From positions 4,916 to 68,915 of the forward strand of contig JAXDGL010000014.1 of the NCBI GenBank assembly GCA_034665065.1: a DNA stretch of 64,000 nucleotides, written 5' to 3'. This DNA is from Thermoanaerobaculia bacterium (GTDB taxonomy: Bacteria; Acidobacteriota; Thermoanaerobaculia; Gp7-AA8). The notes beneath the pieces were generated by a model. It had not been told where the DNA came from. It worked only from the letters and a program-made list of their open reading frames with translations, and ran no database searches. This document shows positions 1 to 64,000 of this stretch, piece after piece; within the stretch, counting starts at the first letter, position 1, and each line of letters opens with the position of its first letter. Position numbers and translations under genes: made by a program.

Positions 1-1614
1 AAGGACACGAAGTGCCGAAGGTCGGTCGAAGGACCCCCGCCCTTCCGGCATATGGGCGGGGGGTCCTTCGACCGTCCTCCGCCGCGATGCCTGGCGGTCG
101 TAAAGGTGGCGCGGAACGGCGCGGCTTCGGCGGCTCAGGATGACAGCGAGCATGACGACCGCGACGAGAGCCAGGCTTCCTACCGTCGCTGCGGCGTTCG
201 GGCGGATGAAGCTCGGCATCAGCCGCGAGAAGTCGCTGCGCCACGTCTCGCTCAACGATTCGCCGATGAAGTTCTCTCCCGTGGCGAGATGGAAGAGCCG
301 CCAGGGAAACACCGCGCCGTGCACGACGAGCATCATCGTCCATCCTGTGATGACGGCACGCGCACCGGCGCCTGCACGTTGCCACATGGCGGCGGCGCCG
401 AGGGCAAGGACGGGCATGAGGACGACGATGTAGCGGAGGGGAGGAGACCAACCGCCGTGCCATTCCGATCGCGGAACGAGATAGATGATGTAGAGCAACG
501 ATGTGCTGATGCCCAACCGGAACCCCTCGGGCATCTCGCGCCATCGCGGCAACGCGGCGATGGCCAGCGTGTAGAGCGGCGCTTGAAACAGAAGACCGGC
601 TGCGCCATCGAGCACGAGGCCGAAGAGGCCGAGCCAATACCACGACCATCCATTCGGCATCAGCTCGCGCCACGAGTGCGTGTTGATCGGGTTGCCCGTG
701 ATCAGCCACGCCACGACGAGCGGGATGGCCACCACCGCGCCGGCGATCGCCAGTTGCCTGCGCGTGCGCAGCGCGCGCGCGAGCAGCACGATCGCGAGCA
801 GGCCGAAGCGGATCTTGAGGAGGACCAGAGCGAAGATCGCGGCGATCCAGCGCGGCGGACGCCGTTGCCTCACGCCGCGCAACGCTTCGAGAAAACAAAA
901 TGCGGCCGGCACTTCCGGCCAGATACGCGTGACGTAGAAAACGATCGGCGGACCGAACGCGATGAGTGGAAAGAGCGCGCGCGTAGTGGAATCGTCGATG
1001 CCTTCGTCTTCGAGAAAGCGAATCGTCGATCGAGCCAGGAGCGCTCCGAACAACGCGATCACGGCGATGGCACCGGGAACGCCACCGAGCGCGTAGCCGG
1101 GCGCAAGGAGGATCGGGAGAAATGGCTCGTGACGCGAGTACTGCTCGCCGTGTGGCCCACGCGGATCGCCGGTTTGCGGAACGAGATCGGGACGCTCGGT
1201 GTCGGAGTGCGCGATATCGCGGTATTGGTTGGCAAGATCGAGATCGTGATCGCGCACCAGCGACTCGGTCATCAGCAGGTAGTACGGCTCGTCGCCGTCG
1301 ATCGGCGTGCGAAGCTGGAGCGGAATCATCACGGCGTAACCGATCGCCGCGATGAGGAAGGCACGGTTCGCGCTCCAACGCACCTCGCTCGAAAACGCGA
1401 GGAGGGCCAGCGGAATGGCGAGGATGATTGCGCCGGCGCAGACGAGGAGCAGATAGGGATCGGAATCCGCGCGAAGCACGCGTCCCCACGAAAACAAAAT
1501 GGCGAACGCGATCACCACACCGAGCTCCGTTGCCAGAGAGCGGCGAAGTGCGCGTCCACGCAACGCCACGAGAGGCATGGCAATCGCGGCGAAAACGAAC
1601 AAGGTCAGTTTCAT
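1..1614 (-). CDS. Polytopic membrane protein, partial (3' end lies beyond the left window edge); possibly a GT-C-type (ArnT/PMT-like) glycosyltransferase
   Basis: The reverse strand reads ATG(1614..1612) MKLTLFVFAAIAMPLVAL followed by many hydrophobic helices. Its start overlaps the stop of the upstream minus-strand gene in an ATGA arrangement. The ORF is absent from the track because it has no in-window stop. The plus-strand ORF 52..1662 is R/D-rich antisense noise. Confidence 0.5.
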   Translation of the reverse strand, partial: MKLTLFVFAAIAMPLVALRGRALRRSLATELGVVIAFAILFSWGRVLRADSDPYLLLVCAGAIILAIPLALLAFSSEVRWSANRAFLIAAIGYAVMIPLQLRTPIDGDEPYYLLMTESLVRDHDLDLANQYRDIAHSDTERPDLVPQTGDPRGPHGEQYSRHEPFLPILLAPGYALGGVPGAIAVIALFGALLARSTIRFLEDEGIDDSTTRALFPLIAFGPPIVFYVTRIWPEVPAAFCFLEALRGVRQRRPPRWIAAIFALVLLKIRFGLLAIVLLARALRTRRQLAIAGAVVAIPLVVAWLITGNPINTHSWRELMPNGWSWYWLGLFGLVLDGAAGLLFQAPLYTLAIAALPRWREMPEGFRLGISTSLLYIIYLVPRSEWHGGWSPPLRYIVVLMPVLALGAAAMWQRAGAGARAVITGWTMMLVVHGAVFPWRLFHLATGENFIGESLSETWRSDFSRLMPSFIRPNAAATVGSLALVAVVMLAVILSRRSRAVPRHLYDRQASRRRTVEGPPAHMPEGRGSFDRPSALRVL

Positions 1615-2858
1615 CGCGGCGGAAACTCGACCGACTCCACTTGCAGCAGGGAGTCGGAATGAAGATCGGGCGCGGCGATGACGCGAAGCAAGGCGATGTC
1701 CGGTCCGCACACGATCGTCGTCCGTCCCGCGGCAAAGAGCCAGGCACTCGCGCCATAGCCGCGAATCTCGCCGGGCGAAAATCGAGGGAACGCGTTACGC
1801 GATGCGAAAAATTGTTCGCGCCTCATGAAGCCGAAGTCGGCGGTGTCGCCGATGCGAATGGGTTGGCGCGTGATTCGGCCATGCGGATCAATCGCTTCGA
1901 TCGTGCCGATCAGACGGCCCGATCGAAAGCGCTCGATGTGTCCTCCCACCGTCGTCACGACTGCCGCACGCACATGCGGCGGCACGCCGATCGTCAGCGA
2001 CTCGCCCGCCGCCAGTGCTCGGGCGGCGGGAAGCGTCTCTCCAACCGCTGGCTGGTAGTTTCGAACCAGAGGCAGCGAGCGAGCCACGATCCCGCTCCAA
2101 GGCCAGAGCGCGAAGATCGCCAGCGCCGCCGCGTACGAAACGAAGCGCATGCGATCGAGAAGAGGAACGAAGAACGCGAGCGCAACAGCGACGTAGACCG
2201 TCGCCAGCGAGTAGCGCGCGAAACAGGCGCAGACGAGAAACAGCGCGCCCCCGAGCACCATCGCAGCATCCCGAACACGCGACGATCGGGCCTCAAGCGT
2301 ACCTTCGAACGAAGTCGCCAACGCGCGAACGCCAAACATCAGCAGCGCGACCGCGAACGGCAGCAGCGTCATCATCCCCGCATGCGCCGGCGTCGCCACC
2401 GCGACGATAAGTACGCCGATCAGGAACGCTGGCGTCCCGCCGGCTGGCCCGGCGGCGTCCCGCCGCCGCGGCATCGCGTAAAGCAACGCCACGCTGCCCG
2501 CCAATACTGCCAGCTCGCGCAGGATCCGAACATCGCCCAGAGGAATCCAACGGAACAGGATGATTCCTGCGACCGTCAGCGCGATCTCCGGCGGCGAGAC
2601 GCCGCCGGGCCAGCCGGCGGGACGCGGGCGTTCCAGCGCGGTCGTCGCCATCGCGGCGGTTCCGTAGGCAGCGGCCACGATCACGCCATAGGCAAGAAGC
2701 CGCGTCCGCTCCTCCGTCAGCGTCATCATCGCCGCCACCAGCAGCGGCAACGCGCACAGAATGACAGCCGCCCACGGCGTTTTCCGCGCCGCCCACGCGC
2801 AGACGAGCACGAGCGCGGCGACAAGCGGAAGGTGAGTATCGATCGGAGTCGTCAGCAC
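1611..2858 (-). CDS. Membrane protein with about 250 aa of N-terminal TM helices and a C-terminal soluble domain; function unknown
   Basis: 415-aa ORF with a hydrophobic N-terminal half. It is translationally coupled to the downstream membrane-protein gene through a 4-nt overlap. Confidence 0.55.
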   Translation of the reverse strand: MLTTPIDTHLPLVAALVLVCAWAARKTPWAAVILCALPLLVAAMMTLTEERTRLLAYGVIVAAAYGTAAMATTALERPRPAGWPGGVSPPEIALTVAGIILFRWIPLGDVRILRELAVLAGSVALLYAMPRRRDAAGPAGGTPAFLIGVLIVAVATPAHAGMMTLLPFAVALLMFGVRALATSFEGTLEARSSRVRDAAMVLGGALFLVCACFARYSLATVYVAVALAFFVPLLDRMRFVSYAAALAIFALWPWSGIVARSLPLVRNYQPAVGETLPAARALAAGESLTIGVPPHVRAAVVTTVGGHIERFRSGRLIGTIEAIDPHGRITRQPIRIGDTADFGFMRREQFFASRNAFPRFSPGEIRGYGASAWLFAAGRTTIVCGPDIALLRVIAAPDLHSDSLLQVESVEFPPR

Positions 2859-3790
2859 ATCGCGTTCTCGGCGGGATTACGCGCCCACTCCGGATCGAAG
2901 CCTTCGATCGTCTCCGGTGTCACGGTGGCGCGATAGACGATGCGGGCATCGCCGCGAAGCTGCACATCGCGCGGCAGGCCGTCTTCGATCGTGAACGATA
3001 CTTCGAGCGTGATTCCGCTTCGCGTCAGCACCTTCACCGGCGACGACGCCTTATGAAGAAGCGCGCTGGTCACGGCGGATGCGACGACACCGGAGCCGCA
3101 GGAAAGCGTCTCCGCTTCTACGCCGCGCTCATACGTTCGCACTTCGATCGATCCGCGGTCGCGCACGACGACGAAATTCACATTCGCGCCCGCGGGCTGA
3201 AGATCGGGATGGGAACGAAGCGCCTGCCCCAGTGGCACGATGTCCTGCGCCCAGAGGTTGTCGCGCAGAAAGACGACATAGTGCGGCACGCCGACGAGGA
3301 TCGAGTTACCTCGAATCGTCGTGCCGCCGACAGCAAGCGAGCGGGATCCGAACCCACTCGGCGGCGGCAGGGACAGCGTCACTTGCCCACCGTCGCTCAC
3401 TTCGGCGCCAATCACACCCGCGCCGGTCTCGATCGTCATCCGCTTCGGCGCGATCACGTTGACGAACGCGAACCGCGCCGCGCATCGAGTTCCATTCGCG
3501 CAGAAGTCGGCGGCGGAGCCGTCGGCATTGAGATAACGCATGCGGAACGTCGCCCGCCCCGTGTTCTCGATCAGGATGACTCCATCGGCACCCACCGACA
3601 GATGGGGCGTGCAGATGCGCCGCGTAAACGCGGCGGCATCTCCGATGCGGCCGGAGCGGTTATCGATGATGACGAAGTCGTTTCCTCCTCCGGCCATCTT
3701 CGTGAACGTCAACGGATCTTGTTTCGGTGCTGGTGTTTGCATGGATTGATCGAGAGCGGCGAACGTGCCGGAGCAGCCGGAAGTTTTCAC
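2852..3790 (-). CDS. dapF: Diaminopimelate epimerase
   Basis: Carries the FTKMAGGGNDFVIID N-terminal motif and both catalytic Cys motifs (FCANGTRC and SCGSGVVAS). The true start may be the internal MQTP Met about 16 codons downstream. Confidence 0.85.
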   Translation of the reverse strand: MKTSGCSGTFAALDQSMQTPAPKQDPLTFTKMAGGGNDFVIIDNRSGRIGDAAAFTRRICTPHLSVGADGVILIENTGRATFRMRYLNADGSAADFCANGTRCAARFAFVNVIAPKRMTIETGAGVIGAEVSDGGQVTLSLPPPSGFGSRSLAVGGTTIRGNSILVGVPHYVVFLRDNLWAQDIVPLGQALRSHPDLQPAGANVNFVVVRDRGSIEVRTYERGVEAETLSCGSGVVASAVTSALLHKASSPVKVLTRSGITLEVSFTIEDGLPRDVQLRGDARIVYRATVTPETIEGFDPEWARNPAENAMC

Positions 3791-3932
3791 GCTGGACGCT
3801 GGTTCCGACCGGCGGCTTATTCTCGCATGTAACGGCGCGCTCTCCCGATTCGTCTAGAACGTGGGACGCACCAACCGGGTAAGGGCCTTTGTCCGCAACG
3901 TCCGGCATCTCACTATCATCGGAGCACACTTC

Positions 3933-5642
3933 GTGAAACGACTTCGCTTCACTCGCGCTACCTCGGCCATCCTCATCGCCGCTTTCACCGTTGGACCTCT
4001 TGCCGCACAGCAGAAGAGTCCCCAAACACCCGCGGAACAGCCCAAGCTCGTCGAGAACATTGACGTGCACGTGATCGGCGTCGACGTCGTCGTCACGGAC
4101 AGGAAGGGCAATCCGATCACCGGTCTGACGAAAGACGATTTCCGGATTTTCGAGAACGGCCAGGAAAAATCGATCTCGAATTTCTATGAGATCGACGGAA
4201 AGACCGCCAAACCGGCCATTCCCGTGACCGTGCCTGGAGCTACGCCAGCGCTGCCGGCAACGGCCCCCGCGCCGAGAGAAGAAGTCAACGAACAACTGCG
4301 CCGCCGCATCATTTTCTATATCGACAACCTCTCGCTGGCGCCCTTCAACCGCAACCGCGTCTTCAAGCAGATGAAGGAGTTCGTCCAGAACGTCATGCGT
4401 CCCGGCGACGAGGCTATGGTGGCGACGTACAACCGCAGCCTCAAGATCCGCGTGCCCTTTACGCGCGACGCCGTACAGATCCAGCAAACGCTTGATTCCA
4501 TCGCCGGTGAATCCGCCCTCGGAACATCCAACCGCAGCGAAGTCAAAGACGTCATCGGCCGCATTCGCGACGCCTCGACCTACGATGATGCGGTTTCCAC
4601 AGCCCGCTCCTACGCGCAATCCGTCGACCATGACCTGCGGCAGAGCGTCGAGTCGATCAACGGGCTTCTGACGACACTTGCCGGCGTCGAGGGGAAAAAA
4701 CTTCTCGTACTCACGACGGAAGGCTTTCAGATCCAGCCGGGACGCGAAGTCTTCACGATGATCGATGAAGTATCGCGCGAGAAAGGGTGGCAATCGAGCG
4801 CGATGCTCGAAGCGATGTCGTTCAACGGCAACTCGCTGATCGAGTCCATCGCCAAGACCGCGAACGCCAACGGCATCACGCTCTACGCGATCCATGCGGG
4901 CGGCCTGGCAGCAGGCGGCGAAGGGATGACCGCCGACAACCAGCAGGCCATTTCCTACAACGTCACGTCTGCTGCGCTATCGAACACCACGGAATCGCTC
5001 CAGATCCTGGCCGAGCTCACCGGCGGCCTGGCAACATCGCGCACGAACAATTTCGCCGGCGCGTTCAAGAACATCGAGCGCGATCTCGATTCCTACTACT
5101 CCCTCGGATATCGCGCCGGAACCGAGCGCGTCGATCGCCAGCGTACGCTCGAGGTGCGCGTCAAGAACAAAGCGTGGAACGTCCGCAACCGTCAGACATT
5201 CGTCGAGAAGTCGACGTTCCAGGACATGAGCGACCGCGTCATCGCCAATCTGCTTTACCGCACAAAGGCGAACGACCTCGGCGTGCGCGTCGTGGTGAAA
5301 GAGCCGACTCCGGCCGACGAGCTTTTCAAGATCCCGGTGGAAGTGCAGATCCCGGTCGACAACCTCACGCTCATCCAGCAGGGCGAAGCCTACATGGGCG
5401 GATTCTCGATCTACGTCGTCGTCGGCAACAAGGATGGCGACATGTCGGACGTCTCCCGCAAGTCGCACCAGATCACGATCCCGGTCAGCGATTTTCCGAA
5501 GACCAAAGGCAAGTACTACACGTACACGCTCGACCTGATGTGCGAGCGCGGACTGAACAAGATCTCGATCGGTGTCGTCGACGATGTCTCGAACATCAGC
5601 GGCTTCGACCGGCAGCAAGTGATCGCGCAGGATCTTCGATAG
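3933..5642 (+). CDS. Secreted VWA-domain protein of the acidobacterial VWFA-related type
   Basis: Probable GTG start at codon 25 of track ORF 3861..5642, preceded by GGAG. It has a signal peptide (KRLRFTRATSAILIAAFTVGPLAAQQ) and the family-typical block VDVVVTDRKGNPITGLTKDDFRIFENGQEKSISNF, followed by a VWA-like core. Confidence 0.8.
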   Translation: MKRLRFTRATSAILIAAFTVGPLAAQQKSPQTPAEQPKLVENIDVHVIGVDVVVTDRKGNPITGLTKDDFRIFENGQEKSISNFYEIDGKTAKPAIPVTVPGATPALPATAPAPREEVNEQLRRRIIFYIDNLSLAPFNRNRVFKQMKEFVQNVMRPGDEAMVATYNRSLKIRVPFTRDAVQIQQTLDSIAGESALGTSNRSEVKDVIGRIRDASTYDDAVSTARSYAQSVDHDLRQSVESINGLLTTLAGVEGKKLLVLTTEGFQIQPGREVFTMIDEVSREKGWQSSAMLEAMSFNGNSLIESIAKTANANGITLYAIHAGGLAAGGEGMTADNQQAISYNVTSAALSNTTESLQILAELTGGLATSRTNNFAGAFKNIERDLDSYYSLGYRAGTERVDRQRTLEVRVKNKAWNVRNRQTFVEKSTFQDMSDRVIANLLYRTKANDLGVRVVVKEPTPADELFKIPVEVQIPVDNLTLIQQGEAYMGGFSIYVVVGNKDGDMSDVSRKSHQITIPVSDFPKTKGKYYTYTLDLMCERGLNKISIGVVDDVSNISGFDRQQVIAQDLR

Positions 5643-5707
5643 GATCGCGGCTCCACATGCGGTAGAGGTTTGGCACGACTTCGCGGTTTCCGAGGTAGCC
5701 TCGGGAT

Positions 5708-5935
5708 GTGAAGTTGCTCAACAAACACAAGTCGCTTCTCGCTGAACGCTTCGGAGAAGCAGCGCGCGAGAGTGCGATTCTTTGGTTCGTCTTTTCGGCG
5801 CTTGATGCTTTGGTCAGCCGAGGGTTGACGTTCACATGGTTCCTGTCGAACACATCCGGCGCTCTTGTAGTTTGGGCATTGGGGATTTACTTTGAGATCG
5901 TAGCTAAGGAGATCGCTGGAAAGGAGGTCGTATGA
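5708..5935 (+). CDS. Small membrane protein (75 aa, about 2 TM helices)
   Basis: GTG start with an upstream GAGG. The sequence is hydrophobic (ILWFVFSALDALV ... ALVVWALGIYFEIVA). Its stop overlaps the ATG of the next micro-ORF in an ATGA arrangement. Confidence 0.45.
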   Translation: MKLLNKHKSLLAERFGEAARESAILWFVFSALDALVSRGLTFTWFLSNTSGALVVWALGIYFEIVAKEIAGKEVV

Positions 5936-6087
5936 ATCCGATGTACTACGGAACTTTCGCGTTTCTTGCGTTCTCCAGCTTTTTCATCATTGGAGGGTTT
6001 TGGGCCATCCACGGTCTGAAAAAGGACAAGCGCGAGCGCGATGCCGCTAACGCAGCGTCAGGATCTCAGTCACGTCCCGCTGAATGA
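5932..6087 (+). CDS. Micro-protein, 51 aa, single TM helix with a basic tail (paralog A)
   Basis: A strong AGGAGG lies 5 nt upstream of the ATG. The product is MNPMYYGTFAFLAFSSFFIIGGFWAIHGLKKDKRERDAANAASGSQSRPAE. It is below the 60-aa cutoff of the track. Confidence 0.5.
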   Translation: MNPMYYGTFAFLAFSSFFIIGGFWAIHGLKKDKRERDAANAASGSQSRPAE

Positions 6088-6210
6088 ATCGCTCTTTTGT
6101 TATTTTGGCGTGCAATGACGATCCGGCCGAAGGAGCACTCATGAGTCCACACGCAATTCCAGCGGTAATGGTCCTGTCGTTTGTTACTCCGCTCTTCGCC
6201 GTACGCGACC

Positions 6211-6351
6211 TTGCCATTCGTCATGTTCGGCAGTTTTCTATTCGTCGCAGGTTTGTGGTCGATTCATAAGATCCGGAGGGAGGAAGCCCAAAAGCGCCCG
6301 ATCGGGTTCTCTACCGCGGAACCGGAATCTCGTTCACGATCCGCTGAATGA
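6211..6351 (+). CDS. Micro-protein paralog B (about 43-47 aa); start uncertain; its 3' end overlaps the MoxR gene by about 40 nt
   Basis: The frame encodes ..PFVMFGSFLFVAGLWSIHKIRREEAQKRPIGFSTAEPESRSRSAE*, clearly homologous to paralog A (FxSF[FL]..GG[FL]W[AS]IH.[LI][KR][KR][DE] ... SR[PS]AE*). An overlapping alternative frame at 6141..6269 (MSPHAIPAVMVLSFVTPLFAV.., with a GAAGGAG RBS) is also open. A frameshift or dual coding is possible. Confidence 0.35.
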   Translation: MPFVMFGSFLFVAGLWSIHKIRREEAQKRPIGFSTAEPESRSRSAE

Positions 6352-7273
6352 ACCGTTGCTCCGGCGAGCTGTCGGCGCGCAGCAGGCGACGATCCTTCAT
6401 CACGATTCGATGCGATAACACCGGAACTGCCAGCCGCTTCACATCTTCAGGAATCACGAAGTCGCGTCCATTGACCATGGCCAGCGCCTGACACGCTTTG
6501 AAATACGTCAGCGCGCCGCGCGTCGACACGCCCAATGCCGCCTCGGCGTGCGTGCGCGTCGTCTCGATGATTGCCATCAGATAGTCGACCAGCGACTCGT
6601 TCACGTGAATCGTCGACACCTGCGCCTGCAGATCGCGCACTTCCTGCTCGTCGAGAACCGGCTCGAGATGTTCCAGCGCATCCTGTCCTCCTCCCGACCG
6701 GAGAAGCTTCTTCTCGTCAGTTGGATTCGGATAGCCGATCGTCAGCTTCATCAGGAAGCGGTCGAGTTGCGACTCGGGCAGCGGATAGGTGCCGACGTGC
6801 TCGATTGGATTCTGCGTCGCAAGCACCATGAACGGATCAGGAAGCGGCAATCGCTTTTTTTCGATCGAGATCATCCCCTCGCTCATCGCTTCCAGCAACG
6901 CCGACTGCGACTTCGGCGTCGCGCGATTGATCTCATCCGCGAGGAGCACGTTCGTGAACACAGGACCGGAGATGAACTCGAACTCCTGCGCATCCTGGTT
7001 GTAGATCGTGACGCCGACGATGTCCGCGGGCAGCAAGTCGCTCGTGAACTGGATGCGCTGAAACGACAGCGACAGCGAGCGGGCTAACGCGTGCGCAAGC
7101 ATCGTCTTGCCGACGCCGGGCACATCTTCGAGGAGGATGTGGCCTTTCGCCAGAAGGGCGGCGATGCACAACTGCACCACCTCGCTCTTGCCGCGGATCA
7201 CGCGCTCGACATTCGCATGGAGAGCGGCGATCTTCTCGAACGTCGGGTGGCGTGTGACCGGTTGCGTCGTCAT
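6311..7273 (-). CDS. MoxR-family AAA+ ATPase
   Basis: Walker A (DVPGVGKT), Walker B (LLADEINRA) and the ATQNPIE..GTYPLPESQLDRF sensor region are present. Confidence 0.9.
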   Translation of the reverse strand: MTTQPVTRHPTFEKIAALHANVERVIRGKSEVVQLCIAALLAKGHILLEDVPGVGKTMLAHALARSLSLSFQRIQFTSDLLPADIVGVTIYNQDAQEFEFISGPVFTNVLLADEINRATPKSQSALLEAMSEGMISIEKKRLPLPDPFMVLATQNPIEHVGTYPLPESQLDRFLMKLTIGYPNPTDEKKLLRSGGGQDALEHLEPVLDEQEVRDLQAQVSTIHVNESLVDYLMAIIETTRTHAEAALGVSTRGALTYFKACQALAMVNGRDFVIPEDVKRLAVPVLSHRIVMKDRRLLRADSSPEQRFIQRIVNEIPVPR

Positions 7274-7338
7274 TTCAGAGTGTCCGATGCAACAGAGGTG
7301 ACCGGCACGTCATTTCGACGCGCCGGCGCCACCGTACG

Positions 7339-9042
7339 TCACAACTTCTTGAAGTGCGGCCCACCCCCACCTTCCGGCGGAACCCACGTGATGACCTGAT
7401 ACGGATCCATGATGTCGCACGTTTTGCAGTGAAAGCAGTTCGTGAAATTGAGGAATGGCACTTTCCCGCGGCCATCGGCGGTCGGCTGCGGCTCGTAGAC
7501 CTGCGCCGGACAGAAGTGAAAGCAGGGATTGCCGAACTCCTCGGTGCAGCGCGTGATGCAGACTTCGGTGTCGGCGATCAAAAGATGCGCCGGTTGGTTC
7601 TCTTCGTGAATGACGCCGCCGTTATAAACGTCGGTGACTTTGTCGAACGTAAGCACGCCGTCGAACTTCATCTTCTCCGGCGGATGCGGATGATCAGCTC
7701 CGAAGTAACGCTGGATGCGCTCCATCCGCTCGTGACCAGCATGTCCTTCGAGACGGTTCATGGCGCCGTAGCCGCGGCCGCCCGTCACGATACTGAGGCC
7801 CGCGTTGACCAATCCCGCGAGCTGCCCGTATTCGAACGCCTGATGGAAATTGCGCTCTTTCCAGAGCTCTTCGCGCGCCCATGACGCTTCGAATATCGCT
7901 TCGTATTCGCTCAGTTGCGCGGTCGAGTAATCCTCGTTGAGGAGCGCATGAAACGCCGACTCCGCGGCCATCGATCCCGACTTGATGCCCAAGTGAATAC
8001 CTTTGAGACGTGCGCCATTGAGGTAGCCGGCGGAATCACCGGCGATGAGAAACCCTGGACCGTACGCGCGCGGCATCGAGAAGTAGCCGCCTTCAGGAAT
8101 CGCTTTGGCGCCGGCGCTGATCATCTTGCCGCCTTCGAGCAGCGGCCGGATCGAGGGATGCGTCTTGTAACGTTGAAACTCGTGATGCGGATCGAGCGTG
8201 GGATCTTTGTAATCGAGACCGACGACGAGTCCGATATCGACGATGCGATCCTTCATCCCGTAGATGAAACCGCCGCCGAATGTGTCGCCGTCGAGCGGCC
8301 AGCCGAGCGTATGAATCACGTTGCCGAGCGGAAAACGATCGTCGGGGAGTTGCCACAGCTCTTTCACGCCGACGGAGTACACCTGCGGATTCTTCCCCGC
8401 ATACAGATCGAAAAGGCTGGCCAGTTGTTTCGTGAGCGTGCCGCGCGGACCTTCGGCAAGAATCGTGACCTTGGCGCGGATGTCGACGCCCGGCTCGAAA
8501 TTCGGCTTCGGCTGCCCGTTCTTGTCGATCCCTTTGTCGCCGGTGCGGACGCCGACGACGCGACCTTCCTCGACCAGCACACGTGACGCCGCAAACTCCG
8601 CGAAGAGATCGACGCCCATTTCGCCAACGATCGGCGCCATCCATCGAACGAATTCTCCGAGCGAGATGACGTAGTTGCCGTGGTTCTGCAGCGGTGGCGG
8701 CATAATCGGGGCCGCGATCTTCATGTTCTCGAAGAGGTACCAGAAGCCGTCGTCGGTGACGGGCGACTCGATCGGGCAACCGCGCTCGAGCCAGTCGGGC
8801 ATCAGCTCGGCGATGCCGCGCGGATCCATAACCGCACCGGAGATGCCGTGCGAGCCGATCTCCTGCCCCTTTTCGAGCACCGCGATCGACAGACCTTCCA
8901 GCTTCTTTTCGGCGCTCGACTCGTTGTGCGCTTTCACCAGTTCGGCGAGGCGGTACGCCGCGGCCAGGCCGGCAGGTCCCGCACCGACGATCACCACATC
9001 GACTTCGAGGGTCTCCCGCTCGATGCCGGGAAGTTCAGCCAT
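7339..9042 (-). CDS. Electron-transfer flavoprotein:ubiquinone oxidoreductase (ETF-QO/FixC-like, with a C-terminal 4Fe-4S ferredoxin-like domain)
   Basis: FAD-binding N-terminus (VDVVIVGAGPAGLAAA) and a C-terminal Cys cluster (CITRCTEEFGNPCFHFCPAQVY ... CFHCKTCD) typical of ETF-QO. Confidence 0.9.
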   Translation of the reverse strand: MAELPGIERETLEVDVVIVGAGPAGLAAAYRLAELVKAHNESSAEKKLEGLSIAVLEKGQEIGSHGISGAVMDPRGIAELMPDWLERGCPIESPVTDDGFWYLFENMKIAAPIMPPPLQNHGNYVISLGEFVRWMAPIVGEMGVDLFAEFAASRVLVEEGRVVGVRTGDKGIDKNGQPKPNFEPGVDIRAKVTILAEGPRGTLTKQLASLFDLYAGKNPQVYSVGVKELWQLPDDRFPLGNVIHTLGWPLDGDTFGGGFIYGMKDRIVDIGLVVGLDYKDPTLDPHHEFQRYKTHPSIRPLLEGGKMISAGAKAIPEGGYFSMPRAYGPGFLIAGDSAGYLNGARLKGIHLGIKSGSMAAESAFHALLNEDYSTAQLSEYEAIFEASWAREELWKERNFHQAFEYGQLAGLVNAGLSIVTGGRGYGAMNRLEGHAGHERMERIQRYFGADHPHPPEKMKFDGVLTFDKVTDVYNGGVIHEENQPAHLLIADTEVCITRCTEEFGNPCFHFCPAQVYEPQPTADGRGKVPFLNFTNCFHCKTCDIMDPYQVITWVPPEGGGGPHFKKL

Positions 9043-9068
9043 GCATTCGCTCCTTCAGAAACGTCGGG

Positions 9069-9256
9069 GCATTCTATACGGGGGGTGGGTTGTGGAGGGT
9101 GGGGAGTGGGAGAAAGGCATCAACGGAATTCGCGGATCAGAGTGAAACAGATCGCGAATCGATCATCGCACCTCCACTACTCCATCAACTCCGCCCACTC
9201 CAATCGCAAAATCCTCTCTTCCACTCCCCGCTCCCCATCACACTGCTATCCTTAGC
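9069..9256. repeat. Imperfect inverted repeat of a G-rich arm (plus strand) and a C-rich arm flanking a spacer of about 100 nt, in the divergent ETF-QO/wecA-like intergenic region
   Basis: GGGGGGTGGGTTGTGGAGGGTGGGGAGTGGGAGAAAGG at about 9074-9112 is matched by CCTCTCTTCCACTCCCCGCTCCCCATCACACT at about 9224-9255 (about 75% complementary). A further CCACTCC-type repeat lies at 9180-9214. Confidence 0.35.
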
Positions 9257-9267
9257 TTCCAATTCCG

Positions 9268-10350
9268 ATGTCCCAGTACGCGATCCCGCTCCTCCTCCTC
9301 TTCATCGCCAGCGCGCTGACCGCGTTCATCACGACCGGCGCCGTAAAGAAAATTGCGGAGGAAGTGGGCGCGATCGACCGGCCGAATGAGCGCAAGCTGC
9401 ACGCGATGGCCACGCCGCGAATGGGTGGTCTGGCCATCATCTTCGGTTTCGGCTTTCCGCTGATGCTTCTCGCTGCCAATGGCCACGCGGCGGAGCTGGT
9501 GTCGAAGAATCTGACCTACCTCTTCGCCGTCCTCGCCAGCGGCTCGTTGATCATTGGACTCGGCGTTTACGACGATCTTCTCGGCTCCGACGCTCCGAAA
9601 AAGTTCTTCGTTCAGACCGCTTCCGCCATCATTCTCGTCAGCTTCGGATTTCAGTTTTCATCGGTCTCCTTCGCCAGTTACAACATTCAACTTGGAGTTT
9701 TCGGACCGGTCATGTCGGTGATTTGGATCGTCGGCGTGATCAACGCCGTCAACTTCATCGACGGCATCGACTCACTGGCAACTTTGGTGGCCATCACGAT
9801 CGCGATCGCCTTCGCCGTCATCGCCGTCATCCGCGTCGACGTCTTCTCGATCGTCATCATGACGGCACTGGCGGGAGCGCTGATCGGCTTCTATCCCTGG
9901 AACCGGCCGCCTGCCAAAATCTTCATGGGCGACAGCGGCAGCCTTTTCATCGGACTTCTGCTGGCAGCCTGCTCGATCGCACGCCCCATCAAGTCACCCA
10001 CCGCTCTGATCGTGGGTGGTCCGATGCTCGCGCTGGCCCTCCCCGTTCTCGACACACTCATCGTCATGAAACAGCGCTTCGGCGTGAGGTCCAACTTTCT
10101 GGAGCGAATCACGCGGATGTTCAACGCCGACCGGCGCCACTTCCATCACGTTCTCGTTAAGAAGTATGGAAGCATCGGCATGGCGATCCTCTCCATCTGG
10201 ATCATCACGCTGCTCTTCGCTCTATCCGCAGTGCTAACAGTAATCGACGATTTGAAGATCGCCGGGTATTCCGTCGGCATTCTCGGATTTGTGGCGATGA
10301 TTTTTCTTCGCTATTGGTTCCGTCGCAATCCGATCGAGCGGCAGGTCTGA
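9268..10350 (+). CDS. Polyprenyl-phosphate N-acetylhexosamine-1-phosphate transferase (WecA/MraY family); initiating enzyme
   Basis: Polytopic protein with MraY/WecA signature loops (NAVNFIDGIDSLA, FMGDSGSLFIG, HFHH). Confidence 0.85.
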   Translation: MSQYAIPLLLLFIASALTAFITTGAVKKIAEEVGAIDRPNERKLHAMATPRMGGLAIIFGFGFPLMLLAANGHAAELVSKNLTYLFAVLASGSLIIGLGVYDDLLGSDAPKKFFVQTASAIILVSFGFQFSSVSFASYNIQLGVFGPVMSVIWIVGVINAVNFIDGIDSLATLVAITIAIAFAVIAVIRVDVFSIVIMTALAGALIGFYPWNRPPAKIFMGDSGSLFIGLLLAACSIARPIKSPTALIVGGPMLALALPVLDTLIVMKQRFGVRSNFLERITRMFNADRRHFHHVLVKKYGSIGMAILSIWIITLLFALSAVLTVIDDLKIAGYSVGILGFVAMIFLRYWFRRNPIERQV

Positions 10351-10354
10351 CGCC

Positions 10355-12115
10355 ATGTGCGGAATCGCCGCCATCTTCGCTTACGGAAGCAACGCAGCTC
10401 CCGCCGATGAGGGCGAGATCGGTGCCATTACGGAGCGGATGCGGCCTCGGGGTCCCGACGCCGGCGGCACCTGGATCTCGCCCGACCGACGCGTCGCACT
10501 CGGATCGCGCCGGCTGGCCATCATCGATCTGAGCGACGAGGGCACGCAGCCAATGACGGATGTTGACGGCGACCTGCGCATCGTCTTCAACGGCGAGATC
10601 TACAACCACCGTGAGTTGCGCGCACGTCTGGACCGCCTCGGCGCACGATTTCATTCGATGACCGATACCGAGGTTTTGCTGCAGTTGTACCGGCACGACG
10701 GCGCGGCGATGGTGGAGCTTCTGCGGGGCATGTTTGCATTCGCGATCTGGGATCCTCAGCGCCGCCGCATGTTCGTCGCGCGCGATCCTTACGGCATCAA
10801 GCCGCTGTACATCGCCGACGACGGCGCGACCCTTCGCGCGGCATCGACCATCAAGGCGTTGCTGGCAGGCGGACAGATCTCGCGCGCGAAGGACCCTGCC
10901 GGCGTGGCCGGATTCTGGTTGATGGGAACGGTGCCTGAGCCGTACACGATCTTCCGCGCCATTCGCGCCGTTGAAGCGGGCACGTCGTTTTTCGTCGGCG
11001 AGCAGGGCGTCCATGACGTGCGGCGTTACTACTCGATCGCCGCCACGCTCGGACGCGGAGTACGCGACGAGCCTGCGGCGCGTCTCGTCGATCCTCACGT
11101 GCTCGTGCGGGAACTGGTCACCGATTCTCTGCGCCATCACCTCATCGCCGACGTTCCTGTCGGCGCTTTTCTTTCCTCCGGCATCGACTCGACCGCGCTC
11201 GTCGCGTTGGCGACGGAAGCGGCAGGCCATCCGCCCAAGACGGTGACGCTGCGATTCGACGAGTTCCATGGCCGCAACGTCGACGAAGCGCCTCTGGCCG
11301 ACCGCTTCGCGCAAAGCATCGGCTCCGATCACATCACCCGCCTCGTGACGCGCGACGAGTTCATCACGGACTTGCCGCGCCTCTTCGATGCCATGGATCA
11401 ACCGACCATCGACGGCACCAACACCTGGTTCGTCAGCAAGGCAGCCGCGGAGCGCGGATTGAAAGTCGCCATCTCCGGCCTCGGCGGCGATGAGCTTTTC
11501 GGCAGCTATCCCTCGTTTCGCGACCTGCCGCGCATCGTCGCCGCTGCGCGCGTCCCGTTTGCTGCGTCCGCCGCGAACTACCTGACGCGCAACCCGAAAG
11601 CAAAAGCCGTCGCGCGCTACGGAAGCACCTGGGCCGGCGCCTATCTTCTCAAGCGCGGCCTCTACCTGCCTGAGGATCTGCCTTCGCTGATGGGGGCGGA
11701 AGACGCGGAAGAGGGATTGGAAAGCCTGTCGATCGTCGAGCACATCGCCGCCGCGATCGAGCCCGATCCTGGATCGGCGTTCGGCCGCGTCTCCGCACTC
11801 GAAGCATCGTTGTACATGCGCAACCAACTGCTTCGCGACACCGACTGGGCAAGCATGGCGCACTCGCTCGAAGTGCGGACCCCGCTCGTCGATGCCACGC
11901 TTCTCCGCCAGATTGCACCGTTGCTTCTCGTCGAAAAAGAACGTTGTAAGCAGCACTTCGCGAACAGCCCACGCAATCCGCTCCCGGATTGGCTCAGCAC
12001 ACGCGGCAAAACCGGCTTCACCGTTCCGCTCGCGGAATGGATGGATCTTTCCGCTGACGGCACAACGACGCGCATGCGAAGCTGGGCGCGCGTGGTCATG
12101 GAGCGCTGGTCGTGA
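10355..12115 (+). CDS. asnB: Asparagine synthetase B-type glutamine amidotransferase; in a glycan locus this is probably a sugar-acid amidotransferase
   Basis: N-terminal MCGIAAIF nucleophile Cys and the SGGIDSTALVALA PP-loop are present. Confidence 0.85.
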   Translation: MCGIAAIFAYGSNAAPADEGEIGAITERMRPRGPDAGGTWISPDRRVALGSRRLAIIDLSDEGTQPMTDVDGDLRIVFNGEIYNHRELRARLDRLGARFHSMTDTEVLLQLYRHDGAAMVELLRGMFAFAIWDPQRRRMFVARDPYGIKPLYIADDGATLRAASTIKALLAGGQISRAKDPAGVAGFWLMGTVPEPYTIFRAIRAVEAGTSFFVGEQGVHDVRRYYSIAATLGRGVRDEPAARLVDPHVLVRELVTDSLRHHLIADVPVGAFLSSGIDSTALVALATEAAGHPPKTVTLRFDEFHGRNVDEAPLADRFAQSIGSDHITRLVTRDEFITDLPRLFDAMDQPTIDGTNTWFVSKAAAERGLKVAISGLGGDELFGSYPSFRDLPRIVAAARVPFAASAANYLTRNPKAKAVARYGSTWAGAYLLKRGLYLPEDLPSLMGAEDAEEGLESLSIVEHIAAAIEPDPGSAFGRVSALEASLYMRNQLLRDTDWASMAHSLEVRTPLVDATLLRQIAPLLLVEKERCKQHFANSPRNPLPDWLSTRGKTGFTVPLAEWMDLSADGTTTRMRSWARVVMERWS

Positions 12116-13188
12116 GGATCCTCTACCTCGGTACCGACTCCTTTGGCGGCTACGGCGGGATTGCGCTTTTCAATCGTGAATTCATCAGCGCCCTGACGTC
12201 GCATCCAGCATGCGAGGAGGTTGTCGTACTTCCGCGGCTGATCCCCCGCCAGGTCGAGACCCTGCCGGACAAAGTGACCTTCCTGTCCGGCGCTGCAAAG
12301 GGAAAGATCGCCTACCTTCGTGCGCTCCGCACGGCGGTGCGCGGTGACTCATTCGATCTCGTCATTTGTGGTCACGTGAATCTTCTGCCCGTCGCGCGGC
12401 TCACCGGGCAGCGGCCACTCCTCATCACTCACGGCATCGATGCCTGGAAGCGGCTGCGCGATCCCCTCTCGAACCATCTCGTACATAAGATTCGCGGACT
12501 GGTTTCGGTCAGCGATCTGACGAGAGAGCGATTCATCGCCTGGTCCCATTTCACAGGCACGACCTTCGTATTGCCAAACGCCGTTCGCGTTGGGAACTAC
12601 GGCATTCGCCCGAAGCGTCAGGATCTCATCGATCGCTGGTCGCTGCAGAACAAGCGCGTGCTCCTCACGCTTGGCAGAATCGTCGGCACCGAGCGCTACA
12701 AAGGATTCGATGAAGTACTGGACGCGATGCCCGCCCTTCTTCCGAAGTTTCCCGACGTGGTCTACGTGATCGCAGGAAGCGGTAGTGACATCCCTCGTCT
12801 GAAAGCTCGCGCGGAAGACCTCGGCGTCGCCGATTCGGTTCGTTTTACCGGCTTTATCGCGGAAGATGAGAAACCCCATCTCTACAACCTGGCGGACGTC
12901 TATGTGATGCCGAGCCGCGGCGAGGGCTTTGGGTTCGTTTTTCTGGAGGCGATGGCGTGCGGCGTCCCTGTCATCGCCAGCAGTCTCGACGGCGGACGCG
13001 AGGCTCTCCGGAATGGCCTGTTGGGACAGCTGGTCGATCCTACCAATCCCGCGGAAATCCGCGTAGCGATCGGCGATGCGCTTCGCTCAGGCGGCACACG
13101 AGTGATTCCGGCCGGGCTCGAGTTCTTCAGTTATGAAAACTTTGAGCGCCGCACGTGCGCAATCATCGACGCTCTTGTGAAGGGATGA
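12112..13188 (+). CDS. Glycosyltransferase family 1 (GT4-type)
   Basis: E-x7-E motif (EGFGFVFLEAMACGVPVI). The start overlaps the asnB stop. Confidence 0.85.
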   Translation: MRILYLGTDSFGGYGGIALFNREFISALTSHPACEEVVVLPRLIPRQVETLPDKVTFLSGAAKGKIAYLRALRTAVRGDSFDLVICGHVNLLPVARLTGQRPLLITHGIDAWKRLRDPLSNHLVHKIRGLVSVSDLTRERFIAWSHFTGTTFVLPNAVRVGNYGIRPKRQDLIDRWSLQNKRVLLTLGRIVGTERYKGFDEVLDAMPALLPKFPDVVYVIAGSGSDIPRLKARAEDLGVADSVRFTGFIAEDEKPHLYNLADVYVMPSRGEGFGFVFLEAMACGVPVIASSLDGGREALRNGLLGQLVDPTNPAEIRVAIGDALRSGGTRVIPAGLEFFSYENFERRTCAIIDALVKG

Positions 13189-14159
13189 CCATGCCGTCTG
13201 TGAAAAAGGCCTTGATCTTCGGCGTCTCGGGCCAGGACGGCGCCTACCTGTCACAGCTTCTGCTGGATCGCGGATACGAAGTCCACGGCGTATCGCGCGA
13301 TGCAGAGTCGCAGTCCTTCCGCCGCCTCGCCGCTCTCGGCATCCGCGAACGCGTCATTACTCACTCCGCCGCCGCACGTGATTTCCGCGAGCTGCTGCAG
13401 TTGATCGACGGCATCCGTCCCGATGAGATTTACAACCTCGCCGGCCAGAGCTCTGTCGCGCTGTCGTTCTCACAGCCCGTCGAGACGATGGACAGCATCG
13501 CCCAGGCCACGCTCGTCATGCTCGAAGTCATCCGCTACCTCAAGCTTCCCGTGCGTCTCTACAACTCCGCGTCGAGCGAATGCTTCGGCGAGACGCCGCC
13601 CGGCCACGCCAGCGACGAAGCCACTCCTTTTTTTCCGCGCAGTCCGTACGCGATGGCAAAGGCCGCCGCGCATTGGACGACGGTTAATTACCGGGAGGCC
13701 TATGGTATTTACGCCTGCTCGGGAATTCTGTTCAATCACGAGTCGCCATTGCGGTCCGAGCGCTTTGTGACGAGAAAGATCTTCACTGCCGCGGCCGCGA
13801 TCGCCGCGGGCTCCGATCGCCGATTGAAACTCGGCCGCCTCGATGTGTGGCGCGATTGGGGCTATGCCGCTGAATATGTAGAAGCAATGTGGCGGATGCT
13901 GCAACTCGACGAGCCGCAAGACTTCGTCATCGCCACTGGCGAGAGTCACTCACTGGAAGAGTTAACTGCCGCCGCCTTCGCGCAGTTCGGCCTCGACTGG
14001 CGCGACCATGCCGACATCGACCCCAGACTCTTCCGCGCCTCTGAGATCACTTGCAGCCGCGGCAATCCCGACAAAGCGCGGCGCATACTCGGGTGGGAGG
14101 CGAAGACGAAGTTTGTAAGTCTCGTGAAACTGCTCGCCGATGCGGAACGAGCCGTTTAG
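13185..14159 (+). CDS. gmd: GDP-mannose 4,6-dehydratase
   Basis: N-terminus KKALIFGVSGQDGAYLSQLLLDRGYEVHG and a catalytic YAMAK(A) motif. The ATG at codon 11 of track ORF 13155 overlaps the upstream stop in an ATGA arrangement. Confidence 0.85.
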   Translation: MTMPSVKKALIFGVSGQDGAYLSQLLLDRGYEVHGVSRDAESQSFRRLAALGIRERVITHSAAARDFRELLQLIDGIRPDEIYNLAGQSSVALSFSQPVETMDSIAQATLVMLEVIRYLKLPVRLYNSASSECFGETPPGHASDEATPFFPRSPYAMAKAAAHWTTVNYREAYGIYACSGILFNHESPLRSERFVTRKIFTAAAAIAAGSDRRLKLGRLDVWRDWGYAAEYVEAMWRMLQLDEPQDFVIATGESHSLEELTAAAFAQFGLDWRDHADIDPRLFRASEITCSRGNPDKARRILGWEAKTKFVSLVKLLADAERAV

Positions 14160-14187
14160 AGGGTCACCGGCGAGACATTGTCTTCGA

Positions 14188-14236
14188 GACGCGGCAAAAC
14201 ACTCCTACTCCGTGTCTCCGCGTCTCCGCGTGATCG
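14188..14236 (+). other. Hairpin (GAGACGCGG ... CCGCGTCTC) between gmd and wzm; possible attenuator or weak terminator
   Basis: 9-bp perfect stem with a loop of about 27 nt and no downstream T-tract. An 8-nt tandem GTCTCCGC x2 is also present. Confidence 0.2.
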
Positions 14237-14281
14237 TTCCTCCGCCTCGCAAGGAAAGGGCACGATAAACTACCCGCCGCC

Positions 14282-15097
14282 TTGCACACGATCATCAAAC
14301 CGCGCCGCGGACTGGCACAGCTCGACCTTGCCGAGGTTTGGCAATACCGCGAGCTGCTCGGATTCCTGGCCTGGCGCGACATCGTCATCCGCTACAAGCA
14401 GACCACGATCGGCGTACTGTGGGCGTTTCTCCGGCCGTTCCTGACGATGGTGATCTTTACGGTCATCTTCGGGCGCATCGCCAAGCTGCCGTCGGAGGGC
14501 GTGCCGTACGCGGTGTTCAGCTTCACCGCGCTGCTTCCGTGGCAGTTTTTCTCGACGGCGTTCGCCGAGGCGGCGAATTCGATCGTGGGGAACGGACACA
14601 TGATCTCGAAGATCTACTTCCCGCGGCTCATCCTGCCGATGTCGTCGGTCGCTGTCGGCATCATCGACTTTCTCATCTCGTTCGTGATCCTGATTTTCAT
14701 CATGATCGGATACCACACGCCGGTCTCCGCACGCGTCGCGGCGCTGCCGCTCTTCTTCGCGCTCTGCGTCGTCTTCACGATGGGGCTCGGCATCGTCTTC
14801 GCGTCGCTCTACGTGCGGTTTCGCGACATGAGACATCTCATCCCCTTCCTCACGCAGTTCGGCATGTACGTGTCGCCGGTCATCTTCAGCAGCTCGAAGA
14901 TTCCGGGGAAGTGGCGCCTCCTCTATTCACTCAATCCAATGGTTGCTGTGATCGACGGCTTCCGCTGGTCTCTCCTCGGCACGAGCGAGTTGTACGTTCC
15001 GGGCATCGTGATGGGAACCGCAGTGTCGATCGTTCTGCTCGTCGCTGGCCTCTTCTATTTTAAGAAGACCGAGCGCGTGTTTGCGGACGTGATGTGA
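14282..15097 (+). CDS. wzm: ABC-2 type polysaccharide exporter permease (Wzm/KpsM/TagG family)
   Basis: About six TM helices and typical Wzm N-terminal sequence. TTG start. Confidence 0.85.
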   Translation: MHTIIKPRRGLAQLDLAEVWQYRELLGFLAWRDIVIRYKQTTIGVLWAFLRPFLTMVIFTVIFGRIAKLPSEGVPYAVFSFTALLPWQFFSTAFAEAANSIVGNGHMISKIYFPRLILPMSSVAVGIIDFLISFVILIFIMIGYHTPVSARVAALPLFFALCVVFTMGLGIVFASLYVRFRDMRHLIPFLTQFGMYVSPVIFSSSKIPGKWRLLYSLNPMVAVIDGFRWSLLGTSELYVPGIVMGTAVSIVLLVAGLFYFKKTERVFADVM

Positions 15098-16323
15098 TGA
15101 CGGACGCGATCGCTGCGCAGGGAGTGAGCAAGATGTATCGCCTCGGCGAGCATGCCGCGGCGTACAACCTGCTGCGCGAGCGGATCGCAGAAGCGATCAA
15201 ATCCCGATTCGGCAACGCCGAGGCAAAGCCGGAAGCGGAAGAGTTCTGGGCGTTGCGCGACGTCTCGTTCACGATCGGAAACGCCGAGGTGGTGGGTCTC
15301 ATCGGAAAAAACGGAGCGGGAAAATCGACGCTGCTGAAGATTCTCAGCCGCATCACCGAGCCGGCGGAGGGACGCATCGATCTCTACGGACGCGTTTCCA
15401 GTCTGCTCGAAGTCGGAATTGGTTTTCATCCCGAACTGAGTGGCCGCGACAACATCTATCTCAACGGCGCCATCCTCGGCATGTCGCGGCAGGAGATCCG
15501 CCGCAAGTTCGACGAGATCGCCGAGTTCGCGGAGATCTCAAAGTTTCTCGATACGCCGGTGAAGCGCTACTCGTCAGGAATGTACGTGCGGCTGGCATTC
15601 GCCGTCGCGGCGCACCTGGAGCCTGACATCCTCATCGTCGATGAAGTGCTCGCCGTCGGCGATTCCGCGTTTCAACAGAAGTGTCTCGGCAAGATGCGCG
15701 ACATCCGGTCGCGAGGACGATCGGTGATCGCGGTGAGCCACAACATGGCCACGATCGCGAACATCTGCGAGCGCGTGATCTGGCTGGAAGCAGGGCGCGT
15801 GAAGATGATCGGCCCGACGCAGGAGGTCGTGCATCAGTATCTATCCGAAGGAGTGGAGCAGGAGCTGAGTTGGGTTCCGCGACATCCCTCGAAGAGAGAA
15901 TTCGAGTACCACAGTGTCTCCGTTCTGCGCGGCGACACGCACGAGCCGTCGGATGCCATTCCTGGCGATGCACCGATCGATGTCGTCATGGACTTCTCGA
16001 TCGTCAGTCCGTTGTCGGATGGCCGCGTCGAGTTGCAGCTCGCAGACGAATACGGCGACCTGCTTTTCATCACCACCAGCGCGGATGCCGATCGGCAGAT
16101 GCATCACGCCTGGACGATCGGACGGCACACATTCACCTGCCACATTCCTCCGAATCTGCTGGCGCCAGGGCCTTATCGCATCTCGGTTTCGCATCCCTTT
16201 GGCGGCTACTCAACGATGCACGAGAACATCCTCTCGTTCCAGGTAACGGAGCAGAACAGTGTCGCCGCGATCGATGGGCGCGCGGGGAAAATCGCGCCGC
16301 GGCTGGATTGGTCGCGCGATTGA
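15094..16323 (+). CDS. wzt: ABC polysaccharide exporter ATPase (Wzt/TagH) with a C-terminal extension of about 150 aa, probably a glycan-terminus-binding module
   Basis: Walker A (GKNGAGKST), signature (YSSGM) and Walker B (ILIVDE) motifs, followed by an extra C-terminal domain. 4-nt overlap with wzm. Confidence 0.85.
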   Translation: MMTDAIAAQGVSKMYRLGEHAAAYNLLRERIAEAIKSRFGNAEAKPEAEEFWALRDVSFTIGNAEVVGLIGKNGAGKSTLLKILSRITEPAEGRIDLYGRVSSLLEVGIGFHPELSGRDNIYLNGAILGMSRQEIRRKFDEIAEFAEISKFLDTPVKRYSSGMYVRLAFAVAAHLEPDILIVDEVLAVGDSAFQQKCLGKMRDIRSRGRSVIAVSHNMATIANICERVIWLEAGRVKMIGPTQEVVHQYLSEGVEQELSWVPRHPSKREFEYHSVSVLRGDTHEPSDAIPGDAPIDVVMDFSIVSPLSDGRVELQLADEYGDLLFITTSADADRQMHHAWTIGRHTFTCHIPPNLLAPGPYRISVSHPFGGYSTMHENILSFQVTEQNSVAAIDGRAGKIAPRLDWSRD

Positions 16324-16340
16324 ACCCGACGCGCCGGCTG

Positions 16341-17594
16341 ATGTTCGTCACGCAAACCCATACCGTATGGGGCGGGATCGAATGGTGGGTTCATCATCTC
16401 TCGCAGCGTCTGATCGAGCGCGGATGGGAAGTGTTCGCAGGACTGGCGCAAGGTGCTCGATTCAGCAATCCGCGGCCGTATGCGGCCGCGCATTCTCACC
16501 TCCGGCCAGTGATCATGGATGGACGCGCCGGCACCGAATCGGCGCGCCTCGCTGCGGTCCTGAGCGCTTTGCGGCGCGTCAAACCCGACGTCGTCATCCC
16601 CGTTGCGATCGGGGCCACTTTTGACGCGATGCGCAGCTTCGACGCCACATTCATCGTTCCCGTGCTGTCGCTCCATGAGGGAACCCTGGCGGATGTTGTC
16701 GAATATCAGGAGGAGATCGATCTGGCGGTTCCGAACTCGCGATTGCTGGAGCGCTTTCTCCGACGCCAGCTCGACCCGGCACGCGTGCGCTACATTCGTC
16801 AGGGAACGCCGCTCGCGACGACAACCCGCTCGCAGCGCACTCCGCGCCTGCGCGCGGCGGTCGTCTGCCGGCTGGAAGAATCGACGAAGCGCGTGCTCGA
16901 TCTGCCGCGGCTGGCAGAGCATATCGGCGACAACATCGAGCTCCACGTTTTCGGCGACGGTCCGGATCGGGAAGCACTGGAGAAGGCATTAAACAATCGT
17001 GCGATCATGCATGGCTATCGTTCAACCGAGGAACTTTATCGGGAGGCCTATCCCAACCTCGATGTGCTGCTGCACTTTTCGCCGGCCGAGGGAAGTCCCA
17101 ACGTCATCTATGAAGCGATGCAGAATGGAGTCGTGCCAGTCTCCTCGCGATTCATGGGATTGGCTTCAGAGGAAATCCTGCGCGACGGTGAGAATGCGCT
17201 GCTGTTTGACATCGGTGACACCGCCGCCGCCGCGCGCCATCTAAGCACACTGGCGAACGACCGCGATGCGTTGGAGCGATTGAGCGACGCGGCGCGGAAC
17301 GCGAACGCCTCCTTCACGGACGACGATATGTACGATGCCTGGATTGACGCGATCGAGACGACGCCTCACCGTCCTCGGGCATTGCAGCCGGAGGTATTGC
17401 CGCACGCGGGCCGGCTCGATCGAATTGTGCCGCGGTCCGCAGCCAATTTCCTTCGCCGTGTGGCCGGGAGATCATTCCCTCACGCAACGGGTTGGGAAGA
17501 GTGGCCGGGCTCTCAGCAGAACAATGAAGCAATCACCGCGCGCGTGTCCGGTTTGCTGGCGGAGATCGAGAGGAGCGCGAAGCATGATCGATGA
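16341..17594 (+). CDS. Glycosyltransferase family 1-like
   Basis: C-terminal GT4 signature (AEGSPNVIYEAMQNGVVPV). The upstream part of track ORF 15681 overlaps wzt and is not coding. Start taken at MFVTQTH; a TTGA-overlapping TTG 21 nt upstream is an alternative. Confidence 0.7.
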   Translation: MFVTQTHTVWGGIEWWVHHLSQRLIERGWEVFAGLAQGARFSNPRPYAAAHSHLRPVIMDGRAGTESARLAAVLSALRRVKPDVVIPVAIGATFDAMRSFDATFIVPVLSLHEGTLADVVEYQEEIDLAVPNSRLLERFLRRQLDPARVRYIRQGTPLATTTRSQRTPRLRAAVVCRLEESTKRVLDLPRLAEHIGDNIELHVFGDGPDREALEKALNNRAIMHGYRSTEELYREAYPNLDVLLHFSPAEGSPNVIYEAMQNGVVPVSSRFMGLASEEILRDGENALLFDIGDTAAAARHLSTLANDRDALERLSDAARNANASFTDDDMYDAWIDAIETTPHRPRALQPEVLPHAGRLDRIVPRSAANFLRRVAGRSFPHATGWEEWPGSQQNNEAITARVSGLLAEIERSAKHDR

Positions 17595-18492
17595 GAAGCA
17601 CCAGGGTCAGTACCTCTACGTCGACGAACAGCTCCACATTCTGCACGGCGAGAAAGCGGCCGAGGCGTTGCGCGGTCAGTCCGATGCTGCCTGGCTCGAT
17701 CCACGCGATGGCGTCGTCCGAGTCCCGAAACAGCGTTGGCAGCAAGCGCAACGCTACGAACGAGACACGTGGATGGTTGCGAATGTAGACGCCACCGACG
17801 ACCGCAACCTGGCGCACAGCCACGGGTTCGGCGGCTACGCGGCTCTTCAAGCGAGATCATTCCAGCATGCCATCGAGCTGGGGTGCGGGCCGTTCACGAA
17901 TCTTCGGTTGATCGGTCAGCATTGCACGATCGCGCGATGTTCGCTTCTCGACCCGTTGATCGAGGAGTATCTGAAACATCCCCATTGCACCTACAACCGA
18001 AACGCGCTGCGCGTATCGGAGAGGCCGCTCAGCCGGACGCTTGGGCGTACGCTGCCCGGACGCGCGCTCCGGCGCGCTCTTCGGGTAATCGCTCCAGGCA
18101 CTCTCATGGAACACATCCCTGTCGCGGAGCTCTTGGCCCTCCCGATCGAAGAGATGCCGGCACGATCCACCTACGATCTCGTGGTAATGCTGAACGTTCT
18201 CGAGCACTGCTACGACGCCACGGTGATTTTCGACAAAATCCTCTCCGTCCTGAATCCGGGAGGCCTTTTCGTTTTTCACGACAAGCTCTTCACCGCCGCC
18301 GAGGCCGAAGAGGATGTCCGCACACGCTTCGATGCCGGGCATCCCCTGCGTGTGGGGAGGACCGTCATCGATTCCTTTCTGGAGACAAACTTCGCCCCGC
18401 TCTTCGCGGAGCACGGCATCGTCGAGGATGGACACGACGACCATGACCTGAGCCGCGACGGGATCTACTTCATCGGCACGCGCAAGGGATGA
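17584..18492 (+). CDS. Class I SAM-dependent methyltransferase
   Basis: Motif I (IELGCGPF) and motif post-II (LNPGGLFVFHD). The start overlaps the upstream gene by 11 nt. Confidence 0.7.
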   Translation: MIDEKHQGQYLYVDEQLHILHGEKAAEALRGQSDAAWLDPRDGVVRVPKQRWQQAQRYERDTWMVANVDATDDRNLAHSHGFGGYAALQARSFQHAIELGCGPFTNLRLIGQHCTIARCSLLDPLIEEYLKHPHCTYNRNALRVSERPLSRTLGRTLPGRALRRALRVIAPGTLMEHIPVAELLALPIEEMPARSTYDLVVMLNVLEHCYDATVIFDKILSVLNPGGLFVFHDKLFTAAEAEEDVRTRFDAGHPLRVGRTVIDSFLETNFAPLFAEHGIVEDGHDDHDLSRDGIYFIGTRKG

Positions 18493-18505
18493 CAGAATAC
18501 CGTCC

Positions 18506-19621
18506 GTGAAGAATCCTCGCATCGCCATCGTCGTCACCACAATCTTCGAGCCCGCTTTCCTCGACGGCTACGTCGAGAACCTTCGCCGCTTTGGCCGCGA
18601 CGACGTCGCCATCATCGTCATCATCGACCGGAAAACTCCGGCGTCTGTCGCCAGCCGTTGCGCGCATTACGGACTGATCTGCCCAACGCTCGACGAACAG
18701 GAAGAGCTTCTGAAGCGATTTCCGTCGATGGCCGGGCGCATCCCGTACGACAGCGACAACCGGCGCAACATCGGATTCCTCATGGCGCTCGACCGCGGCG
18801 TTGAGCTGCTCATCAGCATCGACGATGACAACTACTGCCTCGACGATGTTGACTTCGTTGGCGAGCATCTCGCTGCCGGCACGACGATCGATCTGCCATC
18901 GACGGAAAGCGGCGACGGATGGATCAACATCTGCTCGCTGCTGCATTCGTCGACGCAGGATCCCATTTTCCCGCGCGGCTTTCCCTACTACGCGCGGCGT
19001 CATGCGCCGGCGTTGCGCGAGGAGAGCGAATCTCCGGCGCGTGTGGCCATCAATGCCGGTCTCTGGTTGAGCGATCCTGATGTCGATGCCATGACCCGCC
19101 TCGTGCAAGCGCCACACATCGCGTCGTCCGATGGCCGCTCGATCCGGCTCGGCACCGGCACCTGGACACCGATCAATACCCAGAACACCGCCGTCGTCCG
19201 CGACGCCATCGCCGCTTACTACTACGTCCGCATGGGCTTCTCGCTCGGCGGCCTGAAGATCGACCGCTACGGCGACATCCTCAGCGGCTATCTCATTCAA
19301 AAGTGCGTGAAGACGCGCGGCGAAGCAATCCGCATCGGCTCACCGATCGCCGATCATCGCCGCACGCCGCACAATCTCTTCAAGGATCTCTACCACGAGC
19401 TGGCCGGAATGGTCATCCTCGAAGATCTGCTGCCTTGGTTCGTCGAGCTGAAGATCGGATCAGGCTCATACAGCGAGATGTTTGCCGAGGTCGCTGATGC
19501 GCTGGAATCGAAGAGCGCGTCGATGCGCGGGTTCGTATGGGACGACGGCGGCCGCGATTTTCTCGCCGATACCGCGGCGAACATGCGCGCATGGATCGAG
19601 GCGGTGCGGGTGATCGGATGA
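18506..19621 (+). CDS. GT75 / reversibly-glycosylated-polypeptide (UDP-arabinopyranose mutase)-like protein
   Basis: Blocks recalled from plant RGP/UAM are present: IDDDNYCL (compare TIDDDCFVAKD), RGFPYYAR (compare RGYPFSLR), GLWLSDPDVDAMTRLVQAP (compare GLWLNIPDYDAPTQLVKP), RYGDILSGYLIQKCVKTRG...HRRTPHNLFKDLYHE, and C-terminal LADTAANMRAWIEA. Confidence 0.7.
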   Translation: MKNPRIAIVVTTIFEPAFLDGYVENLRRFGRDDVAIIVIIDRKTPASVASRCAHYGLICPTLDEQEELLKRFPSMAGRIPYDSDNRRNIGFLMALDRGVELLISIDDDNYCLDDVDFVGEHLAAGTTIDLPSTESGDGWINICSLLHSSTQDPIFPRGFPYYARRHAPALREESESPARVAINAGLWLSDPDVDAMTRLVQAPHIASSDGRSIRLGTGTWTPINTQNTAVVRDAIAAYYYVRMGFSLGGLKIDRYGDILSGYLIQKCVKTRGEAIRIGSPIADHRRTPHNLFKDLYHELAGMVILEDLLPWFVELKIGSGSYSEMFAEVADALESKSASMRGFVWDDGGRDFLADTAANMRAWIEAVRVIG

Positions 19622-20553
19622 TGGTGTCGGAACGGCCGCTCGTTTCGATCGTCATCCCCAGCTTCAATCAGGGCCGCTACATTCGCGAGACGATCGATTC
19701 GACGCTGTCGCAGGATTACCGGCCGATCGAAATCCTGGTGCTCGACGGCGCCTCGAAAGACGAGACGGTCGATGTGCTGCAGTCCTACGATGGCACTCCC
19801 GAGCTGCAATGGTGGTCGGAGCGCGACCGCGGCGTCGTCGATGCCGTGAACAAAGGCCTGACCCTCGCGCGCGGCGAAATCGTCGCCATCCAGAGCTCGG
19901 ATGACGTCTACCTTCCTGGCGCAGTCTCGGCCGCCGTCGCCGCCTTTCGCGAGAATCCCGCCCTTGGCCTCGTCTACGGCGACGTCGAGTACATCGATGC
20001 GCAATCGCGCCCCAGCGGGCGAACGCATCTCTCCCCGTTCCAGTTGCACGACTACGTCGGGAAGCTGACGTACATCCCGCAGCCGGCGGCATTCTTCACG
20101 GCCGAGGCGTTTCGTGCGGCGGGCGGATGGCGGGAAGACATCAGCTACGCCGCCGATGCCGAGTTCTATCTCCGCATCGTGATGCAATTCCCGGCGAAGA
20201 AGATGGACCGCGTCGTCGCTCGTTATCGATACCACGACGAGCAGCGCGACAAGGCGTCGCAACGCGTCCAGCGCGATTGGCGCACAGCGATCGAGCCGCT
20301 GATGCGATCCAACGACCGCCGTCTGCGCCGTTACGCGCAAAGCGGCATCGACATGTCGACGATCCGCTATACGCCGGATGAACAGTGGATCAAACGGACG
20401 CTGGCCGCGTATCACGCACTGCTGATCAATCCAGCGGTCATCCGCAGTCCCGACTTCCGCGCCACGCGCGATCTGCTGCCCGGCCGCTATCCGATCTGGC
20501 GGCTGCTGTCGAAGATCAAGAAGCTGCTTGGCCTCGCGCCGCGCCGGTCCTGA
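19618..20553 (+). CDS. Glycosyltransferase family 2
   Basis: LVSIVIPSFNQGRYIRETIDS...LVLDGASKDETV and a DxD motif. ATGA overlap with the upstream gene. Confidence 0.8.
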   Translation: MMVSERPLVSIVIPSFNQGRYIRETIDSTLSQDYRPIEILVLDGASKDETVDVLQSYDGTPELQWWSERDRGVVDAVNKGLTLARGEIVAIQSSDDVYLPGAVSAAVAAFRENPALGLVYGDVEYIDAQSRPSGRTHLSPFQLHDYVGKLTYIPQPAAFFTAEAFRAAGGWREDISYAADAEFYLRIVMQFPAKKMDRVVARYRYHDEQRDKASQRVQRDWRTAIEPLMRSNDRRLRRYAQSGIDMSTIRYTPDEQWIKRTLAAYHALLINPAVIRSPDFRATRDLLPGRYPIWRLLSKIKKLLGLAPRRS

Positions 20554-21363
20554 CTACTGCGCCGTCTCGTTTTGAGCTCGGGCCGCGGCATCGGCGCGCT
20601 TGTAATCGCCGCGGCTGAAGTACTTCTCGAGCCACACGTAAAGGATGATGAAGAGGTAGCGGCTTCCCATCTCTTTGATCTTCAACTTGGCGATGCCACT
20701 GCGCCGGTTCCGCCATGTGATCGGGATCGTCGTCCATGAAAAGCCGCGGACGATCGCTTTGAGCGGAACCTCGACGGTGAGATTGAAGTGGGGCGCGATG
20801 AATGGCCGGCAGCCGTCGATGACCGTGCGCCGGTATGCTTTGAATGCGTTGGTCGTGTCGTTCAGTGAGATGCCGAAGAGCAGCCGCACCATCAGATTGG
20901 CGAGCCGGTTCAATCGGAGCTTGAGCCACGGGTAATCGATGACGCCACCGCCGGACACGAAGCGGCTTCCGAACACGCACTCCCACCCTTGATTCAACGT
21001 TCGCCAGTAACGGACGGCATCGCGGCAATCGTCGCTCTCGTCGGCCATGACGATCACGACCGCGTCTCCGGTCATCGCATCGAGACCACGGATGATGGCG
21101 CGGCCGAAACCATGATCGCCGTCGTTCCGGATCGGCCGCAGCTCCGGCAACCTGCTGCTCAGATCCTCGAGAATGCTCCACGTGCGATCGCTGCTTCCGT
21201 CATCGACGACGATGATCTCGTGGTCGATGCCGTTGAGACGCATCTCGAGATGGAAGTGCTCGACCGTAGACTCGATGCAACCCTCTTCATCGCGCGCCGG
21301 GATCACAATCGAGAGCTTGCGCAGTGGAGGAAGGTCCGCATCCGGCGTCGAGTGATTTTTCAT
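20554..21363 (-). CDS. Glycosyltransferase family 2 (DPM1/ArnC-like polyprenyl-phosphate sugar transferase type)
   Basis: KLSIVIPARDEEGCI...IIVVDDGSSDRT. The start is taken at the internal MKNHS Met; the upstream 70 codons of the track ORF are S/R-rich noise. Confidence 0.75.
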   Translation of the reverse strand: MKNHSTPDADLPPLRKLSIVIPARDEEGCIESTVEHFHLEMRLNGIDHEIIVVDDGSSDRTWSILEDLSSRLPELRPIRNDGDHGFGRAIIRGLDAMTGDAVVIVMADESDDCRDAVRYWRTLNQGWECVFGSRFVSGGGVIDYPWLKLRLNRLANLMVRLLFGISLNDTTNAFKAYRRTVIDGCRPFIAPHFNLTVEVPLKAIVRGFSWTTIPITWRNRRSGIAKLKIKEMGSRYLFIILYVWLEKYFSRGDYKRADAAARAQNETAQ

Positions 21364-21370
21364 ATTCTCT

Positions 21371-22441
21371 TCAGCCGCCTGCGGAGAGCTCGAGCCAGTC
21401 GGGATGGCTCTGCGCATGGACGAGGATCTCCTCGAGGATATCGGACGCGGTGCGCTGCGGCGTCCAGTTCCAATGTGCCTTCGCTTCACCGGCATCGAGC
21501 ACGACCCACGGAAGATCGAACGCTCTTGGCCGCGGATCGGAGCCGACGTTGCGCGGCCCCATGCGCGCCTCACACCACGCGCTCAGTTGCCGCAACGATA
21601 TCGCGGAGCTTTTTCCGCCCGAGATGTTGATGATCCGAGGAGCGCGAACGCCCGCTTCGGAAAGCTGGCGATCGAGAAGCAGTACCAGATCGGCGGGATG
21701 GAGACAGTCTCGAACCTGATGGCCCTGCCCATCAAATCCGATATAGCGGAGTGGACGGCCGCGCAGCCAACTGTGGATCCAGTACGAGAAGATGCCTTGA
21801 TCGGCGCGCCCGAATTGACCCGCGCCCGCCATGACACCGCAGCGGTTGATCCACACCGGAAAATCAAACGCCGAGCCATATTCGAGCGCGAGTGCTTCGC
21901 TGGCCAGTTTCGTCGCTCCGTAAAGGGACACCGGCGCGCTCGTCGAAAACGTCTCACTGATTCCGTCGCTCGAAAGCCCCGGCGGCAAGGGCGCGCCTTG
22001 ATCGGGCTCGAAGGCATCACCGGCGATGCGGACTGGAAGCGCGGCCAGTGGAGGAATCGAGTAGACGCGGCTCGTGCTCAACATGACGAAGGCCGCGGAG
22101 GTTCGCCTGCAGTATTCGAGAATGTTCAGCGTGCCGAGTAGATTGTGCTCGACGATTTGGCGGCTCGATGTGCGCCCGTCGATTCCGGCCAGGATGCTCG
22201 GCAACGCAGCGGCATCGATGACGGCGTCGACGCGCGGAAGTCCCTCGAAATCGCTGGCCATTCGCACGTCGGCGTGGATTACTTCGACGCCGAGGCGGCG
22301 GAGCGCCACTCGGTTCGTTTCGCTGCCGGCTCTGACGAGACTGTCGACGCCGATGATCTCGTGCTGGCTGCCGGCCTCGCGCCACGCCTTCGCGATCGCC
22401 GACCCGGCGAATCCGCAGATGCCAGTGATGAGAATCTTCAC
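21371..22441 (-). CDS. NAD-dependent sugar epimerase/dehydratase (extended SDR)
   Basis: GTG start at [14 protein letters not shown] and a catalytic YGATKLASE motif. GTGA overlap with the upstream epimerase gene. Confidence 0.8.
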
Positions 22442-23517
22442 GAGCCCTCTCGCGTACGCCACGCTTCGACGATCTGGCGGATCGTCTCCTCGAGCGAGAT
22501 CGTGATGTCCCAATCGGGATAATGGCTTTTCATCTTTCGAAGGTCACTGTAGTAGCAGATGTGATCTCCGATCCGATTCTGCTCCAGATAAGTGCTGTGC
22601 TGGGGCTTTCCGGTGTACGTCTCCGTGAGCGCAAAGGCTTCCATGATGCTGCAGGAGTTCGCCTTCCCTCCTCCCAGGTTGTACACCTCACCGCAGCGAG
22701 GATTCCCGATGAATGCGGCGATGAAGCGGGCCACGTCGACGCTGTGAATGTTGTCGCGCACCTGCTTTCCCTTGTAGCCGTAGATTTTGTATTCGCGGCC
22801 TTCGAGATTGCACTTTACGAGGTAGCTCAGGAATCCGTGGAGCTCCACGCCGGTGTGATTCGGACCGGTGAGGCAGCCGCCGCGAAGAACGCACGTAGGC
22901 ATATTGAAATAGCGTCCGTACTCCTGAACCATGACGTCCGCGGCGACTTTGCTGGCGCCGAAGAGACTGTGCAGGCTTTGATCGATCGAGAACGTCTCCG
23001 GGATCCCTTCCGCGAATTCGCTGTCGTCGTAATCCCAGCGGGTGGCCAGCTCGCGAAGTGCAATCCGATTGGGAGCGTCGCCGTAGACCTTGTTCGTACT
23101 GAGGTAGACGAACGGCGACTCCGGACACGTTCTCCGCGCCGCTTCGAGAAGGTTCAGAGTGCCGGCGGCATTGGTATCGAAGTCGTCGAACGGAATCGCG
23201 GCGGCCCGATCGTGGGACGGCTGCGCCGCGGCGTGAACGATCGCGTCCGGCCGCAGCTCCGCGAGCAGATCGTGCACTCCCTGCCTGTCGCGGACGTCGA
23301 GCTCGTGAACGAAGCCGGGCACTTCGCGCATCAGGCGCGCCTGATTCCAGCGCGTGTCGCCCGATGGCCCGAAGAAGACTGCGCGCTGATTGTTGTCCAG
23401 ACCGTGCACGACGAAGCCACTGCGCGCGAGGTAGCCGACAACTTCGCTGCCGATGAGCCCGGAGGAGCCGGTAACGAGCGCTAGTTTCAAGAACCATCCG
23501 TCCTTTCTGAAAACCAC
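22438..23517 (-). CDS. NAD-dependent sugar epimerase of the CDP-paratose-2-epimerase (RfbE)-like type
   Basis: [17 protein letters not shown]ossmann motif and [36 protein letters not shown]. An alternative TTG start at 23487 is possible. Confidence 0.8.
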
Positions 23518-23663
23518 GTGAAGAGGATCAAATCCGTATCGTACCGCCGGGCCTCATCGAGCACGTCAAGCAACTCGTCGAATCCATCCACATCGAGTCC
23601 GCATTCGGACGCACCGTTCGACCAAAACGCATCCCAGGTGCTACTCTCTGACAATCGTCCGCG

Positions 23664-25217
23664 GTGAAATCGCAGGTCCCGTTCCGGCATCCTTCGGGAG
23701 AGTGCGCACGACCCTATGGATCATCCCACCTACGAGCGGTCATATCGGTGACAGACATCGCGGAACGTGATTCCGAAGGCCTGGAGCCTTCTGGAGATAC
23801 GAGTGGGCCGCTGCGGCGACGCCTGGCGTTTCCCATCGTCGCCGCACTCGTGGCGCTGATCGGCATCATCGAGTGGCACCGGCTCCCTTCCGCACCGCTG
23901 GACAGTCTCAATTACGACGGGTTCCGTTACCTGGCCGGATCGTGGTCGCTCCTCGATCACGGCCGCTATATCGACATCGGTGGGGATCCGCAGCGTACCT
24001 GGGCCCCGGGGACGTCGCTCCTCTACGCGGTCCTCGCACGCGTTACCGGTAAACGGCCCGAGCAACTCGTCACCTTCGTCGGGCTGATGTCCTACCTCGC
24101 CATCCTGTTCGCGCTGGCAGCGACGATGCGAACGACGATCCGGCGCTGGCCCCTCGCTGCGATTGGTCTCGCCGCCATCGCCCTGAACTCCGGCATCGTC
24201 AGTCTCACGAACAAGTTCCTGTCGGAGCCCGCCGCTCTTGCATTCCTCTCGTGGGCTCTGCTGATGGCGATCGACGCGATCGACAAACGCTCGGAGCGCC
24301 GTATGGTGGTGGCGGCATTCCTGTTCTCGCTGGCCATCTTTTTCCGGTTCGCGCTGATCGCAGCGGTTCCGCTGGCGCTCGCTGCCGCGTTCTTCGCATC
24401 GGGCCGGCTGCGTACGCTCGCGCTCGCGCTACTGACACCGCTGCCGATGATGATCGCGCTTCGGGTTTTGGCTCCGGGAGCCCACACCGCAACTCCATTT
24501 CGGATTACGCCGCTGCCATTCGCCGAAGACTGGAAAGGCCTCGCCGAGCTCGCAAGCCAGATCGTTCCAACACGGATGGGCTGGATCGGAGTCGTGCTTT
24601 TCGTGATTCTGATCGTGATCGTGGCTGGGGCCGCGATACGGTCCGCGGGATGGGTGGGAGCGGAGCGCGGCCGGCGTGAGATTGCACTGCTCCTCCATTC
24701 CGGCTGGATCATTCTCTACACGGTCTTTCTCCTGGTCGCTCAATGGATCTGGGTGAGTCCTGCTCCGGTCATCGACCTGCGCATGCTTCTTCCGCTTTAC
24801 CCATCGATCGTGATTGTCCTCGTGACCGGAGCCGACCGCCTCATGGACCGCGGGCCACGCTCACTCGCGGCGCTCGGCGTGATCGCGGTCTCAATCGCAA
24901 CTGCGCGGGCGTTACACCCGTTCTTCGATCACCGGCCGCAGCCTGCTCCGGCATGTATCTCCCGCTACGATGCCGTGCTCTCGATCGAGCGGCTCCGTCC
25001 GGCAATCCTCGGCGACGACGTCGTCACCAATGCCCAGGGGCTGGCCTGGTACGCGCTGCGAAGGCCGGTCGGAAGAATTCGGGACGCGAAGACAGGGTCC
25101 CTCGTCATTTTCGTCGACGGAAGCAAGACCTGTCCTTACACAGTCGAGACGATCGAGGTTCCCAGGGGCGGCAACATCATCGCCCGCGACGGCGCCGTCG
25201 TCATCATGCGGCAGTAA
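23664..25217 (+). CDS. Large polytopic membrane protein; possible GT-C-type glycosyltransferase
   Basis: 517 aa with more than 10 predicted TM helices and loops. The N-terminus of the track ORF may be over-extended. Confidence 0.55.
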   Translation: MKSQVPFRHPSGECARPYGSSHLRAVISVTDIAERDSEGLEPSGDTSGPLRRRLAFPIVAALVALIGIIEWHRLPSAPLDSLNYDGFRYLAGSWSLLDHGRYIDIGGDPQRTWAPGTSLLYAVLARVTGKRPEQLVTFVGLMSYLAILFALAATMRTTIRRWPLAAIGLAAIALNSGIVSLTNKFLSEPAALAFLSWALLMAIDAIDKRSERRMVVAAFLFSLAIFFRFALIAAVPLALAAAFFASGRLRTLALALLTPLPMMIALRVLAPGAHTATPFRITPLPFAEDWKGLAELASQIVPTRMGWIGVVLFVILIVIVAGAAIRSAGWVGAERGRREIALLLHSGWIILYTVFLLVAQWIWVSPAPVIDLRMLLPLYPSIVIVLVTGADRLMDRGPRSLAALGVIAVSIATARALHPFFDHRPQPAPACISRYDAVLSIERLRPAILGDDVVTNAQGLAWYALRRPVGRIRDAKTGSLVIFVDGSKTCPYTVETIEVPRGGNIIARDGAVVIMRQ

Positions 25218-25247
25218 GAAATCGATCTGCTGCACGGTCTGATTGCG

Positions 25248-26840
25248 TCACCGCGCGGCGCCGGCGTTTCGTACGATCGAAAACCCTTCCGCTTTTCCAA
25301 CAAGAGTTCCGTTGCGCGCCGGCGAATTCGGTAAATCCTCGGTCCGCATGACGAACAGATCCCAATGAGTGGCGCCCTCCGGGAGCGAGAGGATGGGCGG
25401 CATGAAGTGACCATCGAGCGGGTATTGCTGCTCGATCATCCTCAGAAAGTCGCGATTGAATGCGGGGCGCGTGGCGTCGCGTTCGTCGGGGCGTAACACG
25501 GTCTCATGCAGAAACCGCCGGTCGTACGTGGCGAACCGGAGTGCGAACGACGGCTCCGGAGCGTAGCAGTAGACGACGATGTCGCCGGTTCTTCGATTGG
25601 CACCGACCGCGGCATCGATGTGCGTCCGCCGCTCGATCAGCATCGCCGTCTTCTGCATGTGATCGCGCAACTCGAGATAGGTGGCGCGTCCCGCGAGGAT
25701 CGCGATTGCGACGATGGCGATGGCTCGCAACGACACCCGCTGGCCCGCGAGCCGGAAAACCGCGGCGGCAGCGAGGACCACGGCCATCGCGCTCGGCAAC
25801 AGGTACCGGTACCGGATGTCGCCAAATCCTTCCGCTGCCGTCGGAATGAGCCCCTTTGCCGCGATGGCGAAGTTTGCGCCGATCGTCACGATCGCGAACA
25901 AAAGTACAAACCACGCGCTCCTGTCTCTGCTCCTGATCGCAGCGGCCAACAGGGCGATGAGTACCGCGCCTGCGCAGAGATGCCATGACTTCGCCGCGGA
26001 AACGGCGGCGGCGATCGAGTGCAGCGACGCCGCGAGCCGCGGAGGAGCGGATGCCGTATGTTCACCGTACCAACTCGGCGCCGAAACGACCGAGAGCAGC
26101 CATCGGATCATGTCGCCATATCGCGCTGCCGCCGCCATGGTGGCCGCGAGAAAACCGAGCAGAGTGCATCCGCCTGCCACTGCCAGATCGGCGACGCGCG
26201 TGACGATTCGCCGGCCCCCGCAGAATGCGAGCGCGACGCCGAAACCAGCGAGCCACGGAAGAAAGACGAACTTGATTCCGATGGCGAATCCGATCGCCAG
26301 ACCGGATGCAGCGGCGGCAGCGATCGCCGGCGTTTTCGCGTAGGTCCAGACCGCTGCCGCCGCAAGCGCTGCCGCCGCGAAAAAGAGTGACTCAGGGCTG
26401 GCGATATCGACGTAGCGAAGCGCCGCGGGACTGATCCAGAAAAGCCAGAGCGCGGCCACTCGCTGCATCGGCGTGAGGTCACGGCTGAGTACTCGATCGA
26501 GGAGAAGCGCCGCGGCCACGGTGACCAACGCAGTCAGGATGTAGGCGCCGAGCCGGTATCGATCGACCGTCAACGGCGTTGCACCGGTAGCGGAAATCAC
26601 CGCCGCGCCGAGAAGCTGGACCGGAGTGCCCGGGTGATCGATGTTCGCCGGAGCGATTCCAAGATGAACACGCAGTGCATCGAAGAAAAAATAGAGCTCC
26701 GGATCTGCGTACTCGCCCCAGAACGGACGCCAGCGGACGAATGTCTTCACTGCGAAAACGATCAGGAACGGGAGAATGCCGGCAACAGGCGCGAGCACAC
26801 TCACTACGCGCTTTGCCCCTCCGGCCTCGGCGTTCGGCAC
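25248..26840 (-). CDS. Polytopic membrane protein; GT-C (ArnT/PMT, GT39/83-like) glycosyltransferase candidate
   Basis: 530 aa with many TM helices and a C-terminal soluble domain of about 140 aa. Confidence 0.55.
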   Translation of the reverse strand: MPNAEAGGAKRVVSVLAPVAGILPFLIVFAVKTFVRWRPFWGEYADPELYFFFDALRVHLGIAPANIDHPGTPVQLLGAAVISATGATPLTVDRYRLGAYILTALVTVAAALLLDRVLSRDLTPMQRVAALWLFWISPAALRYVDIASPESLFFAAAALAAAAVWTYAKTPAIAAAAASGLAIGFAIGIKFVFLPWLAGFGVALAFCGGRRIVTRVADLAVAGGCTLLGFLAATMAAAARYGDMIRWLLSVVSAPSWYGEHTASAPPRLAASLHSIAAAVSAAKSWHLCAGAVLIALLAAAIRSRDRSAWFVLLFAIVTIGANFAIAAKGLIPTAAEGFGDIRYRYLLPSAMAVVLAAAAVFRLAGQRVSLRAIAIVAIAILAGRATYLELRDHMQKTAMLIERRTHIDAAVGANRRTGDIVVYCYAPEPSFALRFATYDRRFLHETVLRPDERDATRPAFNRDFLRMIEQQYPLDGHFMPPILSLPEGATHWDLFVMRTEDLPNSPARNGTLVGKAEGFSIVRNAGAAR

Positions 26841-26941
26841 CGCGTGATTATGTCAGAACAGAAAAAACAGCTCGCGCCATCGTTTGATATTCGGAAGCGG
26901 GGACGGCGCGAAATCCGATTCACGTCAGTTCGCGCGTTCGC

Positions 26942-28834
26942 TCAATCGAACCGCAGCCGGTAAATCTCGATCGACACCGTTTCGGCGAACCGCGACGAAG
27001 GTGCGTCAGCGATCGTGATTGACGTGACGCGTGGCAGTGTTGCCGAAGCTGCATACAGACTGGCGAAATCTTCTTTCGTCCGGATCAGCGGAGAGAGAAG
27101 GAATCCCGCGCGTGCCCCTTTGGGAACGAATGAGAACGATCGACGCCGGCTATCGGTCGTCGTAATCACGAGATTTGGTGGCGTGCCCGCGCGCAAGAGC
27201 AGTGTCTGCAGCCGCTCCCGAAATCGCGGACGGACATCAAGCCGGACGAAGAGTGGCCCCGCCTCGTTAAGACGCACTGTCTGACCGATCCGGATCTCCT
27301 CGCGCAAAAGCAGATCAAGCCGCGGCGGATGCGTCCCGCTCCTCCGATCGAGCACAAGAAACTCACCGTTGAAACCCGCGGGACGGTATCGGGCGAGAAG
27401 TTCCGGCCACGAGGATCCGTCATCGAGCGATGGGAACCTCTCGCCGGCTTCGGCGGATGCAAGACGCCCTTCCAACGCTCGCACATCGAACAGGATCGTC
27501 GACGGCGCCTCCGATCCGCGAAGATGTGATGCGTTCAGCTCGTCGAGCAGCGGCGTCTCCACGCAGTAGGACTGGAACACCGGACGACGGCGTGCCGGCA
27601 GATCGAACGCCCACAACAACGCGCTGCTCGAGGGATAGACATCGAACGTCGTTCCCGCAGGACGCGACGTCAGGTACCTCGCGTACATGTCTCGCGTACT
27701 TTGGCGCAGCCGGTCGAGATCTGACGTGCCGTAGCGAGTGAAGTGCACGAAACGCCGGACGCCCATCTCGACGGACAGCCGCATCGACTGTGCGAGAGGC
27801 GGAAGCTCGCTTGTGACGCGGCTGGCCGCAAGAAGCGCGAGCGCTGCCACCAGCGGAATCATCATCCGCCGCCGTCCGGGTGCAGCGAGCAACGCAACGC
27901 AGGCGAGGGTCGTGGTCGCGATCAACTCGTGCCGGTCGTGGCGAACGAAGCCCGCTTTGAATGTGAGAAAGAAAATCGCTGCCATGCTGCCGGCGGAAAT
28001 GAGCCGCGACGGCGGGGTCATCGTCGCGCCGGTGCACGATCCCCAGACGCAGACCGCGGCGATGACGATGAACGCAACGAGGATCACATGATCCGCAAAC
28101 GCCGAAGAGGCGACGGCCATCGCTTCGCTGTAACTGCTGGCGATCTCCCAAGCAATGCGGACGTACGCCGGGAAGAGTGAGAGCGGTTGACGGGCCAGCA
28201 GCCAGAACGCGGCAAGCGACGCGACGAACGTGGCGCCCGCAGCGGGGAGCCTGCGCTTCAGCAGATCATCCAGCACGGTCGCGCCCACCGCGACGATTGC
28301 GGCGATGAAGAACGAGAACTTGATCAGCGCGACGAGCCCGAGTACCGCTGCCAGAAAGAGCGCCGCCGCACGCCGCCCGTCGCTGGTCTGGATGAGAACC
28401 AACGCAAAGGCAAGGAGGACATACCGGGCGTCAGGAGAGAACCCATCGTCGATCGCCACGAGCGCGGCGACGATCACGATGAACGCGGCTCGCCGCCACG
28501 GATTGACGATCGTCCGCCGCGAGATCTCCGCCGACGCCAGCGTCAGTGCCGCGGCCGTCACGATACCGGCGGCCAATGTCGCAGCGAAGGTGCGTGGGTC
28601 ATATCCGCTGTACGCGAAACCCCACGGTCCGAACGTAAAGGCCACCTGCCGCCCAAACGCGAGCCCGTTCGCGAACGCCTCGTGCAAGACGAGCTGCCAC
28701 GACAGGTCGATGTCCCAGTTGAAAATCCGCGGCTGCCAGGGAATCAGGATCAACGTCGCCAATGCGCACGACGCGGCGAGAACCAGCCGCTCGATCGTCA
28801 GATTCGAGAATCGCGTGGGATGCGCGCCAGTCAT
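26942..28834 (-). CDS. Membrane protein (N-terminal TM domain of about 330 aa plus a C-terminal soluble domain of about 300 aa); unknown function
   Basis: 630-aa ORF with ordinary amino-acid composition and a hydrophobic N-terminal half. 4-nt overlap with the upstream gene. Confidence 0.55.
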   Translation of the reverse strand: MTGAHPTRFSNLTIERLVLAASCALATLILIPWQPRIFNWDIDLSWQLVLHEAFANGLAFGRQVAFTFGPWGFAYSGYDPRTFAATLAAGIVTAAALTLASAEISRRTIVNPWRRAAFIVIVAALVAIDDGFSPDARYVLLAFALVLIQTSDGRRAAALFLAAVLGLVALIKFSFFIAAIVAVGATVLDDLLKRRLPAAGATFVASLAAFWLLARQPLSLFPAYVRIAWEIASSYSEAMAVASSAFADHVILVAFIVIAAVCVWGSCTGATMTPPSRLISAGSMAAIFFLTFKAGFVRHDRHELIATTTLACVALLAAPGRRRMMIPLVAALALLAASRVTSELPPLAQSMRLSVEMGVRRFVHFTRYGTSDLDRLRQSTRDMYARYLTSRPAGTTFDVYPSSSALLWAFDLPARRRPVFQSYCVETPLLDELNASHLRGSEAPSTILFDVRALEGRLASAEAGERFPSLDDGSSWPELLARYRPAGFNGEFLVLDRRSGTHPPRLDLLLREEIRIGQTVRLNEAGPLFVRLDVRPRFRERLQTLLLRAGTPPNLVITTTDSRRRSFSFVPKGARAGFLLSPLIRTKEDFASLYAASATLPRVTSITIADAPSSRFAETVSIEIYRLRFD

Positions 28835-30216
28835 TGCCGAAGTGCTGCCGGAGCGGCGGACATCTCCCCCACGCGCGCGGCGATCACGTCTCCAGTCCGC
28901 ACGACGATGCCGGCTCCTGCCGGCGCGAAGTCGCGCGAACGCTGCACGTACCAGCCCGGATTGCTGGGCGCGTTCACGACGCCCGGGCGCAAGTCGGCGC
29001 CGAGACTCGGATAGTAATGCCGGAGCGCACCGGCATACGACGGGTTGCTGAAGATCGGCTCGCCGGCGCGGTGCGCGTTCACGACGGTCGCGTAAAGCTC
29101 GCGCAGATCCTCAATGTGCATGTACGTGCGGTTGTACGTGTCGCCCGACGCGCCAACGAAGACGACCGGCACAACGAGCAGGAGCAGGAGAGGAATACGC
29201 CGCGCGGCTGCTGCCAATGACGCAGCGATGAGGAGGAACAACGATGGGAAGCAGAAAATCATCAACCGGACTTCACCGTATGGGTAGATGTGGAACGCGC
29301 TGGCAGCCGCCACTTCGATTGGCGGGAGGATCGCAAGCAGCAGCACGACGATATTTCGTTCGCGAATGATCCAGACCAATCCGAGAAGGCCCACTGCCAG
29401 CCACCAGAAGCGGACCAGATTCAGCGACTGTCCCATCCAGTGCATCGTGCCGGTGACAAAGAGCGAGGGAGAGGTAACCCAGCGGCCGGTGGCGGTGAAG
29501 AACTCGGTCATGTCTCCATGCAGACGGACCGTTTCCGGACCGGGCGCGAGCCAACCGAAATACGCCACGCCCCAGAGAGCGAACACGATCGCGAAGCCGG
29601 CCAGCATTCGCGGCTGGCGGATGGAGATCACGGCCATTGCCGCCAGCAAGAAGATGGGCGAGTGAAGCGTCAGCACGGCGATCGCGCTCACCGCAAAAAA
29701 GGCGGCGACCACCCACGCCTTCGGCGATTCACGAAGCCGTAGAAAAAGCACGATCAGCGCAGCAACGAAGCACCCTTCGAGCGTGTATTGCTTCAGGTGC
29801 TCCGAATAGAAAATCAGCGGACTGGAAAAGGCGAGCAGTACGGCCCAGACGAAGCGCGTCAGGCGCGGGAACGGCGCTGCGAGAGCGATGGCACACAGCG
29901 CGACTCCGAAAATCGCCGGCGGCTCGCGGAGCGCCGCGTCGGAAAATCCTCGAACGCTGCTCCAGACGCGCTCGATCCAGTAGAAAAGCGGCGGCGCGTT
30001 GAACGTGTGCGGACGCAATCCACCTCGCTGGACCAGCTCCGAGACCCACACCTCATCTTCGAAAAGAGTGGTGCCGAGGTTGCGGAAGCGGATCGCGGCG
30101 GCCGTGGCCAGCAGGAGGCCGCACGCGAGCGCGTACCATAGATCGTCGTTATTGCGTTCGTTCGTGATCACGAGGCTGCCCGATGCGCTGATGAATGCGA
30201 GGCAGCATGATCTCAC
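28831..30216 (-). CDS. Polytopic membrane protein; GT-C-type glycosyltransferase candidate
   Basis: The track ORF runs to 30519, but its first roughly 100 codons are S/R-rich and overlap the upstream gene. The probable start is the GTG at codon 102 (VRSCCLAFISASGSLVITNERNNDDLWYA...). About 12 TM helices. Confidence 0.5.
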   Translation of the reverse strand: MRSCCLAFISASGSLVITNERNNDDLWYALACGLLLATAAAIRFRNLGTTLFEDEVWVSELVQRGGLRPHTFNAPPLFYWIERVWSSVRGFSDAALREPPAIFGVALCAIALAAPFPRLTRFVWAVLLAFSSPLIFYSEHLKQYTLEGCFVAALIVLFLRLRESPKAWVVAAFFAVSAIAVLTLHSPIFLLAAMAVISIRQPRMLAGFAIVFALWGVAYFGWLAPGPETVRLHGDMTEFFTATGRWVTSPSLFVTGTMHWMGQSLNLVRFWWLAVGLLGLVWIIRERNIVVLLLAILPPIEVAAASAFHIYPYGEVRLMIFCFPSLFLLIAASLAAAARRIPLLLLLVVPVVFVGASGDTYNRTYMHIEDLRELYATVVNAHRAGEPIFSNPSYAGALRHYYPSLGADLRPGVVNAPSNPGWYVQRSRDFAPAGAGIVVRTGDVIAARVGEMSAAPAALRQ

Positions 30217-30253
30217 GCGCGGGAACGCGTCCGCACTCCGGGATCGAAGACTG

Positions 30254-31243
30254 CTACCGACGCTGCGATCGCAAGCGCGCGATCCGTTCCTGAGGCGGCA
30301 GTTCCGCGAGCTCGTAGTAACGCCTGACAGCCGGCGCTGCGTCACCCTGCACTTTCTCCGACTGCGGCGCGTGCCAGAGATGAACGATCGGAAGGTAGCC
30401 GAAGCGCGTGGCGCGAAGCGTCTCCGCGCGTTCCCAGAAATCGACATCCTCACCACCCCATCCGACGAATTTCTCATCGAGTCCGCCGATCGCGTCGTAG
30501 GCCTCACGCCTGATGGCAACGCTTCCGCCGTGAAGATTCTGGATCACGACCTCGCTGTGTTCGTCGAGCGCCAGCCGCTGCGCCGCGATCACCCGTGTCG
30601 TATCCACCGGCGTCAGATAGAAGATGAAGCGCTTCAGATCGACCGCTTCCCACCCATTCTCGACGTGCGCAGCCACCTCGGCCGCATACCGCTCCGGCAC
30701 CAGCATGTCGTTGTCGTGCAGCACGATCGTTCGTCCGCGCGCCGCTGCGGCACCGGTGTTGAACGTCATGGCGCGATTGTATGGATCGGACTCCCCCACT
30801 GGCTGATGGATGTAGCGAACCCACGAGGGCAGCGCGCTCTCGATCTGATTCCGGACATCCTGTTCGATGACGATGCACTCGATCGCAGCGTCGCGCTGCG
30901 CCGCGATCGATCGCAAGGTCAGCAACAGCAGTGGCAACCGCGCAAGACCTCGATGCCCGATCAGGAAGGTAACTTGCGGAGCCTGCGCGTGATCCAGTGC
31001 GCTGGCCAGACGAATCGGCCATTGCGCAAGCGCGGCGCGCAGCAGACGAACATCCGCACCCGGTACGAAGCGGCAATAGTCGACGGGCGACGTCCATCGC
31101 CATTCGCAACGGGCGCCCGGCCCGGAATCATTGATGGTGATCGTTTCGTGCCGGTTGCGGATCAGGTCCCACCGGCCGCGAACGTGACGCTCGAAGCGCA
31201 CGCTGTCGTAGGCAAGGGCACCGAGAAATTGTCGCAAAGGCAT
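30254..31243 (-). CDS. Glycosyltransferase (GT2-like with a beta-1,4-galactosyltransferase-type WGGED motif)
   Basis: QVTFLIGHRG...LRSIAAQ, a DND motif and WGGEDVDFWER. Confidence 0.7.
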   Translation of the reverse strand: MPLRQFLGALAYDSVRFERHVRGRWDLIRNRHETITINDSGPGARCEWRWTSPVDYCRFVPGADVRLLRAALAQWPIRLASALDHAQAPQVTFLIGHRGLARLPLLLLTLRSIAAQRDAAIECIVIEQDVRNQIESALPSWVRYIHQPVGESDPYNRAMTFNTGAAAARGRTIVLHDNDMLVPERYAAEVAAHVENGWEAVDLKRFIFYLTPVDTTRVIAAQRLALDEHSEVVIQNLHGGSVAIRREAYDAIGGLDEKFVGWGGEDVDFWERAETLRATRFGYLPIVHLWHAPQSEKVQGDAAPAVRRYYELAELPPQERIARLRSQRR

Positions 31244-31442
31244 CGCGCCATTCTAGGCTGAGGAACGCATCGTGGAGGCGAGCAGCCTCTGATCCGTCGC
31301 CGCTACTACGCCAAGCCGTTCACTTCTCGCTCATAATCAGGTACTCGATGGAGTTTGTGGCGGGCAGTTCTTAAAAGCATTTCACGCGGAGACGCGGGGG
31401 ACGCGGAGAAAACCGCGCTCGCATCGCCTCGATCACGACGAC

Positions 31443-33278
31443 GTGCTTACGGTTCAGAATTCCAACAGAAAGCGGCAACCTCGACGAATGCTTCAGGATC
31501 TCCTCTACCCCTTCGATGCCGCCCACCTTTTGCGGCATCGCAAACGTATTCGCCGGCAGTTGCTGGAAGGCAGCAACTGGATCGACATCCGAATTGCCAC
31601 CCTTGCCGGAAGCACCGCGCAAGAGGTGCTCGATCTCCTCGAGTTGTTCCTTCTCAATGACGGAATCCGCCCCACGTTTTACCAGTCGGACTACAACCGC
31701 TACTACGAGGAGGCGCTGTTCGACAGCGCGCGGCTCGAAGAGTTCCAGCCGGATCTCGTCTACGTCCACACGTCCGCGGTCAACGTCCACCACCACCCGA
31801 CGATCACGTCCACCGCTGACGAGATCGCAGAGCTCATCGAATCGGAAGTGAATCGCTACGAATCGATCTGGAAGGCGGTCACGGAAAAGACGCGCTGTCA
31901 GGTGATTCAGAACAACTTCGAGGCTCCCGCAACACGGGGCACGGGGAGTTTCGACTATGCGTCGCCATCGGGACGAACGCGCTTCTTCACGCTTCTCAAC
32001 GCCGCGATGGCGCAGCGAGCGTCGAACGGCCGGCGAGTCGTCATGCACGACCTTGCAACGGCCGCATCGATCACCGGTCTCGATCAGTGGAGCGATCCCG
32101 CACGATGGTTCAGCTACAAGATTTCCACCACTCCCGCGGGCAGCGCGATGTGGGCTCATTCGCTGGCCAACACGATTCGGGCGATCTATGGCCGCTCGCG
32201 CAAATGCCTCGTTCTCGATCTCGACAAGACGCTGTGGGGTGGCGTGATCGGCGACGACGGCGCCGGCAACATCCGCATCGGGCGGGAAACAGCCGAGGGA
32301 GAGGCGTTCACGGCATTTCAGGAGTATTGCCTGGCGCTGCAGCAGCGCGGAGTGATTCTGGCAGTCTGCTCGAAGAATGAGGACCTCATCGCCAGAGAAG
32401 GTTTCGCACATCCCGCGACCACTCTGCGGCTCGAACATTTTTCCGCGTTCGTGGCGAACTGGGAACCGAAATCCGAGAACATCCGCCGCATCGCGTCGAC
32501 GCTCAACATCGGCCTGGACAGCATGGTCTTCGTCGATGACAACCCGGCGGAGCGCGAGATCGTACGTTCGCAGCTTCCGGCAGTGGCTGTTCCCGAAGTC
32601 GGCGACGACGTGAGCCGCTATCCGCTCATGATCGACCGCGGCGGCTACTTCGACATCGTCACGCTGTCATCCGACGACATCAATCGCAGCAGGCAGTACG
32701 CCGCCAACGAAGAACGGACCGCCCTGAGCGGGGCGTACGGCAGCTATGGCGATTATCTGACCGCTCTCACGATGCGCGCGGAGATCGCGCCGTTCCGCGA
32801 CGTATACCTCGAGCGAATCACGCAGCTCACGAACAAAACGAATCAGTTCAATCTCACCACACGGCGCTACACGATGAGCGAGATCGCCGAGATCGCATCC
32901 GACCCGCGTTACATCACGCTGTATGGCCGCCTCGAAGACCGATTCGGCGACAATGGGCTGGTGAGCGCGATCATCGGCCGCAAGGAAGAATCCGCGCTGC
33001 ACATCGATCTCTGGCTGATGAGCTGCCGCGTGATTCAGAGAGAGATGGAGCTGGCGATGCTGGACGCGCTTGTCGAGAAGGCGCTCGACGCCGGCATCCA
33101 GACGATCAACGGCTGGTACGAACGGACTCCGAAGAACAACATGGTGGCCGATCACTACGCCAGGCTCGGATTCACGAAAGTCCCCGCTGCGGATGACGGC
33201 AGCAGGAGCGACTGGATCCTCGATCTTCGTTCCGGCTATGCCCCTCGCAATACACACATCGAAAGGATTGCCCTTTGA
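31443..33278 (+). CDS. FkbH-like HAD-superfamily (subfamily IIIC) protein with an N-terminal extension of about 230 aa; probable loader of a glycolysis-derived glyceryl unit onto a carrier protein
   Basis: HAD motif I (CLVLDLDKTLWGGVIGDDG), FVDDNPAEREIV, and C-terminal regions recalled from FkbH/OzmB-type proteins. The start may instead be the Met at codon 16. Confidence 0.75.
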   Translation: MLTVQNSNRKRQPRRMLQDLLYPFDAAHLLRHRKRIRRQLLEGSNWIDIRIATLAGSTAQEVLDLLELFLLNDGIRPTFYQSDYNRYYEEALFDSARLEEFQPDLVYVHTSAVNVHHHPTITSTADEIAELIESEVNRYESIWKAVTEKTRCQVIQNNFEAPATRGTGSFDYASPSGRTRFFTLLNAAMAQRASNGRRVVMHDLATAASITGLDQWSDPARWFSYKISTTPAGSAMWAHSLANTIRAIYGRSRKCLVLDLDKTLWGGVIGDDGAGNIRIGRETAEGEAFTAFQEYCLALQQRGVILAVCSKNEDLIAREGFAHPATTLRLEHFSAFVANWEPKSENIRRIASTLNIGLDSMVFVDDNPAEREIVRSQLPAVAVPEVGDDVSRYPLMIDRGGYFDIVTLSSDDINRSRQYAANEERTALSGAYGSYGDYLTALTMRAEIAPFRDVYLERITQLTNKTNQFNLTTRRYTMSEIAEIASDPRYITLYGRLEDRFGDNGLVSAIIGRKEESALHIDLWLMSCRVIQREMELAMLDALVEKALDAGIQTINGWYERTPKNNMVADHYARLGFTKVPAADDGSRSDWILDLRSGYAPRNTHIERIAL

Positions 33279-33514
33279 CCGACACACTGGAGAGACTGCA
33301 GCCCATTTTCCGCGATGTTCTCGACGATCCAAAGCTGGTGATCGATCGCCAGTCGAACGCACGCAATGTCGAGGGGTGGGACTCGCTGGCGCACATCAAT
33401 CTGATCGCTTCGATCGAACAGGACTTCCACGTCCGCTTCGCGCTCGGCGAGCTGCAGGATCTCGAGAACGTCGGTGACATGATCGACCTCATCGAACGGA
33501 AGCAGCAGACGTGA
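33275..33514 (+). CDS. Acyl carrier protein (ACP-1)
   Basis: 79 aa with the phosphopantetheine attachment motif EGWDSLAHINL. 4-nt overlap with the FkbH-like gene. Confidence 0.85.
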   Translation: MTDTLERLQPIFRDVLDDPKLVIDRQSNARNVEGWDSLAHINLIASIEQDFHVRFALGELQDLENVGDMIDLIERKQQT

Positions 33515-33930
33515 ACGAATACCGGTGGGCGGATCTGGCCATCGGGATGCGCGAGCAGTTTGCGGTCCTCATCGAAGAATCGACGGTCGACGCGTTCGTT
33601 GCGCTGACAGGCGACATCAATCCTCTTCACGCCGATTCCGATGCGGCGCGCGAAGCCGGGTTTCATACGCGCCTCGTTCACGGTCTGCTCACCACTTCCT
33701 ATTACTCGACGCTCGTCGGCGTCTACCTGCCGGGGCGCTACGCTCTGCTTCAGGGTATCGATGTCAAATTCGCACTTCCGGTCTACCCGGGCGATACTTT
33801 GACGGTGTCGGGCGAGATCACCTTTCTGAGCGAAGCGGTTCGTCTGGCGGAGATCGCCGGCGAAATCCGCAACGGAGAAGGAGCGCGCATTTCGAAAGCG
33901 AAGATACGAGTAGGTATCCGTGAGCGATGA
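33511..33930 (+). CDS. MaoC-like (R)-specific hydratase/dehydratase (hotdog fold)
   Basis: ALTGDINPLHADSDAAREAGFHTRLVHGLLT hotdog active-site region. 4-nt overlap with the ACP gene. Confidence 0.8.
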   Translation: MNEYRWADLAIGMREQFAVLIEESTVDAFVALTGDINPLHADSDAAREAGFHTRLVHGLLTTSYYSTLVGVYLPGRYALLQGIDVKFALPVYPGDTLTVSGEITFLSEAVRLAEIAGEIRNGEGARISKAKIRVGIRER

Positions 33931-34675
33931 ATCGATTCTCATTACCGGCGCATCCTCCGACATCGGGGAGGCGCTCGTCAGGCGGCTCGCGGCGAGCAAC
34001 GCAGCGCGCCCGCTGATCTGTCACTACAGCAGCGGCCGAACGCGGATCGAAGAACTTCAGAAAGAGCTCGGTCCATCCATCGTCCCGATGCGGGGCGACT
34101 TCTCATCGAGCGCATCGATCGACGCATTCATCGAGTCGCTCCGCGCCGCCAACGTTGCTCCCTACTCCTTCGTGCATCTTCCCGCCAGCAAGCTCCGCTA
34201 TGAGCGATTTTCGAAGCAGACGCGGTTACAGTTCGAGCGCGATTGGCAGATCCAGGTCGGCTCGGCGATCGCAATCCTCCAATACTCGCTGGCCGGGCAG
34301 AAGCGGCTCTCCGACAAGCAGCTCCCCCGCCGCCGCGTCGTCTTCGCCCTTTCCAGCGTCACCCTCGGCACTCCGCCGAAATACCTATCGATGTACACGG
34401 CGATCAAGTACGCGCAACTCGGCCTCATGCGGTCACTGGCCGTCGAGTACGGCGACCTCGGCGTATCGGTGAATGCCGTTTCGCCGTCGATGGTGGAGAC
34501 GCAGCTTCTTTCCGAAGTGCCGCGGCAGATCGTCGAGACCAGTCAGTCGCAGAATCCGATGGGACGCAACGCCACTCCCGGCGATGTCGCAGCGGTAATC
34601 GAGTTTCTCCTGTCTGATCAGGCAGACTTCATCAACGGCGCAAACGTTCCTGTAACCGGCGGCAGCATTCTCTGA
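33920..34675 (+). CDS. SDR-family oxidoreductase (FabG-like ketoacyl/acyl-carrier reductase)
   Basis: ILITGASSDIGEAL cofactor motif and a catalytic YTAIKYA (YxxxK) motif. Confidence 0.85.
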   Translation: MSDESILITGASSDIGEALVRRLAASNAARPLICHYSSGRTRIEELQKELGPSIVPMRGDFSSSASIDAFIESLRAANVAPYSFVHLPASKLRYERFSKQTRLQFERDWQIQVGSAIAILQYSLAGQKRLSDKQLPRRRVVFALSSVTLGTPPKYLSMYTAIKYAQLGLMRSLAVEYGDLGVSVNAVSPSMVETQLLSEVPRQIVETSQSQNPMGRNATPGDVAAVIEFLLSDQADFINGANVPVTGGSIL

Positions 34676-36114
34676 TGCCGTTCAACTCCTTCCCATTCGT
34701 TCTTCTGTTTCTGCCGGTCGTCGTCATCGCGTATCGGGCCGCACTCCGGATCTCCCCCGCCGCGGCCCGAGGAGCTTTGCTTCTCTCCTCGCTGCTCTTT
34801 TACGCGCTCAATAGCTGGAAACATCTGCCGGTCCTGATCGCAAGCATTCTCGTGAATTTCGTTGTCGCGCATCGGATCGCGCAGCAATCCGAGAGACGGC
34901 CGCGCGTTGTTTGGCTATGGGCCGGAATCGTTTTCAACCTTGGGCTCCTTTGTCTGTTCAAGTATGCGAGCACCCTCCCGCTGCTCTCCGTCGCCATTCC
35001 CTCCTGGGGATTTCCGCTCGGCCTGAGCTTTTTCACGCTGCAGCAGGTGGCATTGCTCGTCGACGTGTACGAGGAACTGCTCCCGCCGCAGCGACTCGGC
35101 ATGCATGCGCTGTTCGTCTCGTTTTTTCCCTACGTAACGGCCGGACCGATCAGCCGCGGCAAACGGATGTTTCCGCAGTTGGAGCGAGGAGGGAACGATC
35201 GCGATTACGCGTTCGATGCCGCTCGAGGCTTGGCGATTTTCGGCATGGGGTTGTTCAAGAAGGCCGTGTTCGCTGAATGCTTTCGGACGATCGCGGACAA
35301 AGGTCTCGATCACCCCTACCTACTCTCCTCACTCGAAGCGTGGATCTGTTCGTTCGCCTACACCATGCAGATCTACTTCGACTTCAGCGGCTACACCGAT
35401 ATGGCCATCGGCGTGGCACTCCTGATTGGCTTCGACATTCCGCGCAACTTCGACGCACCGTACCGCTCACGCTCCATCATCGAGTTCTGGCAGAGATGGC
35501 ACATCAGTCTCTCCCAGTTCATCACGACCTATCTCTACACGCCGATCATCCGCCTCTTCCGGCGGGCAACGTTGCGCGCCGCGGCAATCGCGACGATGGC
35601 GTCGATGCTCATCGCCGGGATCTGGCACGGCTCGTCATGGAACTTCGTGATCTTCGGCGGACTTCATGGTCTGGCTCTCGTGGCTAATCAGCTCTGGAAA
35701 AAGAAAACGAAGCGCCGCCTGCCGGCCCTGGCCGCGTGGGCGCTGACACTGACGTGGGTCAACCTTGCCTTCATCTTCTTTCGTCTGCCCGATCTCTCCT
35801 CCGCGCTGCATGTATCGCGGATGCTGATTCCGTTCGACAACCCTTTTGCAGGCTCGGCGATTTTTGTTTCTCCATCCGCGCGCAGCGGCGTCAAGGAGAT
35901 CGCGGACATCATGGCCCGTCCCGCTCTCTGGACGGTCGGACTGCCTGCATTGATCGCTGCACCGCTGGCTGTGCTTGGGCCAACGTCCCATTGGTGGCTG
36001 GACGATTTTCGCCCTACTCTGATCACCGCCGCGGCCATCGCGGCAATCCTTTTGATCGCGTTTCTCTTCATGAACTCAGCCAATGCAACCGACTTCATCT
36101 ACTTCCGGTTCTGA
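34675..36114 (+). CDS. MBOAT-family membrane-bound O-acyltransferase (DltB/AlgI/PatA type)
   Basis: Polytopic protein with the MBOAT signature region DAPYRSRSIIEFWQRWHISLSQF and a conserved His. Confidence 0.85.
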   Translation: MPFNSFPFVLLFLPVVVIAYRAALRISPAAARGALLLSSLLFYALNSWKHLPVLIASILVNFVVAHRIAQQSERRPRVVWLWAGIVFNLGLLCLFKYASTLPLLSVAIPSWGFPLGLSFFTLQQVALLVDVYEELLPPQRLGMHALFVSFFPYVTAGPISRGKRMFPQLERGGNDRDYAFDAARGLAIFGMGLFKKAVFAECFRTIADKGLDHPYLLSSLEAWICSFAYTMQIYFDFSGYTDMAIGVALLIGFDIPRNFDAPYRSRSIIEFWQRWHISLSQFITTYLYTPIIRLFRRATLRAAAIATMASMLIAGIWHGSSWNFVIFGGLHGLALVANQLWKKKTKRRLPALAAWALTLTWVNLAFIFFRLPDLSSALHVSRMLIPFDNPFAGSAIFVSPSARSGVKEIADIMARPALWTVGLPALIAAPLAVLGPTSHWWLDDFRPTLITAAAIAAILLIAFLFMNSANATDFIYFRF

Positions 36115-37036
36115 AAAAGGAGCGAGCGTTTCCGACGCTCTCCCGCGGCCACGGTTGAGCGCCGCCGCATGGTCGCGCATCGTGATTCTCACCGTCGCCG
36201 TAATCGGCGGCTCGTTCGCGGCGATGAACCACTACCTCGACCCGATGGGCGTCTTTCATTCCAAACCTCACGTCAGCATCTACACCAACGAGCGATGGTC
36301 GAAATACCTGTTGAGTACGCGTTACGTGCCCGAGAACTTCGACGCAGTACTCGTCGGCACGTCGGCCACGGACAACTGGAACACGGGCCTGATTCTGCCG
36401 CTGCGCACGTACAACCTGTCGCTCGAAGGGGGAAACGCGTCCGAGGCAAGGGTGCTGCTCGAGAATGTGATCAGGCGCAGAAGACCGAAGATCGTTTTCT
36501 TCTGCATCCATCCGTACCTCACTGCAAGCTACGGGCGCCAGACTCCCTACATGACGAAGGCTGACTACTGGAGCGCGCTCGGCTCACTCGAGTTGCTGAG
36601 GACCTATCAGGGCGAACTGCGCGTGAAGCGAGGTACGAGCCAGCAGGAGTTCAATGAGTTCGGCCAGCGATTCTTCAATATTCCGGCTCGCCCGTGGCAT
36701 GCCACATTCAATGGAGCCGATTGGTATCGCGTCGACGAACGCTCCCTCGCGGACTACGGCGCCATGGTGGCGAATGCAAGAGCCTCGGGCGCGCGCATCG
36801 TTGCAGTCGTTCCGCCCGTGGCGACGGAGTTTTGGCAACTGGCGGGGACCGCGTTTCAGGGATACCAACGGCAGCTCATGCCGTTCTTTCACGAAGGCGA
36901 TCTCGTGATCGACTTCAACACTCCCCCTTACGATTCTCTGCGATCCGATCGTGCGAATTTTCCCGACGGTATCCACCTCACCACGTCTGCAGCGGACGCA
37001 TTTGTGAGAGAGCTGGCGAGATTGGTCAGCCGCTGA
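36083..37036 (+). CDS. Membrane-anchored periplasmic partner of the MBOAT protein (AlgJ/AlgX/DltD-type acyltransferase/esterase-like)
   Basis: N-terminal TM anchor (WSRIVILTVAVIGGSFAAM) followed by a soluble domain of about 280 aa. Position immediately after the MBOAT gene with a 32-nt overlap. Confidence 0.5.
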   Translation: MQPTSSTSGSEKGASVSDALPRPRLSAAAWSRIVILTVAVIGGSFAAMNHYLDPMGVFHSKPHVSIYTNERWSKYLLSTRYVPENFDAVLVGTSATDNWNTGLILPLRTYNLSLEGGNASEARVLLENVIRRRRPKIVFFCIHPYLTASYGRQTPYMTKADYWSALGSLELLRTYQGELRVKRGTSQQEFNEFGQRFFNIPARPWHATFNGADWYRVDERSLADYGAMVANARASGARIVAVVPPVATEFWQLAGTAFQGYQRQLMPFFHEGDLVIDFNTPPYDSLRSDRANFPDGIHLTTSAADAFVRELARLVSR

Positions 37037-37061
37037 ACGTTCGGACCGCTATCATTCGTCA

Positions 37062-37934
37062 ATGAGCGATCCCTGGTATTTCAGCGACTTGGCGTGTCCC
37101 GATTGCGCGGGTCCGATCGAGATCTCTGAAGACAGCCTCACGAGTCGTTGCGGCTTCCAGGCTCCGCTCGCAAAACAACTCGACCTCCGGCCGCAACATC
37201 CGCGGCCACGCACCGTCAGCGTGAATGTCCAGACATCCGCTCCCGAGGATCTGGAGAAGATCGATCTCGCCCGCCCCGACGTGACCTACTCTGGTCCGTC
37301 CGCAATCCGCGACTCTGCCGAGCTGCTCTCCGCTGTCCAGCCGTACCTCCGCACCGGAGCGCGTCTGCTCGACCTCGGATGCGGACCGCGCGACCAGTTC
37401 AGGCCCGCCGAGCATCTCGACCTGCAGTACGTCGGCATCGACTTCGAGTCAGAGAAAGCCGACATCCTGGCAGATGGTCACGCCATTCCCTTCGGTGACG
37501 CCGCGTTCGACGCCGTATTTTCGTACGCGGTTCTCGAGCACCTGCACACACCGTCGCTTGCACTATCGGAAGTCGCGCGCGTGCTCCGCAAGGGAGGGGT
37601 GTTCTTCGGAACCGTGTCGCAAGGAGAGCCGTTTCACAACTCGTTTTTTCACTACACGGCATGGGGCGTGCTCGCCGCGTTTCGGTCCGCCGGCCTGCGC
37701 GCCGTGCGGCTCTGGCCTTCCTACGACACTCTGCACGCACTTGCTGGGATGGGGCGATATCCCCGATTGACCAAACTTCTGATCGAGCTCACCTATCGAT
37801 TCTCAGAAGCCACGCCGTTCCTCGCGCCACGAGCCTTTCTGCACAGCTCGAAGCGCCAGAAGGAAGTGGAGCGAATTCATCGCGCCGCAAGCATCTGTTT
37901 CGTGGCCCTGCACGACGACGCGTGGAACGCTTGA
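37062..37934 (+). CDS. Class I SAM-dependent methyltransferase with an N-terminal Cys4 zinc ribbon
   Basis: CPDC...C N-terminus, motif I (LLDLGCGPRD) and motif post-II (LRKGGVFFGTV). Confidence 0.75.
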   Translation: MSDPWYFSDLACPDCAGPIEISEDSLTSRCGFQAPLAKQLDLRPQHPRPRTVSVNVQTSAPEDLEKIDLARPDVTYSGPSAIRDSAELLSAVQPYLRTGARLLDLGCGPRDQFRPAEHLDLQYVGIDFESEKADILADGHAIPFGDAAFDAVFSYAVLEHLHTPSLALSEVARVLRKGGVFFGTVSQGEPFHNSFFHYTAWGVLAAFRSAGLRAVRLWPSYDTLHALAGMGRYPRLTKLLIELTYRFSEATPFLAPRAFLHSSKRQKEVERIHRAASICFVALHDDAWNA

Positions 37935-37952
37935 ACGACGAGGGATCGATGC

Positions 37953-38507
37953 TCAGCCACTGCGCTCGCCGATGACGCGCGCCGGAACGCCGGCAACGAT
38001 CGCATTCGGCGGAATGTCCTTGGTAACCAGCGAACAGGCAGAGACGATCGCGCCATCTCCGATCGTGACTCCCGCCGCGATCACCGACTGCGGATAGATG
38101 GTGACGTCGTTTCCGATCGCTACCGGCGCACAGCGAATCCCCTGCTCATCCGTCCGCTGCCCTCGTCCGGCAACGTGAGAGTGATCCGAGATAACGACGT
38201 GCGCACCAATAAGGCTGTGCGACCCAATCGTGATCGACTCGGCGGCATGGATGACACAGCCGGTGGCGAGAAATGAGTAGCTGCCAATCTCCAGGCGCGC
38301 CGTCTCACTCACGATCTTGATGTAGACGCCATGCTCGATCTCCACGTGATCACCGAGGAGCATGCATTGCGGCAAGCGAAATCGGGCACCAGTGCCGATC
38401 TGGCTCTTGGTTCCGATCCGAGCGCCACGAAGACGCAGGAACATCGCCCGGACACGTCCGGCGACCAGTCTCGACAGACGCCCCAACCGCTCCAGAGCGT
38501 GCGTCAT
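37953..38507 (-). CDS. Hexapeptide-repeat (LbH) acyltransferase
   Basis: Repeated [LIV]GxxxxI hexapeptides (IGSYSFLATGCVIHAAESITIGSHSLIGAHVVISDHSHV). The start is taken at the internal Met (MTHALERL), as the upstream part of the ORF is low-complexity. Confidence 0.8.
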   Translation of the reverse strand: MTHALERLGRLSRLVAGRVRAMFLRLRGARIGTKSQIGTGARFRLPQCMLLGDHVEIEHGVYIKIVSETARLEIGSYSFLATGCVIHAAESITIGSHSLIGAHVVISDHSHVAGRGQRTDEQGIRCAPVAIGNDVTIYPQSVIAAGVTIGDGAIVSACSLVTKDIPPNAIVAGVPARVIGERSG

Positions 38508-38636
38508 CGCGGCTGTCTGTTCCCGATCTGGTTCCGTCGTTGCGGCGCGATCGTCATCCCGCCGATTATCGCAGGTCTGCTGCGCGCAAACCCGGCAAGC
38601 GATGAATCGCACGTCGCGATCGTTGCCCTACGACCG

Positions 38637-38876
38637 TCACTGCCGAAGCTTCCGCTCGAGCAGATCGGCCATGTCTCCAACGGTCTTCAACGACTGTACT
38701 TCGCCCACGGAGAAGCGGAACGCAAATTCCTTCTCGATCGACGTGATCAGGCTGATCTGCGCGAGGGAGTCCCAGTTCTCGACATTCGCCGGACTCGATT
38801 CGCGCGTCAGCACGAACGACGGCTCGTCGAGGACGTCGCGGAAGATGGGCTCCAGGCGTTGAAGAATGTCGGACAT
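38637..38876 (-). CDS. Acyl carrier protein (ACP-2), paralog of ACP-1
   Basis: 79 aa with ENWDSLAQISL. About 55% identical to ACP-1 over the full length (MSDILQRLEPIFRDVLDEP.. versus MTDTLERLQPIFRDVLDDP..). Confidence 0.8.
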   Translation of the reverse strand: MSDILQRLEPIFRDVLDEPSFVLTRESSPANVENWDSLAQISLITSIEKEFAFRFSVGEVQSLKTVGDMADLLERKLRQ

Positions 38877-38883
38877 CGTCGGT

Positions 38884-40869
38884 CTAGTGCGCGCGCGAAT
38901 GGTAAATGATCCATGATCCGGAACGAGTTACCGGATCCCAGAACGGCGACTTGATTTCCCGATCGACGAGCAGATAGTCCGCTTCGCGGGCGATGCTGCC
39001 GGCAGCGATAGGGTTCGCCGGATCGCGCATGAACGCGGACCATAGCGCGACGCGTCCCGCCATGGAAGAGCCGGGCGCTGGAACAACAAATTGCTCGGTA
39101 TTCGGTGTGGGAAGCCAGACCCGACGCTCGGCGATCCAGAGCGTCGGCAGCACGTCGCGCATCGTCAGTCCGCCGGGGTCGGCCACAATCGAATCCTTTG
39201 GCGTGTTGTCACGGAGCCAAAGCAGCGCGTCGTAGTAATCGCGCGCCAGCGTCTCGCCGCGCGATCGCGATCCGGTGAGCCGGTAGAACGGAAACTGAAG
39301 GACATACGCGGACGTCTGCATTGCGCCAAGCACCATGAGCAGCATGGCGACAATCGTTTGCCAGCCCCGCATCGAGCCCGACATCCATCGATCGAACGTC
39401 ACCACGATGAGCGGCGCGAATGCAATCGCCAGCATCGAGCCGGTCTTCATCGAGAAGTCGATCTGGCCTGTCGGACTGCCGGCGACGTAGAGAAACGACG
39501 GCACTACGATCGACGTAACGATCAGAACATGAAGGAAGCGCAGCGGCTGCCTGCCGCCGAGAAGCAGCAGGCCCCATAGCGGAAGCATCCCGAGAATCAC
39601 GATGCGAAGGAACTGCCCGCGGTCGAACAGCACGGCCGCATGGCGCGCGCCGCCGGAGCCGAGCACATGGATGGCGACGAACATCGCGATCGAAGCGCCA
39701 CCGATCGCGATCGCCGCGATCAAAACGGTGACCGGCCGTGCGATCCGCCCCATCGCCAGCCAGAGAAGCAGCGCGGCCACGAGCGGTAAGAGCAACGTCA
39801 CGCTGTAGCCGGTCACCATCGACAACGCAATCGTTCCCAGAATTACGTCGAGAACGCGCCGCTCGCGATTCCATCGCTCCACGAACATCGCTGTCAGAAG
39901 AACGAGCACGAGCGCGAACGTGTTGTTCCCGAACACGATCATGCTGTTCACCGGCGCGAGAATCAGATGGTTCCGCTCGGGCATGGCCAAAGGGCCGAGA
40001 GGAAGCCGGGCCGCGAGCAGTTGGTAGTAGTAGAGAGAGAACGGCGCGAACAGGGTCACCACAACCGCCAACTGCACCGCACGGCGATGCAGCGTTGTGT
40101 TGAGCGAGGAGACCGCCTCAGTCACCGTATGAATCAGGAGCGCCGCCATCAGCAGATTGCCGAGAATGAGCGCGTTGCTCGCCGGAATCGACGCGCCGCA
40201 AAAGTCCGCCAACGTCGCCGGCAGCGTGAAGTAGAGCCAGTGATAGTTCATCGGCCCGCCGCCGGCGATGCTGTCCAGCGGCAGCATCGGTGACGCGCGC
40301 AACAACGCCACAACGGACACGAGATTGCCGAAGTCGATGGCGAATAGCCCATGAAACAGCACGTCGCGGCCCGACGAGGCTGCGTAGCCGAGCCACACGA
40401 GTGCGAACAGCAGAGGCAGAACGATCAGCACGACGAACCGGGAGCGCCTCAGCGCCGGGCCGAGCTCGTCGAACGTTGTCCTCACCTCGCCAAACTTTGC
40501 CGCTGCTCCGATGAGAATCAGACACCCTGCGATGTCCGTAACCGCCGGAAGAAACGGCAATGCCTTGCGCAGAAAAAACCAAGGTACGACGAGCATGACG
40601 ACGAGCGCGCTCGCCGCCGTGATCCGGAGATCGGCCGGCATCGCCCGAATGTGCGGGATGCGCAGAGCGAGAACGCCCGCAGGAAGAAGAAACCCCGCCA
40701 CGAACACGATGAAGACCGCCGCCGCCAACACGCTGCCTGCCAGGTCAACGAGAATGAGCGCATCGAGCAGGACGACCACGGCGATTAAAGCAGTCCTCGC
40801 CGCAGACGACGACGTTCGGACCTGCGCCAGCGATGAATCCGAAGGATTCATGAGCAGCCGGCCGCCCAT
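38884..40869 (-). CDS. Large polytopic membrane protein with a C-terminal periplasmic domain of about 130 aa; possible polymerase or GT-C-like protein
   Basis: 661 aa with more than 12 TM helices. Directly upstream of ACP-2 and the LbH acyltransferase. Confidence 0.55.
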   Translation of the reverse strand: MGGRLLMNPSDSSLAQVRTSSSAARTALIAVVVLLDALILVDLAGSVLAAAVFIVFVAGFLLPAGVLALRIPHIRAMPADLRITAASALVVMLVVPWFFLRKALPFLPAVTDIAGCLILIGAAAKFGEVRTTFDELGPALRRSRFVVLIVLPLLFALVWLGYAASSGRDVLFHGLFAIDFGNLVSVVALLRASPMLPLDSIAGGGPMNYHWLYFTLPATLADFCGASIPASNALILGNLLMAALLIHTVTEAVSSLNTTLHRRAVQLAVVVTLFAPFSLYYYQLLAARLPLGPLAMPERNHLILAPVNSMIVFGNNTFALVLVLLTAMFVERWNRERRVLDVILGTIALSMVTGYSVTLLLPLVAALLLWLAMGRIARPVTVLIAAIAIGGASIAMFVAIHVLGSGGARHAAVLFDRGQFLRIVILGMLPLWGLLLLGGRQPLRFLHVLIVTSIVVPSFLYVAGSPTGQIDFSMKTGSMLAIAFAPLIVVTFDRWMSGSMRGWQTIVAMLLMVLGAMQTSAYVLQFPFYRLTGSRSRGETLARDYYDALLWLRDNTPKDSIVADPGGLTMRDVLPTLWIAERRVWLPTPNTEQFVVPAPGSSMAGRVALWSAFMRDPANPIAAGSIAREADYLLVDREIKSPFWDPVTRSGSWIIYHSRAH

Positions 40870-40999
40870 CCGGAACGCTGGCGTCCTCGCCGGCTTGCCC
40901 GGCGGCGTCTCGCCGCCGAGTGTAGGACGGGCGCCGGGCGCCTTCTGCTTCGCTCACGGCAGGTGGCTGGACGACAGCGCTCCAGCGAGCAAGAAGGCG

Positions 41000-42148
41000 T
41001 CACGCGCTCGCTCCGGCACGCGGGCGCCACGACCGTATCCGGTCGATCACCCGGCTCTGATCCTCGTCCGTCAGGTTGTTGTAGAACGGGAGCCGCAGCA
41101 ATCGATCACTGGCGCTCTCCGCAACCGGACACTGTCCCTCACGTCCGCCGAAGTGCATCCCCATCTCCGAGGTGTTGAGCGGCAGGTAGTGAAATACAGC
41201 GTAGATCTCCTGCGCGCGCAGATGCGCGATCATCGACGTCCTCGCTTCGAGCGACTCGAACAGCAGGTAGAACATGTGAAAGGGCTGTTCGCAACCGTCG
41301 GGAACGGCCGGCCTCCTCACGCCGCAGCCGGCTGCCCAATCCGCAAGCTCGGCGTCATACCTCTCCCACACTCTCCGCCTCTTCCCCTGAATCACCTCGG
41401 CCTTCTCCATCTGGCCGACCAGATACGCCGCCAGCATGTCCGACGGCAGATAGCTCGATCCGATATCGACCCATGTGTACTTGTCGACCTGACCGCGAAA
41501 GAAGCGGCTGCGGTTCGTGCCTTTCTCGCGGATGATCTCCGCCCGCTCGATGAGCGCCGGATCGTTGATGACGAGCGCGCCCCCTTCCCCGCAGTTGATG
41601 TTCTTGGTTTCGTGAAAACTCTGTGTGGCCATCCGCCCGAACGTCCCCAACGGCCGCCCGTGGTATCTACCGAACAGACCATGCGCGTTGTCTTCGATGA
41701 CGTCGAGTCCATGGCGCCGGGCGATATCCATGATCGCATCCATCTCGCAGCCGACTCCTGCGTAGTGCACCGGCGCGATGGCGCGCGTGCGGGGCGTGAT
41801 CAGCGATTCGAGTTGCGCTTCGTCGATGTTGAGCGTGTCCGGCCGGATGTCCGCAAACACCGGCACCGCACCGCGCAGGACGAACGCATTGACGCCGGAG
41901 ACAAACGTGAACGAAGGAACGATGACTTCATCGCCGGCGCGGAGATCGAGCAGAATCGCCGCCATCTCCAGCGCATGCGTGCAGGAGGTCGTCAGCAACA
42001 CCTTCGGCGCACCGAGGATCGACTCCAGCATCGTGTTCCCGCGCTTGGTGAACGCGCCGTCGCCGGAGATGTGAAGCGCGGAAATCGCCTCTCGCACCAG
42101 ATCCAGCTCCCTCCCTTCGACAGCCGGCTTGTTGAACGGTATCGTCAT
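41000..42148 (-). CDS. DegT/DnrJ/EryC1/StrS-family sugar aminotransferase (WecE/ArnB-like NDP-4-keto-6-deoxyhexose transaminase)
   Basis: MTIPFNKP N-terminus and a PLP-lysine region (SFHETKNINCGEGGALV). The start is at the internal Met of the track ORF. Confidence 0.85.
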   Translation of the reverse strand: MTIPFNKPAVEGRELDLVREAISALHISGDGAFTKRGNTMLESILGAPKVLLTTSCTHALEMAAILLDLRAGDEVIVPSFTFVSGVNAFVLRGAVPVFADIRPDTLNIDEAQLESLITPRTRAIAPVHYAGVGCEMDAIMDIARRHGLDVIEDNAHGLFGRYHGRPLGTFGRMATQSFHETKNINCGEGGALVINDPALIERAEIIREKGTNRSRFFRGQVDKYTWVDIGSSYLPSDMLAAYLVGQMEKAEVIQGKRRRVWERYDAELADWAAGCGVRRPAVPDGCEQPFHMFYLLFESLEARTSMIAHLRAQEIYAVFHYLPLNTSEMGMHFGGREGQCPVAESASDRLLRLPFYNNLTDEDQSRVIDRIRSWRPRAGASA

Positions 42149-42337
42149 CCGCAATTGTTTGCCTCGCAAGACCTCCTAGAAGCCGAGAGCCAGAATCGCC
42201 CTTTCGAGTAATTGTACAGACTCGCGACTGACCGATGGGTTGCTAAGGGTCGAGTAGGTATATATTTGCACGTGCTGCAAGGCATTCATCGATCTTTTGG
42301 TACGAAGACCTCGAAACGGGGCGCTGCGCCGAGGCAA
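42149..42337. promoter_or_regulatory. Divergent promoter region between the aminotransferase gene and the GNAT gene, containing an AT-rich element
   Basis: AT-rich GTAGGTATATATTTGCACGTG in an otherwise GC-rich context, between divergently transcribed genes. Confidence 0.3.
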
Positions 42338-42904
42338 ATGGCAATCAGACAACCGATATCAGCGGAGACGCTGGAGGCAGGAGAAGTTTCCGTTCGCCTG
42401 CGACCAGTGGCACTCGACGACGCCGAGAGGATGTTCGCCTGGATGTGTGATCCTGATGTCCGCCGCAATGTAGGAGTGCGCGCTGAGCCGTCTCTCGAAG
42501 CTACATTGTCCTGGATCGACCGCGCGGAAGTCGATGAAGGTACGCTAGCGTGGGCTATCGAGGCCTCCGGCCGGCACGTCGGCAATTTAGTCCTCGACCA
42601 ACTCGATCCGATGGTTCAAAGCGTCAGGCTTTCCGTCTACATAGGGGAAAAGGATCTACGGAGCAAGGGTATTGCCGGAAAAGCGATCACGCTGGCGCTC
42701 ACTGATGCATTCGAACAGAGGGGAATCCAGAAAGTCTGGCTCACGGTCGTTATTGATAATACCTCAGCAATTCGTTGCTACCACCGCTGCGGATTCCGCA
42801 TCGAGGGCATCCTTCGACAAACCTTTTTCGCAGGTAACGCAATCAAGGACGCCTTCTATATGGGCATCACCCGCAGAGACTATGATTCGATGAATCCGGC
42901 ATGA
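42338..42904 (+). CDS. GNAT-family N-acetyltransferase (WecD-like candidate acting on the aminotransferase product)
   Basis: GNAT core (RSKGIAGKAITLALTDAFEQRGIQKVWLTVVIDNTSAIRCYHRCGF). The start is taken at the internal MAIRQ Met. Confidence 0.7.
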   Translation: MAIRQPISAETLEAGEVSVRLRPVALDDAERMFAWMCDPDVRRNVGVRAEPSLEATLSWIDRAEVDEGTLAWAIEASGRHVGNLVLDQLDPMVQSVRLSVYIGEKDLRSKGIAGKAITLALTDAFEQRGIQKVWLTVVIDNTSAIRCYHRCGFRIEGILRQTFFAGNAIKDAFYMGITRRDYDSMNPA

Positions 42905-43584
42905 GATGTGTAATTCTCCAGCCGTCCTACATTCCCTGGCGCGGCTACTTCGATCTCATCCGCCGCGCGGACGTCTTCGTATTCTACGACGATGTTCAGT
43001 ATGACAAGCACGGCTGGCGAAACAGGAACCGAATCAAGACCCCGCAAGGAACTCAGTGGATCACCATTCCCGTACGCAGTAAGTCGAACGTGGTCCAAGG
43101 GTTAAGCATCGGGGAAGTCCGAATCGCAGGGAACCACTGGGAACAAAAGCATCGACGAACTCTGACACAAAACTACAGGTCCGCGCCCTTCTTTGACGAC
43201 GAAATCCTGAACGAAATCTATGACGATCCGCCCGAACTGCTGTGTGAGTTGACGATCCGATCGACAATTGCACTCGCTCGACGGCTGGGCTATACCAATA
43301 CGCAATTCTTCCGTTCGTCGGACTTCGGCTTCAAGGACGGCCGGACTGATCGTTTGATTGCGATATTGCGGCACCTTGGTGCCACTGAGTACCTCAGCGG
43401 CCCGTCCGCAAGCGATTACATCGATCAGACAAAGTTCGACAGCGCCCGGATCAAACTTGAATGGATCCAATACGACTATCCGGAGTACCCTCAGCTATAT
43501 CCGCCGTTTGATCCATTGGTGTCCATCATCGACCTGATGTTCATGACCGGCCCAGACGCCGCCAGATTCATTTCCAGAATCTGA
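42901..43584 (+). CDS. WbqC-like family protein (function unknown; recurrently found in O-antigen loci)
   Basis: N-terminus MRCVILQPSYIPWRGYFDLI matches the WbqC-like family signature. ATGA overlap with the GNAT gene. Confidence 0.75.
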   Translation: MRCVILQPSYIPWRGYFDLIRRADVFVFYDDVQYDKHGWRNRNRIKTPQGTQWITIPVRSKSNVVQGLSIGEVRIAGNHWEQKHRRTLTQNYRSAPFFDDEILNEIYDDPPELLCELTIRSTIALARRLGYTNTQFFRSSDFGFKDGRTDRLIAILRHLGATEYLSGPSASDYIDQTKFDSARIKLEWIQYDYPEYPQLYPPFDPLVSIIDLMFMTGPDAARFISRI

Positions 43585-43699
43585 TAGCAATCATCTGCGT
43601 CATTTAGCGGTAGACCTCCGCCAGCCCGCACTGCCAGTCCTTGCAGTCTCGGCCAGGTAGATCGTCAAATTCATTTCGAAGATGCCGTCGCCGGATAGT

Positions 43700-44520
43700 C
43701 AGGAGATGACCCAACCAAACGTCGCTGATCATCTGCTGCCGAAGGTCTCCCACGTAGGAGTCCCCGTTCCATTCAGAGTCACACTGTGCGACTTGGCCAG
43801 TCCAAATGGATTGACATAGTCCGCATCATCCATGACAGGGGATGATTCGCTGAGCTGACGGCAGCGCGAGATTCTTTGCCGGAACGCCGACTCCCCCGCC
43901 AAGCTTCTGCCGCACTTTCACCGTGACTCAGGTGCCAATCCACTTTCTGCTTGAACAGTTCCTCCTCAATGCGCGTTCTCATCGAGGACGATGACTTGAA
44001 GAACACGCTCGAGCTCTGGCAAAAGCCCAGCACGTTTCGCCATCAGGATCGAATGCTCTCCTCAACGTCGCGAGACTCACCTCCAGCACGGATGCGATCG
44101 TACGTTTCCCGGGTTGCGGCGTCCAGGCCGACAATCAACTTTCGCAGGCCAGAAGCAGCCAGCAGCTTCATCGAACAGGGCCATGTTGCTGTTGAGGTAG
44201 ACCTTTGCCAGATTGCAACCCGCCTCGCCATAGTGGAGATACTCAAAAACCTCTGGGCCGTGGAGGAAAGACCTCTCCCATGATGGGAGTCTCAAACCTC
44301 AGAGTCAGGGGAGGTTTCCGCGATCTCGGCAATGAGCCGCTTGAAAAGGACAAAACTCCATGATGCCCGGGGGACGGGGTCGTTGATTTATACGGCACAT
44401 GACGCACGCTAGATTGCAGCCGGCCGTAAGTTCCAAAATGACAACTCGCGGAAAGTGGGAGTCTCCTCGATCCTCGGCCCGCGCATTCGAGCTGAGAATA
44501 CCGGCCTAGCAATTATTCTT
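43700..44520 (-). pseudogene. Decayed gene remnant; fragments weakly resemble a radical-SAM enzyme
   Basis: About 1 kb with no intact ORF over 110 aa. The minus-strand fragments sit in three different frames (..LVGLDAATRETYDRIRAGG.., ..GEAGCNLAKVYLNSNMALFDEAAG.., ..GVLSFSSGSLP..). GC is lower than the flanks. Confidence 0.25.
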
Positions 44521-44603
44521 CCGCTTCCGACGTCACACTGCAAGGCGACGCGCCCAACGGGGGCATGCCGAGTCACCTCGCTCGCGTCTTCCTCCGGATC
44601 GCT

Positions 44604-45764
44604 TTAGGCGTAAACTCTGTCCTCGCGAATCCCAACCGCGGCAAGATTCGAGCGCATGCGTTCGTGGTAGCAGGGATTGGCGGCAATAAACACCCGCGAT
44701 ACGCCGAGCTGCGGAATCGTACGGGATCCGCGAATCTCTAAGCCTTCCTTCCGGCTTCCCCAAATCAGCGGATTGTCGTCTAACAGATAGGCGATTGCGT
44801 CCGCGCGCCGCCCAGCGTTGCTTCGCGCCCAAAAGCCGAGTACGCCGAGTCCGTACAACGCCAACAGCTCGCCCGGCTCCGTCTCAATCAACATTCGGTC
44901 AAACGCATTGATGCTCGATCTTATCGCCGCCACGTGAGACTCCACGAGTGCTCGCGCGTCGGCAATCTCCACGGTCGTCACCGGGGGATCCTCGTGCCCA
45001 ACGACGAGATCCCACATCCAAACCCGCTCATTGCTGGCGTCGCGCCTCTCCAGGGCGAACCCGCACCGGCTATACAACTGATCGAGGGTCCCCGGAGTAA
45101 ACCGCGTGAGATGGTCAAAGACCAACAGATCGTCGGGCTTGGCAGCGAAATTTGGCACCCCAACGTATGCTCGGCCCCCTTCAGCAATTGCGCTGGCCAC
45201 CATCGAGAGAAACTCCAACGGCTGCGGAACGTGCTCGAGCACCCCACTGACAGCGACGAAGTCAAATCGCTGATCGCGGAATGGCGCGGTCTCGAACGTG
45301 CCTTCGTGAATGGACACGTCGGGCAAAATAGTCCTGAAGTACTCCGTTGCATGAAGGCTCGGCTCAACCGCATACGCCGACCACCCAGGGTGCTTCTTGA
45401 GGAACTTACCGAGAAGAATACCCTTACCGCAGCCAATCTCCAGAATTCTTCCGCTCGGGCCGAACTCCGTACGCTCGATGAACTCAAGAATGGCATCGCT
45501 CTCCCCACGTGCCCGGCCCTCCACATGCACGAGAAACTCGCTAAGCGCACTGTTACCATGGAGGTCGTACTCCTCTGCGTAGAATCGAGGAGCGTCGATG
45601 CGAGCACCACCCTGATTCCATACGGTACCGCATCGGTTGCAAAATCGGTTGTCTACCGGCACGGCAAATACCTGCCTGTCAGTCGACACTGACCGTTCCA
45701 CGCTAAAGACCGAGTCGTTGTCACCCGATCCACAGATCACGCAAAGAGCTCGCTCCGTAGTCAT
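44604..45764 (-). CDS. SAM-dependent methyltransferase with an N-terminal Cys4 zinc-binding domain and a C-terminal domain (NDP-hexose C-methyltransferase, TylCIII/TcaB9-like architecture)
   Basis: CVICGSG...CNRCG, motif I (ILEIGCGKG), and a C-terminal domain of about 130 aa after the MTase core. Confidence 0.7.
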   Translation of the reverse strand: MTTERALCVICGSGDNDSVFSVERSVSTDRQVFAVPVDNRFCNRCGTVWNQGGARIDAPRFYAEEYDLHGNSALSEFLVHVEGRARGESDAILEFIERTEFGPSGRILEIGCGKGILLGKFLKKHPGWSAYAVEPSLHATEYFRTILPDVSIHEGTFETAPFRDQRFDFVAVSGVLEHVPQPLEFLSMVASAIAEGGRAYVGVPNFAAKPDDLLVFDHLTRFTPGTLDQLYSRCGFALERRDASNERVWMWDLVVGHEDPPVTTVEIADARALVESHVAAIRSSINAFDRMLIETEPGELLALYGLGVLGFWARSNAGRRADAIAYLLDDNPLIWGSRKEGLEIRGSRTIPQLGVSRVFIAANPCYHERMRSNLAAVGIREDRVYA

Positions 45765-45767
45765 CGA

Positions 45768-46565
45768 TTACTCCGCTGGCTGTCTGAACTTCCGCTGATC
45801 GGGTGGAGCGTAATACTCATCGAGAGACGCCGGTACTTGACTCAGGAAACCAAGTTTTTGAAGAACGCGATCCGGCAAGCCCGTCAGATCGCGGCCGGCC
45901 AGCATTCGCGGGATATCAAGGCGCTGCTTCATAAAGGGACGGCACATATTAAGCGTTAAGGCGTGGCGCCACGCTGATGTCCTGTTTGTTCCGCCGCGAT
46001 GCCACGTGCGAGCGTTAAAATACCACACCGACCCGGCAGGAACGACCAGACGCTCAGCACCGGCAAGAAACTCTTCTTCGGAAGGCGCATCGACCCGCAT
46101 ATGAGACCGTGGCAAATAATACGTCGCGCCATTTTCTACGGTGAAATCGTCCAATGCGATCGTTACTCCGAGATTCGTTATGAACCCTGGAATCACGCGT
46201 GGACAATCCACATGAATGCGCGCCGAATAATTTGATTCGTGCGGCGGCATCGAGGAGGATGTGTACGCATAAATAATACAGCCTGGCCCTAGAATGTCGT
46301 CAATCACGTCCATCAACGGTGGATGATTAAGCAAGTCCAGAAAAACCCTACCGTGCATAAAGCAGGCAAGAACCATCCCATAATCGCCGTAGTCCGTCCC
46401 ACCGTGGTATCCGGCCTCGGCCACGATCGCAACTTGAAGTGCCTTCTTCAGTTCCTCTATTTGAGAACGGTCCAAGACACTTCGCTCCACAATGGACCCC
46501 TCCGCCTCAATGCGTGCTCGCCGCCCCGCACGACGTAGCTGGTCCCTTAAGCCGGGCGATGTCAT
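45768..46565 (-). CDS. PhyH-family Fe(II)/2-oxoglutarate-dependent dioxygenase
   Basis: HVDCP (HxD) and a distal WHRGGTNRT His, in a jelly-roll context. Confidence 0.75.
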   Translation of the reverse strand: MTSPGLRDQLRRAGRRARIEAEGSIVERSVLDRSQIEELKKALQVAIVAEAGYHGGTDYGDYGMVLACFMHGRVFLDLLNHPPLMDVIDDILGPGCIIYAYTSSSMPPHESNYSARIHVDCPRVIPGFITNLGVTIALDDFTVENGATYYLPRSHMRVDAPSEEEFLAGAERLVVPAGSVWYFNARTWHRGGTNRTSAWRHALTLNMCRPFMKQRLDIPRMLAGRDLTGLPDRVLQKLGFLSQVPASLDEYYAPPDQRKFRQPAE

Positions 46566-47509
46566 AGACGGTATTTGCTCCGAATCACATAGAGTGGGCG
46601 ACCCTGCACTTCCTTGAGGACTCGACCAATATAAATGCTTCCAAGTCCAGTCACGAGAATCTGTAAACCACCAAAGAACACGATCATCGATACGGTCGAT
46701 GCGTATCCGGGTTGATAATTAACAAGCCATAGTTTTTGAACAATTATCACACCCAGAGACAGAAATCCACATAAGGCGACAGCAAAACCAAACATTGCCA
46801 TGAGTCGCAAAGGAAGATCAGAAAAAGAGATGACAGATTCGATAGCCATCCTCAGTCGCGAGCGGAAGGAGTAACTGGAACGACCAACCTTCCGTTTTTG
46901 GTGGCGCACAGACACATATCCATGTTTGAACCCTAGCCAGCTCTCAAGCCCTGGGAGATACCGGGCGCGCTCCTCAAGAGAATTGTATGCTTCCACGAAC
47001 GTACGATTCATGACTCGCAACGTAGACACGTTTGTGGGAACACGTGCCCCAGTCAACCAGTTCAGAGTGTGCGCAAATGCCAAGGAAGTGATACGTCGGC
47101 TGAACGGCACATTCCGCGCACCATACAAACCGTAAACAATGTCGTGGTCGCCGTTTTCCAGAACCGCAAGAAGGTTCGGGATCTCGCCGGGGGGATCTTC
47201 CATGTCGACATTCAACATCCCCACGAAATTGCCGGATGCATGGTGATAGCCACAGGAGACGGCGATATGCTGGCCGAAATTCCGGCTGAGCGAGATACTC
47301 TTCGCGAACAAGAAGGTCTCACATACCTTGCGAAGCTGAATGTCGGAGTCGTCGCCGCTGCCATCGTTGACGAAGATCAGTTCCACTTGGGATGTGAGGT
47401 CGATGATCGAGAGGTACTGCTGGAAAACTTGCTCGAACTCTGCAGCGAACGCACGTGCCAGGCGGCCATCGTTGTAGATTGGGACGACGAATGAGTAACG
47501 GATGGTCAT
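46562..47509 (-). CDS. GT2 polyprenyl-phosphate sugar transferase (ArnC/GtrB/DPM1-like) with C-terminal TM helices
   Basis: YSFVVPIYND...IFVNDGSGDDS, a DxD motif and two C-terminal TM helices. GC is markedly lower, about 45%. Confidence 0.8.
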   Translation of the reverse strand: MTIRYSFVVPIYNDGRLARAFAAEFEQVFQQYLSIIDLTSQVELIFVNDGSGDDSDIQLRKVCETFLFAKSISLSRNFGQHIAVSCGYHHASGNFVGMLNVDMEDPPGEIPNLLAVLENGDHDIVYGLYGARNVPFSRRITSLAFAHTLNWLTGARVPTNVSTLRVMNRTFVEAYNSLEERARYLPGLESWLGFKHGYVSVRHQKRKVGRSSYSFRSRLRMAIESVISFSDLPLRLMAMFGFAVALCGFLSLGVIIVQKLWLVNYQPGYASTVSMIVFFGGLQILVTGLGSIYIGRVLKEVQGRPLYVIRSKYRL

Positions 47510-47674
47510 AAACAGGTGTGAGATGATAGACGAAATCACGTGCAGGAGGGCTGAGGTAGGAGGCGCCGGCGTAACTCACCCAACCTCCCACCCATCAGGA
47601 GCGCAGGCTTCGCACTCCGCGCCACCTTTCCTGGAGATCGTGCACACGCCCGCTGCGGCGCCGGAGAGTAGGGC

Positions 47675-48040
47675 ATGAACGGGCGAGTCCGACCTTCCTC
47701 ATTTCTTTTCCTTACTTTGGCAGTCGGATTTCAATCTGCAGCCGTGGTCTCGGGCAAGGCCGCCGCCATGCAAATGGGCACGCCAACATTGGGAGCGTTC
47801 CTGAGCAACAGATGGTACGTCGCAAGTCTCACTTGCCTCGTACTCCAGGCGCTTTTCTGGCAACTCGTGCTCCGCGAGGTTCGGCTCTTCGTCGCCTACC
47901 TGTTCTCGGGCTTCAGCTATTTCTTGGTACTGATCGCAAGTCACGTCATCTTCATGGAACATGTGACCGGTGCGAACTGGGCCGGGGTGCTTGCAATCAT
48001 CGTGGGGATTTCCCTCGTGATCAGGGAGGATGTCGCGTGA
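47675..48040 (+). CDS. Small 4-TM membrane protein (SMR/EamA-like; ArnE/ArnF-type flippase subunit candidate)
   Basis: 121 aa with four hydrophobic segments. Divergent from the ArnC-like gene. Confidence 0.5.
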   Translation: MNGRVRPSSFLFLTLAVGFQSAAVVSGKAAAMQMGTPTLGAFLSNRWYVASLTCLVLQALFWQLVLREVRLFVAYLFSGFSYFLVLIASHVIFMEHVTGANWAGVLAIIVGISLVIREDVA

Positions 48041-57801: not shown

Positions 57802-59559
57802 TCACGCCCTCCTGATCATCACGTCGCCCATGACCAGCAGATCCATCTTCGTGCGAAGGAAACAGTCGAGTGCCTGTGCGGGTGTGTTGACGACCGGCTC
57901 GTTCTCGTTGAACGACGTGTTGAGCACGAGCGGGACGCCGGTGACGTCCCGGAACGCTTCGATGAGGTGGTAGTAACGCGCGTTCTGATCCTCGTCGACG
58001 GATTGCAGCCGCCCCGATCCGTTCACATGCGTAACCGCGGGAATCAGCGAACGCTTCTCTTCGCGGATCTGGTAGACCTGAAGCATGAAGGGTACGTCGT
58101 AGTCGGTCTCGAACCATGCGCCGACCGCGTCGCGAAGCACGGACGGCGCGAATGGACGGAACGATTCGCGCCGTTTGATTTTCTTGTTGAGGATGTCTTT
58201 CATGTCGGCGCGCCGCGGATCGCAGACAATCGAACGATTGCCGAGTGCACGCGGGCCCCACTCCATCCGTCCCTGAAACCATCCGACGACATCGCCTTCG
58301 GCAATTTGGGCGGCCGTGCGCCGGCAGAGATCGCGTTCGTCGCTCACCCGCTCGATCGTGCAACCGGCTTCATCGAGGTCCGCGCGGCGCGCTTCGATCG
58401 ACTCGTCGATGGCAACGTCGTCGTACTCCGGACCCCAATACGCGTGCGTCATCACGAACGATTTCACATTGCCGAGAAGCTCGTTCCAGACCCAGTACGC
58501 CGCGCCGATCGCGCCGCCGGCGTCACCCGCGGCGGCCTGAATGTAGAGATCCTTGTATGGTGACCGATCGAAGACCAGGCCGTTGGCGACGCTGTTGTAG
58601 CCGCAGCCACCGGCGAGGCAAAAGCGAGGGTTCTTCGTCTTCTCGTAGAGTGCATTCGCCAGCGCGAAAAATGCTTCTTCGAACATCGCCTGCATCGACG
58701 CCGCGAGATCTTTGTGGCGCTGCTCGATCGGATCGTCGGAAGAGCGCATGGGGCCGAGCCGGTCGATGAGATGCTGCGAGTAGACCGGCCCGATCACCGG
58801 CATCCCACCCTGCCAGACCATGTCGAGACCGGCGGAGTGATGGGTGAAGTAATCGAGATTGAGCTTGAACGTGCCGTCGCTCTGACCGCCGCTCTGAATA
58901 TGCACGATGTCGCGCATCGCATCCATCTGCGAAGGTTTGCCATACGGCGCCAGCCCCATGACTTTGTACTCGTCGCCGTAGTGCGGAAATCCGAGATACT
59001 GCGTCATGGCGGTGTAGAAGATGCCGAGCGAATGCGGGAAGCCGATCTCGCCGAGAACTTCGATCTTGTTCTTTGACGCGACGCCCCACATCGAGCTGAC
59101 GAAGTCGCCGAATCCGTCGACCGAAAGGACCGCCGCGTCGTCAAACGGCGCCACGAAGTAGGCTGAGGCCAGGTGCGCGCGGTGATGCTCGACGTGATGC
59201 AGACGCGGCTTCAGCGTTTCAAGACTGAAGGCCTGTTTGAGCTCCTCGTCGAGGCTAACGATGTTCGCGCGATTGGCGAGACGTTTGCGGATCGCGCCGA
59301 GGGACGGACGCTTTGCCAGGATGAATTTCGCGCGCTGAAAAAGGCGAGCGTTCGGATCGCGGTTGACCGCGATGTGGTCGACATCGTTCAGATCGACGCG
59401 CGCTTCGTCGAGGCAGTAGCGAATGGCCACCGATGGGAATCCCGCCCAATGTTTGACGCGGCGGAACCGTTCCTCCTCGGCTGCGGCGACGAGTTTTCCG
59501 TCGATCAGAATGGCGGCGGCGGCGTCGGCGTGGTGGGCGTTAATGCCAAGGATGATCAT
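57802..59559 (-). CDS. Carbamoyltransferase (NodU/CmcH/NovN family)
   Basis: MIILGINAHHADAAAAILIDGKLVAAAEEERFRRVKHWAGFP N-terminus and a C-terminal YrdC-like region. The start is at the internal Met of the track ORF. Confidence 0.85.
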   Translation of the reverse strand: MIILGINAHHADAAAAILIDGKLVAAAEEERFRRVKHWAGFPSVAIRYCLDEARVDLNDVDHIAVNRDPNARLFQRAKFILAKRPSLGAIRKRLANRANIVSLDEELKQAFSLETLKPRLHHVEHHRAHLASAYFVAPFDDAAVLSVDGFGDFVSSMWGVASKNKIEVLGEIGFPHSLGIFYTAMTQYLGFPHYGDEYKVMGLAPYGKPSQMDAMRDIVHIQSGGQSDGTFKLNLDYFTHHSAGLDMVWQGGMPVIGPVYSQHLIDRLGPMRSSDDPIEQRHKDLAASMQAMFEEAFFALANALYEKTKNPRFCLAGGCGYNSVANGLVFDRSPYKDLYIQAAAGDAGGAIGAAYWVWNELLGNVKSFVMTHAYWGPEYDDVAIDESIEARRADLDEAGCTIERVSDERDLCRRTAAQIAEGDVVGWFQGRMEWGPRALGNRSIVCDPRRADMKDILNKKIKRRESFRPFAPSVLRDAVGAWFETDYDVPFMLQVYQIREEKRSLIPAVTHVNGSGRLQSVDEDQNARYYHLIEAFRDVTGVPLVLNTSFNENEPVVNTPAQALDCFLRTKMDLLVMGDVMIRRA

Positions 59560-59573
59560 AATGGTGGCACCGC

Positions 59574-60704
59574 ATGACCGCGCGCCATGTCGTTTTCGTG
59601 AATCGTTTCTTTCATCCCGATCATTCTGCAACAAGTCAGATGCTGTCGGACCTTGCGTTTCATCTGGCGGCGCGCGGATGGTGGGTGGAGGTCGTGACGA
59701 GCCGGCAGCGTTACGGTGATGCCTCTGCACGGCTCGCGCCGGATGAAATCGTGAACGGCGTAACGGTGAAACGCGTCTGGTCGACGCGATTTGGACGGAG
59801 TTCTCTCCCCGGCCGTGCGGTCGATTACGCGACGTTTTATGCAAGCGCGTTCGTTGCGCTGCTGCGAAAAGCATCGCGTCAAACGACAATCGTTGCCCTG
59901 ACCGATCCTCCGCTGATTTCCGTCGTCGCGGCGTTCGCGGCGATGCTTCGCGGCGCTACGCTGATCAACTGGACGCAGGATCTTTTCCCGGAGGTTGCAG
60001 AGGCGCTGGGGATGCGCGCTTTGCGCGTGCTGCGCGGAATCCGCAACTGGTCGTTGCGCCGGGCCAGAGTAAACGTGGCACTCGGCGAATTGATGGCGAA
60101 GCGCCTGCCCAACGCCGTCGTGATTCCAAACTGGGCGGACGCGTCTCTCCACCCGGCCGACGGCGCGAATGACCGTTTCGTGGCCGGCTACTCCGGCAAC
60201 CTCGGACGCGCGCATGACGCGAGCACGATGATCGGCGCGATGCGGTTGCTGCGCGACGACCGGAAGATCGAGCTGCAGATCACGGGCGGAGGATCGCAAC
60301 TCGATGGGATTCGGAACGAGCGACTGCCTAACGTGCGCTTCACCGATTACGCGCCTCGCGAACAATTGAGCGAGAGTCTGTCGTCATCGGATGCGCATCT
60401 CGTGACGCTGTTGCCGTCGCTCGAGGGGTTGATCGTACCGAGTAAGTTCTATGGCGTGCTTGCCGTTGGCAGGCCCGTTCTGTTCATCGGCAGTCCTGAA
60501 GGCGAGCTGGCGCGTATCATCGTTGAACATGATTGTGGATTCGTCATCGAACAGGGAGACAGCGTTGGACTCGCTCGCAGCATCCGCGATCTCGCAGACG
60601 ATCGCGCACGCGCCCAGGCGATGGGGCAACGCGGCCGGTTGCTGTACGAGCGAGTGTTCGCACCGTCGATTGCGCTGGCCGCGTGGGAGCGCGTCCTGAC
60701 ATGA
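59574..60704 (+). CDS. Glycosyltransferase family 1 (GT4)
   Basis: HVVFVNRFFHPDHSATSQ N-terminus typical of this family. Confidence 0.85.
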   Translation: MTARHVVFVNRFFHPDHSATSQMLSDLAFHLAARGWWVEVVTSRQRYGDASARLAPDEIVNGVTVKRVWSTRFGRSSLPGRAVDYATFYASAFVALLRKASRQTTIVALTDPPLISVVAAFAAMLRGATLINWTQDLFPEVAEALGMRALRVLRGIRNWSLRRARVNVALGELMAKRLPNAVVIPNWADASLHPADGANDRFVAGYSGNLGRAHDASTMIGAMRLLRDDRKIELQITGGGSQLDGIRNERLPNVRFTDYAPREQLSESLSSSDAHLVTLLPSLEGLIVPSKFYGVLAVGRPVLFIGSPEGELARIIVEHDCGFVIEQGDSVGLARSIRDLADDRARAQAMGQRGRLLYERVFAPSIALAAWERVLT

Positions 60705-61906
60705 CCAGTCCCGGCGCACGCTTTTTCCTGATCATCACTGCGCTGATTTTGGCGGTCGCGGCCGGAGTATTTCTCACGAATCCGCCCGAGATGGGTGATG
60801 TGCGAACGCCGCCGGATGTGCATCTGCTCGGGGCGCGGATCGCGCGGCATCCGGCCGACTGGCCTGCGGCCAGCGCGCTCACCGAAGTGTCTCTCGACGC
60901 CAGAACCACGAACCGTACGCTGCTCTGGCACGCGGCCTATGAGCATGCTGCGATACTCGCCCCCGAACGGATGGATCCGCCCAACGCCTACGCGCGCGCC
61001 GCGTTTTTCCACTGGAGCGAGCTGTCGGAAGAGGACAGGCAGGACGCCTTGAGAGTATTCTCGAAGCTCCTCCGCGATCCGGGCTTCTTTCATCAAATGG
61101 CCCGCCCAATGTTCGAGTTGACGGGAGACCTGTCGTATCTCCAGCGCTCCGGCCCGCCGACAGAGAACACGATTCAATGGCTGATCGGATTCGCGTTGCC
61201 GAACGGCCGTTTCTCGGACTATCGCGTGCTACGTGGCCAGCTACAGAAGAAACGTTTCGACGAAATGAATGCCCGCATTCATACCGACACGCCGGAAGAG
61301 CTCGTGGCGCGCTTTCCGAGCCCGCCTTACCATGACGACACGGAGCCCTTGATCCAGGCCCTCCTGAACGAATTGCACCAACGGCCACTCTCTGAAAACC
61401 CCGGCCGCAAAGAGGTGACGGACGCCATCGCCGACTACGCGATACGTCATGATTTACGGCCGCTGGACGGCCTCGAAGTCATCACGCGGATTGCCGGAGC
61501 GGCGTCCGTGCAGACGCAGATCGACTTATCGAAAGTGCTCGGGCTCCAGGAGCGGGCGGCGCGGATCGAGCTGGCCTCGCACGATCCTAGAACCTCCGCA
61601 CCGCGCTCGTCGGATTGGCAAGGGTTATGTGACTACGACATCTGCGGGCGCGCATGGCGGACGATCGCGGCGCAGCACGGCATCGCCATGACCCTCGGCA
61701 CGATGCGTACGGACGAGATTCCCGCATACGCCGAAATCTATGTTGATGACACTCTGCGAAACGAGGGAGAGGTAGGCGCGAAGCGAGACTTCGTCATCCC
61801 CGTCGGCAGCAGTGGATCCCATCGGATTGAAGTGCTACTGGCGAATCCAACGACGCGTAATGGCACATCCCGCCGTATTCGCGTCGTCAGCCTCACGACT
61901 CTCTAG
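60701..61906 (+). CDS. Bitopic protein (N-terminal TM anchor plus a periplasmic domain of about 370 aa); unknown function
   Basis: ATGA overlap with the upstream GT1 gene. Anchor FFLIITALILAVAAGVFL. The 3' end overlaps the convergent ligase-family gene by 14 nt. Confidence 0.5.
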   Translation: MTSPGARFFLIITALILAVAAGVFLTNPPEMGDVRTPPDVHLLGARIARHPADWPAASALTEVSLDARTTNRTLLWHAAYEHAAILAPERMDPPNAYARAAFFHWSELSEEDRQDALRVFSKLLRDPGFFHQMARPMFELTGDLSYLQRSGPPTENTIQWLIGFALPNGRFSDYRVLRGQLQKKRFDEMNARIHTDTPEELVARFPSPPYHDDTEPLIQALLNELHQRPLSENPGRKEVTDAIADYAIRHDLRPLDGLEVITRIAGAASVQTQIDLSKVLGLQERAARIELASHDPRTSAPRSSDWQGLCDYDICGRAWRTIAAQHGIAMTLGTMRTDEIPAYAEIYVDDTLRNEGEVGAKRDFVIPVGSSGSHRIEVLLANPTTRNGTSRRIRVVSLTTL

Positions 61907-63302
61907 CGACGACGGCCGCCCCGGCGATGGCGGCCAGCGTGATCGGGTTTGCGGGGATGAAAAAATTGAAATCGACCAGCGCGTGAATCATGGCAATGGC
62001 GATGCTGGCCAGCGCCGCGGCCTTGAATGCACGCCGCCGCCAACTCATCGGCTCCCCCTCTTCCGAAAACGCGTTCCGCGCCAACGCCCAATAGCCGCCG
62101 AAGAGAGACACGATGGCCACCAGGAAACCGACCGCCCCGGTTGTCGCGAGGATCTCGGCATAGTCATTGTGTGCGTGGTTGGCCAGCACCTGGCTCGATG
62201 TGGCGCGCGTCATCAGCACCACTTCCTGGTACGTTCCGGCGCCGCTGCCAAACAGCGGAAACATCTCCCATATCCGAATGGCGCCAATGAGCGCGGCGCC
62301 CCGGCCACTACCCTGGTATCCGTTGCCCTGATCCAGCCGGCTCACGACTTCCGTCCGGCCGAGGAAAACGACTGCGGCGGCGACGACGGCGATTACCGCG
62401 ATCGAGATCAGAACACCCCGAAGAAGAGCACGCCGTCCCGGATTGGCAATCGCACCGGCGAGTGCGAATCCTCCGACCAGCGCCAGCAACGCACCTCTCG
62501 ACTCGGACACTAATACCGCCGCGATCGACGCTAAGGCGCCGACAACACTGCAGGAGAAGGGAAGGAACCGTCGCTCCATCAGCTTGACGAAGCGGCGGCT
62601 TACCAGGGCCCCGGCAGGAGCAGCGGTGTGCCACGCGTAGGCCGCAAGGTAGAGCGACATGGGAAGCAGAATCGCTGCATAGTTCGCGAAGTGGTTCGGG
62701 TTGACGAACGTGCCGGCTGGACGGCCGAAGATCAGCGTGTTTTTCCAACTCCAGACCGCGTACCTCCCGGTGGCCACTTCGTTGACGGCGTAGAGTGCTT
62801 CGAACACTGCCAGCGCCGCGAGCACCGAGGCCATCACCGTCCGGCGCGCTCTGTCTCGCACAAGAATCATCGCGGCCAGAAACGTTGCGAGATAGGCGAG
62901 CAAGCGAAAAAACTGGAGTGATGTCGCCGCGGGATCCACTGTCATTGGATGGAGCACCGGCACACTTGCACCGGCGAGCGTGGCTACACGGCTGCTGCGT
63001 TCCCAGATCACTGCCGATTGGGGAGAGAGTACGTGCAGCAACCCCATCGGCAGAGGGATGAGCTGCAAGGCGACAATCATCGTGAGCACCGCTCCACCGG
63101 CAGTCCATATCCACCCCGGAAGCGTCATCCGGAAGCTCGGCTCGCGGATCGCGCGCAGCAGGGCCGCCATTGCACAGAGGGTGAGAGAAATCACGACGAG
63201 CGGACGTTGCGACGAATCGCTCGCCGAGCCGAACGGCATCGGCACCCAGACCAGGAAGGCCAGGAGCAACACGAACAGCCCAAAGTCTGCCCTCTTCATC
63301 AT
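61893..63302 (-). CDS. O-antigen ligase-family (Wzy_C/WaaL) polytopic membrane protein
   Basis: About 12 TM helices and the family motif HAHNDYAEILATTG in a periplasmic loop. Confidence 0.75.
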   Translation of the reverse strand: MMKRADFGLFVLLLAFLVWVPMPFGSASDSSQRPLVVISLTLCAMAALLRAIREPSFRMTLPGWIWTAGGAVLTMIVALQLIPLPMGLLHVLSPQSAVIWERSSRVATLAGASVPVLHPMTVDPAATSLQFFRLLAYLATFLAAMILVRDRARRTVMASVLAALAVFEALYAVNEVATGRYAVWSWKNTLIFGRPAGTFVNPNHFANYAAILLPMSLYLAAYAWHTAAPAGALVSRRFVKLMERRFLPFSCSVVGALASIAAVLVSESRGALLALVGGFALAGAIANPGRRALLRGVLISIAVIAVVAAAVVFLGRTEVVSRLDQGNGYQGSGRGAALIGAIRIWEMFPLFGSGAGTYQEVVLMTRATSSQVLANHAHNDYAEILATTGAVGFLVAIVSLFGGYWALARNAFSEEGEPMSWRRRAFKAAALASIAIAMIHALVDFNFFIPANPITLAAIAGAAVVARES

Positions 63303-63398
63303 CGGATTGAACTTGTTCTTCCCATTGTAGATGGCGTGCTACCATCTGGGCGGTCCATTTTGCGATTCATTGCAGTTCATCAGGGAAGTGGAGGGTTC

Positions 63399-64000
63399 GT
63401 GGGGCAAGGAAAGCGGCTTTTCATCGCCCTGGTGGTTTTTGCCTGCTGTGCGCGGAGTGTGCTCGCGCAAAATGGTCTAAGAGACCGCGAGCGAGCCTTT
63501 TCGGCCAGCCAGCAGATCGCCAGCGATCTGCGTAGAGCGCATTTCCACCATGGAGCGTTTTATTTACTTAATACAATTCAACTATCCGATATCGGATATG
63601 ACTCGTCTTTCTATGTCCCCACCGCGGACCGTCAGTCGGGCTTTCATTTCGGCATCCAGGCGCCCACGAGGCTTTACATCGTTCCGCGCAAGAAAACCGT
63701 TTACTCGCTCGACGTGCGTCCTGAGTGGAGTTTTTTTGGGAAAGGCGGCAAGAAGATTGTTTTCGGCTACCAGGCCCGCGCCGACGCGCAATATCTGCTC
63801 AATCACCTGTACCTCGATTTTTACGTAATCGCTGGCAATCAACTGCGCGCGGATGTCGCGGAGATCGCCAGGCTGCTCACGGAAAAAAGGGCCACCACCG
63901 GCGTATCCGGCGAGCTCAAATACTCCAGCCGCACCAGCATGACGTTCAATGCCTCAGTCGGCAAGACCAGCCACCCGCTGGGCGCCATCCAACCGGCGGC
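63399..64000 (+). CDS. Secreted protein, partial (continues beyond the right window edge); possible outer-membrane beta-barrel
   Basis: GGAGGG lies 4 nt upstream of a GTG. A signal peptide (KRLFIALVVFACCARSVLAQ) is followed by alternating aromatic-rich strands. The ORF is open to the window end. Confidence 0.4.
   Translation, partial: MGQGKRLFIALVVFACCARSVLAQNGLRDRERAFSASQQIASDLRRAHFHHGAFYLLNTIQLSDIGYDSSFYVPTADRQSGFHFGIQAPTRLYIVPRKKTVYSLDVRPEWSFFGKGGKKIVFGYQARADAQYLLNHLYLDFYVIAGNQLRADVAEIARLLTEKRATTGVSGELKYSSRTSMTFNASVGKTSHPLGAIQPA

Follow-up and report, generated by a model that had tools for sequence, protein, structure and literature searches.

Introduction

Several described systems bear on the small genes reported here. 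In MoxR-DUF58-TgpA operons, moxR is the leading gene and is followed by genes for a DUF58 protein and a transglutaminase. Antisense overlapping gene pairs consist of opposite-strand genes with nucleotides in common, both readings being constrained. Type I toxins (the Hok, Ldr, Ibs and TxpA/BsrG class) are short hydrophobic peptides (fewer than 60-90 aa) that have a single TM segment and a charged tail, often encoded in tandem multiple copies and overlapped at the 3' end by a convergent transcript. CcoQ/FixQ, the OAD gamma chain and CydX-like subunits combine a short N-terminus, a TM segment, a basic cluster and a disordered tail, and F/V-ATPase c subunits are two-helix membrane hairpins of ~70 aa whose second helix bears a conserved carboxylate.

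A locus in a 64,000-nt stretch of DNA from a Thermoanaerobaculia bacterium (hereafter the window; probably part of a metagenome-assembled genome) shares features with each of these systems and departs from each. The gene next to it encodes a genuine AAA_3 MoxR and in relatives heads a moxR-DUF58-transglutaminase operon; however, the small-gene cassette lies on the opposite strand, is absent from most such operons (moxR is followed directly by DUF58(-TgpA) in 55 of 79 related genomes), and is also found without MoxR. As in antisense overlapping pairs, opposite-strand genes have 41 nt in common and both readings are constrained, but here the overlapping tail was copied out by tandem duplication and is kept under selection in free paralogs. 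Like type I toxin loci, the cassette encodes small single-TM peptides in tandem; unlike them, it is operon-coupled to a two-TM protein, has strong, exposed RBSs and a strongly conserved core, and shows no evident dedicated small antisense RNA gene, the moxR mRNA alone being able to overlap (41 nt). The single-pass family resembles the CcoQ/FixQ, OAD gamma and CydX-like subunits in layout, but it falls below every Pfam threshold, has no cco, oad or cyd genes nearby, and has as its conserved partner a 70-aa two-TM protein of a separate family. That partner, orf75, is similar to F/V-ATPase c subunits in size, predicted hairpin form and a conserved carboxylate in helix 2, with TM-scores of 0.64-0.72, yet the Foldseek E values exceed 1, there is no PF00137 or other sequence match, and no atp genes lie nearby; the likeness of the modelled structure is one of fold level only, generic to any helical hairpin. 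Taken as a whole, we consider it likely that the locus is a conserved micro-protein operon with an overprinted tail, an amplified single-pass gene, a hybrid second copy, and products that may form a complex.

Results

The initial annotation of this DNA described small ORFs in the gap between a VWA-type gene and moxR, and every feature that it listed was found at its place in the ORF list of the window. The features of the locus are as follows.

3861..5642, + strand: VWA-type gene (TIGR03436 acidobact_VWFA, E=2e-55)
5652..5707, + strand: conserved non-coding upstream element, near-invariant in 42 unique arrays with three different upstream genes
5652-5656, 5662-5666 and 5670-5676, + strand: parts of the upstream element, TCCAC, GTAGA and TTGGCAC, respectively
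5690-5704: perfect palindrome CCGAGG-TAG-CCTCGG, ending 3 nt before the GTG start of orf75
5708..5935, + strand: orf75, 75 aa, GTG start, predicted two-helix hairpin membrane protein
5932..6087, + strand: copy 1, intact, 51 aa, single-TM, with AGGAGG at 5922-5927
6047..6095, + strand: relic of the moxR 3' end (copy 1 tail and a few nt past its stop); the antisense reads ERFIQRDVTEILTLR and a stop, where MoxR has EQRFIQRIVNEIPVPR and a stop
6114..6202, + strand: head of an F/epsilon-type copy, with AAGGAG at 6130-6135, ATG at 6141 and 20 codons, MSPHAIPAVMVLSFVTPLFA
6141..6269, + strand: 42-aa ORF from the head, out of the family frame, with its stop at 6267-6269
6201..6202, + strand: putative recombination junction from a three-way alignment, a GT microhomology of both parental types
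6201..6351, + strand: G/delta-type copy body, running from codon 6 of that copy through its stop, YATLPFVMFGSFLFVAGLWSIHKIRREE...PESRSRSAE, without an ATG or RBS of its own
6311..6351: antisense overlap of 41 nt, in which the terminal small ORF (+) covers the stop and the last 13 codons of moxR (-)
6311..7273, - strand: moxR, AAA_3 ATPase gene, convergent with the cassette (AAA_3 PF07726, E=1e-62; AAA_lid_2 PF17863, E=3e-22)

Positions 5652-6351 make up a small-gene operon, self-contained and on the + strand, that runs tail-to-tail into moxR, whose product contains both Pfam domains that mark a MoxR AAA+ ATPase, AAA_3 and AAA_lid_2. The GC content of the small-gene region (0.54) is lower than that of the window (0.61). 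The genes recorded as neighbours of the single-pass gene are orf75, moxR, and those for ETF-QO, acidobact_VWFA and DapF, and the window contains neither DUF58 nor TgpA. The VWA gene, which had been read as half of a MoxR/VWA pair, is incidental: other genes replace it in relatives, and a functional tie to it was dropped because the upstream neighbour varies. Judged across the related loci, the conserved association is that of the cassette with the moxR 3' end and, ancestrally, with a position between moxR and DUF58.

Copy 1 has the layout MNPMYYGT - TM - GGFWAIHG - KKDKRERD - linker - SQSRPAE, with the TM segment at residues 7-27 and five K/R within the next 12 residues. Its ATG overlaps the orf75 stop (ATGA), and the AGGAGG RBS ascribed to the 51-aa ORF is present at 5922-5927. 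Across the single-pass family (88 clusters at 90% identity; lengths of 44-87 aa), the N-terminal motif NPMYYGT is highly conserved, and in the topology a short outer N-terminus leads into an aromatic TM helix, which is followed on the inner side by a basic cluster and then by a flexible linker and a tail of Ser, Arg and Glu; TM prediction and AF2 agree with the earlier designation of these products as TM micro-proteins. The translational coupling proposed for the string was also found in relatives, as 27 of 34 related arrays have the ATGA overlap of stop and start, preceded by AAGGAG at a distance of 6-8 nt. ATG is the start codon of 33/34 first copies and 33/34 later copies (66 of the 68 intact copies), and single-pass copies have either an AAGGAG SD or tight coupling of -8 to +10 nt.

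Comparison with orthologs yielded low dN/dS values for both proteins. In the single-pass core, taken as the 32-38 codons that lie outside the overlap, dN/dS was 0.04-0.2 in many ortholog pairs and 0.09 when 19 disjoint pairs were pooled (Fisher p=6e-58); copy 1 gave 0.11 against the related locus L004 (related loci are given L numbers), and orf75 gave 0.08-0.3 against its orthologs. Linker length varies among orthologs in whole codons. The invariant core of orf75 is LLWFVFSALDAL, the conserved polar residues D33, N48 and E63 lie inside the helices, and its homologs form fifteen clusters at 90% identity and 55 clusters at 50% identity among 1.84 billion representatives. The initial annotation had treated the micro-ORFs as coding and had proposed a search for homologs in related genomes; that search recovered both the ORFs and their frames with low dN/dS, and purifying selection is seen in the ortholog comparison. 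These data indicate that orf75 and copy 1 are genuine genes under purifying selection (dN/dS of 0.04-0.3 against orthologs). Chance frames in a GC-rich intergenic and moxR 3' region, with the similarity reflecting a non-coding DNA repeat, could be envisaged, as many spurious ORFs arise in high-GC DNA and no known protein family matches; however, the core dN/dS with its p value, the conservation of starts, RBSs and coupling, the frame-keeping indels, the 88 and 55 protein clusters in public data, a GC content below that of the window, and the lack of Rfam matches (positions 5000-7000, E<=1) leave this explanation with a vanishingly small probability, and it is effectively refuted already.

Neither orf75 nor any of four single-pass variants gave a significant match in Pfam, NCBIfam, PADLOC or PHROGs. 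A Pfam search with 89 family members returned sub-threshold TM-type noise only (OAD_gamma, Ost5, FixQ), including weak OAD_gamma matches in 9/89 members (best E=0.0013) and a FixQ match in 1/89 (E=0.25), with none of either for the window protein. CcoQ/FixQ (PF05545) was rejected on the lack of a threshold match and of a ccoNOQP operon, and the oxaloacetate decarboxylase gamma chain (PF04277) on the lack of a threshold match and of decarboxylase genes nearby. The AF2 model of orf75 is a helical hairpin (H2-36 and H42-74; pLDDT 81.6), for which a Foldseek search of the PDB gave generic helical hairpins only, every one with E>1. The predicted products represent two uncharacterised membrane micro-protein families, one of two-helix proteins and the other of the one-helix partners coupled to them.

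The upstream element has an RNA fold z-score of -2.7, and its palindrome occurs once in the window and, across 79 genome loci, only adjacent to the cassette. The element is probably a promoter/operator or a start-codon hairpin; in the former case, we infer that it may serve a leaderless mRNA. A consensus sigma-70 scan of positions 5400-6700 found no promoter, upstream element included, and the spacing from a -35-like TTG to a -10-like TAGCCT in the cassette is 19-20 nt, above canonical. A sigma-54 promoter was rejected, as TGGCAC occurs in the window only (TTGCAC in relatives) and the GC element is off by one. An extended leader stem hiding the GTG was likewise rejected, the flanking pairing being unconserved in an alignment judged by eye and the 6-bp palindrome alone being conserved. 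The single terminator-like site from an intrinsic terminator scan of 5400-6700 lies within orf75 and is no more than expected by chance. In the overlap region, RNA folding of either strand was no better than that of shuffled sequence, so there is no sign of a terminator or structured antisense element there. A search of viral contigs with the palindrome pattern and the orf75 profile gave no matches, and no phage link was found for the cassette in this search. In metagenomes, the same start-site palindrome lies before BrnT-like toxin and transposase genes.

According to the initial annotation, the second copy extends into the 3' end of moxR by about 40 nt; the extent is 41 nt (6311-6351). Every locus with the cassette keeps this overlap: the final copy always overprints the 13 codons at the end of moxR, and the tail that results, ...PESRSRSAE, is near-invariant in terminal copies. 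In loci with the cassette, moxR wobble entropy was 0.44 over the 13 overlapped codons vs 0.85 over the preceding 47 (39 loci; p=0.002), whereas in loci without the cassette the same codon sets gave 1.21 vs 1.05 (46 loci; p=0.87), a contrast that is controlled only partly, by within-gene comparison, because cassette-bearing loci are phylogenetically closer than cassette-free ones. The MoxR C-terminus, F[IV]xR[IV][IV]xE[IV]PVPR, is conserved in cassette-free loci too, and distant single-pass homologs have no ESRSRSAE tail. The overlap is an overprinted antisense pair in which both frames are constrained and the MoxR reading is older than the small-ORF tail.

The C-terminal motif shared by the two copies had been taken as a mark of selection. 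For the terminal copy this does not hold, because antisense moxR codons dictate the tail, which is not an independent sign of selection; for non-overlapping copies it does. The tail of copy 1 is left over from the 3' end of moxR, and in L004 and L010 the duplicated unit retains at least 24 nt of moxR sequence past the stop. Non-terminal tails showed entropies of 0.90, 0.81 and 1.40 by codon position, highest at position 3 (21 copies), and a dN/dS of 0.47 (p=2e-4).

The 51-aa protein and the frame-1 ORF ending at 6351, proposed as paralogs in the initial annotation, matched each other far above chance. BLASTP gave E=9e-11 (37% identity over 49 aa), and in a six-frame scan of the 64 kb the two copies scored E=4e-31 and E=5e-25 with the family HMM, against E=0.06 for the best noise. 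A repeat finder run on 5600-6450 returned short fragments only, because the paralogs are too diverged in DNA. Their divergence, said to be mainly synonymous, is so per site (pS=0.70 vs pN=0.36; 32 aligned codons, tail excluded) but not in absolute counts, where 27 non-synonymous changes exceed 15 synonymous ones and synonymous sites are saturated. Because of this saturation and the non-synonymous majority, the window pair alone is weak evidence of selection, whereas the ortholog evidence is strong. The purifying selection claimed for both copies is accepted for copy 1; it does not apply to the second copy as it stands, an out-of-frame hybrid.

The second copy had been reported to have no clean ATG and to share its upstream region with a separate frame, 6141..6269, with an RBS of its own; indeed, no ATG lies near a family-like start, and AAGGAG is found at 6130-6135. 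The head is 90%, 89% and 87% identical to L002, L098 and L001, respectively, with homology ending at 6202-6203, and intact 57-59-aa versions of the head type were found in L002, L098 and L179-L181. The body is 97% identical to L003, L100 and L107 over its first 30 nt and ~87% identical to L003 through the stop. In HMM coordinates the head frame covers 1-21(30) and the body frame 6-54, so that the frames overlap rather than abut. The frames clash because the junction GT represents codon positions 1-2 in the head type and positions 3 and 1 in the body, and, compared with a parent that had two copies, ~140-200 nt are missing at the junction. Among relatives, the closest are L179-L181 (86% nt identity); they carry orf75 + B + intact F + A*, with homology to the window lost at 6199, and the junction was found in none of the other arrays examined. 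A single-base indel near 6180-6230, raised initially as a possibility, does not fit, as the flanks are different paralog types instead. The second copy is most likely a deletion-derived pseudogene, a hybrid of two paralog types, and its body at 6201..6351 is probably a pseudogene. A deletion would have brought codon 20 of the upstream copy against codon 6 of the following copy, out of frame, with the GT as the point of fusion, leaving a dead hybrid whose last 41 nt would be preserved only because the same nucleotides are moxR. Among the three origins first offered for the second copy (frameshift, dual coding or decaying duplicate), only the last survives, the junction being unique to the window and the orthologs single-frame. 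Dual coding of 6141..6269 was rejected, as the same alternative frame is open in the intact copy of L003, because of sequence type alone. A programmed ribosomal frameshift gene was rejected as well: the two-frame layout is unconserved, orthologs of both halves are single-frame, and the frames are not colinear with the family, the TM region being partly duplicated (1-21(30) plus 6-54).

Two other explanations of the hybrid were weighed. A second copy that still works, by a programmed +1 frameshift from the 6141 ORF or by an internal non-ATG start at TTG 6181 or 6211, would be consistent with a frame-1 ORF that remains open for 60 codons (6169 to 6351), with a frame-1 body dN/dS of 0.28 against copy 1 of L003, with the full TM segment, basic cluster and tail that frame 1 keeps from TTG 6181 (GLWSIHKIRREE inside), and with a strong RBS and ATG at 6141 that would bring ribosomes to the region; the 42-aa head product also resembles a TM peptide with a basic tail. 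However, no locus other than the window has the two-frame layout, L002, L098, L179-L181, L003, L100 and L107 all being single-frame, and the fused product would be a 40-aa hydrophobic stretch unlike the ~90 family members. Furthermore, upstream of the body, in-frame starts are limited to TTG 6181 and 6211, which have no SD, whereas ATG is used by nearly all intact copies; ATG 6223 lies within the TM segment, which is lost by starting there; and the low dN/dS stems mostly from divergence before the fusion. We regard a working second copy as quite improbable, while noting that the hybrid frame-1 ORF may have residual function from a non-ATG start. Similarly, little credence is given to a sequencing or assembly artefact (a chimeric paralog or strain join, or a base miscall) that hides an intact copy in the true genome. 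The related records are almost all metagenome-assembled genomes, strain-variable tandem paralog arrays misassemble easily, and other such genomes have disrupted terminal copies (a 1-nt insertion in L001 and a frameshift in L010), but the difference at the junction is not one base: different paralog types flank it and a segment is missing. The 2 nt shared by the parental types there would be too short for a k-mer chimeric path, and varied degenerate terminal copies, present in 8/34 independent near-clade arrays, fit real decay. A deletion-derived hybrid is retained as the preferred reading, and we suggest that the second copy be annotated as a recombinant pseudogene, with no frameshift "repair".

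Among the 42 unique arrays, one intact copy was found in 2, two in 16, three in 7 and four in 1. Nine paralog types occur in shuffled order, and most multi-member types also occur at the terminal position. The tandem array evolves by birth and death, with varying copy number and composition and pseudogenised members. The cassette is missing from the close relatives L013, L008 and L060; it lies antisense in the moxR-DUF58 gap in 5 genomes and one metagenome contig, and is present without DUF58 in 15 genomes and the window. Distant homologs keep the orf75/single-pass pair, with one partner only and without a moxR neighbour.

Discussion

The distribution of the cassette shows that the two-gene module predates its present location. 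In one Thermoanaerobaculia lineage, it sits within a moxR-DUF58-TgpA operon, on the opposite strand, in the gap from moxR to DUF58; there the single-pass gene continues for ~40 nt into the end of moxR, so that the MoxR C-terminus read antisense supplies its last 13 codons. In the clade of the window, the locus no longer has DUF58-TgpA, and the single-pass gene has been tandemly amplified to 1-4 copies of diverged, shuffled types. Every duplicated unit carried the overprinted tail along, and the tail is selected even outside the overlap. Recombination and decay turn the array over. The locus offers a natural example of new protein sequence, a tail taken from antisense codons, duplicated out of the overlap and retained by selection, and this route is testable in dozens of known arrays. 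Literature searches on Thermoanaerobaculia small proteins and on MoxR small membrane proteins returned nothing relevant, and this tail-escape route was absent from that literature; overprinting itself was not targeted.

On function, our best guess, held with lower confidence, is a small hetero-oligomeric complex of the inner membrane, assembled from orf75 and the single-pass protein(s), in which the tandem copies would serve as alternative subunits. Expression of the cassette and that of moxR, and ancestrally also of DUF58-TgpA, would antagonise each other through convergent transcription. It is conceivable, though we think it unlikely, that the cassette is both a functional and a regulatory partner of MoxR, such that transcription from the palindrome promoter and transcription of the operon gate each other through convergent transcription and antisense RNA, the micro-proteins act with MoxR, DUF58 and TgpA, and the moxR-derived tail is a selected interaction module. 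A small operon antisense inside moxR-DUF58-TgpA could provide a handle on how MoxR systems are regulated and on their role at the membrane, both of which are poorly understood.

A different function, in which the single-pass peptides are membrane-active toxins (type I-like or leaderless-bacteriocin-like), orf75 provides immunity and the moxR transcript is an antisense regulator, appears rather improbable. It would agree with peptides of 44-87 aa with a single TM helix and a charged tail, with tandem diversified paralogs that vary in number, are frequently pseudogenised and are patchy among close relatives, with the 3' antisense overlap with a convergent gene, with the occurrence of the palindrome before BrnT-like toxin and transposase genes, and with faint YxzE-like bacteriocin matches in two members (E=0.08). 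Copy 1 is a small single-TM peptide, as type I toxins are, but it is not a standalone gene with a structured leader; instead, the single-pass genes are coupled to orf75 with strong RBSs. Moreover, the core dN/dS of 0.09 and the conserved NPMYYGT point to a specific interaction and not to generic membrane damage, no exporter, protease or other bacteriocin genes lie nearby, PADLOC, PHROG and viral contigs gave no matches, and the distant two-gene modules have a single partner. The membrane complex remains the preferred function.

Certainty is greatest for the new protein families, lower for the example of tail origin, and lowest for the nesting in the MoxR operon. With gene models this clear, the genes can be annotated in genomes of Acidobacteriota, for which public sources now give "hypothetical" or odd labels. 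One public source labels a member of the single-pass family "cbb3-type cytochrome oxidase subunit 3".

Gene content of the cassette

The initial annotation had placed a set of micro-ORFs between a VWA-type gene and a convergent MoxR gene, and all of them were found there on the + strand, with the following coordinates in the window:

3861..5642, + strand: VWA-type gene, acidobacterial (TIGR03436 match, E=2e-55)
5708..5935, + strand: orf75, a 75-aa ORF with a GTG start
5932..6087, + strand: copy 1, a 51-aa ORF; AGGAGG at 5922-5927; ATG overlaps the orf75 stop (ATGA)
6114-6202, + strand: F/epsilon-type head; RBS, ATG 6141, 20 codons (MSPHAIPAVMVLSFVTPLFA)
6141..6269, + strand: ORF in the other frame; AAGGAG at 6130-6135
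6201-6351, + strand: G/delta-type body; matches a copy in the related loci L003, L100 and L107 from codon 6 on
stop at 6351, + strand: ORF ending 41 nt inside moxR
6311..7273, - strand: MoxR gene (AAA_3 match, E=1e-62)
7339..9042: ETF-QO gene

The two ORFs resembling single-pass membrane proteins are indeed paralogs (BLASTP E=9e-11), and a family HMM matched them at E=4e-31 and 5e-25; its best noise match in a six-frame scan of the entire window was E=0.06. No RNA family was found in the region with Rfam. The only terminator-like hairpin in the scan, at 5763-5786 inside orf75, has a chance-level frequency and is probably meaningless.

Conservation and predicted features of the encoded proteins

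A genome scan with MoxR yielded 79 loci, nearly all from Thermoanaerobaculia/Acidobacteriota MAGs, and the cassette (orf75 plus its single-pass partner copies) was present in 20 of these and in 37 metagenome contigs found independently via a DNA motif. For orf75 and the single-pass protein, purifying selection was borne out in the related genomes: dN/dS was 0.08-0.3 for orf75 and 0.04-0.2 in many ortholog pairs for the TM helix and basic cluster of the single-pass protein, which lie outside the moxR overlap (pooled dN/dS 0.09, p=6e-58, 19 disjoint pairs). Translational coupling was likewise upheld: 27 of 34 arrays show a 4-nt overlap of the orf75 stop with the ATG of the first copy, and the 3' end of orf75 contains an AAGGAG; each later copy is either coupled at -8 to +10 nt or preceded by an AAGGAG of its own. 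Judged by this comparative record, orf75 and the single-pass genes are real coding genes.

The cassette proteins are outside every described family, and searches of Pfam, NCBIfam, PADLOC and PHROG models returned no match. The single-pass family comprises 88 clusters at 90% identity in protein databases, and the orf75 family 55 clusters at 50% identity among 1.84 billion representatives; members of both are small and, stray labels apart, unnamed. AF2 predicts orf75 as a helical hairpin (helices 2-36 and 42-74, pLDDT 81.6), with an invariant motif LLWFVFSALDAL and conserved D33, N48 and E63. The single-pass partner has a conserved NPMYYGT motif at its N terminus, followed by a single aromatic TM helix, the motif W-x-x-H and a cluster of K/R residues; a variable linker then leads to the tail PESRSRSAE.

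The preferred reading is that orf75 and one or more single-pass partners form a putative small hetero-oligomeric inner-membrane complex, which is suggested by their obligate pairing and coupling in all homologs, distant ones included, by the specific, strongly conserved motifs that the partner has at its outer-leaflet end and orf75 in its helices, and by the low dN/dS. The main functional rival, a toxin/immunity pair, is improbable, as both the layout of the operon and the way constraint is distributed speak against it. A type I toxin was rejected because the gene organisation fails the definition. Likeness of the single-pass protein to CcoQ/FixQ and to the OAD gamma chain, and of orf75 to ATPase c subunits, is architectural only; sequence and context tests failed in each case.

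The moxR overlap and how the tail arose

Wherever the cassette is present, its terminal copy runs ~35-41 nt into moxR, and the final 13 codons of this copy are antisense to those of the MoxR C-terminus (FIQRIVNEIPVPR, followed by the stop). This C-terminus is also conserved in cassette-free loci, and distant homologs of the two-gene module do not adjoin moxR and have single-pass partners lacking the PESRSRSAE tail; the tail therefore arose by overprinting, the small ORF having been extended into moxR. Wobble entropy of moxR in cassette-bearing loci (n=39) was 0.44 in the 13 overlapped codons versus 0.85 in the preceding 47 (p=0.002), whereas in cassette-free loci (n=46) it was 1.21 versus 1.05 (p=0.87). 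These values indicate that the overlap puts constraint on both moxR and the small ORF.

Non-terminal copies retain the tail though they are clear of moxR. Past the stops of such copies, L004 and L010 carry additional moxR-derived nucleotides, and window 6047-6095 still encodes ERFIQRDVTEILTLR and a stop in antisense. Among 21 non-terminal copies, tail variation falls mainly at small-ORF codon position 3 (entropy 0.90/0.81/1.40 by position), with a pooled dN/dS of 0.47 (p=2e-4). Taken together, these data show that the overprinted peptide left the overlap by tandem duplication and was kept by selection. Each component has known precedents, namely operons of small membrane proteins, arrays of tandem paralogs and genes overlapping in antisense; what is unusual is the combination, in which an overprinted tail was exported via duplication and then retained under selection, and the cassette sits antisense within a moxR-DUF58-TgpA operon.

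Genomic neighbourhood and array evolution

The VWA gene could not be retained as a partner of the cassette, because the upstream gene differs between relatives (VWA, phosphoribosyltransferase-like or DUF58) and moxR alone is constant. In L007, L009, L012, L014 and L015 a phosphoribosyltransferase-like gene of 216-221 aa separates the cassette from the VWA gene, and its presence in some close relatives marks the upstream flank as a rearrangement hotspot.

Of 79 related genomes, 55 have DUF58 immediately after moxR and then a TgpA-type transglutaminase gene, and the usual order in relatives (L016, L036, L069 and 55 other genome loci) is ETF-QO, moxR, DUF58, TgpA transglutaminase. In five genomes and one metagenome contig, a cassette with only one partner gene occupies the gap between moxR and DUF58, on the opposite strand; at these nested loci, the transcript of the operon necessarily runs antisense to the entire cassette. 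DUF58-TgpA is missing at the locus in the window's clade, the same clade that shows partner-gene amplification, and throughout the 64 kb of the window, which has ETF-QO and moxR; MoxR here has thus lost its customary operon partners. No terminator or significant structure was predicted in the moxR overlap. The transcripts of the cassette and of moxR probably share more than 41 nt, and mutual interference of their transcription is plausible.

Among 42 unique arrays, intact copies number one in 2 arrays, two in 16, three in 7 and four in 1. Another 8 have a degenerate terminal copy (a frameshift, N-terminal loss, or only the moxR-constrained tail left), and the other 8 are divergent distant-group cassettes with a partial or absent family HMM match. 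Some nine copy types recur among genomes in shuffled order, most multi-member types occurring at the terminal position, and the cassette is absent from the close relatives L013, L008 and L060. The array history is one of birth-and-death evolution with recombination between conserved heads and tails.

Two further disruptions, a 1-nt insertion in a T run of L001 copy 2 relative to L002 and a mid-gene frameshift in L010 copy 3 (the HMM matches positions 1-23 in one frame and 23-54 in another), reflect either genuine decay or homopolymer errors in those assemblies. In L011, copy 1 and the terminal remnant are separated by an insert (~550-950 of the region shown) whose translation reiterates SSDVS(L/V)T.SDGSLTSSDVSVNVLG, which suggests a tandem-repeat expansion within the array.

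The second copy is most likely a recombinant pseudogene

The second copy is not a single gene carrying an indel: its head and body come from different paralog types, and the family HMM matches of frame 0 (positions 1-30, really 1-21) and frame 1 (positions 6-54) overlap rather than abut. The head is 87-90% identical to the F/epsilon-type head, with homology ending at 6202-6203; L002, L098 and L179-L181 have intact F/epsilon-type copies of 57-59 aa, and the one in L001 carries a 1-nt insertion. At the junction, 6201-6202, the parents have only GT in common, and it sits in different codon phases, so that the fusion shifts the reading frame. In the closest relatives, which are 86% identical at the nucleotide level, the array consists of orf75, B, an intact F and A*, and homology to the window is lost at 6199. 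The junction was absent from all other arrays. In the simplest history, a ~140-200 nt deletion in a B-F-G* array would have joined codon 20 of F to codon 6 of G. With a microhomology of only 2 nt at the junction, a chimera created in assembly is unlikely.

The suggestion that programmed frameshifting or dual coding keeps this copy working was not supported: the two-frame layout occurs in this window alone, a frameshift product would carry a 40-aa hydrophobic stretch unlike all family members, and the openness of the 6141 frame carries no meaning, since the same frame is open in the intact copy of L003. What is left is a 42-aa frame-0 ORF, whose head is TM-like and whose out-of-frame tail is basic by chance, and a body without promoter and RBS whose 3' end is preserved by moxR. 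From its sequence, the second copy is most likely a recombinant pseudogene, and the oddity first spotted is the least interesting part of the locus.

A conserved element upstream of orf75

A ~56-nt element 5' of orf75, TCCAC-N5-GTAGAGGTTTGCAC-N13-CCGAGGTAGCCTCGG-N3-GTG, is better conserved than the coding sequence, whichever gene precedes. Its palindrome, CCGAGG-(T/G)AG-CCTCGG (window 5690-5711 with N3-GTGA), occurs once in the window and, in genome loci, with the cassette only; in metagenomes (L082-L170) the palindrome with N3-GTGA also stands 3 nt ahead of GTG start codons that belong to unrelated genes (among them BrnT/DUF497-like toxins, IS91-type transposases, FGE/SUMF1-like enzymes, YraN, RadC and an integrase). 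These non-cassette cases show an enrichment of TTG at 17-18 nt upstream (16/48), and in the cassette the spacing from the -35-like TTG to the -10-like sequence is 19-20 nt. The pattern had no match in viral contigs, and a consensus sigma-70 promoter scan was negative.

The palindrome region looks like a promoter, with TTGnnn as -35, TAGCCT as -10 and the start codon 6 nt downstream, a distance at which the mRNA would be leaderless or near-leaderless; an operator may overlap this candidate promoter. As an alternative, the palindrome would be an SD-sequestering hairpin with GAGG in its 5' arm. Across the cassette and the unrelated genes it looks like a shared promoter or -10 region serving leaderless mRNAs with a GTG start, or else like a shared operator. 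At 5670-5676 the window alone has TTTGGCAC, and all relatives have TTTGCAC; the extra G adds 1 nt to the spacing between the -35-like TTG and the palindrome, and the window's cassette might be expressed more weakly as a result.

Follow-up and report, generated by a model that had tools for sequence, protein, structure and literature searches.

A gene of the RGP family lies in a bacterial glycan locus, and the question is which sugar nucleotide its product handles and for which glycan. An earlier note, made from the sequence alone, had described the product as a homologue of the plant-type UDP-arabinopyranose mutases. We analysed the whole 64-kb stretch of DNA that carries the gene (the window). 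Furanoses of bacterial capsules and O-antigens are usually attributed to flavin-dependent UGM-type mutases (e.g. PMC12369002), and the bacterial GT75 mutases characterised to date are just two, both from actinomycete antibiotic pathways (PMC9937993). In our best reading, the gene (hereafter the mutase gene) supplies GDP-L-hexofuranose for a surface glycan that is exported by an ABC transporter.

The ORF ran from a GTG start to a TGA stop at exactly the boundaries given in Table 1, encoded 371 aa, and had a GC3 of 0.79, versus ~0.62 for the window overall. The gene was evidently real, and all four sequence blocks named in the earlier note were present in it: DDD (residues 106-108), PRGFPY (156-161), GLWLSDPDVDAMTRLV (185-200) and WIEAV (363-367). 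Pfam analysis gave a significant full-length match to RGP (PF03214; E 2.2e-11; 44 bits, gathering cut-off 23.8), spanning residues 6-366 of the protein and positions 6-336 of the 342-position model, and matched no competing family. The NCBIfam scan of the protein matched no family, indicating that this clade lies outside the curated bacterial models. The AF2 model (pLDDT 87.9, pTM 0.90) fitted the GT75 fold, in which a GT-A Rossmann-like N-terminal region is followed by a core particular to GT75 and by a helical C-terminal region (TM 0.91 to MtdL, 0.66-0.71 to rice UAM2). The next structural matches were generic GT-A enzymes with TM ~0.42, and the 50 best matches listed for the structure included no UGM entry. 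The sequence and the model together confirm that the protein is a member of the GT75/RGP family.

The closest characterised relative was MtdL, a Mn2+-dependent GDP-L-galactopyranose/GDP-L-fucopyranose mutase from the A201A nucleoside-antibiotic pathway of Marinactinospora thermotolerans (PDB 7XPR, 7XPS, 7XPT, 7XPU, 7YUA). The match covered residues 6-370 (E 3.5e-88, 299 bits), identity was 43.7% over 359 aligned positions, and the AF2 model superposed on the MtdL crystal structures with TM 0.91-0.92 and rmsd 2.0-2.1 Å. Rice UAM2 (8cid) was also matched directly, by sequence (E 2.6e-4, 23 bits, partial alignment 125-323) and by predicted structure (TM 0.66/0.71, Foldseek E 4e-15, 19% identity, rmsd 8.4 Å). 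The resemblance to plant proteins was thus statistically real and the fold class was the same; however, the mutase was ~275 bits nearer to MtdL than to a plant UAM, and plant UAMs were not its closest relatives.

The functional residues of MtdL were compared with those of the mutase. The residues essential in MtdL (D87, D109, R159, D195, Q229, R257 and D260) were all kept, as D84, D106, R157, D192, Q226, R254 and D257. The MtdL Mn2+ ligands D111 and H287 (mutase D108 and H284) and loop-A residues R289 and H292 (mutase R286 and H289) were identical, and all residues that hydrogen-bond O2-O5 of L-Fucp in the MtdL crystal structure were conserved. The divalent-cation site as a whole (D106-D107-D108 plus H284, aligned with MtdL D109-D111 plus H287) was invariant in 78 homologues. 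R157, in the PRGFPY block, aligned with MtdL R159; the conserved GT75 arginine (OsUAM1 R158, MtdL R159) is autoglycosylated and acts as the nucleophile (PMC9937993).

All 20 functional positions examined were invariant or nearly invariant over the 78 homologues, which came from many phyla. This invariance indicates selection on catalysis. It also bears on the suggestion in the earlier note of a non-canonical self-glycosylating glycosyltransferase. Mutase activity is absent from some GT75 members, and the protein could in principle be an RGP-like protein that has no catalytic activity or only glycosylates itself, and that serves in structure or regulation, similar to plant class-2 RGPs such as AtRGP5. 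However, the inactivity of AtRGP5 is attributed to loss of the His287-equivalent Mn2+ ligand and of the β-phosphate Arg257 (PMC9937993), and the mutase keeps both (H284 and R254). The self-glycosylating reading is therefore not favoured, and we consider an inactive protein most improbable.

The base-selectivity residues point to GDP. MtdL T13, D40 and S86, which govern GDP selectivity, corresponded to mutase T11, D41 and S83. In MtdL, S86D abolishes GDP binding and D87S inactivates the enzyme; in active plant RGPs the first and third selectivity positions (MtdL T13 and S86) are occupied by Pro and Asp, and active AtRGP1-3 have Ser at the D87 equivalent (PMC9937993). These UDP-type residues were not found in the mutase, which has T11, K43, S83 and D84 at the equivalents of MtdL 13, 42, 86 and 87. 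Because of its closeness to MtdL and its GDP-type residues, the mutase is unlikely to act on UDP-L-arabinose.

We considered the possibility of a plant-type UDP-L-arabinopyranose mutase whose product, UDP-L-Araf, would go into an arabinofuranose-containing polysaccharide. Plant UAM/RGP proteins (OsUAM1, AtRGP1-3, rice UAM2 8CID) share its CAZy and Pfam family, overall fold class, catalytic Arg and DxD motif, and perform a divalent-cation-dependent, flavin-independent ring contraction that resembles its predicted chemistry; some substrate promiscuity occurs among GT75 enzymes. They are, however, UDP-specific and serve arabinan synthesis in eukaryotic cell walls. Identity to rice UAM2 was 19%, against 44% for MtdL; Thr and Ser occupied the base-selectivity positions, as in GDP-specific MtdL, and D84 was Asp, not Ser. 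No recognisable UDP-glucose dehydrogenase, UDP-xylose synthase or UDP-xylose 4-epimerase gene was present in the annotated window, and homologues with an identical active site adjoined GDP-mannose 3,5-epimerase (GME). This possibility is very unlikely. Of the earlier description, GT75/RGP membership stands and the plant type does not; its prediction of a furanosyl residue fits if read as a furanose other than L-arabinofuranose.

Two pocket residues differed from MtdL: N42, which contributes to base selectivity in MtdL, was replaced by K43, and S228 by T225. In MtdL, N42D weakens GDP binding only ~6-fold, and S228A costs 79% of activity (PMC9937993). K43 was usual in the environmental clade (74 of 78 homologues), and the active-site pattern that includes K43 and T225 was invariant or nearly so across the 78. 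The MtdL tetramer interface was partly not conserved (e.g. E341 replaced by A338). Judged from sequence and model, the gene most likely encodes a manganese-dependent GDP-L-fucose/GDP-L-galactose ring-contracting mutase.

The surroundings of the gene differed from those of both characterised bacterial enzymes. MtdL belongs to an antibiotic cluster in an actinomycete, whereas the mutase gene was located in a Wzm/Wzt surface-polysaccharide operon in a Gram-negative-type Acidobacteriota MAG, from an uncultured soil organism. Hyg20, the other characterised bacterial GT75 member, is a GDP-L-fucopyranose mutase in the hygromycin A pathway of Streptomyces hygroscopicus. Its substrate GDP-L-Fuc comes via the GMD route and the mutase operon has GMD, a likeness by description; the context is a secondary metabolite for Hyg20 and an envelope glycan for the mutase.

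Annotation of the window genes confirmed the glycan-locus context (Table 1). The mutase gene was the ninth of ten genes in an operon that extends from WecA to a GT2 gene and includes GDP-mannose 4,6-dehydratase and Wzm/Wzt. The set expected for an ABC-transporter-dependent O-polysaccharide (Wzm, Wzt, a WecA-like initiator, and GT4 and GT2 genes) was present in this one operon. The Wzt_C match at the C-terminus of Wzt was sub-threshold (E 4.6e-4; 20.6 bits vs 30.4). The gene order GT4b-methyltransferase-mutase recurred in homologue loci L002, L003, L017, L006 and L011. Sugar O-methylation or chain termination is a possible role of the methyltransferase. The GT7C-like family, whose representative in locus L028 matched Pfam Glyco_transf_7C and Glycos_transf_2, accompanied the mutase and GT2a in 22 of 80 homologue loci.

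Table 1. Coordinates of the mutase gene and of neighbouring features in the 64-kb window.
Feature	Position	Strand	Basis or remark
WecA/MraY-type polyprenyl-phosphate HexNAc-1-P transferase, initiating enzyme, first operon gene	9268..10350	+	Pfam Glycos_transf_4 129 bits; NCBIfam WecA 1.5e-30; syntenic in relatives
AsnB-like glutamine amidotransferase, conserved in locus	10355..12115	+	Pfam Asn_synthase + GATase_7; NCBIfam; synteny
GT4a, GT-B (group 1) glycosyltransferase	12112..13188	+	Pfam Glycos_transf_1 126 bits; synteny
GMD, GDP-mannose 4,6-dehydratase	13155..14159	+	Pfam GDP_Man_Dehyd 344 bits; PDB 1n7g 2.3e-94, 1rpn 2.4e-88
Wzm, ABC-2 permease of polysaccharide exporter	14282..15097	+	Pfam ABC2_membrane; 95% identical in homologue locus L001
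Wzt, ABC ATPase, weak Wzt_C-like C-terminal domain	15094..16323	+	Pfam ABC_tran; NCBIfam galactan/teichoic-acid export ATPases ~1e-58
GT4b, GT-B glycosyltransferase	16365..17594	+	Pfam Glyco_trans_1_4; synteny; start approximate (mechanical ORF runs further upstream)
SAM-dependent methyltransferase, directly upstream of mutase	17584..18492	+	Pfam Methyltransf_23/11/12; ATG 17584 start inferred from homologue lengths
Mutase, GT75 (RGP-family), MtdL/Hyg20-type NDP-pyranose/furanose mutase (predicted)	18506..19621	+	ORF, Pfam RGP, MtdL homology, residue map, AF2 model
GT2a, soluble GT2 glycosyltransferase	19618..20553	+	Pfam Glycos_transf_2
GT2b, polyprenyl-phosphate glycosyltransferase-like GT2, convergent with and abutting GT2a	20554..21573	-	NCBIfam AglJ, Dol-P-hexose transferase, ArnC, PgfS ~1e-14
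SDR1, extended SDR, CDP-tyvelose-2-epimerase-like	21371-22513	-	Pfam Epimerase; PDB 9rl0 3.9e-17, 1orr 7e-16
SDR2, extended SDR, CDP-tyvelose-2-epimerase-like	22438-23517	-	Pfam Epimerase; PDB 9rl0 9.5e-36, 1orr 3.4e-34
Membrane ORFs of 8-10 TM, four polytopic, beside GT2b	23664-30519		Putative GT-C type
GT7C-like GT-A glycosyltransferase	30254..31243	-	tblastn 37% identity, 213 bits to cluster representative L028
Wzy_C/O-antigen-ligase-family gene	61893-63302		Window annotation

No gene for a FADH2-dependent UGM-type mutase was detected in the annotated window. The FADH2 mutases (UGM/Glf; e.g. Campylobacter jejuni HS41.17, a CDP-D-fucopyranose/CDP-6-deoxy-L-altropyranose mutase) carry out the same net conversion of NDP-pyranose to NDP-furanose and feed furanoses to bacterial surface polysaccharides, the role proposed here for the mutase. 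They have an unrelated fold and cofactor; their nucleophile is flavin N5, in contrast to the arginine plus Mn2+ of a GT75 mutase. A link to the CDP-fucofuranose/6-deoxy-altrofuranose synthesis of C. jejuni HS:41, raised by the tyvelose-epimerase-like SDRs, was rejected because HS:41 uses a FADH2 mutase unrelated to GT75. A low-GC patch at 42-49 kb was considered as an RNA operon and rejected; Rfam gave no match anywhere in the window.

Apart from GMD, no enzyme of a GDP-sugar pathway could be recognised in the operon. GMD occupied the same position in four close Thermoanaerobaculia loci and accompanied the mutase in only 5/80 loci, and may therefore serve another sugar of the repeat. Neither fcl (GDP-L-fucose synthase) nor GME was found in the 64-kb window by Pfam and NCBIfam scans of ~50 ORFs or by tblastn that included a true GME query; in this the locus is unlike that of MtdL. 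The immediate GDP-sugar precursor is thus not accounted for locally, and the predicted substrate is given as either GDP-L-fucose or GDP-L-galactose. Elsewhere, a true GME was encoded within 10 kb of the mutase gene in 10 of 80 homologue loci, which reproduces the order known from the A201A pathway, GME followed by the mutase. The assignment as true GME rested on catalytic motifs and on a further PDB search, which refined a heterogeneous cluster of "GME-like" neighbours. That cluster could not be taken as uniform GME: its representative, L075, was ambiguous, matching GME and generic GalE entries alike. The Nevskiales-type SDRs near the mutase belonged to a subfamily other than GME.

SDR1 and SDR2 were paralogous (29% identical) and were considered as the missing Fcl or GME. 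Both candidates were rejected. Their best solved relatives were CDP-tyvelose 2-epimerases, their scores fell well short of all NCBIfam equivalog cutoffs, their matches did not include NF047922 (the GDP-L-fucose synthase model, which does match GME-like SDRs), and they were not conserved in related loci. The SDRs also suggest a different substrate: the mutase might act on another GMD-derived 6-deoxyhexose shaped by SDR1/SDR2 (e.g. C2-epimerised), to give a furanose other than L-Fucf or L-Galf. GMD stands in the operon without a canonical 4-reductase or 3,5-epimerase, two extended SDRs lie 1.7-3.9 kb downstream, and pocket residues K43 and T225 are unlike MtdL, all of which agrees with such a substrate. 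However, SDR1 and SDR2 were missing from almost all related loci (present in only 5/80 and 6/80, respectively, at low identity), the pocket including K43 and T225 was unchanged in loci with a true GME, and the residues that contact O2-O5 of L-Fucp in MtdL were conserved. We regard this alternative as quite unlikely.

The gene directly downstream, GT2a, overlapped the mutase gene in an ATGA arrangement, its ATG (19618-19620) lying over the mutase TGA (19619-19621). The mutase-GT2a pair was syntenic and co-diverging (Spearman rho 0.89). In the 71 loci used for distances, a GT2a orthologue started ≤250 nt from the mutase stop in 15 and lay within 3.5 kb in 24; adjacency of GT2a is a clade-level feature, not a family-wide one. 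The best PDB matches of GT2a were the chondroitin synthase K4CP (6.9e-28) and the GDP-L-Fuc-dependent GT2 WrtF (2.4e-20). WrtF (Rhizobium tropici) is a GT2-family GDP-β-L-fucose fucosyltransferase of an ABC-transporter-dependent O-polysaccharide. The two proteins share the guanine-binding Asp66 motif ExDRG[IV]xDAxNKG, Asp167 and an aromatic residue at 191; in both, a small residue stands in place of the first Asp of DxD (SSDD in GT2a, GADD in WrtF); and both are encoded in Wzm/Wzt-type loci that also carry gmd. On the other hand, WrtF His142/Asn143 are Gln/Pro in GT2a, the C-terminal domains could not be aligned, GT2a scored higher against UDP-dependent K4CP than against WrtF, and the donor of WrtF is L-Fucp whereas a furanose is predicted for GT2a. 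GT2a was considered as a GlfT2-like galactofuranosyltransferase and rejected, since GlfT2 was not among its PDB sequence matches. GT2a is the best candidate consumer of the GDP-furanose.

The best explanation of these findings, to which we assign a probability of roughly 0.75, is that the gene encodes a GT75 GDP-L-hexopyranose mutase of the MtdL/Hyg20 type, and that L-Fucf or L-Galf is incorporated into a WecA-started, Wzm/Wzt-exported polysaccharide by a glycosyltransferase, most likely GT2a. The mutase would hold Mn2+ by Asp108 and His284 and clamp the GDP diphosphate by Gln226, Arg254, Arg286 and His289. The substrate bound would be a GDP-β-L-hexopyranose of L-galacto configuration (GDP-L-fucose or GDP-L-galactose). 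As proposed for MtdL, Arg157, deprotonated by Asp257, would attack C1 and displace GDP, giving a transient arginine-sugar adduct. Ring opening, re-closure of O4 on C1 and re-attack by GDP would then release GDP-L-hexofuranose. Use by a glycosyltransferase would draw off this thermodynamically disfavoured donor. That enzyme is most likely GT2a, coupled to the mutase in translation, and would add an L-fucofuranosyl or L-galactofuranosyl residue to the polysaccharide. The WecA-like enzyme would begin the chain on polyprenyl phosphate; after elongation in the cytoplasm, Wzm/Wzt would export it.

The furanose donor might instead be consumed by GT2b. The mutase activity would then be as proposed above; however, the DPM1/ArnC-like GT2b would transfer the GDP-furanose to polyprenyl phosphate for periplasmic use by GT-C enzymes, in the manner of mycobacterial decaprenyl-phospho-arabinofuranose. 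GT2b matched models of polyprenyl-phosphate glycosyltransferases and was homologous (E 8e-18) to a small GT2 encoded directly before the mutase in Verrucomicrobia and Terriglobia cassettes, which were flanked by GT87 and PIG-V-type GT-C proteins above Pfam cutoffs. Four polytopic membrane ORFs adjoin GT2b in the window, one with a weak GT87 match (E 0.009). Against this, that match was below threshold, identity between GT2b and the small GT2 of the Verrucomicrobia loci was just 24%, and GT2b is encoded on the other strand, together with SDR1/SDR2, in a distinct transcription unit that is not conserved in the closest relatives, whereas GT2a is the invariant, translationally coupled partner in the mutase clade. 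As the main outlet of the donor in this locus, the GT2b route appears unlikely.

The mutase is a known kind of enzyme in an undescribed biological context, and its homologues are widespread. The earlier note had called the family uncommon in bacteria; this is fair in absolute terms (2,120 of 1.84 billion 50%-identity cluster representatives matched the mutase at E≤1e-3), but understates the spread, as confirmed loci in GTDB species representatives number at least 145 and span many phyla. The homologues whose active site is identical likewise come from many phyla and are almost all in MAGs; among the 80 loci, Fontimonas sp. SYSU GA230001 (locus L037) is apparently the one cultured carrier. In the literature searched we found no report of L-fucofuranose or L-galactofuranose in bacterial surface glycans, and no survey of bacterial GT75 beyond the MtdL structural paper.

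We tentatively propose, as a possibility with somewhat less than an even chance, that the mutase gene exemplifies a large, undescribed use of GT75: a flavin-independent GDP-L-hexofuranose pathway for L-Galf/L-Fucf envelope glycans in Acidobacteriota, Planctomycetota, Verrucomicrobiota, Nevskiales, CPR and other phyla. The pathway would come in at least two architectures. In one, a coupled GT2 acts in the cytoplasm in Wzm/Wzt loci, as in the window; in the other, a cassette of GME, mutase and polyprenyl-phosphate glycosyltransferase would make a lipid-linked L-galactofuranose donor for GT-C (GT87/PIG-V-like) enzymes, comparable to mycobacterial decaprenyl-phospho-arabinofuranose. Both routes might operate in the window. 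If the mutase works as predicted, L-fucofuranose or L-galactofuranose would be a surface polysaccharide component in abundant, poorly cultured soil phyla, and arginine/Mn2+ ring contraction, instead of being a peculiarity of plants and secondary metabolism, would be a mainstream tool of envelope biosynthesis. For making scarce GDP-furanose donors, a diverse set of enzymes would be at hand in this clade.

In practical terms, a specific annotation could be given to thousands of homologues. At E≤1e-5 the mutase had homologues in 3,079 90%-identity clusters, mostly nameless or labelled "hypothetical protein". The same label was carried by a 100%-identical protein in public data, from a Thermoanaerobaculia (Acidobacteriota) MAG.

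The earlier note had placed a gene for a plant-type reversibly glycosylated polypeptide (RGP; GT75) at 18506..19621 (+), and an ORF of 371 aa, with start codon GTG and stop codon TGA, was found there. Its GC3 was 0.79 relative to a window average of ~0.62, as expected of a real gene in this genome. All four sequence blocks that the note had named were present in the translation: DDD (residues 106-108), PRGFPY (156-161), GLWLSDPDVDAMTRLV (185-200), and WIEAV (363-367). Likeness to the RGP family was confirmed by a significant, full-length match to Pfam PF03214 (E 2.2e-11, 44 bits, gathering score 23.8; protein 6-366, model 6-336 of 342). The Pfam search of the protein revealed no other family, and no NCBIfam model matched. 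The same protein (100% identity) has already been deposited from a Thermoanaerobaculia (Acidobacteriota) MAG, where it is annotated "hypothetical protein".

A sequence search of solved structures returned 7XPR, 7YUA, 7XPU, and 8HL8 (deposited as "Transglycosylse") at E ~1e-88 and 299 bits over residues 6-370; rice UAM2 (8CID) was matched over a partial stretch only (E 2.6e-4, 23 bits). The four entries are MtdL of Marinactinospora thermotolerans, a GT75 enzyme of the A201A antibiotic pathway that converts GDP-L-galactopyranose to GDP-L-galactofuranose, also interconverts GDP-L-fucopyranose and GDP-L-fucofuranose, and uses Mn2+, not flavin (PMC9937993). The window protein was 43.7% identical to MtdL over 359 aligned positions. 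An AlphaFold2 model of it, built from 16 homologues (mean pLDDT 87.9, pTM 0.90), superposed on the MtdL crystal structures with TM 0.91-0.92 and rmsd 2.0-2.1 Å. The next match was rice UAM2 (TM 0.66/0.71, rmsd 8.4 Å, 19% identity), followed by generic GT-A enzymes (TM ~0.42).

Residues known from MtdL crystal structures and mutagenesis were transferred to the window protein by HMMER alignment (window = MtdL throughout). The Mn2+ ligands (D108 = D111, H284 = H287), the remainder of the DDD motif, the diphosphate clamps (Q226 = Q229, R254 = R257, R286 = R289, H289 = H292), the proposed general base (D257 = D260), and the proposed nucleophile (R157 = R159), whose equivalent is the autoglycosylated arginine of plant RGPs, were all conserved. 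So were three further positions where mutation abolishes MtdL activity (D84 = D87, D106 = D109, D192 = D195). The His and β-phosphate Arg whose loss explains the inactivity of AtRGP5 (PMC9937993) were both retained. At the positions proposed to set base preference, the window protein was of the GDP type (T11 = T13, D41 = D40, S83 = S86). In active plant RGPs, by contrast, the residue equivalent to MtdL-13 is Pro, those equivalent to MtdL-42 and MtdL-86 are Asp, and that equivalent to MtdL-87 is Ser; in MtdL itself, the S86D exchange eliminates GDP binding, and D87S leaves the enzyme inactive (PMC9937993). The pocket differed from that of MtdL at only two positions (MtdL N42 to K43, S228 to T225). 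When 78 homologues, drawn from 80 genomes, were aligned, 17 of 20 mapped positions showed no change or a change in one sequence only, position 83 was Ser or Thr throughout, and Lys at 43 (74/78) and Thr at 225 (73/78) were the norm of this environmental clade.

By all testable criteria of sequence and modelled structure, the window protein is a predicted GT75 enzyme of the MtdL/Hyg20 subtype. The family and the furanose idea of the earlier note were thus supported; its plant-type subtype and UDP-arabinopyranose were not, because MtdL is far closer and the features specific to the plant mutases are lacking. Nor is the protein related to the flavin-dependent mutases from which known bacterial capsules and O-antigens obtain their furanoses, and no gene for a flavin-type UGM was found anywhere in the 64-kb window. 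The type of enzyme is therefore already known. What is new is its context, a surface-polysaccharide export operon in Acidobacteriota, whereas MtdL belongs to an actinomycete antibiotic cluster. New, too, are the wide spread of the uncharacterised clade and the partners conserved with it. We found neither a survey of bacterial GT75 genes nor a report of bacterial surface glycans containing L-fucofuranose or L-galactofuranose in the literature, the coverage of which was incomplete, so that both are absence of evidence only.

The mutase is gene 9 of 10 in a tightly packed operon extending from 9268 to 20553 (+). Its TGA (19619-19621) overlaps the in-frame ATG (19618-19620) of the downstream gene, GT2a, as ATGA, a typical arrangement for translational coupling. 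GT2a encodes a soluble GT2. The guanine-binding Asp66 motif of WrtF, a structurally characterised GDP-β-L-fucose-dependent GT2 of a rhizobial Wzm/Wzt O-antigen, is also found in GT2a, and both lack the first Asp of DxD. However, His142/Asn143 of WrtF are not kept, and the UDP-dependent K4CP scores better against GT2a than WrtF does. Because of these two differences, we only infer that the donor of GT2a may be a GDP-sugar.

Features of the window and type-C cassettes of related loci (L numbers denote homologous mutase loci from other GTDB genomes)
Feature	Coordinates	Strand	Description
Operon gene 1		+	WecA/MraY-type initiating phosphoglycosyltransferase
Operon gene 2		+	AsnB-like amidotransferase
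Operon gene 3		+	GT4 glycosyltransferase
Operon gene 4		+	GDP-mannose 4,6-dehydratase (GMD); PDB 1n7g at 2e-94
Operon gene 5		+	Wzm permease
Operon gene 6		+	Wzt ATPase
Operon gene 7		+	second GT4
Operon gene 8		+	SAM methyltransferase
Operon gene 9	18506..19621	+	mutase
Operon gene 10	19618..20553	+	GT2 (GT2a)
GT2b	20554..21573	-	polyprenyl-phosphate-glycosyltransferase-like GT2, co-oriented with SDR1/SDR2
SDR1 + SDR2	21371-23517	-	tandem extended SDRs, 29% mutual identity; best solved relative CDP-tyvelose 2-epimerase
Four polytopic ORFs	23664-30519		consecutive, large (517, 530, 630, 562 aa); 8-10 predicted TM segments each
GT7C-like glycosyltransferase	30254-31243
FkbH-like protein	31443-33278		sub-threshold Pfam match, 19.6 bits vs cutoff 27
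SDR	33920-34675
MBOAT O-acyltransferase	34675-36114
Methyltransferases	37062-37934 and 51158-52051
Hexapeptide acyltransferase	37953-38612
15-TM protein	38884-40869
DegT-type aminotransferase	41000-42169
GT1 and GT2 genes	49316-57796 and 59574-60704		several
Carbamoyltransferase	57802-59889
Wzy_C/O-antigen-ligase family protein	61893-63302
Type-C cassettes	L065:6297-9279; L066:1057-4030; L071:9116-13435; L056:9216-12247; L045:1997-4708; L046:9213-12185

The window protein matched 3,079 clusters of 90% identity at E<=1e-5. When the representatives of 1.84 billion clusters of 50% identity were searched exhaustively with phmmer, 2,120 matched at E<=1e-3, 1,007 at 1e-10, and 233 at 1e-30. A GTDB scan with one genome per species confirmed 145 loci; the 80 that were kept, nearly all from MAGs, represent Acidobacteriota, Planctomycetota, Nevskiales and other Proteobacteria, Verrucomicrobiota, CPR lineages, Actinomycetota, Gemmatimonadota, and others. 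Clustering of all ORFs within 10 kb of the mutase revealed three recurring architectures. Architecture A, to which the window locus belongs, is coupled to GT2a and was seen in Thermoanaerobaculia, in many Planctomycetota, and in a single beta-proteobacterium, often also with a GT7C-like GT and Wzm/Wzt. The distance from the mutase stop to the start of a GT2a orthologue was no more than 250 nt in 15/71 loci; in 24/71 the orthologue lay within 3.5 kb. The identities of mutase and GT2a co-varied across loci (Spearman rho 0.89). The closest relatives of the window locus retain the order WecA-AsnB-GT4-(GMD)-Wzm-Wzt-(GT4-MT)-mutase-GT2a. Architecture B, of the Nevskiales type, combines the mutase with TylF-type O-methyltransferases, an acyltransferase, and a non-canonical SDR.

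Architecture C, of the lipid-carrier type, groups three genes into a cassette: those for a small polyprenyl-phosphate-GT-like GT2, for the mutase, and for an SDR. It was found in Chthoniobacterales (L065, L066, L071), another Verrucomicrobia genome (L056), and Terriglobia/Bryobacteraceae MAGs (L045, L046). The GT2 precedes the mutase and a GDP-mannose 3,5-epimerase (GME) follows it; L071 has one additional ORF between mutase and GME, and the GT2 gene of L046 runs on the other strand. The SDR of L065 is a true GME: its PDB matches at <=1e-30 were all GMEs (best 1.6e-93), and it keeps the two catalytic residues, Cys145 and Lys217. The SDRs of L066, L067, L069, L071, and L056 were 78-92% identical to it. 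GDP-L-galactose is the MtdL substrate in the A201A pathway, and the GME-mutase loci repeat that logic. This pairing, with a true GME no more than 10 kb from the mutase in 10/80 loci, links the environmental clade, which shares the active site of the window protein, to GDP-L-galacto-configured sugars. A second, divergent paralogue of the mutase, which shares 30% identity with the window protein, was observed at L066:4826-5857, ~1.8 kb downstream of the primary mutase.

In Nevskiales and some Actinomycetota (L015, L016, L021, L022, L030, L075; e.g. L075:16483-17517), the mutase is linked to a second SDR subfamily, only 26-31% identical to true GME; in Nevskiales this subfamily occurs together with TylF-type O-methyltransferases and an acyltransferase. 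The two members aligned (L075, L055) keep Cys145, and Lys217 is replaced by His or another residue. This subfamily may be a variant GDP-sugar epimerase.

We considered which sugar the window enzyme would use. The GMD of the operon points, by analogy with Hyg20, to a 6-deoxy route and GDP-L-fucose, to which we assign a rough probability of 45%; however, the 64-kb window contains no fcl (GDP-L-fucose synthase) gene, and GMD lies beside the mutase in only 5/80 loci. GDP-L-galactose, a serious though lesser candidate, is indicated by the GME genes that lie near the mutase in other clades, but no GME was found across the window. Another GDP-sugar appears rather unlikely.

In the mechanism adopted from that proposed for MtdL, Mn2+ held by D108 and H284 would neutralise the GDP diphosphate, and R157, activated by D257, would attack C1 and expel GDP to give an arginine-glycosyl intermediate. 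The pyranose ring would then open, O4 would close onto C1, and GDP would return to yield the GDP-furanose. The equilibrium is expected to lie on the pyranose side, by analogy with other NDP-pyranose/furanose pairs (as stated in the literature for a CDP-sugar pair), and a consuming transferase would thus be needed. The best candidate is GT2a, which is ATGA-coupled and syntenic. The polymer would be built on the WecA-primed lipid and then exported via Wzm/Wzt.

A second possible fate is that GT2b transfers the furanose to a lipid carrier, from which GT-C-like membrane proteins use it. This is suggested by the type-C cassettes, four of which (L065, L071, L056, L045) are flanked by 7-9-TM proteins above the Pfam cutoff for GT87 or PIG-V-type mannosyltransferase; in the window, however, GT2b is only 24% identical to the cassette GT2, and polytopic ORF 25248-26840 gave only a weak GT87 match (E 0.009). 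The cassettes themselves suggest that GT-C enzymes use L-galactofuranose from a lipid-linked donor comparable to the decaprenyl-phospho-arabinofuranose of mycobacteria. A family-wide reading that includes such donors is tentative. For the window locus, consumption by GT2a is the preferred reading.

GT2b and the two paralogous CDP-tyvelose-2-epimerase-like SDRs, which are not conserved in related mutase loci, form a minus-strand unit convergent with and abutting the operon. The stop codons of GT2a and GT2b are directly adjacent at 20553/20554, with zero intergenic space, so that a conventional bidirectional terminator would not fit between the units. The four polytopic ORFs lie between the minus-strand unit and the GT7C-like GT in a region of strong positive AT skew (0.20-0.30). 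None has a Pfam match above threshold; they may be GT-C-type glycosyltransferases or polymerases. Nearly all of the window from ~9000 to 63300 is one glycan-biosynthesis island. Within it, the segment 42000-49300, which gave no Rfam match, has a GC content of 0.54-0.58 (vs ~0.62) and ORFs with weak GC3 bias, and may have been acquired horizontally.

Follow-up and report, generated by a model that had tools for sequence, protein, structure and literature searches.

What does an FkbH-type loader do next to an acyl carrier protein and a membrane O-acyltransferase in a glycan locus, and which acyl group would such an assembly deliver? The operon occupies a central position in a glycan locus of ~55 kb from an uncultured Acidobacteriota bacterium (a Thermoanaerobaculia MAG) and was analysed within a window of 64 kb (the whole stretch of DNA, to which all coordinates refer). 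The ORF map gave six plus-strand ORFs, encoding FkbH, ACP, MaoC, SDR, MBOAT and a membrane-anchored SGNH partner; these are the co-directional, tightly spaced genes that a sequence-only reading of the locus had described. Our preferred reading, with a probability of about 0.6, is that the operon encodes a carrier-protein-dependent MBOAT-SGNH system, which would O-acylate a glycan of the cell surface with a glycerate-derived C3 acyl group, on the outer side of the cytoplasmic membrane. The features of the region are:

31244..31442, no strand: divergent intergenic region, the presumed operon promoter region (ORF map)
31443..33278, plus strand: FkbH-like loader (TIGR01686 1.7e-87, HAD-IIIC 7.9e-18, FkbH_N 9.4e-4)
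33275..33514, plus strand: ACP1, 79 aa (PP-binding 2.4e-7)
33511..33930, plus strand: MaoC-type (R)-specific hotdog dehydratase, 139 aa (MaoC_dehydratas, PF01575, 1.2e-18)
33920..34675, plus strand: FabG-like SDR, 251 aa (adh_short_C2, PF13561, 3.5e-34)
34675..36114, plus strand: MBOAT O-acyltransferase, 479 aa (MBOAT, PF03062, 1.7e-25)
36083..37036, plus strand: membrane-anchored extracytoplasmic partner with a proposed SGNH fold, 317 aa (293 aa from 36155)
37062..37934, plus strand: class I SAM methyltransferase (Methyltransf_11 1.3e-15), 25 nt 3' of the operon on the same strand
37953-38612, minus strand: WcaF-like hexapeptide acyltransferase (Hexapep 5.8e-16, WcaF subfamily 7.6e-24)
38637-38876, minus strand: ACP2, a second ACP paralogue (identity to ACP1 47/79, WDSL site common to both)

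Neighbouring ORFs among the first five operon genes overlap by 4, 4, 11 and 1 bp; the ACP1 ORF overlaps the FkbH stop codon (4 bp), and the SDR stop codon and the MBOAT start codon have one base in common. These short overlaps suggest translational coupling of the operon genes. The MBOAT and partner ORFs as mapped overlap by 32 bp; if the partner starts at 36155, as called by JGI, 40 bp separate the two genes. The true start of FkbH is likely 31488 (JGI call, 596 aa). Upstream of the divergent intergenic region lies a GT2 gene on the minus strand (30254-31243). A scan of 31244..31442 for the sigma-70 consensus gave no match, a scan that says little for an Acidobacteriota genome. On the other side, the methyltransferase is probably co-transcribed, and the operon probably comprises 31443/31488-37036 with an extension to the methyltransferase end at 37934.

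Gene neighbourhoods were compared in 80 related loci, the best 80 of at least 585 FkbH matches, so that the fractions given here cover the close ~595-aa subfamily and not all FkbH proteins. These loci come from at least six phyla and include Acidobacteriota, Pseudomonadota, Bacillota, Bacteroidota, Desulfovibrio, Elusimicrobia-related and other lineages. No methyltransferase homologue follows the partner gene in this best-80 set; the only homologue was found in one locus (L011), ~6 kb upstream of FkbH, and the methyltransferase is not a conserved cassette member. The WcaF-like acyltransferase and ACP2 (37953..38876, minus strand) are a possible accessory branch of the operon.

The FkbH-like protein consists of FkbH_N, a HAD-IIIC phosphatase and a C-terminal GNAT-fold domain with an invariant cysteine. 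The FkbH domain (TIGR01686, residues 253-578) scored 293.6 bits, twice the curated cut-off of 146.65, and the HAD-IIIC match 65.6 against a cut-off of 35.75. HAD motif I, DLDKTLW (32217-32237; D259 and D261), and SCRV (33021-33032; C528 in 611-aa numbering) are both invariant across 22 homologues, as are the columns matching the HAD motifs SKN and DDNP. The catalytic Asp motif, on which the earlier FkbH assignment had been made to depend, is therefore in place. The ~230-aa N-terminal extension, which had been described as uncharacterised, is in fact the known FkbH_N domain (PF21211), which thousands of ~595-aa homologues share and which crystal structure 3SLR also contains. PDB 3slr matched residues 36-379 (6.8e-51). 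In the AF2 model (pLDDT 80.8) the N-terminal domain plus HAD compared to 3slr with a TMt of 0.88, and the modelled C-terminal domain matched GNAT folds. The 3SLR entry, from structural genomics, is BF1531 of Bacteroides fragilis, which has the N-terminal domain and HAD phosphatase in common with the operon FkbH; only its N-terminal part was crystallised, and the entry title names neither function nor partner. In OzmB, the Cys in the C-terminal acyl-transfer domain is the glyceryl-S-enzyme site. By analogy with every characterised FkbH, the operon enzyme would take a phosphorylated C3 glycolytic intermediate, D-1,3-bisphosphoglycerate. The HAD domain would dephosphorylate it, and the glyceryl group would be held on the invariant Cys of the GNAT-fold domain and then passed to holo-ACP1.

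The operon resembles the FkbH/OzmB/ZmaN glyceryl-ACP systems in its FkbH domain far over the cut-off, its invariant HAD and Cys motifs and the standalone ACP directly downstream. Could it then be a secondary-metabolite module that provides a methoxymalonyl-, hydroxymalonyl- or lactyl-ACP extender or starter for a polyketide synthase? The biochemically characterised FkbH proteins all come from PKS or tetronate pathways, and FkbH matches occur on Streptomyces and Bacillus plasmids. However, the 64 kb window holds no PKS, KS, AT or FkbI/FkbK-type dehydrogenase gene; an AMP-binding domain is absent from the operon and from the called genes over ~63 kb of the window; and the seven largest neighbouring ORFs of the related loci include no PKS, NRPS or FkbK/FkbI-type dehydrogenase. 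Conserved neighbours are instead an MBOAT and an extracytoplasmic SGNH or DHHW protein, which makes a polyketide role extremely improbable. The operon also differs from the glyceryl-ACP systems in having no FabH-like tetronate synthase, and its downstream consumer would be a membrane acyltransferase. The glycan context inferred earlier was borne out: the window contains WecA-like, Wzm/Wzt, many GT2/GT4, methyltransferase, carbamoyltransferase and Wzy_C genes.

ACP1 has a predicted phosphopantetheine site at Ser37 in WDSL (DSL at 33380-33388), the MaoC protein carries the hydratase-2 Asp/His motif GDINPLH (33610-33630), and the SDR has a Rossmann TGASSDIG and a catalytic YxxxK (Y159-T-A-I-K163). 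The SDR reached no NCBIfam equivalog cut-off. The initial domain calls for FkbH, ACP, MaoC, SDR and MBOAT all agree with HMM matches, and the catalytic motifs are intact. In the proposed pathway MaoC would remove the 3-OH of glyceryl-ACP to give enol-pyruvoyl/pyruvoyl-ACP, and the SDR would reduce the 2-oxo group of pyruvoyl-ACP to give lactyl-ACP. The GAT-ACP-DH*-KR* loading module of FR901464/spliceostatin reportedly makes its starter unit in this way: an FkbH-type step brings glyceryl to the ACP, and a dehydratase and a ketoreductase convert glyceryl-ACP via pyruvoyl-ACP to lactyl-ACP. The sequence of reactions in that module is the one proposed here, whereas its enzymes are a PKS-embedded double-hotdog DH and a PKS-type KR, where the operon has a MaoC hotdog and a FabG-like SDR as free-standing proteins. 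Its product is extended, whereas export as an ester is proposed for the operon. The most likely C3 candidates are lactyl and glyceroyl; by analogy the acyl group in this operon is probably lactyl, an assignment that we regard as one chemically coherent option.

Homologues of MaoC and SDR were found in 18 and 12 of 79 related loci, respectively; of the 18 loci with MaoC, 11 have the SDR after it, immediately so in 10, and MaoC-SDR gene fusions lie next to FkbH in four (all in the best-80 set of at least 585 matches). What lies between ACP and MBOAT differs widely from locus to locus: none; MaoC plus SDR; a VOC/glyoxalase-family gene; or an aldo-keto reductase, a split transketolase and MaoC. 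Since MaoC and SDR are present in a minority of cassettes, the acyl group would seem to vary among them. The same ACP-dependent MBOAT-SGNH machinery might thus handle another acyl group here, or its FkbH might act on some phosphorylated compound different from 1,3-bisphosphoglycerate. The options include unmodified glyceroyl (with MaoC and SDR acting elsewhere), a hydroxypyruvoyl- or acryloyl-derived group, or a group O-methylated by the downstream methyltransferase. Such a variant, which we consider unlikely, fits the wide variation of tailoring genes and the methyltransferase after the partner gene, and we found no assay of a member of the ~595-aa glycan-associated FkbH clade in the open-access literature. 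It fits less well with an FkbH domain at twice the curated cut-off and with the invariant HAD and Cys motifs; moreover, without a ketosynthase, a dehydratase and a ketoreductase acting on 2,3-dihydroxypropanoyl-ACP would most simply yield lactyl-ACP, as judged from the chemistry and the FR901464 precedent.

The assignment of the 34675-36114 product as an MBOAT is supported by PF03062 (1.7e-25) and by its best PDB match, DltB 6bug (2.4e-31), which includes the WHG histidine. This residue aligns with the putative catalytic His318 (W-H318-G, 35626-35628). Against the DltB model TIGR04091 the protein scored 195.3 bits with a cut-off of 375; it is homologous, but below equivalog level. Its C-terminal end is FIYFRF (FxYxxF, residues 474-479, 36094-36111, with Tyr476), and an FxYxxF end is present in 50 of 57 FkbH-linked MBOATs of the related loci (best 80 of at least 585 matches). 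In PatA/AlgI-type MBOATs this tail is an acyl-Tyr shuttle (PMC12148441). Because the shuttle is fused to its own C-terminus, the window MBOAT is, by sequence, of the PatA/AlgI type and not of the DltB+DltX type.

As regards the kind of MBOAT, the Dlt-like logic originally proposed needs correction. In the Dlt pathway (DltA/DltC/DltB/DltX/DltD, teichoic acid D-alanylation) FxYxxF is on a separate microprotein, DltX, and the acyl group is an amino acid (D-Ala), whereas a hydroxy acid is predicted for the operon, whose host is a diderm Acidobacteriota bacterium. An FkbH/HAD-IIIC loader takes the place of the adenylating ligase DltA, a substitution that had been noted before and that agrees with both the TIGR01686 match and the AMP-binding search.

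The partner has one N-terminal TM helix and, in a structure model, an SGNH fold with the motifs G-T-S94, G116-G-N and D295-G-I-H298, of which the Ser, Asp and His are invariant. We propose that it is the SGNH-fold acyltransferase partner of the MBOAT, with a triad of Ser94, Asp295 and His298. In HMM searches it gave no family match above threshold (GDSL_2 0.0054), and none to ALGX, DHHW or DltD. This protein, suggested at the outset to be AlgJ/DltD-like, has the membrane anchor and, in the model, a generic SGNH fold that resembles DltD and PatB at fold level only. AlgJ/AlgX have an ALGX/DHHW domain that is absent here, and hhalign gave a probability of 0.3% against DHHW-type partners; an AlgX/DHHW identity was rejected on these grounds. 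DHHW partners do occur in 15 other FkbH-MBOAT loci (best 80 of at least 585). From the biochemistry of PatA and DltB/DltX, acyl-ACP would dock at the cytoplasmic face of the MBOAT, and, with His318 as the catalyst, the acyl group would move to Tyr476 at the outer face. Ser94 of the partner would accept it and pass it to a hydroxyl of the glycan from the surrounding locus.

The conserved His, the FxYxxF tail and the adjacent SGNH-type partner with Ser/His/Asp are features that the operon has in common with PatAB/AlgIJ-type systems. However, PatA, a characterised MBOAT with a fused FxYxxF tail, uses acetyl-CoA as donor, and the non-Dlt MBOAT/SGNH pathways (PatA/PatB, AlgI/AlgJ/AlgX, WssH/WssI) have no carrier protein (PMC12148441), whereas the operon encodes an ACP together with an FkbH loader and tailoring enzymes of the ACP type. 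The case for ACP use by the window MBOAT is therefore one of gene linkage: its association with the ACP and FkbH genes points to acyl-ACP, rather than acetyl-CoA, as the donor. The acetyl-CoA use of PatA would suit two decorations from one operon: an acetyl-CoA-dependent O-acetyltransferase (PatA/PatB- or AlgI/AlgJ-like) and, separately, a cytoplasmic acyltransferase that uses the acyl-ACP on a nucleotide- or lipid-linked sugar. Candidates for the latter enzyme are the LbH acyltransferase at 37953-38612 or a GNAT.

We consider this arrangement rather unlikely. In the best-80 set (of at least 585 matches), 68 of 79 loci have a homologous ACP adjoining FkbH; 52 of 79, in several phyla and gene orders, have an MBOAT no more than 6 kb from FkbH, and in about 20 the ACP directly adjoins the MBOAT. 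The neighbourhood survey envisaged earlier thus did find FkbH next to MBOAT. Of the 49 loci with 5 kb or more of sequence in each direction, 35 contain an MBOAT. The remaining 14 FkbH-ACP loci, in the same set, have none, and some of them carry FemAB/GNAT acyltransferases, which suggests that FkbH-ACP can feed other transferases and is in line with a separate cytoplasmic enzyme, as is the ACP2 gene beside the WcaF-like enzyme in the window. This ACP2/LbH pairing, however, is not kept elsewhere in the set, the SDR and MBOAT reading frames overlap at stop and start codon, and minimal four-gene MBOAT-partner-ACP-FkbH cassettes exist without any other acyltransferase (S. meliloti pSymB and L082).

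The preferred reading, in which acyl-ACP feeds the MBOAT, agrees with the wider distribution of the genes. The order FkbH>ACP>MaoC>SDR>MBOAT>partner is identical in seven loci (L002, L016, L021, L031, L039, L045 and L084), and this six-gene order recurs in Gammaproteobacteria, Bacillota and a metagenome contig. In a reverse check, three close MBOAT homologues were chosen from large contigs with lengths not present in the FkbH match list; all three had FkbH-ACP upstream and a 300-336-aa partner downstream. The FkbH-ACP-MBOAT-partner arrangement is conserved across phyla far beyond chance, and related gene sets are recurrent in many bacterial phyla. A description of the FkbH-ACP-MBOAT combination was not found in open-access full-text literature, in agreement with the earlier impression that it is undescribed.

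Known MBOAT-SGNH pairs act on peptidoglycan, teichoic acids and exopolysaccharides (PMC12148441), and the L082 cassette, at least, has no recognisable glycan genes around it. An acceptor other than a polysaccharide, such as peptidoglycan or a glycolipid, lipid A or a lipoprotein, is nevertheless very improbable given the position of the operon within its glycan locus and the setting of other cassettes, which keep company with glycan genes rather than PKS, as had been anticipated. The cassette of L084 is accompanied by Bac_transf, GT4, GT2, Wzy_C, Poly_export and Wzx genes, that of L083 also lies beside polysaccharide assembly or export genes, and the S. meliloti pSymB cassette is ~4 kb from the capsule export genes rkpR/S/T.

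The six open reading frames that a sequence-only reading had assigned to one operon were all found on the forward strand, and its domain calls for the first five (FkbH, ACP, MaoC, SDR and MBOAT) were borne out by profile searches. The window lies within a JGI metagenome contig of 158 kb (3300044807, Ga0467037_0000042), from which gene calls with Pfam matches were available for ~63 kb of the window. The operon and its downstream flank are made up of the following genes.

31443-33278, forward strand: FkbH-like protein
33275-33514, forward strand: ACP1
33511-33930, forward strand: MaoC dehydratase
33920-34675, forward strand: SDR reductase
34675-36114, forward strand: MBOAT
36083-37036, forward strand: SGNH partner (sixth protein)
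37062-37934, forward strand: SAM methyltransferase, a seventh gene 25 nt after the partner gene
37953-38612, reverse strand: WcaF-like hexapeptide acyltransferase, on one flank of ACP2
38637-38876, reverse strand: ACP2, 47/79 (59%) identical to ACP1 and with the same WDSL site
38884-40869, reverse strand: 661-aa protein with ~14 TM segments and a soluble C-terminal domain, without family match, on the other flank of ACP2

The first five genes overlap by 4, 4, 11 and 1 bp in succession, and for the partner gene the distance to the MBOAT gene depends on the start codon: an overlap of 32 bp, or a gap of 40 bp if the JGI start at 36155 is taken. Since a divergent intergenic region of ~200 bp lies upstream, the genes are closely spaced and those beyond 37934 are convergent on the reverse strand, the transcription unit is most simply taken to run from 31443/31488 to 37934. 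The G+C content is even along the whole operon, and a promoter and terminator scan gave no signal above shuffled background.

The FkbH-like protein matched the TIGR01686 FkbH domain with an E-value of 1.7e-87 and 293.6 bits (curated cut-off 146.65) and HAD-IIIC at 7.9e-18; every membership test for the FkbH family that could be run placed it inside the family. The HAD motif DLDKTLW is intact and an SCRV cysteine is present in the C-terminal domain. The assignment withstood inspection of the catalytic Asp motif, as neither the HAD aspartates nor the SCRV Cys vary among 22 aligned full-length homologues of 52-80% identity. The N-terminal region, previously described as an uncharacterised 230-aa extension, is not peculiar to the window protein: it gives a weak Pfam match to FkbH_N (PF21211), is conserved in thousands of homologues of ~595 aa and, together with the HAD domain, matches the crystal structure 3SLR ('N-terminal part of BF1531 from Bacteroides fragilis containing phosphatase domain') by sequence (6.8e-51) and by predicted fold (TM 0.88, target-normalised). 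The C-terminal ~170 residues adopt a GNAT fold in the model, which would fit binding of the pantetheine arm and acyl transfer. The match of FkbH_N plus HAD to 3SLR and the GNAT-fold C-terminal domain point to a three-part architecture, as expected for a bifunctional phosphatase/acyl-transferase.

ACP1 was recognised by the PP-binding profile (2.4e-7) and has its DSL serine intact. The MaoC protein matched MaoC_dehydratas (1.2e-18) and retains the hydratase-2 motif GDINPLH, and the SDR matched adh_short_C2 (3.5e-34) with intact TGxxxxIG and YxxxK motifs. Neither a ketosynthase nor an acyltransferase, an acyl-CoA dehydrogenase or an adenylating enzyme was found in the window (~63 kb of gene calls plus our own scans), and because a ketosynthase is missing the MaoC dehydratase and the FabG-like reductase would be without a fatty-acid-type substrate. 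Beyond domain identity, fold and synteny, we infer function. The loading step has a direct precedent, in which FkbH, an ACP and 1,3-bisphosphoglycerate yield glyceryl-S-ACP (PMC7489565), and the FkbH-like enzyme of the window would form glyceryl-S-ACP from 1,3-bisphosphoglycerate in the same way. The MaoC protein would then remove the 3-OH of 2,3-dihydroxypropanoyl-ACP to give enol-pyruvoyl/pyruvoyl-ACP, and the SDR would reduce the 2-oxo group to give lactyl-ACP. Dehydration followed by reduction to lactyl was reportedly demonstrated by He et al. in 2014 for the FR901464 starter unit. Cassettes without MaoC and SDR would deliver glyceroyl. Lactyl as the specific acyl group of the window operon is a tentative assignment, for which we put the odds somewhat below even; another acyl group or another substrate is unlikely.

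The MBOAT domain was detected at 1.7e-25. Its WHG histidine aligned with the corresponding conserved histidine of DltB (6BUG), the closest solved structure to the conserved core (2.4e-31), and the C-terminal end of the protein is F-I-Y-F-R-F. Anderson et al. (PMC12148441) describe FxYxxF as an 'acyl shuttle', the tyrosine of which is acylated by the MBOAT before the acyl group is passed to the SGNH partner; the motif is carried by the separate microprotein DltX in Dlt, and PatA and other non-Dlt MBOATs have it fused to two additional helices at the C-terminus. Because FxYxxF is fused at the C-terminus of the window MBOAT, its architecture is, judged by sequence, of the PatA/AlgI type. Dlt is the one carrier-protein-dependent MBOAT-SGNH case recognised so far, and according to the same paper the non-Dlt pathways go without a carrier protein because acyl-CoA is used (shown directly for PatA with acetyl-CoA); it is this statement that makes an ACP encoded together with a PatA/AlgI-type MBOAT of interest. 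Following the PatA/PatB and Dlt biochemistry in PMC12148441, the acyl group would move from acyl-ACP to His318 of the MBOAT, on to Tyr476, then to Ser94 of the partner and finally to a glycan hydroxyl. We assign a probability of about 0.6 to the general scheme, in which FkbH and ACP feed acylation by the MBOAT-SGNH pair.

The operon shares its carrier-protein logic with Dlt, its MBOAT architecture with PatA/AlgI and its FkbH loader with the methoxymalonyl/tetronate pathways. The earlier description as Dlt-like holds for the carrier-protein logic, but by the Dlt membership tests the operon falls outside that pathway: DltA and DltX are missing and the MBOAT, scored against the DltB equivalog model, reaches 195 bits, under the cut-off of 375 bits. 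All membership tests of the generic MBOAT-SGNH class that could be run gave a positive outcome.

The sixth protein has a single, N-terminal TM helix, a soluble domain at residues ~50-317 and no match to any curated family in profile searches. GxS94, N111, G116 and D295xxH298 are invariant in 13 homologues and match SGNH blocks I, II/III and V. When all of 1.8 billion cluster representatives were scanned with the HMM, 237 relatives passed a threshold of 1e-30 and 1,484 one of 1e-3, almost all with lengths of ~300-320 aa; on these matches the protein is assigned to a family that is sizeable but has no name. By hhalign it shares homology (97.3%, E 2.4e-11) with a protein of ~350 aa found after the MBOAT in many loci of Bacillota and Bacteroidota and is unrelated to the DHHW/AlgX-type partners, which, with the lack of a curated match, rules out an AlgJ/AlgX identity. 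In the predicted structure, loops at residues 155-212 are of low confidence. In a truncated metagenome protein of 579 aa (P0245), an MBOAT core that extends through the WHG helix continues straight into a TM anchor and SGNH domain like those of the partner family. This protein may be either a genuine fusion or an assembly/deletion artefact and, as one truncated protein without the FxYxxF tail, was set aside as evidence for fusion.

Linkage of the genes was assessed in two directions. In the forward test, an FkbH alignment was searched against one genome per GTDB species and the best 80 of at least 585 confirmed matches were taken; ORFs in these related loci (L0xx handles) were called by a simple longest-ORF heuristic and classified against the window proteins and by all-against-all clustering. 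An FkbH-family ORF was placed in 79 of the 80 loci; counts refer to these 79 and to features within 6 kb of FkbH, and percentages hold for the close ~595-aa FkbH subfamily of the best 80 matches. The loci are spread over Acidobacteriota, Gamma-, Alpha- and Epsilonproteobacteria, Desulfovibrio, many gut and rumen Bacillota, Odoribacter (Bacteroidota), Synergistota, cyanobacteria, Chloroflexota and an Endomicrobiellum MAG. A small ACP was present near FkbH in 68 loci and an MBOAT in 52 (35 of the 49 with both flanks of at least 5 kb), while FxYxxF was terminal in 50 of 57 FkbH-linked MBOATs. Next to the MBOAT, 13 loci have an SGNH partner of the P317 type (the family of the 317-aa sixth protein) and 15 a DHHW/AlgX-type protein. 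MaoC was found in 18 loci, SDR in 12 and a single MaoC-SDR fusion protein in four (Pfam confirmed); the fusions support joint action of the two enzymes. The gene order of the window, from FkbH through ACP, MaoC and SDR to MBOAT and in most cases on to a partner, is repeated exactly in MAGs of Rhodanobacteraceae (L002) and Oleispira (L016) and in four of Bacillota (L021, L031, L039, L045). A VOC/glyoxalase-family protein occurred in 14 loci and a split transketolase in 5-6, three of the latter also with an aldo-keto reductase, variants that imply more acyl diversity.

In the reverse test, three MBOAT homologues (45-48% identical) were picked on large contigs with lengths that do not occur in the FkbH match list (L082-L084). 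All three have FkbH and an ACP-sized ORF (80-85 aa; PP-binding recorded for L084 only) directly upstream and a 301-336-aa partner directly downstream. L084 has the full six-gene order, in a Wzx/Wzy-type locus with Bac_transf, GT4, GT2, Wzy_C, Poly_export and a Polysacc_synt flippase.

These gene arrangements bear on the main rival explanation, according to which the MBOAT and SGNH proteins constitute an ordinary acetyl-CoA O-acetyltransferase and FkbH, ACP, MaoC and SDR supply a cytoplasmic acyltransferase. Such a division of labour would suit the position of ACP2 beside the WcaF-like acyltransferase (37953-38876, reverse strand) and those FkbH-ACP loci that have FemAB/GNAT enzymes in place of an MBOAT, but it sits poorly with the existence of minimal four-gene cassettes, with the tight adjacency of ACP and MBOAT in many gene orders and with the positive outcome of the reverse check in three of three cases. 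We consider it improbable, though the most serious of the alternatives.

Nearly the entire window (~9268-63302) is one glycan locus of ~55 kb (JGI calls with Pfam matches plus our own scans), which includes the following features.

9268-10350: WecA/MraY-family initiating transferase (WecA-like)
10355-12115: asparagine-synthase-like gene
14282-16323: Wzm/Wzt-type ABC-2 transporter
18506-19621: RGP-family transferase
within 57802-59889, reverse strand: carbamoyltransferase
61893-63302, reverse strand: Wzy_C (ligase/polymerase) protein

The locus further contains many GT2 and GT4 genes, at least six methyltransferases, a WecE-like dTDP-4-amino-4,6-dideoxyhexose transaminase, WbqC, GNAT and a PhyH dioxygenase. 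Five polytopic membrane proteins (517, 530, 630, 562 and 661 aa; 23664-30519 and 38884-40869) have no Pfam family, one of them weakly matching Agl23 (1.9e-10) and one LA_3751/3752, and resemble uncharacterised periplasmic glycosyltransferases of the GT-C type. At 26-30 kb the forward strand has a strong A>T skew, which is due to the reverse-strand polytopic membrane genes there. An acceptor other than a glycan appears very improbable. The seven largest neighbouring ORFs across the related loci (glutamate synthase, SNF2 helicase, BspA-LRR, molybdopterin oxidoreductase, outer-membrane β-barrel, SbcC-like and ORF6N proteins) include no PKS or NRPS; their identity rules out PKS linkage of the cassette and agrees with the glycan rather than polyketide setting proposed from the sequence, so that a PKS precursor pathway is barely credible.

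Bacteria use MBOAT-SGNH pairs to acylate polymers of their envelope, among them alginate, cellulose, peptidoglycan and teichoic acids, and this acylation governs immune recognition, resistance to lysozyme and antimicrobial peptides, phage adsorption and biofilm properties. The full text of ~8 million open-access papers and preprints (subscription-only literature being outside the scope) yielded no description of FkbH/HAD-IIIC genes alongside MBOAT or AlgI genes, nor of their presence in polysaccharide loci. This agrees with the earlier statement that the combination is undescribed, although a description may exist elsewhere; the two open-access papers naming FkbH and MBOAT together concern cyanobacterial aeruginosin/suomilide clusters. 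The L-glycerate ester of gellan might conceivably come from a cassette of this kind, a point on which the literature was uninformative. We see an even chance that the loci represent a large unrecognised, multi-phylum class of carrier-protein-dependent MBOAT-SGNH/DHHW systems, in which FkbH puts a glycolytic C3 unit on ACP, optional tailoring takes place at the ACP level (MaoC plus SDR, VOC, or AKR plus transketolase) and the MBOAT exports the ester onto surface polymers; diversification of the C3 unit on the ACP would resemble a small PKS-style assembly line. In that case the capsules, O-antigens and wall polymers of Bacillota and Bacteroidota from the gut, of Acidobacteriota from soil and of rhizobia would commonly bear overlooked esters of glyceroyl, lactyl and related hydroxyacyl groups, and new ester decorations would be predicted for surface glycans of many bacteria that live in gut, rumen or soil or in association with plants. 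The statement that Dlt alone uses a carrier protein would need revision, thousands of 'HAD-IIIC family phosphatase / FkbH-like' genes outside polyketide clusters would gain a physiological role, and the choice of MBOATs between CoA and carrier-protein donors would have a test case. The interest of the system lies in its wide distribution, its conflict with the current generalisation, the new glycan chemistry it predicts and its accessibility in culture.

Direct testing is possible because cultured strains carry related cassettes, including Sinorhizobium (S.) meliloti Rm41 and other strains, Eisenbergiella tayi, Ruminococcus flavefaciens 007c and Odoribacter splanchnicus. Neither MaoC nor SDR is encoded in the cassettes of S. 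meliloti Rm41, Eisenbergiella tayi and Odoribacter splanchnicus, for which glycerate would be the expected acid, with lactate expected from a carrier that has MaoC/SDR; among the related loci, all such carriers are uncultured MAGs. On S. meliloti pSymB (strain ml47, L088, 5720-10755; Rm41, L087; 1021, L089), a search at the protein level located a minimal cassette of MBOAT, a 409-aa SGNH-like protein, ACP and FkbH, with the rkpR/S/T capsule export genes ~4 kb away. Its MBOAT terminates in FLYQGF, the 409-aa protein is misannotated as 'TonB-dependent receptor', and FkbH is intact in Rm41 and divided over two separate ORFs in the laboratory strain 1021 (ORFs called in this analysis).

Several variants were observed among the related loci. 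In five of them (L014, L018, L020, L050, L067) the MBOAT ends in FIYARI or FIYASI, not FxYxxF, and in place of an SGNH or DHHW partner the next gene encodes a HAD-family (phosphoserine-phosphatase-like) protein of 202 aa. Five Bacillota MAGs (L026, L030, L035, L038, L065) combine FkbH with N- and C-terminal transketolase halves, mostly with MaoC too, and L030, L035 and L038 additionally with an aldo-keto reductase and MBOAT, which implies TPP-dependent remodelling of the ACP-bound unit. The VOC/glyoxalase-family protein (~130 aa; Glyoxalase_4, 2.3e-19) often lies between ACP and MBOAT (L004, L028, L029, L042, L050, L051, L070 and others) and, speculatively, might act as a C2 epimerase of acyl-ACP. 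Three Acidobacteriota MAGs (L006, L007, L009) have FkbH loci without MBOAT, in which a small ACP-like ORF precedes FkbH and a FemAB-family/GNAT gene adjoins, with GT2 nearby in L006 and L009; the FkbH-ACP module apparently can also supply cytoplasmic acyltransferases.

Within the window, the ACP2 region (37953-40869) may be a second acylation branch, cytoplasmic or GT-C-linked, that uses the same FkbH loader. The segment 42000-48000 has a lower G+C content (0.54-0.58 vs ~0.61-0.64), encodes GNAT, WbqC, a methyltransferase, a PhyH-family dioxygenase and GT2, and may be a horizontally gained sub-module of the glycan locus. At ~5708-6269, three tiny consecutive JGI genes on the forward strand (75, 51 and 61 aa, without family matches) are flanked by a 593-aa protein of no assigned function and a MoxR-type AAA ATPase.

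Follow-up and report, generated by a model that had tools for sequence, protein, structure and literature searches.

Introduction

The established precedent for a hexapeptide-repeat (LbH) enzyme that moves an acyl group from an acyl carrier protein (ACP) to a nucleotide sugar is provided by LpxA and LpxD, with O- and N-acylation as the outcome. In the Bacillus anthrose pathway (AntC/AntD), the LbH enzyme AntD N-acylates dTDP-4-amino-4,6-dideoxyglucose; it takes its acyl group from 3-hydroxy-3-methylbutyryl-CoA and uses no carrier protein. For the tetronate side chain of Vibrio cholerae O1 (rfbK-O), a short hydroxy-acid is N-linked to a 4-amino-6-deoxyhexose by way of a carrier protein, and the acid is activated by an AMP-ligase and not by FkbH; our literature search returned no paper on the V. 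cholerae tetronate genes. In D-alanylation by the Dlt system (DltA-D), the carrier is loaded by the adenylating enzyme DltA, and the acyl group passes from the carrier to an MBOAT protein and a membrane-anchored SGNH-like protein. The Arn pathway (the aminotransferase ArnB, ArnC, ArnE/F, ArnT) handles the amino sugar L-Ara4N.

FkbH/ACP modules belong to polyketide pathways, in particular those for tetronates and methoxymalonyl-ACP. Together with a stand-alone ACP, FkbH generates glyceryl-ACP, and the tetromadurin cluster contains two FkbH/ACP pairs which maintain two carrier pools for two different consumers (PMC7489565). Here we describe a stretch of 64,000 nucleotides from a Thermoanaerobaculia bacterium (the window), in which an FkbH cassette within a polysaccharide locus faces a second ACP gene (ACP-2) and an LbH acyltransferase gene. 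These two genes probably serve to decorate a sugar of the cell surface with a hydroxy-acid of three carbons.

Results

The cassette on the plus strand begins with an FkbH-like glyceryl-ACP loading enzyme (31488..33278) that scores 293.6 bits against TIGR01686 (cut-off 146.65) and also matches HAD-IIIC (65.6 bits versus 35.75). Its stop codon is overlapped by the start codon of ACP-1 (33275..33514), which carries the motif WDSLAH (PP-binding, 31.3 bits) and groups with its counterparts from the MBOAT-type cassettes of the related loci L019, L105 and L106. There follow, on the same strand, genes for a MaoC-type dehydratase (33511-33930; PF01575, 67.3 bits), an SDR reductase (33920-34675; adh_short in the gene call), a DltB-like MBOAT (34675-36114; PF03062, 90.4 bits, above cut-off) and a membrane-anchored SGNH/DltD-like protein of 317 aa (36083-37036; weak GDSL match). 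An FkbH above cut-off followed by a 79-aa stand-alone ACP, a dehydratase and a reductase is likewise the composition of polyketide FkbH modules. Unlike these, the cassette is part of a polysaccharide locus that lacks a PKS, its dehydratase is of the MaoC type and its SDR stands alone, and its presumed consumers are LbH and MBOAT enzymes. The proposed ACP-1 route would share with Dlt the plan of carrier, MBOAT and membrane-anchored SGNH-like protein, but here the carrier would be loaded by FkbH instead of DltA. Moreover, the MBOAT remains under the cut-off of the DltB equivalog TIGR04091 (195 versus 375 bits), and the DltD-like protein, in which the motifs GTS (S94) and D295-G-I-H298 are invariant, has no match to Pfam DltD and none in the PDB by sequence or profile search. 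We sought a second FkbH in the window and found none. Since this FkbH is the sole one of the locus, we propose that it loads both ACP-1 and ACP-2; in contrast to the tetromadurin-type pairs, one FkbH thus appears to serve two ACPs.

ACP-2 (38637..38876, minus strand) encodes 79 aa, and our analysis confirmed the reading frames that the earlier note had placed on either side of it, with the LbH gene on one side and the gene for a 661-aa membrane protein on the other. The unit is convergent to the FkbH cassette, as the same note had described, a methyltransferase gene ending at 37934 and the LbH gene at 37953. PF00550 (PP-binding) recognizes ACP-2 above cut-off (26.0 versus 20.8 bits). All NCBIfam AcpP equivalog models remain below theirs (28 versus 71), so that ACP-2 can be taken, as previously suggested, for a locus-specific paralogue and not the housekeeping AcpP. 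The conserved serine is intact: the predicted phosphopantetheine site W35-D36-S37-L38 (WDSLAQ) lies at the start of helix II and is retained in 7/7 members of the ACP-2 clade. Paralogy to ACP-1 stands as well, at 62% identity (47/76 residues, gap-free, E = 6e-37) and not the ~55% given before. We could not uphold the idea that ACP-2 is a duplication within the locus. The ACP-2 clade is separate, with 98.6% bootstrap, while a sister grouping of ACP-1 and ACP-2 obtains 14%. To judge from the phylogeny, ACP-2 is no recent local copy of ACP-1 but belongs, as its carrier, to a distinct cassette lineage that is paralogous and here reduced to ACP and LbH. Its dN/dS of 0.06-0.22 is in the same range as that of ACP-1, indicative of purifying selection. 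A search over 5.8 billion proteins yielded only 8 clusters of the ACP-2 clade, and wherever the gene context of a member could be retrieved, LbH is present.

The LbH gene, which encodes the proposed acyl-ACP-2 off-loading enzyme, lies on the same strand. Its longest open reading frame spans 37953-38612 with a GTG start. Homologues measure 181-185 aa and one gene caller chose the ATG at 38507; the true protein therefore most likely has 184 aa (37953..38507, minus strand). Among NCBIfam models the best matches are the WcaF family (84.4 bits), LacA (72.8) and WbbJ (66), all under equivalog cut-offs, and LacA of the PDB is found with E = 2.3e-17 by sequence and 6.7e-27 by profile. By these matches the protein belongs to the LacA/Maa/WcaF class. 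The LpxA/LpxD type proposed by the earlier note does share the LbH fold, but the LpxD model NF002060 reaches 36.1 bits (cut-off 207) over just 50 residues, and LpxA (TIGR01852) is absent among the 25 best families listed. The closest solved fold to the LbH model is AntD (PDB 3vbi), matched over nearly the whole chain; the comparison is one of the overall fold, the two being 23% identical in sequence, and LacA and Maa outscore AntD by sequence. The catalytic-loop histidine is found in D108-H109-x-H111, which is invariant in our alignment (A6) and aligned to the TGHP loop of LacA. The LbH protein belongs to an ACP-linked subclade with about 20 fixed substitutions at sites near-invariant in 105-110 of 111 relatives. 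Its members have lost the conserved Trp of the LacA-type VWIG motif, replaced by Thr (T136), and the GAG/GAV coil motifs, with GxGAV changed to SxCSL (S156-x-C158-S159-L160). These substitutions are spaced by ~18 residues and would thus lie on one face of successive LbH coils. Two intermediates, P0026 and P0015, share some of them, and neither context shows linkage to an ACP.

Upstream of the LbH gene, 57-68 nt before its start codon, lies the element CCTGCGATAATC (38564..38575, minus strand), kept in 6/7 aligned loci and in both cassette architectures, with a single exact occurrence in the window. It is possibly an extended -10-like promoter for LbH. A consensus scan of positions 37700-41200 called no promoter, the element included, and one weak terminator, within the gene for the 661-aa protein; Rfam gave no match over the window. 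Given this conserved upstream element and a gap of 129 nt between ACP-2 and LbH, the latter is not translationally coupled to ACP-2, which weighs against the explanation favoured below.

The related loci all come from metagenome-assembled genomes of uncultured organisms. In L003/L004, L107 and L108 the order MEM661-FkbH-ACP-MaoC-SDR-LbH-GT is read in one direction, MEM661 being the 661-aa membrane protein; in L007 it is FkbH-ACP-MaoC-LbH-MEM661 and the SDR is absent. A 56-aa reading frame directly upstream of LbH in L003 was checked as a second ACP and is not one. The carriers of these full cassettes share 77-82% identity with ACP-2, and the LbH proteins 72-78% with that of the window. Their FkbH, MaoC and SDR proteins are only 53-67% identical to those of the window, whereas the values for the MBOAT-type cassettes (L019, L105, L106) are 69-81%, and this split points to two paralogous cassette lineages. 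In the window, L105 and L106, MEM661-ACP2-LbH stands opposite an MBOAT cassette and the second cassette is reduced to ACP-2 and LbH alone. The pair in L106 is nearer to the full cassette of L108 (LbH 90%) than to the window (79%), from which it follows that ACP and LbH have been retained as a unit at least twice. In 7/7 distinct loci, an LbH gene of at least 72% identity has a co-oriented ACP-2-clade carrier gene 0.1-1.7 kb upstream, while ACP or FkbH accompanies relatives of 51-60% identity in 0/6 loci; since all seven linked loci belong to a single clade, these counts are not phylogenetically independent. Among related genomes the pair strictly follows FkbH cassettes; the lack of co-variation that the earlier note had named as speaking against its proposal is thus not observed.

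LbH is also directly adjacent in five distant FkbH-ACP cassettes that involve three LbH subfamilies: WcaF-like in L053, CysE/WcaB-like in L092 and L056, and NeuD/PglD/VioB-type in L037 and L064. An aminotransferase gene is found upstream of LbH in L037 and downstream of the ACP in L064. The recognition helix differs between MBOAT-partnered and LbH-partnered carriers, for example at Ser+3, which is His in the former and Gln or Asn in most of the latter. A rule that His at this position denotes an MBOAT partner is weakened by L056 and L064, whose LbH-adjacent carriers also have His.

MEM661 (38884..40869, minus strand) is in the same operon as ACP-2, its stop codon preceding the start of ACP-2 by 7 nt. 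It is a conserved protein, represented by 104 protein clusters, of which 0 have a Pfam domain, and no family model matches it. The structural model predicts a multi-helix GT-C membrane domain with a C-terminal periplasmic domain and resembles the glycosyltransferases ALG12 and ArnT; D112 and D179, candidates for the acidic residue that GT-C enzymes conserve in the first periplasmic loop, are invariant in 47 homologues. Further upstream lies a WecE-type dTDP-4-amino-4,6-dideoxyhexose aminotransferase (41000..42148, minus strand, a 382-aa gene call), which exceeds the cut-offs of NF008687 (556.9 versus 375 bits) and TIGR02379 (521 versus 434.85). Where the Arn pathway employs L-Ara4N, the sugar here would thus be of the dTDP-4-amino-4,6-dideoxyhexose type. 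Beside the aminotransferase are genes for a PseH-like GNAT and a WbqC protein; for the latter, sequence and profile searches of the PDB gave no match and our literature search found nothing on its function. MEM661 lacks any FkbH cassette in 15/16 genome loci and has the ACP-2/LbH pair in 0/16. By its fold and this distribution, it is a glycosyltransferase and a core partner of the aminotransferase, usually without ACP or LbH, which acts outside acyl transfer.

Discussion

The explanation we favour, at a probability of roughly 0.55, is that a second FkbH-type sugar-acylation cassette has left ACP-2 and LbH as its only survivors, with the lost activities supplied in trans by the convergent cassette and with acyl-ACP-2 as the donor for LbH. 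The full form of this second cassette would be FkbH-ACP-MaoC-SDR-LbH; of these, FkbH, dehydratase and reductase are missing here and would be replaced by those of the FkbH-ACP1-MaoC-SDR-MBOAT-SGNH-like cassette. FkbH would take a glyceryl unit from 1,3-bisphosphoglycerate and load it onto ACP-1 and ACP-2. Dehydration by MaoC and reduction by SDR would then yield what is probably lactyl-ACP, chemistry inferred from the FkbH-DH-KR loading modules of polyketide synthesis (FR901464, bryostatin). Other loci may carry a different acyl group than lactyl, since L007 has no SDR, and in the window we infer either lactyl or glyceryl. Acyl-ACP-1 would proceed to the MBOAT/SGNH-like pair for a Dlt-like glycan acylation outside the cytoplasm, and acyl-ACP-2 to the cytoplasmic LbH for transfer to a sugar precursor. 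Later, at the periplasmic face, the GT-C enzyme MEM661 would attach a sugar to the glycan, with no part in acyl transfer. The second acyl-transfer route with an FkbH-derived acyl group, put forward by the earlier note, is kept as the best reading, in which the donor (acyl-ACP rather than acyl-CoA), the acyl group and the acceptor are proposed.

As acceptor, the foremost candidate is the dTDP-4-amino-4,6-dideoxyhexose that the WecE-type aminotransferase produces, acylated at its amino group in analogy to AntD. Such an N-acylation is plausible because the best structural match of the LbH model is AntD. The alternative acceptor would be a sugar hydroxyl. Indeed, the PseH-like GNAT and WbqC could occupy the amino group, which would leave LbH an O-acyl role.

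The LbH protein might instead be an ordinary acetyl-CoA-dependent sugar O-acetyltransferase that accompanies FkbH cassettes as a further decoration gene, and ACP-2 a second carrier for FkbH and MBOAT, for example a differently regulated isoform, that donates nothing to LbH. Its best sequence matches, LacA, Maa, WcaF and WbbJ, would agree with this, and to our knowledge all characterised members of the LacA/Maa/WcaF class use acyl-CoA and none acyl-ACP. Relatives of 51-60% identity reside in plain glycosyltransferase/methyltransferase clusters without ACP, and a conserved element of its own precedes the LbH gene. We nevertheless regard this as rather unlikely. In L003, L107, L108, L053 and L092 there is no MBOAT and LbH is the sole acyltransferase that could unload the ACP. 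ACP-2-type carriers were never seen without LbH, and the loss of FkbH, MaoC and SDR has twice left exactly ACP and LbH. The subclade has moreover given up the Trp and GAG/GAV motifs that other LacA-type enzymes conserve.

A further possibility, of still lower probability, is that LbH modifies a carrier-bound intermediate, for example by acetylating the hydroxyl of glyceryl- or lactyl-ACP-2, and that another enzyme transfers the product. This would account for the strict linkage of ACP and LbH together with the CoA-type sequence affinity, and tetronate pathways do acetylate and then eliminate a glyceryl-derived hydroxyl (PMC7489565). However, the full cassettes conserve no other candidate for an off-loading acyltransferase, and AntD, the closest fold, binds a nucleotide sugar. 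The tetronate acetyltransferases are, as far as we know, not LbH enzymes, which also counts against this possibility.

The departure of FkbH, MaoC and SDR from its operon might suggest that the cassette is broken and that ACP-2 is what remains of it, without function and in decay; this is highly improbable with an intact 79-codon frame, the serine kept, a dN/dS like that of ACP-1 and survival in three dual loci that have diverged and go back to two origins. It is equally hard to credit the earlier note's view of LbH, ACP-2 and the 661-aa protein as one LpxA/LpxD-type acyl-transfer machine: the three genes do lie side by side in one direction, and among the 8 distinct cassette-bearing Thermoanaerobaculia loci the cassette abuts MEM661 wherever the flank is visible (the window, L003, L007, L019, L105, L106 and L107; the upstream flank of L108 lies beyond the sequence), but the GT-C fold of MEM661, its occurrence mostly without an FkbH cassette and the low LpxA/LpxD scores of LbH speak against such a trio.

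Lactyl, glyceryl and hydroxybutyryl decorations occur on O-antigens, capsules and exopolysaccharides, where they shape antigenicity and material properties. We know of no genes for most of these short hydroxy-acyl decorations. A full-text literature search, partial in its coverage so that earlier work may exist, returned nothing connecting FkbH with polysaccharide, capsule or O-antigen synthesis. Tentatively, FkbH-ACP(-dehydratase-reductase) cassettes may constitute widespread, so far undescribed modules for glycan decoration, in which a glyceryl- or lactyl-carrier is unloaded by interchangeable LbH enzymes in the cytoplasm or MBOAT/SGNH proteins outside, and, in loci like this one, a single FkbH pool is split by the identity of the carrier. 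If so, the LbH protein described here would be an acyl-ACP-dependent enzyme of the LacA/AntD class, of which we know no characterised example. The locus and its relatives point to a defined and testable route from FkbH via a carrier protein to LbH or MBOAT, and the natural variants, namely the full cassette, the reduced ACP and LbH pair and the MBOAT-only form, amount to a built-in experiment on the matching of carriers and transferases. Should LbH indeed take its acyl group from ACP-2, the reach of carrier-dependent chemistry would widen beyond LpxA/LpxD and include the LacA/AntD class.

Organization of the ACP-2 region

The window is contig sequence from a metagenome-assembled genome of the Thermoanaerobaculia (Acidobacteriota). 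Its large polysaccharide locus includes genes for an ABC transporter, epimerases and many glycosyltransferases, along with several uncharacterised membrane proteins. Four genes follow one another on its minus strand: a WecE-type aminotransferase (41000–42148; 557 bits with the dTDP-4-amino-4,6-dideoxygalactose transaminase model, cut-off 375), a 661-aa membrane protein (38884–40869), the carrier protein ACP-2 (38637–38876), whose start lies 7 nt past the stop codon of the 661-aa gene, and, after a gap of 129 nt, the hexapeptide acyltransferase LbH (37953–38507; most likely 184 aa, with the start codon corrected to a probable position at 38507). They face a plus-strand cassette encoding FkbH (TIGR01686, 294 bits), the carrier ACP-1, a MaoC dehydratase, an SDR, a DltB-like MBOAT, a membrane-anchored SGNH-like protein and a methyltransferase. 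The position of ACP-2 between LbH and the membrane protein, convergent to the FkbH cassette, is thus as the earlier note described it.

The SAM methyltransferase closing the MBOAT cassette (37062–37934, plus strand) might methylate a hydroxy-acyl group; it has an 83% identical counterpart in the related locus L105, and the same gene occurs at 57–62% identity near the cassette site in several other related loci. Four large ORFs of the window have no Pfam match: 23664–25217 (plus strand; 517 aa) and, on the minus strand, 25248–26840, 26942–28834 and 28831–30171 (530, 630 and 446 aa). Of these, the 446-aa one has conserved counterparts beside the cassette in L003, L007, L020, L022, L105 and L106.

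Two cassette lineages

ACP-1 and ACP-2 both contain the WDSL serine and align without gaps at 62% identity (E = 6e-37), so that the paralogy proposed before stands while the figure of about 55% given with it does not. The further proposal of a duplication within the locus fails on the phylogeny: bootstrap support is 98.6% for the ACP-2 clade, 78% for the ACP-1 clade and only 14% for the two as sisters, and ACP-2 therefore did not arise from ACP-1 by recent duplication in the locus.

Homologues of LbH at 74–78% identity led to full cassettes with all genes in one direction, in the order (661-aa gene)-FkbH-ACP-MaoC-SDR-LbH-glycosyltransferase in L003/L004, L107 and L108, and FkbH-ACP-MaoC-LbH-661-aa gene, lacking the SDR, in L007. 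Each has a single ACP, 77–82% identical to ACP-2, and no MBOAT. Their FkbH, MaoC and SDR proteins are only 53–67% identical to those of the window, compared with 69–81% for the MBOAT-type cassettes of L019, L105 and L106, which points to two paralogous lineages of cassettes with separate carrier clades. We consider this two-lineage origin of the carriers very likely.

L105 and L106 share the arrangement of the window, with the 661-aa gene, ACP-2 and LbH opposite an MBOAT cassette. The L106 ACP-2 and LbH resemble their counterparts in the full cassette of L108 (LbH 90% identical) more than those of the window (79%), so that the ACP-2/LbH pair has been retained as a unit at least twice. From these comparisons we read ACP-2 and LbH as a reduced second cassette, from which redundant FkbH, MaoC and SDR genes appear to have been lost, at least twice, while the pair was kept. 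The dN/dS of the ACP-2 clade, 'orphan' copies included, is 0.06–0.22, the same range as for ACP-1.

Genes for Y1-type (IS200-like) transposases lie near LbH-containing polysaccharide clusters (L004:11272–12231, L005:8915–9874), which fits frequent rearrangement of these loci. The L106 contig also carries a second carrier-protein system (1–4337; AMP-binding enzyme, formyltransferase-like protein, KAS III, ACP and ketoreductase) adjoining a GT2 gene, and an AMP-binding gene with another LbH is present at the left ends of L007 and L105.

Linkage of LbH to the carrier

Co-occurrence of the ACP-2/LbH pair with FkbH cassettes in related genomes, a check set out in the earlier note, is borne out. LbH proteins at least 72% identical to that of the window have an ACP-2-clade gene 0.1–1.7 kb upstream on the same strand in seven of seven distinct loci, which form one clade, so that the counts are not independent events; relatives at 51–60% identity have an ACP or FkbH in none of six loci, which are plain glycosyltransferase-methyltransferase-LbH clusters. 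The ACP-2 clade comprises only 8 clusters in a set of 5.8 billion proteins, and each member with recoverable context is accompanied by LbH. All relatives of the window locus come from uncultured genomes.

We also surveyed distant FkbH cassettes in 80 metagenome loci (L025–L104). An MBOAT lies within 6 kb of the ACP in about 25 of them, and an LbH gene is directly adjacent in five, representing three subfamilies: WcaF-like (L053), CysE/WcaB-like (L092, L056) and NeuD/PglD/VioB-type (L037, L064). Because LbH enzymes have repeatedly been recruited next to FkbH-ACP, this distribution argues, independently of the counts above, that they unload the carrier. Overall, we give functional coupling of ACP-2 and LbH a probability of roughly 0.65.

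The NeuD/PglD/VioB-family amino-sugar N-acetyltransferases (L037:1779–2405, L064:1811–2467; 194 and 166 bits, above the cut-off) lie directly upstream of FkbH, with an aminotransferase gene upstream of that LbH gene in L037 and downstream of the ACP in L064. A KAS III (FabH-like) protein beside the FkbH cassette of L045 (12464–13516) is another unloading candidate.

LbH is not coupled to ACP-2 at the level of translation. A conserved element of its own, CCTGCGATAATC (38564–38575, minus strand), precedes the LbH start codon by 57–68 nt; the exact match occurs once in the window, and the element is kept in six of seven related loci whether the upstream gene is ACP-2, SDR or MaoC. It may be an LbH-dedicated promoter, with TGnGATAAT as an extended -10-like sequence.

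A possibly remodelled acyltransferase

Assignment of LbH to the LpxA/LpxD type had to be abandoned (36 bits, cut-off 207); its nearest relatives by sequence are LacA, Maa, WcaF and WbbJ, a class membership that would be compatible with O- as well as N-acylation. The ACP-linked subclade shows about 20 fixed changes at positions nearly invariant in relatives, among them Trp to Thr in the LacA-type VWIG motif, GxGAV to SxCSL, E85V, D87H and F105V. The changed positions are spaced about 18 residues apart and thus lie on one face of successive coils, which we infer to be the pantetheine groove; judged from the alignment, they would fit a remodelling of the groove for the donor or the acceptor. To our knowledge, the LacA-class and AntD-type enzymes characterised so far take their acyl groups from CoA thioesters.

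The 661-aa protein and the amino-sugar branch

The 661-aa protein is without a match in Pfam or NCBIfam; its family is small (104 clusters) and nearly confined to Thermoanaerobaculia. Among 16 species-representative genomes encoding the family, an aminotransferase gene adjoins the 661-aa gene in every locus with the flank present, the WecE-type gene lying immediately upstream in 11, and the same GT2-like glycosyltransferase (Pfam Glyco_transf_7C) usually follows. An FkbH cassette is absent from 15 of the 16 loci and the ACP-2/LbH pair from all 16; the 661-aa gene is therefore a core gene, and the role suggested for its product as an acyl-transfer partner falls away. Its confident structure model (47-sequence alignment; pLDDT 90.9, pTM 0.92) predicts a GT-C glycosyltransferase rather than a component of acyl transfer; by analogy with Arn proteins, it probably transfers the amino sugar from a polyprenyl-phosphate carrier.

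An ArnC/PgfS-like polyprenyl-phosphate glycosyltransferase (GT2; 46562–47539, minus strand; 173 and 134 bits, below the cut-offs) adjoins two small plus-strand ORFs (47675–48040, 121 aa, without family match; 48037–48384, 115 aa, matching EamA); with the GT-C protein, these genes suggest a periplasmic branch of glycosylation based on a lipid carrier. A PhyH-family dioxygenase (45768–46565, minus strand) is a neighbour of the ArnC-like GT2, and in L107 (809–2539) GT2 and PhyH are fused in one 576-aa protein. A conserved neighbour of the WecE-type aminotransferase, in the window as in most related loci (L003, L014, L017–L022), is a WbqC-family protein (PF08889; window 42901–43584, plus strand), for which no PDB relative was detected by sequence or profile.

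A model for two carriers

In the model that we propose, one FkbH/MaoC/SDR set would load both carriers; ACP-1 would then serve the MBOAT/SGNH-like pair in an extracytoplasmic, Dlt-like route, and ACP-2 the cytoplasmic LbH. Helix II may be the site of carrier discrimination: the residue at Ser+3 is His (18) or Tyr (2) in 20 MBOAT-partnered carriers, never Gln or Asn, and Gln or Asn in four of six LbH-partnered lineages, a correlation that as raw counts without phylogenetic correction is suggestive. Conversion of glyceryl-ACP to lactyl-ACP by a dehydratase and a ketoreductase is known from the FR901464 and bryostatin loading modules, and we put a lactyl group here at even odds. The 4-amino group of the amino sugar, the acceptor first suggested, is plausible, at odds slightly under even; the amine could instead be occupied by a PseH-like GNAT or the WbqC protein, both encoded next to the aminotransferase.

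Unrelated metagenomes often contain cassettes of the FkbH-ACP-MBOAT and FkbH-ACP-MaoC-SDR-MBOAT types (e.g. L026:3666–8300, L084:15–4100). Full-text searches, with most subscription journals outside their coverage, found no link of FkbH to polysaccharide, capsule or O-antigen synthesis, and no description of a Dlt-like, FkbH-loaded system was found in the searchable literature. While carrier-protein-dependent acylation of glycans is known, an FkbH-derived acyl group, a transferase of the LacA/AntD class and the routing of two carriers to two transferases would be new.
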